Shown in pieces: positions 1 to 47,123 of a stretch of 47,123 bases of DNA; position 1 is the first letter of the stretch; every line of letters starts with the position of its first letter. The DNA comes from Nemertoderma westbladi. Lineage: Eukaryota > Animalia > Xenacoelomorpha. Where the stretch lies: the NCBI GenBank assembly GCA_032718475.1, contig JAUCBJ010005841.1, positions 1 to 47,123 on the forward strand, written 5' to 3'. The notes under the pieces were generated by a model. The model was not told the origin of the DNA, did not search any database, and saw only the letters and a program-made list of their open reading frames with translations. Made by a program: the position numbers and the translations under genes.

Positions 1-6
1 AAACCC

Positions 7-273
7 GTGGCGCGTATTGCCCTTCGACGGGGGGTTCCATTGGCCAAAAGAGCTGGGAGGAAAATTCTTAAACAAGCAATACGAAAGGGGGTTCCCCAAT
101 TAAAAAAAACGGGGAAGAAATTAATAAATCAGGCTTTAGCGCGTTCTAAACCGTCGACCAGGGAAGTAGCAAACAAAATTATGGAGGAAGTTTTAAATAG
201 TGAACAGAAGCAGTCAATAAACGGACAACGTAAAAAAAGGAAACGACGGATTTGTCGCGATATTTTTAGCTAG
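7..273 (+). CDS. Small Arg/Lys-rich protein, probable virion core/DNA-condensing protein (may be 5'-incomplete)
   Basis: Very basic, repeated (L/I)R(R/K)GVPxxK motif, C-terminal RKKRKRR; lies immediately upstream of the capsid gene as seen in Maverick/adintovirus cassettes. Confidence 0.55.
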   Translation: MARIALRRGVPLAKRAGRKILKQAIRKGVPQLKKTGKKLINQALARSKPSTREVANKIMEEVLNSEQKQSINGQRKKRKRRICRDIFS

Positions 274-285
274 TTAATCGGCAAA

Positions 286-1539
286 ATGGAGGATTTTGTT
301 AATGAGGAACTTAATCTATTTAGTAGTATCGATTCACAGGATGCGATAGAAGAATGTTTTGAGCATGACGTTTTCCCAATTACAACGCTTGGGGAGGGTA
401 CTTCAATAATTGATTTTTCAATTGAGAGGTCGGAAGATCATTATACTGTAGCCCAAGAAACAATTTTAGAATTAGTATATCGAGTTGTAACAACGGCGCG
501 CCCAAACAATGCCGCGATACATCAAACGCCGCTAAGTCTCGCAACACTCTTCTCTAATATTAGTGTTTTGATTAATGAGCGTGAAATAGAGAGTAATACC
601 TCAAATTATGCATATAAAGCGTTTTTGAATAGTGTATTATTGAATGATACTGTTACCAAATCAACAATATTAGCTGCCGCGGGTTACGGCGAGCAAGATG
701 AGGCGGGTCTCCCGGTGGAATTTGCAGCAGCGGAAGATTTACAAAGCAGACAATATCATGTTCAGGGTAGACTTTATATTGATCTTTTCAACCAAGTACG
801 ATTTTTACCTCCAAAAACCAGTATAAAAATAAGGTTGACTAGGGCAGTTAATGAATTTAATCTAGTGTGCCCGGCTAATGTGGTTAGACCTCATATACTA
901 ATATCAAATGCTAAACTGAAAATAAAACGAGCGAAACTAGATTCCCATTTACGTGAGCAACACGCTACTCAACTCAAAATTAGCGATTTCGTTTATCCTA
1001 TTATTCAGAATGAAGTGACCTCGTTTACTATTGCTAATGGGCAGCGTTCGATTGTTAGAGAAAATTTATTTACCAATAAGAACCTTCCCCGTTTTGTAGT
1101 TATTGCCCTCGTTCGCAATGACACCTATAATGGTAACTTATTAAGAAATTCGTTATTGTTTGAGCATTTCCATTGTAATTACCTACAGTTGACACTAGAT
1201 GGCAAAGTTCTCGGAGGAATAACCTATAAGCCTAATTTTAATAGTGGAGAGTTTATCAATGAATATTGCGCCCTCCAAAATAATTTATTATCGATAACGT
1301 GTGGTACGAGTAATGGGATAACACCAAATCAGTTTCGAGATCGTTATCCTTTCTTTGTCTGGAATCTTTCGCCTAGTGGTCATCTGGATGATGATGAAAG
1401 ACCAATGCATCGTTTTGGGAATGCGAGGCTGGAAATTTCATTTGGTCATGCATTAGGAGCTACAATAAATGTTATAATGTGGGCAGCATACGATAGAACG
1501 ATAAATATTAGTGAAAGTGGGGCAGTATCAATATTCTAG
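286..1539 (+). CDS. Maverick/Polinton major capsid protein (double jelly-roll, hexon-like)
   Basis: 417 aa beta-rich ORF with motifs I recognise from Maverick capsid proteins: DLFNQxRFLP, LPRFVVIALVxNxxYNG, FEHF, FFVWNLSP, GNARLEISF; adjacent to protease. Confidence 0.85.
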   Translation: MEDFVNEELNLFSSIDSQDAIEECFEHDVFPITTLGEGTSIIDFSIERSEDHYTVAQETILELVYRVVTTARPNNAAIHQTPLSLATLFSNISVLINEREIESNTSNYAYKAFLNSVLLNDTVTKSTILAAAGYGEQDEAGLPVEFAAAEDLQSRQYHVQGRLYIDLFNQVRFLPPKTSIKIRLTRAVNEFNLVCPANVVRPHILISNAKLKIKRAKLDSHLREQHATQLKISDFVYPIIQNEVTSFTIANGQRSIVRENLFTNKNLPRFVVIALVRNDTYNGNLLRNSLLFEHFHCNYLQLTLDGKVLGGITYKPNFNSGEFINEYCALQNNLLSITCGTSNGITPNQFRDRYPFFVWNLSPSGHLDDDERPMHRFGNARLEISFGHALGATINVIMWAAYDRTINISESGAVSIF

Positions 1540-1587
1540 AATAATGTGAAAGAGTGAAGCAAACAAGTGTAAATCAATTTCTAGAAA

Positions 1588-2007
1588 ATGTTAAACTCTA
1601 ACGATTTAAACAATTTCCCCTTAGGGGAACATTATCAGGGGTCTTTTCCTATAAATCGCCTACCCAATAAGCAGAATAAAAAAATGAGTTTCATATCAAA
1701 TACTCAAGCGGCTCATTTACCTGGGATGCATTGGGTTGCAATTTTCGTAGACTGTGACCGTGGTGAATATTTTGATTCATTCGCGCGATATCCACCCCCG
1801 CAAATCGAGGACTGGTTGCTACGTAATACTAAAAAGTGGTTTAGAACGAGGCAGATTGTTCAACACCCGCTGCGAACTAGTTGTGGGGGTTATTGTTTAT
1901 TTTATTTATACGAAAGAGGAAAAACTTCTACTCCATTAAATTTTTTTGGAGAAGATTTAAATAAAAATGAGAGACTGCTCGCCTGCTGGTTGAAGGAAAA
2001 AATCTAA
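1588..2007 (+). CDS. Adenain-like (clan CE) cysteine maturation protease
   Basis: Catalytic motifs in order: GMHWVAI (His), EYFDSF (Asp), Q (oxyanion), SCGGYCL (Cys). Confidence 0.9.
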   Translation: MLNSNDLNNFPLGEHYQGSFPINRLPNKQNKKMSFISNTQAAHLPGMHWVAIFVDCDRGEYFDSFARYPPPQIEDWLLRNTKKWFRTRQIVQHPLRTSCGGYCLFYLYERGKTSTPLNFFGEDLNKNERLLACWLKEKI

Positions 2008-2169
2008 ACTTTAATTTTTATAAATTTATATTATGTGTTACTTGTTAAGTGTTTTATGTTCATTATTGAGTGTGTTATATATCATAAATGTTATAATGTA
2101 TTATCATAGAGAAAAAATGAAAAATAACCGGTTAAACATCTTATATTTTTAAACAATATGGGGAAACAA

Positions 2170-2270
2170 GAATAAATAATTTACCGACAACATCAATATT
2201 AAATAATATAACAACAACGGATAAATAATTTACCAACAACATTAATAATAAATAATATAAGAACATCAAC
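2170..2270 (+). repeat. Two ~50-bp imperfect tandem copies in the Maverick 3' spacer
   Basis: ATAAATAATTTACC(G/A)ACAACAT(C/T)AATA(T/A)TAAATAATATAA occurs twice about 50 bp apart. Confidence 0.6.
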
Positions 2271-3003
2271 AATAACAAAAGATATAGTCAGAACAGTTTT
2301 TATTAAATAGAGACTGTTTATATTAATAGGGTTGCTGGTCTCCGCGAGTAACGCTTGGTTTAACCCTTTTTCATGAGAAAGATGCCTTCTCTGAGAGAAC
2401 GTTTTAGTAAATAGGTCTGGTGCAAAGGAAAGGGATTAGTAGAGAGGATTGCGTGTTTAGAGGCGCTTCATTGTTATGATACGGGCTGCCTGGATATAGG
2501 AAAGGGACAAAGCGACGCCGGCTATAGTGGGAACAATGGAGGGCCGCTTGAGCATTAGCCTTGGGCGATATACGGATTTGCTGTAGTCAAGGCCGCATTG
2601 GGATTATTAGTGAGTCATCGAGGGGGGTGCTAACAGACGGGACTGCTCATTTATATTTGCCTTGGGGGTATACGTATAGATTCACTGCCTGTCGTATCTA
2701 GTTAATGAATAATGAGGATAGAGGAGGGGCCCCCGCCGATGAACGCAGTTGATAGTTGCCAGTAGGGAGCCGTATACCATAGCCATTATAAAGTTAAAAA
2801 TAGACATTATGTCATAGTGATCTCGTTGGTAATATAAAAACTAATTAATCTAAAAATAGAAATCAATGTATAAAGTAAAAGTAATATATACAATTAATTA
2901 ATTTAAAATAAAGTACAAATGAATAAATACGAATAAAATAAAATACAAATAATTAATTAAAATTAAATATAAATAAATAAGTATTAATGAATAAAAGAGC
3001 TGC

Positions 3004-3339
3004 GGTGTCACTTATGACACCCTCTTCCCCCTTCTCTGCGACAGTTAGACATCACTGATGACCCATTGTGTGTCAGGGCGCTAATCAGTCTGATTAATTA
3101 GGATAATCAATTAAACCCTAATTAGGAGTCATATGACACCTGTTAGGGTTTAATTATACTAATTAATTGATGACACCTGTCAATTAGGGTCTAATTAGCC
3201 TAATTGGGAGGTGTCACCCAGACAGTCTGGCGCCAATGACACCCAATGACACCCATAGGGTGATAATTGGGTGTCATATGACACCCAATGGGTGTCAGTT
3301 AGGTCTAACTGTCACAAAGAGGAGGAAGACCCTACTACT
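3004..3339. repeat. Terminal palindromic segment of the Maverick right TIR
   Basis: Arms 3023-3068 (TCTTCCCCCTTCTCTGCGACAGTTAGAC...) and 3286-3329 (...GTCTAACTGTCACAAAGAGGAGGAAGA) are reverse-complementary; many TGACAC/GTGTCA motifs; ends CTACTACT. Confidence 0.75.
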
Positions 3340-3341
3340 AA

Positions 3342-5927
3342 CGCCTCCGTATCGCTAGAGTCCAAGAAGAGCAAGTAAAGAAAAAACGTATAGAAGACAG
3401 AAAGACAGCGGCAGTAGCAGCAGCAGTGGCAGCGGCAGAAGCAGAAAGAAAGGTGGCAGAGGTAGAAGCCGAAAGAAAGGCGGCAGAGATAGAAGCGGAA
3501 AGAAAAGCGGCAGAAGCGGAAAGAAAGGCGGCAGAGGTAGAAGCCGAAAGAAAGGCGGCAGAGATAGAAGCGGAAAGAAAAGCGGCAGTAGCAGCGGCAG
3601 AAGCAGAACAGAGAGCGTCTGAAGAGATCGCCCAACTAGATTTGGAAAATATTCAAGAGAATCAAGACTGTATAAATAAACAGTTAACAGCTAGTCAAAT
3701 GCAGATGATGAGTCGATCTACTCCCAAAAGACAGGGATATACATCATCTGAGGAAGGCGATACAACCGATACTGAAGGCGGAGGAAATAGATCTCGTCTA
3801 AGCAGACGTAGAAGAATATCCCACCGTCAGAAATTGCCTGATTTGCCCCCAGCTGTTAGAAGGCAACTAACTAACACAAACTTAGGTAGTACAGAACCCA
3901 CAGACCAAATAATTAACATAGAAAGACTCCCTACTATAGTAGATGAGCCTGAAATAATTAGGCCTGTTCTCGAAGCCACCCCTTCGGTGATAGAGACACC
4001 TGTACTCCCTGAACCTACCTCTAAATTCCCTCTGCACAGCACTAAGCTACCTGTGCCCCACAGAACCACCCTTGAAAATGTTCATGTCCTGGACTCCGAG
4101 CGAAATATTAATGATTTGTCGCCCGTTGTCCCTCGTCCGCCCGCTACAACATTGGTGCCTCCCGCTTCGGCGGTCGAGTGGGTAGATGAGGGACGACGGG
4201 AGATGGGTCTCCTGCTCGGGCAGCTGAGGGAACACCGTTCCCGCTCCTCTCAGCAAGTCCAGGAGATGGAGGGGACTGTGCAGCAGTTAAAGGGAACAGT
4301 TAGAGAGAGTAGGTTAGAGTTGCAAGAAGTGCAGCAAAGTATCGCGTTAGAACGCGATAAATTAGTAAATACACAAAAGGGTATACCACCACCCCCTGTA
4401 ACGATGTGTCAACCTGTTAGGTCTGAAGTATTTCATGCGCAAGGTGTGGAGCCTACACGCATCTATACTGCTAGCGAAGTGGAAACTCCTATAGTAAACC
4501 CTATTAAGGGTAATTATAAACCCGTTGACAATGATATCCCATATAGACTTGATAATAATCCGAGAAATTTATATACCGATAACTCGATATTAAATAACAC
4601 GATGGCCCAAGAAAGTTTTACGCGTCAAATGGCTAGAACCGAAGCCCGTCAAGCGGTAAAGGTGGGAGAGATCGTCAAGTTCAATGGAGATGAGATGAAA
4701 TGGTTACCTTTTAATGAATATTACAAAGATAACATACAGAACTCTGTGCTATCAAACGGAGAGAAACTTAGATTCCTCATTGAGTGCTTGGAAGGATCTC
4801 CCAAGTTAATGGCGTTAAAGTTTATTGGACATCCCGATGGATTAAGACAAGTTTGGGATACCCTAAACATCAGGTATGGTAATAGGAATAACATAGCTAG
4901 GTATTTGTTTGCAAAATTGGTAGCGCCCCGAAAATTCATTAGCAGCGGGATTATAGAGTTTTCCGATGAGATTCAGGAGATCTGTAGACAATTAGATTGG
5001 CTAGGTAAGTCTCATGAATATCAGAGTTCTATGGTTATTGGAGCTGTGGCCTCTACTTTACCGAAGGGTGGAGTAGGTACACGCTGGGATAAGAAAGTGT
5101 TATATATGATGGAACAGCAACGACGAGACCCTACCATGGCTGATCTCATGTCATTTTTAGATGGAGAGGTAAAATTACAGCTCCTAAAGCAGTCCAGAGA
5201 GAAGACACCGGAAAATAAAGTAAGTGAGAAACCCATTTCTAGGAGAAAGGTAATACCAGTGTGTTATACAGACGACAGCGAAAGCCAGGCTTCTCAAGAG
5301 GAAGACAGCGGGAAAGACACTGAAAGATCTTACTATGACAACAAAGCGCCTAAGGACGTAAGTAAATTCAAGTCTCGAACCAATGACAGGAGAGAACAGG
5401 TAAGAAAAACCCCTCCTACGTCTCCTAAGAGAATTCAGGTAAGAAAGCCCGAAGAAAGAACGAGTGTGCACAACGTTACTCAAAATAAGGTAAGTAACAT
5501 CAAACCGAAATGTGCGCTGTGTGACGGGCTCCACCGTTTGAATATGTGTGATGAATTCCTAAAGAAATCATTAACGGATAGACGGGAAGTCATGTGGGAT
5601 AAGCGGTTGTGTTACAATTGCCTCAGACAAGGACACCAACGGCGAACCTGTTACTCTGACACAAGGTGTGCAAAGTGCGGTGCGAAACATCATATCTTGT
5701 TGCACACTGAATTCGAACGAAACAGCCCGAGTCAGGTAAGTGATTCCGAACTACATGTCCAATTCAGTGATGTGAACGACACTGACCAAAGTTCTGAGAT
5801 GGAAGGATTCTATACGGATGAATTCTCCGACGAAGATGAATCCTGTTACATGATAAATACCGCAGTGTATCGAGCACTTACGTATGAAAAAGACACAGAC
5901 AGCGACCCTCACCCTAACTACTTCTGA
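3342..5927 (+). CDS. gag: Bel/Pao Gag (5'-truncated)
   Basis: Frame open from 3342; N-terminal AE(A/V/I)ERKA heptad repeats; capsid-like region (KFNGDxxKW..F, LSNGEKLRFLIECLEG, LNIRYGN; DUF1759-like); C-terminal Cys/His knuckles CALCDGLHRLNMC, CYNCLRQGHQRRTC, CAKCGAKHHILLH typical of Bel/Pao. Confidence 0.9.
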   Translation, partial: RLRIARVQEEQVKKKRIEDRKTAAVAAAVAAAEAERKVAEVEAERKAAEIEAERKAAEAERKAAEVEAERKAAEIEAERKAAVAAAEAEQRASEEIAQLDLENIQENQDCINKQLTASQMQMMSRSTPKRQGYTSSEEGDTTDTEGGGNRSRLSRRRRISHRQKLPDLPPAVRRQLTNTNLGSTEPTDQIINIERLPTIVDEPEIIRPVLEATPSVIETPVLPEPTSKFPLHSTKLPVPHRTTLENVHVLDSERNINDLSPVVPRPPATTLVPPASAVEWVDEGRREMGLLLGQLREHRSRSSQQVQEMEGTVQQLKGTVRESRLELQEVQQSIALERDKLVNTQKGIPPPPVTMCQPVRSEVFHAQGVEPTRIYTASEVETPIVNPIKGNYKPVDNDIPYRLDNNPRNLYTDNSILNNTMAQESFTRQMARTEARQAVKVGEIVKFNGDEMKWLPFNEYYKDNIQNSVLSNGEKLRFLIECLEGSPKLMALKFIGHPDGLRQVWDTLNIRYGNRNNIARYLFAKLVAPRKFISSGIIEFSDEIQEICRQLDWLGKSHEYQSSMVIGAVASTLPKGGVGTRWDKKVLYMMEQQRRDPTMADLMSFLDGEVKLQLLKQSREKTPENKVSEKPISRRKVIPVCYTDDSESQASQEEDSGKDTERSYYDNKAPKDVSKFKSRTNDRREQVRKTPPTSPKRIQVRKPEERTSVHNVTQNKVSNIKPKCALCDGLHRLNMCDEFLKKSLTDRREVMWDKRLCYNCLRQGHQRRTCYSDTRCAKCGAKHHILLHTEFERNSPSQVSDSELHVQFSDVNDTDQSSEMEGFYTDEFSDEDESCYMINTAVYRALTYEKDTDSDPHPNYF

Positions 5928-8900
5928 TCGACAACCATCTTGGAAAGCGCCAACTTCCAATGTAGGAATCCGAGAATTTCCTGTAGTACAGTTAAGGGTC
6001 CACGGACCTAAAAGGAGTTATATAGTGAATGCCCTCCTTGACTCCGGTAGCACAGGAACATTCATCGACAAAGAACTAGCCGAAGACATCTTTGCTGGAC
6101 AACCCAAGTTCCGAACTAAGCTAAATATGTCAGGAATTATGCAGGTTTGGAAATCTACAGTAATAGCGGATTATTATGTAGGTGCGTTGTCCACCCCCCA
6201 GGATGAACTAGGAGAACATAGTATAAGGTCAGTAAAAATGGTGGCGATAAAGAACTTCGCTACCAGCCAAGTGGAACCTTATAACTGGGATGAGGACGAT
6301 TTCACCCAGCAGCTTGAAATACCTAGATTCAACACCGATTACCCTGGAGTGCAAATACTCATCGGTCAAAACGCGCATGAAGCGCTCGAGACATTGGAGA
6401 AACGGCCTGCTCAACCGCAACCACTACAAGCTTATGCGGGAAGAACTAGAGTGGGTTGGTACTTTACTAGCCCTTCCCATAGAACTCTCATGGAAAGATT
6501 ACCGAAAGATCAGGTATATCAAGTAAGAGAATGGGAAGTTGAGAGCAGTGAGTTAGACGATCCAACTGAGGGAACACCATACTCCTCAGATAATGACGAT
6601 GTCCACCAACTCTTCGACGAGGAGAATACCATTGATCTCCTTAAGGAAAACGAGACTTGGCAAAACCAAGTGAACTTATGTCAGCTCCTTCGCCCATCGG
6701 AACGAGACGACTATAACGACGAACTGAATGACGTCATTGAACGTTATAATGCCAAAACTCGGGATGAACACGCCGTACGATTCTTTACTCAAGAGGCTGT
6801 AGAGCCCAATTCCTACGATAAGGCCCTATCGGTAGAAGAAGAAAGAGCCAAGCAGATCCAAGAGACAACTACACGTTTTCTTAAAGATCAAGGTAGATAT
6901 GAAATCGGTCTACCTTTCCGAAAGCGAGAACCAAAGTTCATAAACAACAGACCCTTGGCGGAGAAAAGAATTGCTCAACTACATCGACGCCTTACGGCAA
7001 ATTCTTCAGCTAAAGAAATGTATCAAACGCAGTTGAAGAAATTTATTAGCAAGGGATACGCGGAGCGAGTACCGGAAGAAACACCTATAACTGAGAGAAT
7101 GTATTATTTAACTCACCATTACGTTCCCAAACCCGGTAAACCCCATGAGGTACGAGTAGTGTTTGACGGCTCCGCCCTCTACATGGGCCAATCCCTTAAT
7201 TCCGAATTGTTACCCGGACCCAACTTACTCCAATCCTTGTTGGGAATACTCTTAAGATTAAGACAATATTCAATCGCTTTCGCCTCAGATATAGAAGGCA
7301 TGTTCTTACAAGTCAAGGCGCTGGATAGGGATCGAGATAGCCTACGATTTCTGTGGTGGCCTGAAGGAGACCTCAACCAGAAACCGGTGGAGTACTGGAT
7401 GACCATCCAGGCCTTTGGGATAATCTCAAGCCCTTCAAACGCCTGTTCAGTGGTGCGCACCACTGCGGATGACAACCGGGAAGCCTTCTCTAAAGAGGTG
7501 ATCGACAACATCAAACGGGATATATACATGGACGACAATCTAAAGTCCCTTCCATCAGTCGAAGAAGCCATTGATGTCGCTAAAGGAACGGTAGAGTGCT
7601 TAAAAAGAGGTGGATTTCGATTAACTAAATTCACCAGCAACTCCCGTGAGTTTCTGGAGTCGATCCCGGTAGAAGATCAAGGAGTGAAAGAGCTAGATCT
7701 AATCAAAGATGATCTTCCAGAAACCAAGACACTTGGTTTGAAATGGGACACAGAGAGAGATATCCTGTTTTTCCAGCTAAAACAGCGAGATAATCCAGTT
7801 CGGACTAAACGGATTTGTTTAAGTATCCTGAGCACTTATTTCGATCCATTGGGATTTATTAGCTCAGTTATATTGATTGCTCGGAGTTTAGTACAACAAA
7901 TGTGGCTTGAAAACCACTCATGGGACGATCCACTTAAGGGAGAATTATTAAAGAAGTGGATGAAATGGGAAGATTCTTTACCAGCCATCGAGAACTTTAT
8001 AATTTCCCGTTCATATTTTGGTCATGTTCTCCCTACGTATTCCTATCAACTCCATGTGTTTGGAGACGCCAGCGATATGGGAATAGGTATAGTAGCCTAC
8101 CTAAGAGTGGAAACTCCGGATGGAATCAAAGTCGCCTTGGTTACCTCTAAGGCATTGATAAACAACAAGTTGAAAGTTCCTCGAGCGGAGTTAAAAGCGG
8201 CTCTATACGCTATAGCCATCGGCCGGAATATAACAGAACAGATCGATTATCCATTGGAGAAAACTGTCTATTGGACCGATGCTTTACTCGTGTTGGAGTA
8301 TATAACCAATGAAGTCTGTCAGTTCAGCGTCTTCGTTACCAACAGAGTAGCCATTATACTTAGTCGCACGAAGATGGATCAATGGAGACATTGCCCCGGA
8401 ACGATTAATCCAGCAGACATCGCCTCCAGGGGAGCAACTCCACAAGAACTGGTAGATACTCCAGACTGGTTAGGTGGACCCGACTTCCTCTACAAAGAAG
8501 AAGAAGAATGGCCTCCTCATCTTACTACGGCAGAGATTAGACAGGCCAAGGGAGCGGAGAAAGTCAAACCTAAAACTCGGGCGAGTAAATCGAAGTTATT
8601 TAAACCTATGGTAGATCTGTCTGTACTACATACTTCCGGAGACGACGCTTTGGATCAGAAACCCACAGCCACAAATAAGTTTGTTGTGGAAATCCGTGAG
8701 AAGGATTGGAAATCTGGAATACCAGACGTCTCGCAAGGACTCTCACCTCTCCTGCAGAGAGCGATACATCACTACAGTTCCTGGAATCGGCTCTGTAAGG
8801 CCGTTACATATTTAAAACGATGTTTTCATCATCACTACTCCGGGACGAAGACCAATAGTGATACCGCTCCGCTGACATCGGTGCAGGTCCATGTTGTTAA

Positions 8901-10410
8901 AGATCTTCCCAAATATAAGATATCCGACAGGTTTCTGAAGGAGAAGATCAGTTATCAGGAGCATGAAGAAACCAACAAGCAGATGCTGAGACTCCTGCAA
9001 TGCTATGAGGATTCCAATAAGTATTTCCTGTTGTTAAGAAATCCACAGATGCGCTTAAGGGATCGTTTCTCTAGCACAATGATAGATGGGTTAATACGTG
9101 TTGGAGGAAGATTAATGAATGCTCCATTATCTTTTGACACTAAGTTTCCCATACTCATTAGAAATCTTGAGATACAAGTCAAGATGATTGTAGATGTTCA
9201 CAGCAAACTTTATCATGCTGGCAGAGAACGAGTTCTTAGCGAAATTCGAACTCGCTATTATTTTTATAAACCCCGTAGAGCTCTGAACCAAGTTCTTAGG
9301 AACTGTATACCCTGTAGGAAAGCATTCAGTAGGCCTTTAACACAGCGAGAGGCAGAATTACCTAGGGAACGAGTAAGCTTCTATGAACCACCCTTTACTA
9401 ATACCGGTGTAGATTTATTTGGCCCTATTGAAGTATATCGTGCTAGGACTATAGTCAAGAGATGGTGTGTCATCTTTGTTTGTATGACTTGTAGAGCTAT
9501 CCATCTCGATATGGTGAACGATATATCTACCAACAGCTTCCTATTAATCTTACGACGACAGATCGCTCGCTTTGGAACTAGTAACACGATGAGATCTGAT
9601 AAGGGAACAAACTTCATTGGTGCCAACAATGAAATCAAAGCTTACGTCAAAGATTGGAACCAAAGACAGGTGGACGATCAGCTAAGGGTAACAGCGTCTA
9701 GCTGGACCTTCAACGCCGCCGACGCCCCTTGGTGGGGAGGAAGTTGGGAGAGATTAATCAGAAGTGTGAAGACCGCATTTCACTTTATAGTGCCGTGCCT
9801 TGCGTATCTCACCGACGAACTTTTGCGGACGTTAATGGAGGAAATCGCCGCCTATCTCAACGAGAGACCGCTTATGCCAGTCTCATCGAGTCCCGATTCC
9901 CTGGAAGCGCTAACACCCGCGCACTTCCTACTGAAGAAACCTGTAGCCATGCTCCCACAATCGGAAATCACAGACGGAGACGAATACTGCCAGCAAACTT
10001 GGCAACTCATGCAGTTGTTATCCCGTCGTTTCGCTGACCATTTCGAAAAACACTATCTGCCCACACTACAACTTTGAACGAAGTGGTTTGCGCAGCAAGA
10101 AAACGTCAGCGCTGGAGACATGGTCCTTATTGTGGATTCAGATCTTCCATGTAAGCGTTGGCAGACAGGTCGTATCATCGAGACTCACATCTCGGATGAC
10201 GGTTTGGTGCGATCGGTAGAACTTGTCGTCATGCGACGTAACTTCAAGAAACCGGGAATTGTCTTCGAGACACAGCAGCTCAATCGCCCAGTTGGTCGTT
10301 TATGTTTACTGGAAAGAGACCGAGAACTGTCCGGAAACTATGGAAGGCAAGATACTCTTCCCACGACCACCTCCCTAATCCAACAAACATCTAGGGACTC
10401 CCCAGCTTAG
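5884..10410 (+). pseudogene. pol: Bel/Pao Pol (protease, RT, RNase H, integrase, C-terminal DUF5641-like domain) with in-frame TGA at 10075-10077
   Basis: LLDSGS (PR); SDIEGMFLQV and YMDD (RT); VFGDASD, PRAEL, WTDA, NPADIASRG (RNase H); HHCC, GVDLFGP, SDKGTNF, GGSWERLIRSVK (integrase). The frame continues past TGA as TKWFAQQENVSAGDMVLIVD...WQTGRI to 10410. Confidence 0.9.
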
Positions 10411-10958
10411 TAGCTTATGGAGTGGGTGTGTGACCATATTATTTTATATTCTTATTATTTTATATTTATGTATGTATTATTATGTAATTTTATTATAATC
10501 GTTTTCTTTAATTTTATTTAGTAGAATGTTATTTTAGCGATTATTTAGTAGATTAGTGCAATATATTAGTGCTTATTACTTAATTACTTACATATTATAT
10601 ATTTACAGCGACGGCGAGAAATAATTCTTTTTCTCTTTCCTTACTGTCCGTATTACATTACAAATACGTAACGACAGTAAGATGAAATATCCGTACTTAT
10701 TAAAGTACAATAAAGCTCCTACTATATTCAAGTATTATTGGTAAAGTAGAGTATTAGGAATGCAAAATTCAGATCCTCGTGTCTCTGCTAAACCAAGCTC
10801 TGGGTAGACCTTGGAAACGACTTGCCTCTTCTCACTGACATTGCTTCGTGCGATATTGCTCTCATACCGTATATTAAATAATACATATAGTAGCGTGATG
10901 TCCCTTTAACAGTAGCGTATAACGCAAAATAAATCTGTTAAACCCTTTGACCATCTGT

Positions 10959-11233
10959 AATTCTAGTCGATTAAGATATCGCGGCACCCACCGATATACT
11001 TGAAAGACAAAATTCTAGAATCAGTGGTTAACGTCCCCAGACAAGTTCTGGAATAAACTGGTGCCCATCCTAAATATTAACTATTAATATTTATAAAATC
11101 AGTCAAAATTTAGATCCTTTAAAATTCTAGTCAATTAAGATATCGTAGCACTTACCGATACTCTTAAAAAGACAAATTTCCTAGAATCAAGGATCCCAGT
11201 CCCCAGATATGTTCTGGAATAAAATTGTGTCCA
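10959..11233 (+). repeat. Two ~110-bp imperfect direct repeats downstream of pol
   Basis: AATTCTAGTC(G/A)ATTAAGATATCG...GTCCCCAGA...GTTCTGGAATAAA at 10959-11068 and 11123-11233. Confidence 0.75.
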
Positions 11234-12039
11234 TTTAATATTAAATAATAAAATTTACGGGAATAAATTTAAATTCATCTTTTAATGAATTTGATAAATT
11301 GTCATTTTTATACAATTTATAATATTCCCAAAATTCCATTAATTAATAGATCATGGGAGCGGAGATTCACCCTATTAAGTGTATTCGTGTGCGAGAATCT
11401 CCAATATATAGTCAATAGCCGATAAAATTCATAAAATCATGTATAAAGAGGAATATTGACAATTAAAGAATTACTATTAAATAGCATCCCAGATCTGTAT
11501 GCATGAGAATTACCCTAATTCTACCGCTAGCTTTCCATAATGTCACCATGGCAACAACCACGCTAGAATTAGAAGTGAGTTAAAAGAACAATAAAGCTTG
11601 CCCATTGAATAGCATAAGGAATAAATAGCACACTGCTAGTATCCCAGGTTACCCAATAATAACGTGGCATTCTGGAAGGCACTGACTAACGGACAAATGG
11701 CCCGAATGTGTGTGGTTTGTGACAGTTGTGTGGAATTTGTGCGTTTATAGGCGAATGTTACTACTAAAGTGTGTTTACAGTAGCGAGTCGCAATTGTGAA
11801 AGTAGCCCTAACTCTCCAGTAAGAACCTGAAGTAAATCTAAGCCTTTGGGACGGACGGTGGAGTGACTCGCGCTGGTTGTTGTTGTCGTTGTGCAGCACC
11901 TCGTTGGCGATAGGCACATCGGCGAAAGTACACCAGCGCTGAGGATCTTGCGCTGTCCGGGGGCCGAGAGGGGTAGGCAGCGACGCCCGCTAGCCTAAAT
12001 ATAAACTCATTATAATATTGATAAACTCATATAGCAGAT

Positions 12040-13398
12040 ATGACTGAGTTGATAGAAGATGATCTTGGTATCAGGGAGCGATATATTCTACCTTTACAAG
12101 CGTTTGTTGAAAGCTTGATACGCTGCGACGCTGGTCCAACTACTACAGAGGACGATGGTCGTTATATCGAACCGCCAATGTCCCAGGAGCAACTTACGCG
12201 TGAATTGGACTATAGAAAATTCACCGCTCGCTATACGCATCGTAATGGTACGTATATGGACTTCTTAACTACCGGCCATCCTATCGATTTACACGATACG
12301 GACGATATCGACACCGAAAGGGAAATGGTCCTATTTAAATATCATACCCAGCGGAGTCGGAACGATAAATTGAGAATCGAATGCAAAAATTCTATTCGAA
12401 ATCGACTCGAAGGAGAAGACGTTAAAGAACCGGATAAACGCGGTAACTCCAACGTATATTTGGAATTCTTGAGAGAAACATTGTAAAACCGAATAAATAT
12501 CACCCGCGTTTCCCCTACAAGACGTGCGTCTTTGGTATTATTACGATGAATGCCCTAGACCCAACCAACAAACGGAAAGACATAAACATCCATAGAGACG
12601 TTGCTTTAAACACGGTTTTACTCGCTATATTTACGGGAGTTTCGAGCGACACTTGTTCGATGTATCACCTACGCTCGCTCGATTCAAACGATCCTTAAAT
12701 AAACCTATGATCAGAGTTCCGGAATACTCGGTCAGACCTCTTCACTCCCTAGTGAGAACCCAGACTCTCGACCCTAATAGTATCAGGGATCTTCCCGAAC
12801 TGTACTCATTGTTCAAAGATCTAGTGTTACCCGAACAATTAGTCGGTGGCACTCCGGTTGTGGGCTCCCTAAATATTCGCCCATCTTACCTAGCCGGATT
12901 GAGACGCGGACATCTAATATCGCCATTCAACCGTATCATCGTCCCTGTTTAACCCGATACAACCTGTCACCGAGGCGGAGGAGAGAGTTGTACGAAACGC
13001 GTTGGACACTACTCGTCAAAAGAACGGAAAATGAACCTACAATTGTTTAGAGAAACGTAAATTGCAGCAGCAAGTCCAAGCGGTAAACGAATTAATTTTA
13101 TCTCAGTTCGATCAGGAAATTCAGAATCTCTAAGAAGATATCGAACTTGGACGACCCTATTCTCTGCAAGAGTTTTGGACGAACGCATCCAACGATAAGC
13201 GGAGGAAAATCAGCTCGAGGAGAAGCATATCGAAATGGACGAGACATCGACCGTAACCCTAAACCTTCTGATGCAATTGTATTGCACCCTTCACCCAGGA
13301 GTTACAGCCCTCCTAGTAAAGTGGCTCGCCCCTACGAGAAAAGGACTCTTGCTAGCCTCAAAAAACTGCGTAAACGCCGTCCGCGAAAGAAAGACTAG
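12040..13398 (+). pseudogene. Degraded accessory ORF region of unknown function
   Basis: GC-richer coding-like stretch: 148-aa ORF followed by co-oriented fragments (12653-12952, 13147-13398) separated by stops/frameshifts; no recognisable domain. Confidence 0.35.
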
Positions 13399-13476
13399 CT
13401 GTTTAGAGTATTTTTATATTTTAGAAACTGTGATTTTTTATATTTTATAGAATTAAATCCCATTTTCTGGGAGCGG

Positions 13477-14044
13477 TGTAAAAGCTTTTGCGGGATATAA
13501 CTGGCCCTTTTCTCCGCAATGTACTGTGTAAGGTGTTTTTAGAGGACATAACTAGCGATTTACCCGCTGTGTCTGCATGTGTGCTTTAGCAGACATAAAA
13601 AGCCAGTTTTCCCACAATGCGCTCAAATACTCTAAACTACCTAACTCAAATGACGCAATCTACCAACCGATTTGCTGTACGCCTATAGGCTCTTTGTTCT
13701 GTTCGATCAACCAATCAGAACAATGATCCACCAATCAGAGCGATTTCGCCTTGTGTTGAATATGGGCTGCAAAAACCCGAATAGTTCGGCATTTAGACAT
13801 TCGTGGAACCTACAGAATCTGGAACTCGGCCAATGAGAGCTGTTTCTCTTTGTGTTGAAAGATACCTACAACAGCCCAGAGGGATCAGTTGTGTTGGTTT
13901 TCCCGAGCCTAGAAGACCGGCTTTGGAATCTCTGTGTTTTCAGGCTTTAGCCCTACATTAGTAGGCTTAATTATAGAACGTATATCTGTTATCTTAACTT
14001 ATCATACCATAACATAACATATCATAACCATTCATACCTTAACA
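13477..14044 (+). repeat. Candidate 3' LTR (TGTA...AACA)
   Basis: Purine-rich GGGAGCGG immediately before TGTA; degenerate ~48-bp internal repeats (13495-13620); three CCAAT boxes (13710-13840); ends in AACA just before an unrelated duplication. No second copy in the window to confirm. Confidence 0.3.
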
Positions 14045-14048
14045 TTTG

Positions 14049-15387
14049 TACTGCTATTTACTGTCGGTTATTCATTATATCAGTAATATCGATAAATTAA
14101 TCATAAAACCCTCAATCTTCTTGATATACTGAAGGTAAGAGAGACCGGTTACATATAACGATTGCGACTTACATTAAAGTGGTTCTGAAGTGAATCTAAT
14201 GCTATTTCATAGGCACTACATGTATTGGTTGTTGTTCTCTTTATATGTGACTAAAATTAGTGAAGGTCGGCAGATCGGTGTGCAGCATTGTGCAGTATTG
14301 TGTATGATTGTGACTGATAACAAAGCATCTCCTAAAGAATGCGCCATATACGTGAATCCATAGCCATCCCGTTGTGTCTAGTTTAAGTCATAACTCTGTT
14401 TACATATTTAGAGCGCCACGTCCTAAAGGAACTGTTAATATTTCCCGAAAGTGAATAATATTTGTCAGAGATTATATATTACGATCAGTCGAATAATACA
14501 GTAGGCCTACACCGCAATAAGGTTAGGCTTCCGAATCCAGTCTCCCGGGTATATCCAGCGGGTGAATGGTCGCGCATAGACTGGCTTCGGCTAATGTAGT
14601 GTATCAAATACTCGTCATAGGCTAAAGTCGATTTCTTATCTAGAAGACATCCAAATTTGGCAGGTTAAACTGCTAAAGGTCTAAAAGCGCGAACAGTCAA
14701 CTACAAACACCGGATTTTTACTGCTATTTATTGTCGGTCATTAATTATATCAGTTGATGGAATATTATTATATTGGATAATATCGCTAAATAATCATAAA
14801 ACCCCCAATCTTCTTGATATACTGAAGGTAAGAGACCGGTTACATATAACAATTGCGACTTACATTAAAGTGGTTTTGGAGTGAATCTAATGCTATTTCA
14901 TAGGCACTACATGAGTCGGTTGCTGTTCTCTTTATATGTGACTAAAATTAGTGAAGGTCGGCAGATCGGTGTGCAGCATTGTGCAGTAGTGTGCATGATT
15001 GTGACTGATAACAAAGCATCTCCTAAAGAATGCGCTTTATACGTGAATCCATAGCCATCCCGTTGTGTCTAGTATAAGTCATAACTCTGTTTACATATTT
15101 AGAACGCCACGTCCTAAAGGAACTGTTAATATTTCCCGAAAGTGAATAATATTGGTCAGAAATTATATATTAACGATCAGTCGAATAATACAGTAGGCCT
15201 ACACCGCAATAAGGTCAAGCTTCCGAATCCAGTCTCCCGGGTATATCCAGCGGGTGAATGGTCGCGCATAGACTGGCTTCGGCTAATGTAGTGTATCAAA
15301 TACTCGTCATAGGCTAAAGTCGATTTATAATCTAGAAGACATCTAAATTTGGCAGGTTAAACTGCTAAAGGTCTGAAAGCGCGAACA
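14049..15387 (+). repeat. Tandem duplication of a ~650-bp unit
   Basis: 14049-14695 and 14719-15387 are near-identical, from TACTGCTATTTA to AAAGCGCGAACA, with scattered substitutions and a short indel near the start. Confidence 0.95.
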
Positions 15388-17629
15388 TCCCACATTCAAT
15401 CTAGAATTAATTAATACAATAAATAAATAGTATAATTATCTCTAATGCAGTACGAGATAAGCCCTAGACATACATCCCCAAACATTTTGTGCTTTGATTT
15501 TTAAATATCACCATTTGTACAGAGACACGAATGACCGCCACACATTCCCTTTATTTGATCAGATGAGATCCTTTTTTATTGATGAAAAACGTTTAAGCAG
15601 CTCGCCGCCGCCATGCCTTTAGATAAGAAATTTGTAAACGTGATTCATAGAACACACTTAGTACCGTGTACCACAGCATGAGACAGATTACACTATTGTG
15701 TTCTAGGTTACTTCTTCACATTTATTTAAAAATAATAACTAACCGTTTCCAAAAAATAGCAATACCTTGCTAGTATGTGATGACATAAGAAACGTTCTGG
15801 AACCGCCGTTTCGTACCCCCTTATCAATCACCAAAGGCTTGCCGTTCCTCACTCCTGGTTCCCCCAAGCACCAAGGCCTATCCATCTTCCCAGAGAGCCT
15901 GAGATTCTGTAATAAAATACCTGTGATAGCCTTTTTTCATCATCCAACTCACTGTTTTATAATAAATTGTTCTGTGCATAGTTACATCTTTATCGTTAGA
16001 AAGGGCGCAGTTCGATCATAAGGCTGTGTGACGGCATTGTGTGGCAGGTGCTCACGGGAACTTTTATTTTACATATCAACTTGATAAAATTTCCTAACTG
16101 TTAGAAAAGCTTGTAACGGTTGACGGCAAGTTGAAGGTAAATTAAAATATAGGAAAAAGTTAGTTTATTATTCATTCCATCTAACTTGGTTGTGTTGTGT
16201 AATTCTGCAGTCAGTTATCTGACTGTGGGGCGAGCCACGAAGTAAAATGTGCCTTAGGGTAGTCGTACCATTAATGAACCTGTCGTTCTGTTATCCCGTG
16301 GCGTCCAATTTTTAAACCTTAATAACTCGGCCAATCTAATCAATGACTAAAAACCAATGAAATCTAACCGAACTTGGTTCACATGTTGTTCGGCAAAAGT
16401 TTTGAAATTTTCCAAGTTGAATTTGCATGTGGCTTCGAGAAGCTAAGATAAAAGCAGTTAATTAAGTTGATTACGGTAAAAAACAGCATTTTCAACCTGC
16501 CTTTAATGGACATTAATTATTTTATAGTATATAAATAATTATACTTAAAAATTATACAGCTGTAATCCCCATACCCCATTCCATTATAGTTTTTAATTAG
16601 TTCAAGTGATTTGCTTTAAGAAATGTGTTTGTAATTGATCTAACTAAACTAAAATTTTTAATTGTTAATAGTTATTGTTAATAGTTTTTAATTGATCTAA
16701 ACGTAATTAACTTATCAATATGCCCCCGTCACTCTATACTTCCATCTCCCTCATCCCTTGGCTTGCTTGCTATTGCCTATTAGTTTGGAACCAGTCCAAT
16801 CATCTCACCACTACTTGGCAACAGGTAATTACATTATAGGACATATCACTACTAGTGTAAGGTGTCAGACTAGTAAGCCAGCTTGCTTTATCCCTCAAAA
16901 TGATTGGCTGAGTATTTAATCGTGATTCTTCAGAATAATTAGCTAAATTATTTCGTTGAGGTGTTGAGATGGTAAATTAATATTTCCGTATCAATACTAT
17001 CGGCATAACGCAAGTTTTAATATTTCTTAAAAAAATCATCCACGCCTTAAATATATTTAATATATTAGGCCTAATACAATAAAATACCTGCCTTTCACAA
17101 GTGAAAAAATTCAGTGAAAAAGTAATAATTGTAATAAAGAATATAGCAATAATTTATTTCTGAAAATTAAATCATCCTATTGTCCCGTTTAACATTAACT
17201 ATAATACGTCAGTATGATGGTAGTTGAAAATTTTTAATATATTTAAAGAAGTTTAATATACCTTTTACAAATTCATTATTTAAATGGTCACACATCAACT
17301 CGTGTCCGGACAACCTTATGTAAAACTTTCATTTTCCCCTTTCCTTGACTATATTTCTGAAATTATGCTAATATTATGAGCAGGTTAAAATATAATAGGA
17401 AGTTTCTAACCAACACACACACCTACTCTACACAGTAGACCTACACTCTTCAGTCAACAGAAGTTGTCAGGACATGAGTTGTCTGTATCGCATTTTTAAA
17501 GATTCCCCGATACATTTACCAATATTTCAGTTAATTTACGTTTAAGATTTATTATAATTTGGTACGCGTTGACAACATTTAATAAATCAAAATTGACCTG
17601 TAAAGATAGTCAGAAGAATCATTTCCTTC

Positions 17630-18481
17630 TCAATATTTCGCATCCTTAACTTTACATGCTGGACATAATTTTTCGGCAATTTTCAAATTGCCAAAATCAG
17701 GAAACCCACCAGTGCCATTTTTTAGTGATTCCACCGGTCTATTTCCTTCGAGCACCTCCAAAAATTCCTCAGGTTTATAGAGAACCTCAATATCGCATAT
17801 TTTGGTGCTCTCGTCAACAGTGACTCGAGCAAACCCGTACATCTCAACTACTTCGCCCTCGCCTTGTTGGCCGCGGTACGTCCCGTTGAAGTAGGCCCAA
17901 TGTCGCCAGGAGAAACAGACGACCGGTGGTGGCGAAAACACATCGAGCACCTCCCATGGGAATCCCTCAGGAAAAGCATCCCGGAACAAATGATGCGAAG
18001 AATCGAAAGTCTCCTTCGACGAATCGTAGAGATCCTTCCGAATTCCATCGAGAAGTACGTTGTAGTTACCAGCAGCAGCCGCTTCCTCACCATAGTAACG
18101 CTTGCCCATATTAGCGCTTAGAGTATATTTTGCCTGATTGACAGTTGTCCAATCTTTGAACAATTTGTGAGAAGCCTCCATTTCCCAAGTTTTCACTAAG
18201 TCTTCAACGACCTTCTCAAGTGAATCGGCTGCATGCTCGCGAGTTTTGCCCTTAAAATATGCCAAATTTGCGATGACATATTTAGGACAGGCGTATCGCC
18301 ATTTGTGAACCGATGTGTCGGTGAGATCGCCCCTGTTTGGAATGATGTAACCCGGCTTGGCTGTGAAGGATTTCAGTTCAACGCGCGCAGCTTCGATCTT
18401 TTCGTGGGAGACACCGAAACTTGAGCCAACCATATGGGCGGGAACGGTCGCGGATTCTTTTGCTTCTTCGTCTGAAGACAT
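17630..18481 (-). CDS. Pathogen-related protein-like (plant/fungal family, SnoaL/NTF2-like C-terminus)
   Basis: Intronless 283-aa ORF with family motifs WRY..P.Y, SLEKVVEDLVKTWEMEASHK, GNYNVLL, ETFDSSHHLFRDAFPEGFPWEVLDVFSPPPVVCFSWRHW; possible 5'UTR acceptor (TTCTGTAG) at 18511-18512. Confidence 0.85.
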   Translation of the reverse strand: MSSDEEAKESATVPAHMVGSSFGVSHEKIEAARVELKSFTAKPGYIIPNRGDLTDTSVHKWRYACPKYVIANLAYFKGKTREHAADSLEKVVEDLVKTWEMEASHKLFKDWTTVNQAKYTLSANMGKRYYGEEAAAAGNYNVLLDGIRKDLYDSSKETFDSSHHLFRDAFPEGFPWEVLDVFSPPPVVCFSWRHWAYFNGTYRGQQGEGEVVEMYGFARVTVDESTKICDIEVLYKPEEFLEVLEGNRPVESLKNGTGGFPDFGNLKIAEKLCPACKVKDAKY

Positions 18482-19145
18482 TTGATTAACCAGGTTTGTT
18501 GATTATGTAGCTACAGAATAAATCATACCAAAGCAATGAAGATACTGTACTATCAAAGATAGAATATGTACTACATAACCTCAACCCCCAAATAGTATAC
18601 AATGACCTACTATAAATATATTTATCTATTTAGTAGGTCATGGTGACCCAATTATGGACAATTATACATTATCTGTATTATTTATGCACTGCTTAATAAA
18701 TATAATTACTAATAATTGTACTTTGTAATTTGTAATTACGGTCAATGGACTTTACATGGACTTAATTATAGTAGAGTGAATGACAATCAATTGGAGATAT
18801 CGACGATTGTGGTGGATGGAAGTTTGATTACCAGGTTGTCAACAAGTAGATATAATTACAATAGCAACAACTTCTACTGTAATTTCAAATTCTTAAGTTA
18901 AAAATATAAATGAAAATATAATAAATGATAGTATTAGAGATAAGTTAATGTAGAAATAGTAACGCCAATAGTAACATCATCAAGTAGGCCTAAACGTTCA
19001 TTACTTCCTGCATTGCAATTCTATATTGCACAGATTGAGATTGAGACATTATTAAAGATATTGTCGGTATGATTTCCAATGATTTCTTAGTACATACTTG
19101 TTTAACTTGTTCAATATGTTAACGACTGGAGCTTCGAAACTGTTA

Positions 19146-19245
19146 GGCCCCCTCCACACTAAGCAACTTGTTTTTGAAACTTGTTGCTGAACCCCCTCAC
19201 ACACAGAAACAAGTTGCAGAAACAAATTGCTGCGTGTGAGGGAGG
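19146..19245. mobile_element. Short foldback/MITE relic
   Basis: CCTCCACACTAAGCAACTTGTTTTTGAAACTTGTT is imperfectly reverse-complementary to AACAAGTTGCAGAAACAAATTGCTGCGTGTGAGGGAGG. Confidence 0.45.
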
Positions 19246-19963
19246 TGAAACTGTTCGTATTTTTCTTTGTTAAGGAAGATATGAGAGGGTAATTTATATT
19301 AAAATAACGTTCTGTTATTGCAATCTAAAATGTGACAGTTATTTACTGTAATTATACGAGAAAGCCTGCAAGCTGGCTATAAGAAGACCGTCAAAAAAAC
19401 CGAAAAAACTAAATCTTAATTCAGTTTCTGTGTTAGTCCGAAGCGAAAAGATGAACAAATATTTAACCATATCCAAACCTGGCATCACTATGAAGCAACC
19501 AATTTAATATAAGCATATAATATGCATGTATCCTAATAATAATATTCTACGAAACCAGAGGGCTCTTTCTCTCAATAATGGTTTGGTTTAATAATAATAT
19601 AATGGAGGTAGAGAGTGGGGGTGTCCAATATAATTGTCCAGTATCAATATAAGTCTGCCCGACAGCTTTTAGACTGATTGTTTAGTGGAATATTGGATTG
19701 AACGAAGACAAAGTTCAAGCTGCAAATATACTGTACTTGACATCCCAACATGTAGAACACGTTCTCTTCCAAGCCAATATCAATGTGCAGCACACACACA
19801 GACAAACAAACAAACATATAAAATTTGACAACAAGAAACCCTAAAGGTCTCTAATTATAATAAATTAAACAATAAATTATTGTTTCAGATCGACAATTAT
19901 AAATTAATTGATTGATTATTGTTGTCTAATTTTATCAGGAAATGTACAGGCCAGAGAGCAGAT

Positions 19964-20672
19964 AGCTCTTCCCAGTGAATCCAATGACAATAATATATAA
20001 GGTTACTCACTGCTATGTTAGGTGGGAGGGAGTTGATGATGATGAATGATGATGGACCTAACTAACACTACGTTTGTCTATATGGACGGTCTCCTTACAG
20101 CCAGCTGGCTGGCTTTTCTAGCTGAATCATATTATTCCGCAACTAAATAATTTACTCTTTTAGACGAATTTGTGCGTTTTTTTGCCGGACTAACAAATTT
20201 TGGCGACGTTATTTGAAAAGATTCTGAGGCTCAAATATGTTGCTCAGATGACTGAATATCTCAAATAAAAAAGTTGGTGCATACTCGACAAGTTGAAATC
20301 GGTGAAATTCGACATTAAATTTTCAAAACCGCTATTTTTCAGTGACCCCGTGATCGAAACGCCACAAAAAATATACAGTCTTGTGCGCAACCAAAATTTA
20401 TGGAGAGTTTGTTATTAAAATTTTTGCGTACCTGCTTGAGTTTTTGAGATATTGGATGGTTATACATACACACACACACAACCACATCGTGTTTTTAAAC
20501 GGCTCAACTCTTGACAAGAACTACCCTGGCCTATTAATAGGCAGGTTCGTTATTAACCTATAAAACATTTGAACGGCCCAGTGCTTAAAATTCAATCAGC
20601 TTGTGTCCCCCCTCCCTAGCAGTGAGTAGAGTAACCCTATAGATATTCCCATAGGATTCACTGGGAAGAGCT
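19964..20672. repeat. 19-bp perfect inverted repeat pair about 700 bp apart (possible non-autonomous DNA transposon)
   Basis: AGCTCTTCCCAGTGAATCC (19964-19982) and GGATTCACTGGGAAGAGCT (20654-20672). Confidence 0.55.
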
Positions 20673-22097
20673 GTTCAGCTGCCGGGTTAATACATTAGCA
20701 TGTTTGCTTTCTGTCTCGGAGATAGAGTGAGAGAGTAATACACTTCTTGGCAAGTAATATACTCATCTGCAGTTTGGACCTATCCATTCAATCAATAGTA
20801 GTAGCTTACTACTGTAGGCCCGCCATGAGCGAGTACCAGCAGCTGGTGTTTCTATCATTGAGTCTATGGCAATTTTTCTCAAAACAACAATTTTCAAATG
20901 AAAAATGCTATAACTTCATAAAAAATGAGGCCACTAATCTGACTTATCCATATCATATACAGTACTTTACAATTGATACAGACAGAATTTAAATTAAAAC
21001 TCGTTATTTTTGAATTATTTCGCCATATTATCACCTATTTCTGCACATTTTCTATTTTTTTGGTGCTAAAATCGTGCGTTTTGGTGCTTTTTGAACTTCC
21101 CGAACAGATATCAAAATTTTGTCTGTACAACCTGTTTAGAGCATTACACTGACTGTCTCTGTGAAATTTTTACAAATTCTGGTAATTTTTAAAAAGGCAC
21201 TTTTTTTACTCTTTGTAATTTTCATGACAAATTTGAAATTAAAAATTTTTTTTTTTGCAAATTATGACCCTTTCTACTTTCTACTACGTTAAAATTTGTT
21301 GATAATTAAACTTTTAATTGATATCGACTTCACATTTCAAAAATGATTTTTTTATTCTAGAACTTTCTAAATGTTTATAATAAAATATACTAGCTAATTG
21401 TTGCTATGTTTGTACTGTAAATAAGTTTAAAACCGTGCGGAAACCCAGCCCCACTCTACCACTTACTGAAATGTCAAAAAAACACGAAATCGTTAACTTC
21501 ATGGGCCACTGATGATAATTAGTCTACATTTTAACTCATTTTATATAATTTATTGCTATTTTTACTCACTGTGTTTTATTGTTCATAAATTGTTATTCTA
21601 CATGTACCTATAATGCCAGTACCCCGGCGAAATTAAATTGATATCATAAATAAGTTTAAAACATTATTTTGATTCCAGAACATTTTTAAAAATGTTAAAA
21701 ATCATTCATATAGCTAGATTTCATATTTTTTAATGATCTAGAAAATGTTCCCTATTATTTAAAAAAATATTTCCCGAACAACAAGATTCCTTCAGTTTTA
21801 CTTATTCTAGAACGATCATTTTTTAATATTTTTATATCATTTAAAATGGTCTAAAACCTTTTTTATAACATCTACAGTTAAAGAACATTTCAAACAAATC
21901 TTAAATTGTTCTAAAATAGCAATATTTAAACAACAATATTTACCAATATGCCAAAAATGCTACTAAATGAAACTTTTTAAATAAAACTACGCATTGCTAC
22001 ATAAAATTACGTAAAACAACATATGTTCACTGTGCTCTCGATTCACATTAACCTCACTACGCACGCTCGGTAAATATAATAACAAATAATACATTAT

Positions 22098-22299
22098 TTA
22101 CCATGCAATAAATAATATTCTATCTGTAATTACTAATTTCAAGGGATTCTGAGATACATACTGTGCGTATTGTTGGATTGGGTAAATTCTAGGTCGTACA
22201 GTAGATAAAACCATCTCCATTGCATCTGGGTCCACCCGCCCACGGCACAAGATACATACATTAAAGGATTTGAGTAAAGCACATGTGGTACAGTTAGGC
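22098..22299 (-). CDS. Possible seventh alternative terminal exon encoding CxxC-x8-CxxC
   Basis: CTGTAG|G acceptor; the phase-2 frame reads PNCTTCALLKSFNVCILCRGRVDPDAMEMVLSTVRPRIYP... to TAA (66 aa). Weak pyrimidine tract. Confidence 0.3.
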
Positions 22300-23911
22300 C
22301 TACAGTATGTATTGTTGATAATAATATATTCATTGTATCCTCTAAACCATTACTTCAATAAATTAAGCACGGGTCACACATGAGCTTTCAACATTCAACT
22401 TTGAAATAACTACTTCCCGGTTCAAACATAAACATTCAACTTTCACCTCATAAAAATTATTGGATATATTGCTTAAACTAGATATAAAAGATTGAGAAAT
22501 TATTCAGTTTGGCAGTTATAAAAATCTGTATTGTTTTAGATTGTAATATGTTTTTTTTTATTTTATTTAAAGTAACACCCGATCAATAAAAAAAAAAGGT
22601 TGTCGTACGGTGTTATCGGAAAACTTTAACAAGATTTGCGGACAGATGAATATTAAGTACAATATTTGCCTTAGTAGGAGTTATTGGTTTGTACGTTACG
22701 GGTGTATTGGGTGAGATACTGTACATACAGTAGTATGTAAGACTAGTTGATATCAGAAACATATTCAACTAGAGATACACTCCTGATTAGAATTAGTACG
22801 ATTTCGAATTCTCACCATCTGACCTGACGAAATCTACTACCAAATACTACCTGCAACAATAACATTACCCCCAACCACCACTACTAACACAGCGATGTTA
22901 CAGTAGGTTCAGAAGATATTCATTACACATTATGATACGGGAAATGTAATTCCTAAACCAATGAAAAGGATGGATTGTCCGCTGATAATGGGACAAAGAA
23001 AGACGCCGATCATGATGATTCTGAGGACACATCGTTGTCGTTGGCTACAGATCGGACCGGCGGTTGGTGGTGTAGGCCTACAAAAATGGCCTACTCAATT
23101 GGGATTTGGTAACTATTGCTGAGTGAAGGCTGGGGACTTTTCGAACAATGACGTACTCATATGTGGTCTAGAATGATATTTTCTGAGACCAATAATAATT
23201 ATTTTAACTTATTTCTTATAAATTAATCATCGAAGTTGCTTGGTTTGACAAGAAAATGTAGCCTATTTATTTATTAGACTCTTCGGGTATTAACGAAATT
23301 CAGTATTAGCCAATCAGAGCATCCCATTGCTAGACCATTAACCAACTTAGTCTGAAAATTTGCGAGTGACATTCGATTTAGGTTATCTACCGATGGTGAA
23401 AAAATTTGGAAAATCGTGGAAGCCGTCACTCACTCAACACAGATTCATTTCAGGGCTGACTTGTGACAGCTACATAGCAACATGGCGATGGACAGCTGCC
23501 TATTCCATACGTTTAACGATAAAAATTGTCAATTGTTGGTGTTTTAATTGGTTGGTTATTCGTTGTACCAAATTATATTATAAAACATAATATTAGTAAT
23601 ATCAAATATCTAACCACTCCTACACGTCATGTCATGAAATAGTACAGTATTATAATTCAATAGCCTGGGATGTGATTTCAGAATTTATTTGTTCTTTTTC
23701 AATCTTTAGCTAGAAGTGTTTGAAAAAAGTGTCTCCGTAGGCATTTCAACAGATACACCTCAATTATTTTCAAACTTAGTGATTTGTTGATACCGATGGA
23801 AGGAAGGCTGGCCATAAAGAATTCCTAAAATCATATGAATGTTTATATGATAAATTCATGAGATATAAAACTTTATAATATTGAGTTCTAGAGTATGATG
23901 TATTTATTAAC

Positions 23912-24025
23912 TAGAATAAATGGCCTACAGCGGAAGCAAACACATGCCGCTTTCGAATTCCCATATCTCAACTATTTTACGACGAAATTTTATTATTAAA
24001 GATTTGTTTGGAATCCGTGCAACGT
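23912..24025. repeat. Dispersed repeat, inverted copy at 40537-40650
   Basis: TAGAATAAATGGCC..CAGCGGAAGCAAA.ACATGC...CCCATATCTCA.CTATTT...TTTGGAATCC.TGCA matches the reverse complement of 40537-40650. Confidence 0.7.
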
Positions 24026-24427
24026 CATGTAAAAACCCAAATCCACTATATGGATAAGGAATAACGTCAGTACGACTGGTGCAATATCGAAGGAGACACC
24101 TTTATTTGCAGCTTGTAGGTAATATAAAGAGCGAAAGCGACGTGAAACTAGAGACGAGGTGAACCCAGAAACTTAATGTGATTAAGATATTAACTATTTA
24201 ACTATTATTCTCCTTTCAATTTATAGAACAATTTGGGGGTGGGGGGTGGTGGGTCCCGGAAAACTGAATGAATTATGGATGACACTATATTTCAGATGAT
24301 TGGTTTAATATGGGTCTAAATCATTTTATATTGTTAACGACAAAAATTGTCATTTTGAAGCAATATATAAAGTTAAGGTTAAAAGTTATTTAATAACTTA
24401 AACAAAATATATATTTCGCATATTAGC

Positions 24428-24949
24428 AATAACTATTTACATACTTATGTGTAAAGTAGCACTTTACAGTGTGATGATCCGAGTGCTTTGTTACACGAAC
24501 GAGCGGAGTGAGTGAGTGAAAATAAAGCCACGAGGATCAGAACACTGTAAAGTACTTTGTAACAAGTATGTATGTAGTTTTATTCCAAAATTGTAACATT
24601 ACGAAATGATTGTATATATATTATAAGTGATAGAAACTGCACAAATTAAATTATTTGCTGTGTTAATAAATGTAAAAATGACATAAATTATATTATAAAA
24701 AAGTTAGCTTATATTTATGGTGGCGTTTGGAGCCATGTTATAATAATATAGCTAGGCCCTACTGGTTATTCTACCTGGCTGTCAGGCAATTAATAATCAA
24801 TACTAACTTTTGTTTCTGTGTCTGTGGTAACCATGAAGGCGTAACTGTAAAGTCGCCCTGTTGGGACATTACCACATAATAAAACACTAAATGTACAGGG
24901 CAATTCAATAGTGTAGGCCTAATGTCCTCTAAAGTTGTCAAGTGCTAAA
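24428..24949. repeat. Hairpin-forming dispersed repeat; 24844-24949 has an inverted copy at 39776-39864
   Basis: ACATACTT...ACTTTACAGTGTGATGATCC pairs with GGATCAGAACACTGTAAAGT...AAGTATGT; ACTGTAAAGTCGC.CTGTTGGGACATTAC...TAATGTCCTCTAAAGTTGT.AAGTGCTAAAT recurs inverted near 39800. Confidence 0.6.
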
Positions 24950-25077
24950 TGTTAATGCTAATGTTACAATTTTGGAATAAAGAAAGTAACAAAACAAAAC
25001 AAAACAATCCAAATAATTTAAGAAAATATATTTCCATAAACGTCTTAAGCATCATCTACTCATCTTCGAAACATCAA

Positions 25078-25408
25078 TCAATCCCCCCCCCCCCCATCCC
25101 TCTCATCCTCACCCCCCATTTTGAAGTCAAATGACCCTGGTTTGTTATTTTCTATTGCCCCACTTTCAGATGAATTAGCTGTCCCGGTTTCAGAAGAATC
25201 GATAGTCCCGGTTTCAACATTCCAACATTTAGAAGAGTGAACGGATCTCCGTTTCTTGAGTACCCAGTAAAGCGTTGATCTCGGAACATTGTGTTTCATG
25301 GCAGCCTCCACCACACCCATTCCATCTATCGTTACCGCTGTTACTGCTAACTCTATGGCCTCGTTCGTGTATTGTCTTCTGGGAAGTTCACCAAACCATC
25401 TCCATCTT
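25078..25408 (-). CDS. Alternative terminal exon V6: Pipsqueak-type HTH
   Basis: Acceptor TGTTTTAATTAG|A, phase 2; RQYTNEAIELAVTAVTIDGMGVVEAAMKHNVPRSTLYWVLKK; own stop. Confidence 0.75.
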
Positions 25409-25602
25409 CTAATTAAAACAATTATAACTGATAGAGTAATTTTAATGCGAACCAATTAATATATTGTAATGTAGATTATATATTATTATTAGTAATAAGT
25501 ATAGTCTTACCGTATTGTAAAATCTTGTATTTGCCTACGAATTTTTATTTTTTAATACAGTAGTTGTGGGTAAGATACAAAATGTAATAAAGTACGTTCC
25601 AC

Positions 25603-25790
25603 CTTGGTGTAGTGGTTTCATTGAATTCCCATATCTGCGGAGGTCGTGGGTTCGATCCCTGCATGGGGGCCAGTGCAGTTTTCGTTTCGGCATGAATGCT
25701 TTAAAGGGACTAGCCAGGTCGCCTATCTGCCTTGCATCCTTAAATGGTAGCTAAAATAGTAAATGGTAGCTGGAGTTCCTCTGGGGAGTA
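25603..25790 (+). mobile_element. tRNA-derived SINE relic
   Basis: A-box TGGTGTAGTGG and B-box GGTTCGATCCC at tRNA-like spacing, without a good cloverleaf. Confidence 0.5.
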
Positions 25791-26540
25791 TAGTTTTGGG
25801 AGGACCGCACTGAAAATAAGTCCAAACTTTGTGCGGCCCTGGCCTATCGGCCGAAGAAAATTTACTTTTTTTTACTTCGACCGCAAAGCATGACACCAAC
25901 GTAGAGTGAATGATGATACCCAATGCGTTGAGGTTTCGCTAAGTAACTGGCTCGCCCCACAAATATTGAAAATTGACAGAGTGAGAAATTGCAGGATTTT
26001 AATCAAAGAAGTCGGTAAAATATATATACGAAGTAAAACTCCACCAAAACTAACAAACTAACACTAATTAAAACTATTCAAGTAATACGACGAGGTGATA
26101 ATGTAATAATTTTTTTGTATGTTTCTGGCAATGTGATTTTGTTATAATTACCCAAAAATATGGAAGTTCGTAATACCACTGTACGCATGTGATTGGCTGT
26201 CTACCGATCGCATGGAATGGTTCAGCTACACATAACACATATTAAAGTTTCATTTCTGCACGCAATCAGCTGTTTATTCCGTCGATTGTCGCCCGGAGAG
26301 GGTTAATCTCAAGAATCCCGCCCTATGCAGTTTGAATAATGTCAATTGATTGAAATTGATACCAGTCGATAAATTTCAAATAGTTAATAGTAATAGTGCA
26401 GTATCCTTAGTTTGGCTTGACTGGACATCAAATTATTTAAAGTAAATATAAATTTAAACGCCATAGTAATAATACCTTGCACAACATACCGTACAGTAAG
26501 GTACACCAAGCAATCAATTGATTTAGAACCTGACTAACAG

Positions 26541-26781
26541 TTAGCTGGATTCCCCACCCCGATCGATTCGGCTACGATTACAGGAATCCCAATCTTTAGT
26601 CGTGTTTATTGCGCCGGGGTCCTTCAACCGAACTATCCGATACAATGTCATGTGGGGGATTTTGTAGAATTTCGCGGCCCGATATACGGAGAGCCGTCTC
26701 TCCGAGATGGCCCGCAATGCGTCAGCGACGTCGTCGTCTGTGTACTTCGGAGTCGATGTAATTGCGGAGTAGACAACAGGT
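26541..26781 (-). CDS. Alternative terminal exon V5: Pipsqueak-type HTH
   Basis: Acceptor TCTGTCCTTTGCAG|A, phase 2; KYTDDDVADALRAISERRLSVYRAAKFYKIPHMTLYRIVR; own stop. Confidence 0.8.
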
Positions 26782-26960
26782 CTGCAAAGGACAGACGATA
26801 TGATGGTGGAAGGGTTGCTAAAGTGTGTCACTATACCCCGTCTTACAGTGTATGTCTACTCCGTTCTACTGACTGTCTACCCATTCTACCGTGTCTGTCT
26901 CAGATTGGGGATAGGGGGAGGGGGGGGGGGGGGGGGGGGACTGGACGCAATAAAAAATCA

Positions 26961-27556
26961 TCCCTCTCCCGGGGAAATTGGACGCAAATAACAGTTGATT
27001 ACTCTCAAAAATAAAACTGTAACCTGTTCTATTGTATTTAGTTTATTGTTTTGGTTAAAATAACGTGCCACTGTAACCTGCTCCTTTCCCTAAATTGCCA
27101 ATGTAACATTGAGGTTGGGATATTAATTCGCCAAGATGGGATTTGCGTCCGTCCCATTATGATGACACGTAGTTATGCAAGGCATTACCATAGGCATACT
27201 GCCAATACAACCTTCATAATTAATTCCCCAGTTACACTATAATAAAATAACCAGCTCACGTCAAATGAGACGGACAGTCAGGCAGACAGACCTCATAATG
27301 ACATACCGGTCCGGTACCTACGATAACGTTTAGTTAATATCTACCAATCAGGATCTCCTACCAATAATTATCCCTCTCCATGGGAAAATCGACGCAAATA
27401 ACAGCTGATTACTCCTAAAAAATAAAACTGTAACCTGTTATGAGTTTCGTTTATTGTTTTGGTTACAATAACCCACCCCTGCAACCTACGCCTTTCCCCT
27501 AATTGATAATTTAACATTGAGACGATATGTTCATTCGCAGAGTTGGGATTTGCGTT
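26961..27556 (+). mobile_element. Two copies (26961-27149, 27371-27556) of a ~180-bp MITE-like dispersed repeat; further copies near 27930, 38749-38854 (inverted), 41808-41982, 42711-42900 (inverted), 45002-45122 (inverted)
   Basis: Shared core TTTATTGTTTTGGTTA.AATAAC...CTGTAACCTGCTCCTTTCCCTAAATTG; inverted motifs GACGCAAAT...ATTTGCGTC; often next to poly-G/C runs. Confidence 0.7.
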
Positions 27557-27726
27557 AAGTTTTCTCCCCATATTGATTTACTAACTAATCCCCCATCATA
27601 TCCTTCCTGTCTGTAGATGTGATACATACAAATGGCTGTCGATTTTAAATTCAATTGGATTTTCTACAATTTAATATGCGGGATATTTGAGAGCAACAAG
27701 TATCTGCATCCCGATATGCTTGGGCT

Positions 27727-27910
27727 GGGCGCCTGGCCTGCAACCAATTGGTTGTAGGTTCGAGCCTCGTCAGGGTCCAATCAACCTTTCACCTGGGGTC
27801 GATAAAATGAGTACCAGTTGAATTTCTGGGAGCAAAATTTGGGATAAGAGGAATAGCGCTCACCCCTACCTTCGGGTAGCAGCTATCGAAAGAGGAGCCT
27901 TTGGCTCCCT
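27727..27910 (+). mobile_element. tRNA-headed SINE relic with Deu/Nin-type central domain
   Basis: B-box GGTTCGAGCC followed by CAACCTTTCA...GGGGTCGATAAAATGAGTACCAG, which resembles the conserved Deu/Nin SINE core. Confidence 0.55.
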
Positions 27911-29748
27911 TAGAATATTGATAACTCTTGTTTATTGTTTTGGTTGCCCTTACCTGTCTCTATAACCTGTTCCTTTTTCTATAACATCACAGTTTGCAAC
28001 ACAAGTTAATTGAATAGCAAACACTCCGTCGTGTGTAATTCGACGAGCTACTGGGGGATGAAATGGAAAATTTCGTATCTCAAACTCGGGGCACAGTTTA
28101 ATATAATATAATTAAGTAATTCAAGACAAATTTATAATTACATGCCATAATTCAAACATTAACTAAATAACTAAGAAACTACTTTAACTATACTAACAGC
28201 TGCGTTAAAGTGCTTTTAATAACCCACTGAAAACATAAATATCACATTGTCAATGAAATAGGTTATTGTACGAAATTTGGCTGTTTTCTTGATGTTTTGA
28301 AAGACAAAAAATAATGTAAATGATTACATTTAGTGCGGTGAAACAAATCCCTCGGCTAATCGGAATTAGTGCACTGTGTAAAGTTCTACTTTACAACACG
28401 GACAGACACAAACATGTAAATAGTTATTAGATAATAGTAACACGTTTGTTACAAATAACTTTACTCTTACAAATAATATTTGATAATTAAAAGTGTGAAA
28501 GAACTACCGGTACTTTGTTTAAAATATATCAATAATGTAAACATTATGTAACACTGTAGGAGAAAACTAGGTTTGTACCGGTGATGTATAACTTTATACG
28601 GCGGGTCGCGGGTGAGAATAATTTATACGGCGGGTGAGAATCCAGTACCGTTTATAGGACACAGCATGAGTAAGGATCATTACCGGTACACTATGGGTAT
28701 ACAGATCAACTACCAATTACTTTCACTTTCTAGTTTAACAGTATGCTATATCGGGGCACTACATTAATAACCATAAAACTACTTGACATACAACTACGTT
28801 GAAACAGTATGTTAATGATATGCAGAGTTCTCGGTACCGCTAAGAGAAAGCAACACCATCTGTATACTTTCGCTCGTTAACATTCAACAGTAGATCTACT
28901 ATAATCAACTATAAAACGTTCACTAGAAATTAAATTAAAATTTTTACTTATAATTTTTATGAAATAAAACCTTTTCGTTAAATTAAATATAATAAAATAA
29001 CATACTTTAATTCGTAATCTAACACTTAAAAAGATACAGTCACAATGGCAATCCTCGCTTCTGGAAGTCAGATTTTAAAATGCCTAATAATTCAGTGAGA
29101 GATGATAAGATCTGAAGTAAATAGTTACTACTTTCCAGGTTTTATCAATGAACTGGAATTTACAAAATTCGCTTTAAAAAGAAGAAAAGTACAATATTTA
29201 AAAAATCTCAACCTATTAAACAACTCCATGATAACATTTATATACAAGTATTTTAATACATAAAATTAGTTTCCTTTAGCAATGAGCTAAACACCGTGAC
29301 AATGAGCAAGAAAAACACACAAACAATTTAAGAATAAAGAAAAACAAATCAATTTATGGTGACTTCGCGATGACCCTAGATGCCCCCAGATGTTCTACTT
29401 TCGGACAGATGAACTGATAACCAACCCTGTAAAACACACAATCAATAAGTCGCGAGTTGTTCAAAATTATCTTAGTTTTCTGTGTCATGAAATCCCGTTT
29501 ATTGGTCTCGCATGCGAAACCGAAACCGACATTTACTCTGCTTTTGTCCCAGAAAAATTTTCCCGGAATGTTTCTCCTTGGACAAGTTTCTCCTTATTGC
29601 CCTTCGAAGACAATTTACCCCCCCCCCCCCCCCCCCCCTCAAACGACAAATTTTGGAATGTGTTGATCTAGCTCAATGGTCACGAATCAATGACAACATT
29701 AAACATAAAACTATTCTTGAATCTACATTGATTATTTAAGAATTGACT

Positions 29749-30517
29749 TTATACGATATTGAATGACATATCAGTGATCTCCTCTGGGTGTATTATGATA
29801 ACTCCTTGTGGATCTTCTAACTGTACTTCATCATGAACCCTCGTCGACTGTGGTAGACTGCAGTCTATAACCACTGTATCGCCAACGCTCGGAAGAAAAT
29901 CTGCGGACGTATTAACAACCATGGCGGTGGATTTATTGGGGGCAATAGGAACCATTACCTTGGTAGGGGCTATCCTCGTGAGGTTAGAGTGACTCTCCGT
30001 GTTGCTAGGGATACTCAGAGTGTTGCTATGAGAGCTCGCCGAGTTGCTAGGAACCATCGTCAAGTTTCTAGGGACGATCGACAAGTTGCTAGGGACACTA
30101 ACGATCGCCTTGTTGTTAAGGACGCTCGCCCTGTTGCTAGGGACACTCACCACGATGCGAGAACCGCTCACCGCGTTACTATGGACGCTCATAACGTTGC
30201 TAGGGACGCCGACCGCGTTGCTACGGGCACCAACTGCCTTGTTAGCGACACTCACCCGGTTGCTAGGAACGCGGCCCGCGTTGCCAGGGCCGGTTGCTAC
30301 GCGACACGGGGGTTTCTTATTGAGGGCCTCCGGGCAGAGCTCGCGAACCCGGGCGTACAACGTCATCCGCGGGATCTGGTAGAACGCGGCTGCCTTGTGG
30401 GTGGTCAGCCGTCGCGTGGAAACGGACCAGACGGCCTGGTGGAGGGTCTCCTCGCTGTAGTTGGAGGACTGCCGGTGGTAGAAGCGTCTCAAGCGGCGAG
30501 AGCCGGAATCCGTCTTC
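29749..30517 (-). CDS. Alternative terminal exon V4: Pipsqueak-type HTH plus 7-aa repeat tail
   Basis: Acceptor TTTTCTCCACTGTTTCCCCCCAG|G, phase 2; NYSEETLHQAVWSVSTRRLTTHKAAAFYQIPRMTLYARVRELCPEAL; then 21-bp repeats encoding xSVPSNx; own stop. Confidence 0.85.
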
Positions 30518-31640
30518 CTGGGGGGAAACAGTGGAGAAAAGTGGAATGTTTATTTTCGCGAAATTAAACTATTTTATTATAAAGTTTAGAATTTAATTTA
30601 AGATATGAAAACTAACCCGATATTCTAAGCCCGCCTAATAAAACATTACTACAATTAATTTCCACTTTTCCCCACTGTTTAATAGATATAGGTGTCTGAG
30701 CTCACATTATGTCTACCAAAAATACGTTTTATTCAAAACAATCCAAATATTACTTTACTCCGCCGGCTTTATCGCAGACAATGAATAAATATCACTTTAT
30801 TTGACAATTAAATAAAATTAAAAAGGTTCCCTTATATTCTGAGGATATATCATTATGATATGAATGCATAAGGAACAGCTTGACAAAATTACAGGCAAAC
30901 AATTTAATCTAGCCATTATGTAATGGTAACAGGATAATTTATAAAGTAAATTAAAAATTGTACAATTTTTACTACAAGTAGTTAAGTAGCAGTACTGCAG
31001 TATGGCCGAGATGGGTTTTCATATGACAACCTGTAGTGTTCCGTTCGGCTACACAAATAGACCCAGGGTCGATATGGGTTACTCGTTATTTACTGCGGTA
31101 AACAGCGGCTAACCGCTCTCACGCGAGTCCTTATCAAATAAACCCACTTCGTCGTGATTCGTGAATACTTGTAAATATTCTATATTCACAGTCAATAGTT
31201 TAATTATTGACAAACATAAACCAGAAACACAGCCAGGTCATGGGTAACGAATTAAAATATATATAAGTCATATTTTACCGCCGTAGGCCTCCCGGTATCT
31301 ATGTAATTTGTATAATATAATTAAACCATAAGTTATAGTTATTGTATTTAATGCAAAGGTATCAATTATTAACAGCTCACCCCATCAAAATAAATTTGAA
31401 ACAAACACAAATAAAAAAACATTGTATATGCATACAGCACAATTACAAAATTGAATTGAATAAAATGCGAATTGCGAACCCAACAATAATTAAAGTCACC
31501 ACACTACAGTTCTGAGTCCGACCAATTAGACGTAACCAAAACCATTTCAGAATGTGGGTTCGCAGTAATACTTATTGGCATTTTTATTAAGGTGTAACGT
31601 TACATGGACGGGTGTGGATTGATTAAAAAAAATAAAATAA

Positions 31641-34600
31641 AAAATTAGGCATACTAGTTAACCAATAGAATAGAAAATTAGACATACTAGTTAACCAATA
31701 GAATAGAAAATTAGGCAAACTAGTTAACCAATAGAATATAAAATTAGGCATACTAGTTAACCAATAGAATAGAAAATTAGGCATACTAGTTAACCAATAG
31801 AATAGAAAATTAGGCAGACTAGTTAACCAATAGAATAGAAAATTAGGCATACTAGTTAACCAATAGAATAGAAAATTAGGCAGACTAGTTAACCAATAGA
31901 ATAGAAAATTAGGCATACTAGTTAACCAATAGAATATAAAATTAGGCAGACTAGTTAACCAATGGAATAGAAAACTAGGCATACTAGCTAACCAATAGAA
32001 TAGAAAATTAGGCAAACTAGTTAACCAATAGAATATAAAATTAGGCATACTAGTTAACCAATAGAATAGAAAATTAGGCATACTAGTTAACCAATAGAAT
32101 AGAAAATTAGGCAGACTAGTTAACCAATAGAATAGAAAATTAGGCATACTAGTTAACCAATAGAATAGAAAATTAGGCAGACTAGTTAACCAATAGAATA
32201 GAAAATTAGGCATACTAGTTAACCAATAGAATATAAAATTAGGCAGACTAGTTAACCAATGGAATAGAAAACTAGGCATACTAGCTAACCAATAGAATAG
32301 AAAATTAGGCATACTAGTTAACCAATATAATATAAAATTAGGCATACTAGTTAACCAATAGAATAGAAAATTAGGAATACTAGTTAACCAATAGAATAGA
32401 AAATTAGGCATACTAGTTAACCAATAGAATAGAAAATTAGGCAGACTAGTTAACCAATCGAATAGAAAATTAGGCATACTAGTTAACCAATAGAATAGAA
32501 AATTAGGCAGACTAGTTAACCAATAGAATAGAAAATTAGGCATACTAGTTAACCAATAGAATAGAAAATTAGGCATACTATTTAACCAATAGAATAGAAA
32601 ATTAGGCATACTAGTTAACCAATAGAATAGAAAATTAGGGAGACTAGTTAACCAATAGAATAGAAAATTAGGCATACTAGTTAACCAATAGAATAGAAAA
32701 TTAGGCATACTAGTTAACCAATAGAATAGAAAATTAGGCAGACTAGTTAACCAATAGAATAGAAAATTAGGCATACTAGTTAACCAATAGAATAGAAAAT
32801 TAGGCAGACTAGTTAACCAATAGAATAGAAAATTAGGCATACTAGTTAACCAATAGAATAGAAAATTAGGCATACTAGTTAACCAATAGAATAGAAAATT
32901 AGGCAGACTAGTTAACCAATAGAATAGAAAATTAGGCATACTAGTTAACCAATAGAATAGAAAATTAGGCAAACTAGTTAACCAATAGAATCTAAAATTA
33001 GGCATACTAGTTAACCAATAGAATAGAAAATTAGGAATACTAGTTAACCAATAGAATAGAAAATTAGGCAGACTAGTTAACCAATAGAATAGAAAATTAG
33101 ACATACTAGTTAACCAATAGAATAGAAAATTAGGCATACTAGTTAACCAATAGAATAGAAAATTAGGCATACTAGTTAACCAATAGAATAGAAAATTAGG
33201 CATACTAGTTAACCAATAGAATAGAAAATTAGGCAAACTAGTTAACCAATAGAATAGAAAATTAGGCATACTAGTTAACCAATAGAATAGAAAATTAGGC
33301 AGACTAGTTAACCAATAGAATAGAAAATTAGGCAGACTAGTTAACCAATAGAATAGAAAATTAGACATACTAGTTAACCAATAGAATAGAAAATTAGACA
33401 TACTAGTTAACCAATAGAATAGAAAATTAGGCATACTAGTTAACCAATAGAATAGAAAATTAGGCATACTAGTTAACCAATAGAATAGAAAATTAGGCAA
33501 ACTAGTTAACCAATAGAATCTAAAATTAGGCAGACTAGTTAACCAATAGAATAGAAAATTAGGCATACTAGTTAACCAATAGAATAGAAAATTAGGCAGA
33601 CTAGTTAACCAATAGAATAGAAAATTAGGCAGACTAGTTAACCAATAGAATATAAAATGAGGCATACTTGTTAACCAATAGAATAGAAAATTAGGCATAC
33701 TAGTTAACCAATAGAATAGAAAATTAGGCAGACTAGTTAACCAATGGAATAGAAAACTAGGCATACTAGCTAACCAATAGAATAGAAAATTAGGCATACT
33801 AGTTAACCAATATAATATAAAATTAGGCATACTAGTTAACCAATAGAATAGAAAATTAGGAATACTAGTTAACCAATAGAATAGAAAATTAGGCATACTA
33901 GTTAACCAATAGAATAGAAAATTAGGCAGACTAGTTAACCAATCGAATAGAAAATTAGGCATACTAGTTAACCAATAGAATAGAAAATTAGGCAGACTAG
34001 TTAACCAATAGAATAGAAAATTAGGCATACTAGTTAACCAATAGAATAGAAAATTAGGCATACTAGTTAACCAATAGAATAGAAAATTAGGCATACTAGT
34101 TTACCAATAGAATAGAAAATTAGGCAGACTAGTTAACCAATAGAATAGAAAATTAGGCATACTAGTTAACCAATAGAATAGAAAATTAGGCATACTAGTT
34201 AACCAATAGAATAGAAAATTAGGCAGACTAGTCAACCAATAGAATCGAAAATTAGGCATACTAGTTAACCAATAGAATAGAAAATTAGGCAGACTAGTTA
34301 ACCAATAGAATAGAAAATTAGGCATACTAGTTAACCAATAGAATAGAAAATTAGGCATACTAGTTAACCAATAGAATAGAAAATTAGGCAGACTAGTTAA
34401 CCAATAGAATAGAAAATTAGGCATACTAGTTAACCAATAGAATAGAAAATTAGGCAGACTAGTTAACCAATAGAATAGAAAATTAGGCAGACTAGTTAAC
34501 CAATAGAATAGAAAATTAGGCATACTAGTTAACCAATAGAATAGAAAATTAGGCAGACTAGTTAACCAATAGAATAGAAAATTAGACATACTAGTTAACC

Positions 34601-34645
34601 AATAGAATAGAAAATTAGACATACTAGTTAACCAATAGAATATAA
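31641..34645. repeat. 33-bp minisatellite, about 91 copies
   Basis: Unit AAATTAGGCA(T/G)ACTAGTTAACCAATAGAATAGA; rare variants recur in the same order, indicating block duplication. Confidence 0.98.
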
Positions 34646-34835
34646 TTGAGAATCAACAGACAAAATTGCCCGCGTATTATTTGCAGCAGTGGGGTGCCCT
34701 TCGATTCGCATAGTTTGTCAAAATGGGTAGTGGTACTGTATGTACAGACTACAGGTGCACCGACACACAACGTAAATATCTATTTAAGCTGCAGAGTCAT
34801 TATAAGTCAATATAGAAAACAAAATAGTAGGTAGT

Positions 34836-35097
34836 TTAGAATATCGAGTTAGTCAGTATCAGTTCCTTGTGAATCCGTTTGTTGTCTTCCCCTGACTTTG
34901 GTGGCCCCGGTGTGGGTTTCTTTAAAGCTTCCGGGCAGATCTTACGGATCTTCTTGTACAGAGTCTGTCGCGGCACGCCGTACCTCTTGGCCGCGAGGTT
35001 GGTGCAAACTCGCCGGTTGTAGACTGCAAGCACCGCCTCCTCCATGGTCGCCGCTGTGTACGTCGGTGTTGCCATAGAAACGCTCCGTCGTTGTTGC
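34836..35097 (-). CDS. Alternative terminal exon V3: Pipsqueak-type HTH
   Basis: Acceptor TTTTATTTTGCCTCCCAG|G, phase 2; TYTAATMEEAVLAVYNRRVCTNLAAKRYGVPRQTLYKKIRKICPEAL; own stop. Confidence 0.85.
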
Positions 35098-35390
35098 CTG
35101 GGAGGCAAAATAAAACAGGCAACTTACTTACCCGTCGCTTCGTACTTTATGTTCTGGGAATTTCAGATAGTGGCGCACATTTGGCCACATTTGAAAAAAA
35201 GTGATCTCAAGCGCAAATTGGTTTTAAATTAAATAAAGTTTTAAACCCTCGGGACTTTATTTAAAACTTTATACAACACCTCATTAAAAGAATGAAAACA
35301 ATGGACATATATCACAGATAACAATTCGAAGTCCATAAATTTTTTCTTATAAATTAATTATTATTATCCAAAAAACATTTAGTGAGTTAA

Positions 35391-36525
35391 AGTAGTAAAC
35401 TCAGGTTGTATCGCGAGTAGTAAACTCAGGTTGTATCGCGAGTAGTAAACTCAGGTTGTATCGCGAGTAGTAAACTCAGGTTGTATCGCGAGTAGTAAAC
35501 TCAGGTTGTATCGCGAGTAGTAAACTCAGGTTGTATCGCGAGTAGTAAACTCAGGTTGTATCGCGAGTAGTAAACTCAGGTTGTATCGCGAGTAGTAAAC
35601 TCAGGTTGTATCGCGAGTAGTAAACTCAGGTTGTATCGCGAGTAGTAAACTCAGGTTGTATCGCGAGTAGTAAACTCAGGTTGTATCGCGAGTAGTAAAC
35701 TCAGGTTGTATCGCGAGTAGTAAACTCAGGTTGTATCGCGAGTAGTAAACTCAGGTTGTATCGCGAGTAGTAAACTCAGGTTGTATCGCGAGTAGTAAAC
35801 TCAGGTTGTATCGCGAGTAGTAAACTCAGGTTGTATCGCGAGTAGTAAACTCAGGTTGTATCGCGAGTAGTAAACTCAGGTTGTATCGCGAGTAGTAAAC
35901 TCAGGTTGTATCGCGAGTAGTAAACTCAGGTTGTATCGCGAGTAGTAAACTCAGGTTGTATCGCGAGTAGTAAACTCAGGTTGTATCGCGAGTAGTAAAC
36001 TCAGGTTGTATCGCGAGTAGTAAACTCAGGTTGTATCGCGAGTAGTAAACTCAGGTTGTATCGCGAGTAGTAAACTCAGGTTGTATCGCGAGTAGTAAAC
36101 TCAGGTTGTATCGCGAGTAGTAAACTCAGGTTGTATCGCGAGTAGTAAACTCAGGTTGTATCGCGAGTAGTAAACTCAGGTTGTATCGCGAGTAGTAAAC
36201 TCAGGTTGTATCGCGAGTAGTAAACTCAGGTTGTATCGCGAGTAGTAAACTCAGGTTGTATCGCGAGTAGTAAACTCAGGTTGTATCGCGAGTAGTAAAC
36301 TCAGGTTGTATCGCGAGTAGTAAACTCAGGTTGTATCGCGAGTAGTAAACTCAGGTTGTATCGCGAGTAGTAAACTCAGGTTGTATCGCGAGTAGTAAAC
36401 TCAGGTTGTATCGCGAGTAGTAAACTCAGGTTGTATCGCGAGTAGTAAACTCAGGTTGTATCGCGAGTAGTAAACTCAGGTTGTATCGCGAGTAGTAAAC
36501 TCAGGTTGTATCGCGAGTAGTAAAC
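35391..36525. repeat. 25-bp minisatellite, about 45 apparently identical copies
   Basis: Unit AGTAGTAAACTCAGGTTGTATCGCG; one degenerate copy follows at the right edge. Confidence 0.98.
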
Positions 36526-36576
36526 GCAAATTGTGTAAGGGTGAGTTGTAAACGATAGATGTAAACAACTAAACAC

Positions 36577-37003
36577 TAGTGTTTAAACGGGATCAGACGT
36601 TTCGAGAATTCCGGGATCGGGACCGGGATTATCACTCTCGGGATCCCGATTTTTGGGACTGGGATCGCAATTTTGAATTAAATGACTCAAAGTTATTAGT
36701 ATATGTGGCGGCCTTTGGGTAACACTAACTTTATCTTACACTTCTGAAATAGTAGTACGATTAATTTATATTAAAATTATTTTGCAATAAATTGATTACT
36801 GGATGGTTTACTGACATAAAAATTCGATATAATCAAAACATTTCCGTTCGGCTGGAACTATTTTATCGAATATTCAACAAACCTACTTAATTATATTTAC
36901 TTATATATCCCGTTCCAAAAAAGTTGGGATCGGGACCGGGATTGCATTATTCCGATTCGCCGGGATCCCGGATTTTCGGGATCGGGGTCCCGTTTAAACA
37001 CTA
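36577..37003. mobile_element. hAT-like MITE
   Basis: TIRs TAGTGTTTAAACGGGA...TCCCGTTTAAACACTA; subterminal CGGGATC/GATCCCG repeats; flanks CTAAACAC / CAAACAC resemble a degenerate 8-bp TSD. Confidence 0.75.
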
Positions 37004-37478
37004 CAAACACGCTACACTTAGCGAGTCGATAGAAATACGCCCGTGAGAGTCGTGTCGTTGTAGTGGTTAGTGTGTAGCAGTGCAGTACAGATAATGATAA
37101 CTGACGTAAACATTCAATAACGAAGTGTACCAAACTTACTGAACATAATTAAACCACAATTAGCCCCGGAACATCAAATATTATCAACTAACTTATGTTT
37201 TCGAAAATCACAATATAGTACGAGATGCTATAATTAATTCATTGCGATAAATATTATAATAAATAGAAATATCTTTATTAATATGCGGAGGACATGAAGA
37301 TAAATATTTAACAAATTGACACGCTGCTGTAAGTGTATTTCAATTCAATCACACGTATTTCCCGCCAAATTTCGGTATTTCCGGCAAAGTTTTATAGGTT
37401 CCGCCAAATTTCCGTCCATTCGCCACCACACTTTGTTTCTATAGTTTTCACCAGATTTCCGCGCAATACGCGAACGGA

Positions 37479-37704
37479 TTACTTCCGGAGGGATTGTTTC
37501 CTTCCGACGCGTATCCCGATCCCCGACTTCCAGCGCAAGGCTTCGGGGCAGACCTTACGAACTTTCTCGTACAAAGTCATCTGGGGTATAACGAACACCC
37601 TGGCCGCGATGTAGGTGGAGAGTTTACCGCTCGCGATGGCGCGAACAGCCTCGTCTAGAGTGGCCTGGGTGTAGGTCGAGGGACGTCGAGGCGGGGTTGG
37701 GCGC
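37479..37704 (-). CDS. Alternative terminal exon V2: Pipsqueak-type HTH
   Basis: Acceptor TTTTTTGCATCTCAG|G, phase 2; TYTQATLDEAVRAIASGKLSTYIAARVFVIPQMTLYEKVRKVCPEAL; own stop. Confidence 0.85.
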
Positions 37705-39267
37705 CTGAGATGCAAAAAACATGCAGCATATAAACACAAAAAAACACTTTATTTTATACCAATTATATACTTGATATATTATAACACCCAACTTAAATGT
37801 GATGTATTTTTCTTTACCATGAATTATACTTTTTCTGATATTAAATTTTAGTTAAGATATGCAGGCTCAGGATAAAGAAGGATCTGCTTACAGACTGCTT
37901 AAACGAACCAAACCAACAAACCAAGAGTTAGGAATTTAGGTTCAGATTTTCAGTTCAGAGGAAATTTAAAAAGGCATAAGGATAGTTAGGTTCAGAGAAA
38001 GTTTAATTTCGGGTCCGAAAATTTTATTTCAAGCTAAATCTATCTCATATCTTCTTGAATAATTCCGATTGTATTTTTTACACTCATTTTATATCTTTAG
38101 ACTATATTATTTATTATAAAATGTCTGCGTAATTAGAGTACGCGAGTGTGTATGGGTATGGGCCATCCATACCGTAATAACTTCCAACGACCAATATCAA
38201 CGAACGAACGCACGAATTCTTGAAATAAAACAACGTTTTAAAACAATAATTTACATACGGTATATGGATGGATGGGACAGGACAACGAGCACAGCACAAA
38301 GAATAAATAGATACAAATTACGATAAAATAAATTATTACAGCAACAAAGGTTGCATCGTGTGAATAACGAAGCATCTTAAATTGTTGAGTAGAAAAATTT
38401 TACTTTTTATAACAAAAATAAAAATATGGCTCTAACAATTTAAGCAATCATGAATCATTCTTCCAAGAATTAGTATGCTGTATCCGAATGGTGGCGGGTA
38501 CATCACATTCTGGAATAAACCAATCCAATAAATAACGCACCCAAAAATAAATGAAACAAATATCATAGCACCCCAAAATACAACATTATTTTGAAAAAAA
38601 AAAAAAAAATTACAATACACTACTATAACTTTTACCTCTACACAATACAAACAACCCAACGGAATAATATAATACGAGTGGAATAATTGAATATTTCGAG
38701 ACAGTGGGGGGGGGGGGGGGGGGGGGGTACAAGGGAAAAGAGCATGATACAGTGGCACGTTATTCTAACCAAAACAATAAACGAAAGTCAAGCTAGAACA
38801 TGTTTACAGTATTATTTTGGAGAGTAATCAGCTGATATTTGCTTCGACTTTCCCAATGTCCCCCCCCCACCCCCCCCCCCCCCCCCCCCCCCCCTGAATA
38901 TTTCAGTACTTAAGAATACTGCAATTAGAAAATACTGACAATTAGAGAATACTGACAATTATTTAAGAAAACAATCAATCCGTTATCGGGTAAGCAAATT
39001 ATAAAAGTATATCTAGAATGACAGTAAGGGGCAACCGTGAGTACTGTAGTTCCCCGCCGGTTGTTTACCGCAGTTCCGATACGGTGTGGCATTCAACTCA
39101 AGTGATATTGAAAGAATCATTCCTTGTACAATTGAACACCGCCACGCCAATTTTATTGTTAACGAAAACCAGCAAAATATAATGAGAAGAGTATTAAGTT
39201 CAATTCAGAACAATTTAATTTATTTTTGCAGTGAACCGCGGTTCCGATTATTTAGGAATACATTGCT

Positions 39268-39496
39268 CTATGGCATTGTGGTGAATTCCGTTCCGGCAGT
39301 TTGCTGACGTTTCCGAGAGCACGCCCGGACTGCTTCCGGGCAGTGTTTCCGAACCCAAGCGTAAAGCGTCATCGGGGGAATACGATATAACTTTGCGGCG
39401 GCGTTGGTAGAGAGTTTACACGTTGCCACGGCGTCAACGGCTTCGTATAAAGTCGCTTTGGAGTAAGGAGCAGTGGTGATCGAGGACTTTCTTTGC
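39268..39496 (-). CDS. Alternative terminal exon V1: Pipsqueak-type HTH
   Basis: Acceptor TTTTTTGCCTCTCAG|G, phase 2; PYSKATLYEAVDAVATCKLSTNAAAKLYRIPPMTLYAWVRKHCPEAV; own stop; AATAAA on the minus strand shortly downstream. Confidence 0.85.
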
Positions 39497-41612
39497 CTGA
39501 GAGGCAAAAAATGGGCAACTTAGGGGGCGTTTATAATATACAAGCAATTGGGCAACTTATGAGGGACTAATATTTTAGTAAAGTAATGTTTTAGATAAAA
39601 ATAAATTAACGTTATATCAGTCTTATTATATTTCAGCTATATTTAATATGAAACAAATTCAACATCTACCATAAACACACCAAATGTAAATAATATTACA
39701 CCAAGCGGTGTGTTACACAGAAGGAGGGAGGAATTGTGAAATTAACATGCTCCCTTGTATTAACAGCGAATTGTTATTTAGCACTTTACAACTTTAGAGG
39801 ACATTACAGCCCATACATTCATATTATTATGTTGTGTAATGTCCCAACAGAGCGACTTTACAGTGCATCCGTTCAATGAAAGTGATCCTGAAACCTGGGA
39901 TCGCCAAATTGGTATTTATACAGTAGTACACGCACAAGTACGCAGCAACTTCGATCCGGCTCAGTACCGGCTCAGTACCAACACTGCGGGTTGAACCACA
40001 GCGAGTCTTAGCGTAATAATTTCACCCCAGACTGTCTGAAAGGCACGAAATAAATTAAACAAATTGGTTTAGAACTGGAGTTTCCCGCCCCGATGGTTTT
40101 AATTCTTTTAATTTTTTTTACAAGTTACTTAGTTACAATTACAGATACAAAACTAACAATCTATATTAATATTAATTAGGCCTACCCTAACTTCATTGAA
40201 GACTACATTGCAGTCAGCATGTTACCCTTAGCTCAGGCTTACAGCATTACACCGCATGTCCTGGAGTATATAGTGTCGTAATTCAGTGACACTGAAAATT
40301 TGGGGGGGGGGGGGGGGGGGGGCTAAATTTTCTACAAATCGTAATGAGATTGCATGAAATTTGAAACAGAGATAGTTTCATCTCCCTCCTTCTTGCTGGA
40401 TGAGCCAGAACTTTTATTTTTGCTTTCATTCTTTAGCTACAAGCGTTTAAAAAAAGTGTCTCCATCAATATTGCGTCAGTCGCACTGCAGTTATTTTTCC
40501 AACCTTATAGAGATTTATTGGTACTAGTGGAAAGCTGACCGTGCAAGGATTCCAAATATGTAAAAATATTTGAATTTGGTTGGGAAATAGCTGAGATATG
40601 GGCATTGGAATTTTGCATGTATTTGCTTCCGCTGCGGGCCATTTATTCTATTTAATAAACAATATTCTGGTAGATTTTGTTAAACTAATAAGTAGCTTGG
40701 CAACAATGCAATGCCTGTGATAATAATACTAGTAATCTCATTAAGATTTGTAGATTAATTTGGGGGGGGGGGGGGGGGGGTTGGGGGGTGGCGTGTCACT
40801 GGATTACGACATTCCAGGATATGGTGTACAATTTCTCATCGAGGCCACCGACCAAAGCACAAAATCGTGCACTGGATGGTCCTCACGGCGAAAGCAATAT
40901 CCTGCAAAGCGGAGGCGGCTCCGCTCAAGTGTGAAAATAGCTCGCCCTCTAGCGGATAGATATATAAGAATTTCTATACCATTAAACTTCAGTCAGGACT
41001 CAGGAGTCATTAGTGCACCGTAACTTTAGGTGATGACAGCGCTGCTGTGCCCAACATTTTTCGTACCACATGCTTCACATGTTTCCGTGTTTACTGAAAG
41101 ACATTTCAGCTTATCTGTTTATAGTTTCTTTATTCTGATCACATGTATTCAGATATTATTATACATAAACATACTTCAGTTTTGTATTTACTTTATTCTG
41201 TTATTCTCTATAAGATGTGCGTTAGCGATCAATATTACTGTATTAACTCAGTCAATCACAGGCTAACACCGTACTTCCGGACTGTTGATTCCTATAGCGC
41301 GTGTGGTCGTCACATCAATCAAGTGCCAAGCTTAAGAGGTCGAAATGGGACACATCCAATGCCCGAAAAAGGCTGGATAGATGGAGACAATTTATTGATG
41401 AATTGACTTGTAACCAACTTACCATTTTATTGAAATATTCTGAATTGTAAACCAACTTATAATGCTAACACATATAACCAACGCATCCGTGCTGCTTATA
41501 GACTAACTTACCCATTAAATTGTTGTGCAATTGGTGACCAAACTGAGATGATATTGTAACACCTTGAACTTACCAATTTATAGTAACTATAAGTACCGGT
41601 AACGTAACTTAC

Positions 41613-41722
41613 CCTTTATTAGGTGTATCCTGACTTGTAGCGACTTGGGTTGTTGAAGATTGGTTTGTACTACTGCTGTAACTTCCTGCAGAACCAATTT
41701 GGGGGGCAATTCTTTGCAAACC
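41613..41722 (-). CDS. Constant coding exon 3 (Ser/Thr-rich linker) carrying the shared donor
   Basis: Acceptor TTATTTTCAG|, 110 nt, GLQRIAPQIGSAGSYSSSTNQSSTTQVATSQDTPNK, ends AAA GG|GTAAGT (phase 0 in, phase 2 out). Not in the ORF track. Confidence 0.7.
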
Positions 41723-42385
41723 CTGAAAATAATTGAATATTTCAACTGTTAGATAACCCTAATGTTTCAATACGGTAAGAATCAATACTCAAATTCAGAA
41801 AGGTTTAGGGGGACGCAGCAAACTTCGCCCGCGAGCAATCTTCGCCCTCAAAATGAGTGATAACAACCTCTTTTATTGTTTTGGTTAGAAAAAATCGTCT
41901 CTGTAACCTATCGTGTCTGTAACCTGCTCCTTCCCCCCAATCGGGCGAAAATTTCCCGCGGGCGAAGTTTGCACGTGCACCCAACCAGATTTAGACAATT
42001 CGAAACCCCAAAAATGTGCCCAACGGCGAATGTGAAAGACGAATTTTGAAAATTGAAAATTTCAGGTTATGCATTAACTGCTGAATATTGATAGTTTTCA
42101 TGTGGAGCGACAGACCTGATGTCGTCGACTTCTGTAGTTTCGAAGTTTGAGACGAAATACTAGGGTTACAAAATTTGGGGAACAGATTCGTAACTCCTGT
42201 ACAACATCGGGTCGTTTGTCGTATTTAATTCCGAGTTGTCCTCAATGTTGGTTAAATTCAGATCAAAGTCCTCGGAGGGTAATATTAATGAGTTATCGTT
42301 TAATGGTTGCGAGTCGAGATTCATAGGTTCTGTGACTGAGTTGGAACACTGGTTGTCGGTACTTATTCTCTTCTTTAACGAATAC

Positions 42386-42539
42386 CTCGGGATTACCGGA
42401 AGATGGAGCTGTCGTGGTAGGGGGGTTTAGGAATAGTTGGGGCGCCGTGGACTGGAATGTAGACGGATTGTACTGGGGGGCAGTTATCGGACGCCCTCTA
42501 CCGCCCCTCTGTAAAACTGTCGATCCTCTTCGTAAAAAC
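42386..42539 (-). CDS. Constant coding exon 2 (AT-hook-like RGRP motif)
   Basis: Acceptor ACTTTTTCTAG|G (phase 2), FLRRGSTVLQRGGRGRPITAPQY...GNPE, donor GAG|GTATTC (phase 0); 154 nt. Confidence 0.6.
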
Positions 42540-43041
42540 CTAGAAAAAGTATTAGTATATAAGAATGAGAAAGTAGACAATTAAATCAAATGATCTATTA
42601 AAATTATAGATTGCTTGTTTGTTTCAAAGCAAGCATTGCAACAATAAATACACAATGCAATGTTTGGTTAAAAAAAAAGGGGAAGGGGGGGGGGGGGGGG
42701 GGGGGGCTCAAAACCCATCTTGGCGAATTAATATCCCGCCTCAATGTTAAATTCTCAATTTAGGGAAATGAACAGGTTACAGTAGCACGTTATTCTAACC
42801 AAATGTTGTTCTAAACAGAACTCAATAGAACAAACAGTCTGTTTCATTTTTGGGAGTAATCACTAATCAGCTGTTATTTGTGTCGAATTTCCCTTCCCCC
42901 TGGAAAGGGATGAATTTATATTGCGCCAAAAGACCCCCCCCCCCCCTCCCCCAATCTGCTAACTGCAGCTTGCTACAAATACAAATACAAACCAATAGCA
43001 ACATGTGGGTGGACCAATCATATAACAGTACAACAACAAAC

Positions 43042-43520
43042 CTTGATCTACCGCCAATGAACGGGGAGGCTGTATTCCTGTGACGCAGACTGGAATACGG
43101 TTGTTTAGCGATGTAGGACGATGGGTGAGGGGGAGGGGCGCTTCTCGGCAATATGGGAGGATTGAATCGGTAGGGGGACGAGACGTAGGGGGAACTAGAA
43201 GCTACCGCAGTCGCACTCGGAGGGGGGATGGATGCGTGGGATGTGTTACCGGTACGTAATAAACTGAATGCTGGTTCGATGTTAGGGGTACGTGGCGTAC
43301 CGGTCTCGTTGCCTAGGAGCTTCTGTAACCAGGCTGTTATTTGTCCTGCTGTACAATTAGCAGTGACGAACTCGTCTAAAAAACCGGAATCATTCTTTAG
43401 GTAATCTATGAGAAAGGACCTCATAAATGTCCCATTCTCCAAACAAATGTTTATAAAAGTTGATTTTGATATTAGAAACGCTGACGTTAAATCAACGGGA
43501 AGAATAGGTCCCTGTACCAT
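43042..43520 (-). CDS. Constant coding exon 1 (start codon, ~70-aa helical domain, Pro/Ser-rich region)
   Basis: GCCACCATGG Kozak context at 43520; acceptor CTCCTGCTAG at 43531-43532 implies an upstream UTR exon (donor-like GTAAG near 43920 and 43980); donor AAG|GTTTGT (phase 2). Confidence 0.7.
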
Positions 43521-45985
43521 GGTGGCTGTTCTAGCAGGAGTTGAAATATTAATATAAGTTTATTATGGAATATTACAAAGTAAAAAATATACCAGGTTAC
43601 AAAAGCAAACAAATGTTTATTTGTTGTACTAACAAATAAATAATATGAAGTAATAATTATCAGCAGTAAACAGTATTAAGTAAATCGAAGTACAATTAAT
43701 ATAATTACCTCACGTGAAATTAAATTTATTTTTTTTGTCAGTTACCGGTAGACTATAAATAAATTTAGTCTATATTATATTCTTTGATATTTTAATTTGT
43801 ATAACATAAGAAACTACTTATAAAACTACAATCTTCGTTTATAAAAGTAGATTGTAGTTTAATAAAATTAAATGAAGAGCTTTTTCCGAATAATTAGGCA
43901 CTAATCCTGAAAACACTTACCGAGAGTAGAATTTGTCATACTTTTATAAAAAAGAGATTTCGTTTTAAAAATAGTCTTACCACTCTTGTTACCGGTAGTT
44001 TTATAGAATTTTATTCCAGTTTCAGTACATACCAGCATACTTCCGTATGTATTTTTTTACCACTAATTTCCATACTTGAGAGTTTTGTATATTTTTTTAT
44101 TATTATTTCTCTCCACATAATATAAATATTGAATCTGTTCCGAGGCAAACCAATATACTACCATATTACAACAGGCTGACAGGTAATTAATGTTCACTCA
44201 TATTTATTTTGATAGTGCAGGTAACGTACATTATATATATGTACATAAATATTTATTTTATTTACCGGTAGTATACAGTGTCATTCATTAGTAGTAAAGT
44301 ACTGCTACACTAGTACATAAATACCGGTACCAATGATGAACAAGAAATATTTAGTTGAGATATGAGACTGGAGTACTACATGCTCAACGGCCGTATATAT
44401 TATTCCCACCAATATTGGTTCTGGGAGCTGAGCTGAGTTACCACTGTTGTACTGAAGGGTAAACGTATGGCAGCACCAGATAGTACTGTATGTTAAGTCC
44501 ACTGGAGGGTTATTGGATGTCCGGTCCATCCATAGCTGGGTGGCATATACACTATATACAGTGTAGATTGGACGTACTGTGTGTGTTGTGTTATCCATTC
44601 CATTCACTTAACCTACTGTATCAGTGTAATAGTACTGCCTGGGTACAACAGTGCTCAGGCATACGTATCAGCCTTCCTATTGGCTGATCTGTTGGAGCAT
44701 AGCTGGAACGAAAGTGGCTTTATTACCATGAAGGTAATGGGGGCATTGCAAGGTACAGTACCTTCAACTCATATTGCTGGGTACCTACCTACCTACAATA
44801 TACCATTAAGTAATTGTATACCTACTGTTGTACTGGGCCAGGGCAATAAAGCATTTTACTTTGTATGAGTCACTATTGGGACTACTGAAATGCAGCCTGG
44901 CCAGCTTATTTATTACCTGTCCTATTACAATTATTATTTTTCTAAAAAGTTTGGAAATTTAAACATGAGGGGGGGGGGGGGGGGGGGGGTGGGAGAAACA
45001 TGACGCAAATCCCATCTCGGCGAATTAATATCTCCTGTCAATGTTAAATTATCAATTTAAGGAAAACGGATCAGTTTACGTACAGTTACAGTATGTTACA
45101 GTGGTAGTTATTCTAACCAAAAGCAAGTACCCCCCCCCCCCCCCCGCATCTGTTAGGTTGAGAATTTGTGAATAATTAAGAGGTTATAGCGCCAGCTATT
45201 TTCATTCCAGTGGGACTAAATTGGGATAAAAGCGGTATAATAACAGTCGTACAGTATGTATATATATATATAAATATATGTATATGGTAAACTTAAGTAT
45301 GACTTATGACAATGTAGGAATGCAAACATATGTATACCTGTACCAAATCATCACCAGGATGTGTTACACATACCTCCACGCTCCACCCACTGTTTATGTG
45401 GTGCTTGGTTTTGGTAATATATTGTTACCGATTTTGTACAATGGCGGAACCGAACTACAGTAACTGTATTATCTTTTAACCTATCTATGCGCGTGAAATG
45501 AAATATCTCCAGCATAGTGAAATTTTGGAAAAAAAAATTCTTACAAATGGTTACCTTGTTTCTACAGTATGTCAATCTATAGATGGTGTGGTCTTGTTGT
45601 GGTTGAGTATTATTAGTTCATATTTCTTATTCTAATCAAGGACTTCTAGAAAATAGTATTTATTCTACAAATAAATAAAATACATTGTTTTGGAAGTATT
45701 TGTTCTAATCTAAATCTAATATGATGCTATATAATATAATATGGCTAACCCTGTTGATAACGAAAAATATTAACCGGCGCTACAGTAGGTAGTACTGAAC
45801 TTAGCATGGATTATTAAGACTTTACTAGAACATTATATTTTTTAATTATGTTCTAGAATAGTGTAATATTTATATTTTGTTCTAGAACTCTAAAATGTTG
45901 CCATGGTAACAATGATTTATATTGTAAAAATGTAGCGCTATACGAAAATGTTGGCATTAGTGTGGCCTGGGTGCCCACTTTTTGT

Positions 45986-47123
45986 CCAAATTTTTTCATG
46001 TGAAAATGACTATTATCGTTAAGTTTTTTGTTCTAGAACAAAAATTTGACCTACTGGCAATAAGATGTGAGTATTTTTTTTGTATGGTAGCTAGTGTTTT
46101 TAGAGGTGTGTTTTTTCCAATTTTTTCATGTGAAAATGACTATTATCGTGAAGTTTTTTGTTCTAGAACAAAAATTTGACCTACTGACAATAAGATGTGA
46201 GTATACACCATAACCCTTAATACAACAACCATTTTTAGGGGGTCGGAGCCCCCCCCCCCCCCCTAATTTTTTTCAAATTTCAATAAAATGCTACGAAATT
46301 TGGTATGATGATAGATCGACACCTTTTCTTACTGGTGGCCTGGCCGGATTTTTTAATTTATGAGCTATTTCGATACAACAAGCCGTTAAAAATCGTCTAT
46401 TTCGCAATATTTAGCCACCTCCGTCAGCTTTATTTTTCGTCTTTGGAATGAAATCTAGATATCATTAGAACCGCCTTCATCTGCAGATTCTGAATCTGAA
46501 ACCCGTTGTAAATTTCACCAAGAACTTCCGGAGATATTATCAAAATACTAAGGTGTAAATTTTTGTGACGTAAATCGCTATAATTCTAATGTTTTTTTTA
46601 CTCAATTCTAGAATATTAATTATGGGTAATGAAAAAACAAGATGGAGAGTTTTAAACGCTCAGCTAAATAATAATTAATATTCTAGAATAAAGACAACAA
46701 AACATCAGAATTATAGCGATTTACGTCTCTAAATTTACACATTAGTATTTTGATAATATCTTTACCAATTTTTGGTTAAATTTAAAACGGTTTTCAGATT
46801 CGGAATCTACAGACGAAGGCGCTTCGAATGATATCTAGATTACATTTCAAAGACGTAAAATAAAGTCTACGGAGGTGGTTAAACATTGCTAAATAGACAT
46901 TTTTTAAGGGATTGTTGTATGGAAATAACTGAGAAATTGAAAAATCCGGCCAGGCCACCAGTAAGAAAAGGTGTCGATCTATCATCATACCGAATTTCGT
47001 AGCATTTTATTGAAATTTGAAAAAAATTAGGGGGGGGGGGGGGGGGCTCCGACCCCCTAAAAATGGTTGTTGTATTAAGGGTTATGGTGTATTTTTTATA
47101 TGGTAGCTAGTGTTTTTAGAAGT
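45986..47123 (+). repeat. ~131-bp tandem repeat whose second copy is interrupted by a MITE
   Basis: Copy 1 at 45986-46116; copy 2 at 46117-46203 resumes at 47092 (TTTTTTATATGGTAGCTAGTGTTTTTAGA). Confidence 0.85.
46204..47091. mobile_element. ~890-bp foldback MITE at a TA target (Tc1/mariner-like)
   Basis: Ends TACACCATAACCCTTAATACAACAACCATTTTTAGGGGGTCGGAGCCC...GGGCTCCGACCCCCTAAAAATGGTTGTTGTATTAAGGGTTATGGTGTA; arms reverse-complementary over about 400 bp; no ORF. Confidence 0.9.

What the first reader, a model, noticed from the sequence alone, without database searches (positions are those of the whole stretch)
25078..43530. Gene with a constant N-terminus and an array of six mutually exclusive Pipsqueak-HTH terminal exons
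Seen: six short minus-strand ORFs over ~14 kb each encode a Psq-type HTH (Y..xxxxAVxAV...S...AA..Y.IP..TLY). None needs its own ATG; each starts at a pyrimidine-tract/AG acceptor (first exon bases 39496, 37704, 35097, 30517, 26781, 25408), all in phase 2, and each has its own stop. Upstream, a Kozak-ATG exon (43520-43042), exon 42539-42386 and exon 41722-41613 join in frame and end in a phase-2 GG|GTAAGT donor, so all six cassettes join in frame through a Gly codon. Established: Drosophila mod(mdg4), lola, fruitless and broad splice a constant BTB region to alternative zinc-finger 3' exons. Inference: this is an independent version using Psq HTH cassettes on a non-BTB body, giving one locus several DNA-binding specificities. 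I do not recognise it as a described gene.
Basis: partly seen in the sequence, partly recalled or inferred. Interest (0 to 1): 0.92.

Follow-up and report, generated by a model that had tools for sequence, protein, structure and literature searches.

The report
Gene with six swappable DNA-binding ends
This gene, likely from an animal, has six separate intact DNA-binding (helix-turn-helix) end pieces in a row and likely splices one shared front end onto any one of them, a design known from fly genes such as lola but here on a front end with no known relatives; no RNA data were listed to prove the splicing.

Summary
The anatomy is confirmed; the splicing is untested. Six minus-strand cassettes pass Pfam's HTH_psq cut-off (6 of 6). 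Each opens behind a phase-2 acceptor and has its own stop, and all join in frame to the phase-2 donor at 41613. Cassettes 1-5 are old duplicates under purifying selection (pS 0.69, pN 0.35). No transposase or BTB domain lies nearby, and good donors for serial splicing are missing. The shared 247-aa front has no homologue but carries PVDLT and LQKLL, the CtBP-type and NR-box motifs that go with the Psq domain in LCoR/E93. Three extra donor-like GGTAAGTT sites follow the shared donor, echoing the U1-binding motif of mod(mdg4). Weak points: no RNA run or genome was available, exon 3 does not score as coding, and cassette 6 is divergent with a weaker acceptor. Best reading: a likely LCoR/E93-like regulator with six alternative last exons. 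The design is known from arthropod BTB genes, and this scan noted it before on other DNA (BTB-Psq arrays, a non-BTB zinc-finger array). New variant of a known kind.

The parts
43042..43520 (-). Shared coding exon 1 (ATG in GCCACCATGG; a candidate acceptor at 43530 suggests an upstream exon); helical 75-aa head, then a Pro/Ser-rich stretch
   Evidence: only GCCACCATG in the window; no homologue; model pLDDT 44
43485..43499 (-). PVDLT, a PxDL[S/T] CtBP-type motif (aa 8-12)
   Evidence: 1.0% of shuffles of the 247 aa hold such a motif
43314..43328 (-). LQKLL, an LxxLL NR-box motif (aa 65-69)
   Evidence: 9% of shuffles; both motifs together 0.07%
42386..42539 (-). Shared exon 2 (holds an RGRP AT-hook-like core at aa 174; weak donor)
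41613..41722 (-). Shared exon 3, ending in the strong phase-2 donor AGG|GTAAGT
   Evidence: top 0.14% of GT sites; the frame that ends in phase 2 is open; codon score no better than background
41415..41574 (-). Three further GGTAAGTT donor-like sites (41574, 41512, 41423), all behind an in-frame stop; candidate U1 decoys
   Evidence: 0 of 20000 local shuffles give three; 7-8 matches to the U1-pairing consensus
39268..39496 (-). Cassette 1: phase-2 acceptor, Psq HTH, stop
   Evidence: model pLDDT 84, top PDB row LCoR HTH 2COB
37479..37704 (-). Cassette 2: phase-2 acceptor, Psq HTH, stop
34836..35097 (-). Cassette 3: phase-2 acceptor, Psq HTH, stop
29749..30517 (-). Cassette 4: phase-2 acceptor, Psq HTH, tail of 21-nt repeats, stop
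26541..26781 (-). Cassette 5: phase-2 acceptor, Psq HTH, stop
25078..25408 (-). Cassette 6: weaker phase-2 acceptor, divergent Psq HTH (PRSTL type), stop; least certain member

Best explanation
One transcription-factor gene likely splices its shared three-exon front, from the donor at 41613, to any one of six intact Psq helix-turn-helix last exons, which would give six proteins with a common predicted corepressor-recruiting front and differing recognition helices. Shown by the sequence and calls: six intact cassettes, common phase, own stops, purifying selection, differing recognition-helix residues, and the two short motifs. Inferred: that the junctions are made, most likely in cis by competition of acceptors and cleavage sites; that the front recruits CtBP and nuclear receptors as LCoR/E93 do; and that the six ends prefer different DNA sites. 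The array likely arose by tandem duplication of one exon with its acceptor (cassettes 1-5), with cassette 6 possibly captured separately. The extra donor-like sites may hold U1 snRNP near the shared donor and so help transcription reach the far cassettes (untested).
For: Frames and splice signals. HTH_psq in 6 of 6. Best solved relative is the LCoR HTH by sequence (E 8e-7) and top row by fold (TM 0.67 but E 0.16). Over 10 pairs of 46 codons among cassettes 1-5: mean pS 0.69, pN 0.35, identity 0.59/0.71/0.40 at codon positions 1/2/3. The last 16 intron bases are 59% alike, the 48 before them 22-32%. Five of six cassettes have no in-frame ATG before the HTH. The donor at 41613 is the nearest strong upstream donor at the end of an open phase-2 exon. 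No phase-2 donor scoring above 0.03 bits lies behind any HTH. No DDE, CENP-B or BTB match in 150 of 154 other minus-strand open segments of 36 aa or more between 19000 and 47123. PVDLT plus LQKLL arise together in 0.07% of shuffles; NR box and CtBP motif accompany the Psq domain in E93/LCoR (PMC6155025, PMC12897451, passages). Recognition-helix starts differ: PPMTLYAW, PQMTLYEK, PRQTLYKK, PRMTLYAR, PHMTLYRI, PRSTLYWV.
Against: The front has no homologue to confirm its exon borders. A small codon model scores exon 1 at 0.05, exon 2 at 0.11 and exon 3 at -0.32 bits per codon against a background of -0.23 +/- 0.26, far below cassettes 1-5 (0.39-0.69). Donors of exons 1 and 2 are weak. The frame is open through an acceptor just before the ATG, so the front may be longer. 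Cassette 6 scores 0.06 in the codon model and has a weak acceptor. Cassette 3 has its own ATG and a strong donor 34 nt upstream. Cassette 3 has no AATAAA or ATTAAA within 1.5 kb of its stop. The motif test was run after seeing the motifs, on a family chosen from the HTH match.
Confidence: 0.65

Rival explanations
1. Same six isoforms, but made by trans-splicing as in mod(mdg4) and lola: the front is one transcript, the cassettes are transcribed from their own promoters, and the donor-like cluster behind exon 3 recruits U1 to drive the joining.
For: Three extra GGTAAGTT sites within 190 nt of the shared donor, 0 of 20000 local shuffles. They match the first seven letters of the mod(mdg4) TSA core (GGURAGU) and lie in the proximal last common intron, the part that determines trans-splicing there (PMC4387717 passages; PMC13490949 abstract and sections 4, 23).
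Against: They match the U1-pairing consensus at 7-8 positions, below the 9 bp criterion of PMC4387717. That paper notes that introns often hold pseudo-donors. All six cassettes lie on the same strand in order, so cis-splicing suffices. Strong donors lie upstream of cassettes 3 and 5. The cluster could be a decayed mini-repeat, although its downstream flanks share only 18-27%.
Confidence: 0.12
2. The front continues upstream of the window with a known domain such as a Tramtrack-type BTB, making this an ordinary arthropod BTB gene with alternative Psq ends.
For: An acceptor at 43530 leaves the frame open into the ATG. Only 3.6 kb of upstream DNA is visible. The nearest Atlas clusters for cassette 2 are mostly arthropod HTH_psq proteins, at a lead-only score of 0.84. 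Earlier notes report such loci (unchecked).
Against: The ATG sits in the only GCCACCATG of the window. No BTB match upstream within the window. Of 12 upstream donors, 11 have at most 18 open codons in the joining frame and one has 41, with no family match.
Confidence: 0.12
3. The cassettes are unrelated to the upstream exons: a tandem row of small independent genes or relics of pogo/CENP-B-type transposase ends.
For: Psq HTH domains derive from transposases (PMC1702500 passage). The front is poorly supported as coding. Cassette 3 could be read from an upstream ATG over a 34-nt intron. Copy number in the genome could not be tested.
Against: Purifying selection with saturated silent sites. Similarity confined to the coding part and acceptor, no shared flanks. 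No transposase domain in the flanking frames. Five of six lack a start codon before the HTH, and convincing private first exons were not found.
Confidence: 0.07
4. The cassettes are spliced in series into one protein with several Psq repeats, as in Pipsqueak or E93.
For: Psq domains often occur in tandem (E93 has two, PMC6155025). Cassette 4 holds strong internal donors.
Against: Joining needs a phase-2 donor behind each HTH. Cassette 1 has no donor scoring above zero; those in cassettes 2, 4, 5 and 6 behind the HTH are phase 0 or 1; cassette 3 has only a 0.03-bit one.
Confidence: 0.04

Closest known systems
Drosophila lola, mod(mdg4), broad, fruitless (Tramtrack-group BTB genes with alternative 3' DNA-binding exons)
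   Same: Constant 5' part and a row of alternative last exons each encoding a DNA-binding domain (PMC11426971 passages and section 9; PMC1702500 passages).
   Different: No BTB domain found here; the ends are Psq HTH, not C2H2 or FLYWCH fingers; six ends against 20-31; all on one strand; trans-splicing untested.
LCoR / E93 / Mblk-1 family
   Same: Psq HTH whose best solved relative is LCoR; an LxxLL box and a PxDL[S/T] motif in the non-DNA-binding part (PMC6155025, PMC12897451, PMC5343783 passages).
   Different: No sequence homology outside the HTH. The alignment of cassettes 1-5 retrieved no family member at E 0.001, whereas true members are highly conserved in RHF2. One HTH per isoform chosen from six is not described in the passages read. 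The LCOR locus also encodes PALI1 (PMC9122586 passage); that this is by a different last exon is recalled.
Drosophila PGRP-LC, CG42235, pipe (tandem 3' cassettes chosen by docking site/selector RNA pairing)
   Same: Tandem 3' cassettes spliced to one common exon (PMC6191721 sections 5, 12, 14).
   Different: Not transcription factors; a docking site was not shown here (P 0.23).
pogo/CENP-B-type transposase N-terminal HTH
   Same: Related fold; weak transposase-HTH Pfam rows for cassettes 1 and 6 below cut-off.
   Different: No second HTH, DDE domain or shared flanks; purifying selection.

Membership tests
Pfam HTH_psq (PF05225) | Score above the gathering cut-off | tested here: met
   6 of 6, 26.1-33.8 bits against 20.4
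Pfam HTH_psq (PF05225) | Three-helix HTH fold | tested here: met
   Cassette 1 model pLDDT 84 with helices 6-17, 23-30, 34-44; top row 2COB, TM 0.67, rmsd 1.7, E 0.16
Tramtrack-group BTB genes (lola, mod(mdg4)) | N-terminal BTB domain | tested here: not met
   No BTB match in the three shared exons or in 150 upstream and intervening segments; DNA beyond the window not seen
Tramtrack-group BTB genes (lola, mod(mdg4)) | Row of same-phase alternative last exons encoding DNA-binding domains | tested here: met
   By anatomy only
Tramtrack-group BTB genes (lola, mod(mdg4)) | Isoforms shown by cDNA or junction reads | not testable with these tools
   No RNA run could be laid on the locus
mod(mdg4)/lola trans-splicing | Pseudo-donor pairing 9 bp or more with U1 in the last common intron | tested here: not met
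   Three pseudo-donors, 7-8 matching positions each (criterion from PMC4387717)
mod(mdg4)/lola trans-splicing | Cassettes with their own promoters or on the opposite strand | tested here: inconclusive
   All six on the gene's strand; promoters not testable
LCoR/E93/Mblk-1 | NR box (LxxLL) | tested here: met
   LQKLL aa 65-69; 9% of shuffles
LCoR/E93/Mblk-1 | CtBP motif (PxDLS-type) | tested here: met
   PVDLT aa 8-12; 1% of shuffles; that PVDLT binds CtBP in KLF3 is recalled, not read (searches found no paper)
LCoR/E93/Mblk-1 | Orthology: highly conserved RHF2 domain and placement in the family tree | tested here: inconclusive
   32% identity to LCoR over 43 columns; no family member retrieved; no tree with family members was built
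Docking site/selector 3' cassette systems | One intronic site pairing with a selector before each cassette, conserved across species | tested here: inconclusive
   Best combined window P 0.23 against 75 decoy segments; no related species to test conservation
pogo/CENP-B transposase fragments | Adjoining CENP-B HTH or DDE domain, shared flanks or inverted repeats | tested here: not met
pogo/CENP-B transposase fragments | High copy number in the genome | not testable with these tools
   No genome held

The most novel reading that the evidence does not exclude
Probability: 0.12. Interest if true: 0.85.

Novelty: new variant of a known kind. Interest (0 to 1): 0.56.

Why it matters
Swappable DNA-binding ends are treated in the papers read as a trait of arthropod Tramtrack-type BTB genes. 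A compact six-cassette locus on an unrelated front would show that the design arises repeatedly, and it would let one test how duplicated HTH exons gain new DNA targets. If the pseudo-donor cluster is functional, it offers a second, independent system for the open question of how a shared donor chooses among distant last exons, in cis or in trans.

Tried and rejected
No genome is held. No RNA holder was listed for 35000-43700 (no evidence either way). Homologue searches for the front found nothing: 33 candidates, none at E 0.001, among proteins of 280-2000 aa; 0 hits among 1.84 billion representatives; 324 pattern matches, none confirmed; Atlas best 0.77. The cassette alignment found 0 of 7393 candidates at E 0.001; cassette 2 found 0 of 597 in metagenome contigs. 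The single-sequence model of the front was poor (pLDDT 44) and its fold search gave best Z 3.4: no verdict. A dimer prediction for the front was never run. Docking-site idea: first target-shuffle tests looked positive for the 75 nt before cassette 1 (1, 3 and 0 of 100 shuffles for cassettes 2, 3, 5; 18 and 21 of 100 for 4 and 6), but an unbiased scan of 198 windows against 75 decoys gave P 0.23; not supported. The inverted pair that brackets the array extends to 109 nt at 74% with gaps and looks like a dispersed repeat. TAAGTTG is not enriched window-wide (10 found, 10.5 expected). No Rfam match. The dN/dS rows for cassette 1 were off by one codon and were redone. The neighbouring pathogen-related gene did not fix the lineage: named hits were algae, starfish and an ostracod at 44-60%. 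Exact look-ups of three window proteins found none. Paper searches for a described gene of this kind listed none; subscription journals and bioRxiv supplements are not covered.
Full report
Observation. Three minus-strand exons (43520-43042, 42539-42386, 41722-41613) join into 247 codons plus two bases and end in AGG|GTAAGT. Each of six downstream acceptors continues in frame to its own stop, giving proteins of 323, 322, 334, 503, 327 and 357 aa. All six cassettes pass the Pfam HTH_psq cut-off, and a profile of the six finds no seventh in the window. Cassette 1, folded with the alignment of cassettes 1-5, gives a three-helix HTH at pLDDT 84. The best solved relative is the LCoR HTH, by sequence profile (E 8e-7) and as top fold row (TM 0.67, E 0.16).

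More than chance. Cassettes 1-5 have acceptors as good as the best 93 of 2298 minus-strand AGs, each 31-58 nt before the conserved Tyr and each in phase 2. A random point has such a site in a given phase 4% of the time, though the five are duplicates and not independent. Over 10 pairs of 46 codons, silent sites are near saturation (mean pS 0.69) while replacement sites are not (pN 0.35), and third positions are least conserved. The last 16 intron bases are 59% alike and the 48 before them 22-32%. So the exons and their acceptors were kept long after duplication. Cassette 6 has a weaker acceptor, a low codon score and a long branch; it may have been captured separately.

Rival layouts. Serial splicing needs a phase-2 donor behind each HTH; the only one found scores 0.03 bits. 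Transposon relics should show a second HTH, a DDE domain or shared flanks. I gave Pfam 150 of the 154 other minus-strand open segments of 36 aa or more between 19000 and 47123 (the four left out lie between 19162 and 20061); six had weak, unrelated rows below cut-off and none matched a transposase or BTB family. Plus-strand segments were listed but not scanned. Self-comparison shows likeness between cassettes only in coding DNA. Five of six cassettes have no ATG before the HTH. Cassette 3 is the exception, and it also has a strong donor 34 nt upstream with a 19-codon ATG frame before it.

The shared front. It has no detectable relative and no usable model. Its support as coding sequence is modest: a small codon model gives 0.05, 0.11 and -0.32 bits per codon for exons 1-3 against -0.23 +/- 0.26 for background, and the first two donors are weak. 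In its favour, the ATG lies in the window's only GCCACCATG, and the frame of exon 3 that ends in phase 2 is open. The front holds PVDLT at residues 8-12 and LQKLL at 65-69; shuffles give both in 0.07% of cases. An NR box and a CtBP motif accompany the Psq domain in E93 and LCoR (PMC6155025 and PMC12897451, passages; PMC5343783, passages). I looked for these motifs after the HTH match pointed to that family, so the figure is indicative. That PVDLT itself binds CtBP in KLF3 is recalled. An acceptor at 43530 leaves the frame open into the ATG, so an upstream coding exon outside the window cannot be excluded.

How one end may be chosen. The simplest route is ordinary competition among acceptors and cleavage sites; five of six cassettes have AATAAA within 500 nt of the stop, but the motif is common here (1.5 per kb). 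Three more GGTAAGTT sites follow the shared donor within 190 nt; 0 of 20000 local shuffles give three, their downstream flanks are unrelated, and all lie behind an in-frame stop. In mod(mdg4) and lola a U1-binding pseudo-donor in the last common intron promotes trans-splicing (PMC4387717, passages), within a proximal 600-bp region of redundant motifs (PMC13490949, abstract and sections 4 and 23; PMC6237743, abstract). The sites here match the U1-pairing consensus at 7-8 positions, short of that paper's 9 bp, so this is a lead. A docking-site model as in PGRP-LC (PMC6191721, sections 5, 12, 14) was tested and not supported overall (P 0.23). One pairing, between the DNA just before cassettes 1 and 2 (-26.7 kcal/mol), ranked first of 80 segments for those windows.

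Comparison. The design is that of lola, mod(mdg4), broad and fruitless, which PMC11426971 (passages and section 9) ties to arthropod Tramtrack-type BTB domains; see also PMC1702500 and PMC4528330 (passages). This locus works like them by anatomy but fails the BTB test inside the window. It resembles LCoR/E93 in domain and motifs, but orthology is not shown. Seven paper searches listed no description of a non-BTB gene with alternative Psq ends; the library lacks most subscription journals. Unchecked notes of this scan describe arthropod BTB genes with alternative Psq ends, a probable annelid family with zinc-finger ends on an unnamed front, and an Islet gene with alternative homeoboxes. None matched this sequence. 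The lineage of the window could not be fixed; an animal is inferred from the Psq domains, the introns and the BEL/Pao element.

Verdict. A real, selected array of six Psq last exons behind one shared donor, most likely alternative last exons of a single regulator gene (0.65 in cis on a non-BTB front; about 0.89 for any form in which the cassettes are alternative ends). New variant of a known kind. Interest 0.56, held down by the known design and by the untested junctions.

Noticed in passing
window 42366-42169 (-): A 66-codon acidic, protein-like frame starts just behind the weak exon 2 donor, shifted by one base from the exon 2 frame; possibly a decayed or alternative extension of exon 2. Codon score -0.09, no Pfam match.
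   Followed up: partly
window 35191-35098 (-): A 19-codon ATG frame ends at a very strong phase-2 donor (CGG|GTAAGT, 35132) only 34 nt before the cassette 3 acceptor; too short an intron for most animals, possibly a blocking site.
   Followed up: partly
window 39552-39524 and 37790-37758 (-): The intron ends before cassettes 1 and 2 can pair over about 24 bases (-26.7 kcal/mol), which would loop out cassette 1; not significant after the full scan.
   Followed up: yes
window 39776-39864 and 24844-24950: An inverted pair (31 nt at 97%, 109 nt at 74%) brackets the whole cassette array; a second inverted pair (40433-40659 and 23903-24122) is nested outside it. Probably dispersed repeats.
   Followed up: partly
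acceptors 42539, 41722 against 39496-26781: The two shared-exon acceptors have a canonical branch-point-like motif within 45 nt; cassettes 1-5 do not.
   Followed up: no
window 29992-30289 (-): The tail of cassette 4 is built of 21-nt (7-aa) repeats and holds three strong phase-0 donors.
   Followed up: no
window 31631-34642 and 35391-36525: Two satellites inside the array: 33 nt x 91 (95% matches) and 25 nt x 45 (100% matches), flanking cassette 3.
   Followed up: no
window 17633-18481 (-): Intronless 'pathogen-related protein'-like gene, 283 aa; 175 relatives at E 1e-30, the named ones from algae, starfish and an ostracod.
   Followed up: partly
window 3342-10410 (+): BEL/Pao-type retrotransposon with overlapping gag and pol frames (DUF1759, Peptidase_A17, integrase zinc domain).
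   Followed up: no
window 1-2007 (+): A 417-aa ORF with no Pfam match and a 139-aa ORF weakly like adenovirus-type protease (E 0.002); resembles a Polinton/Maverick-type element (recalled).
   Followed up: no
window 12025-13398 (+): Several overlapping 80-150 aa ORFs of unknown kind; the one scanned had no Pfam match.
   Followed up: no
window 46203-47092: An 890-nt palindromic element with 314-nt arms, 89% complementary; other short repeat families recur at 26921-27568, 38732-38855, 42668-42952 and 44959-45122.
   Followed up: no
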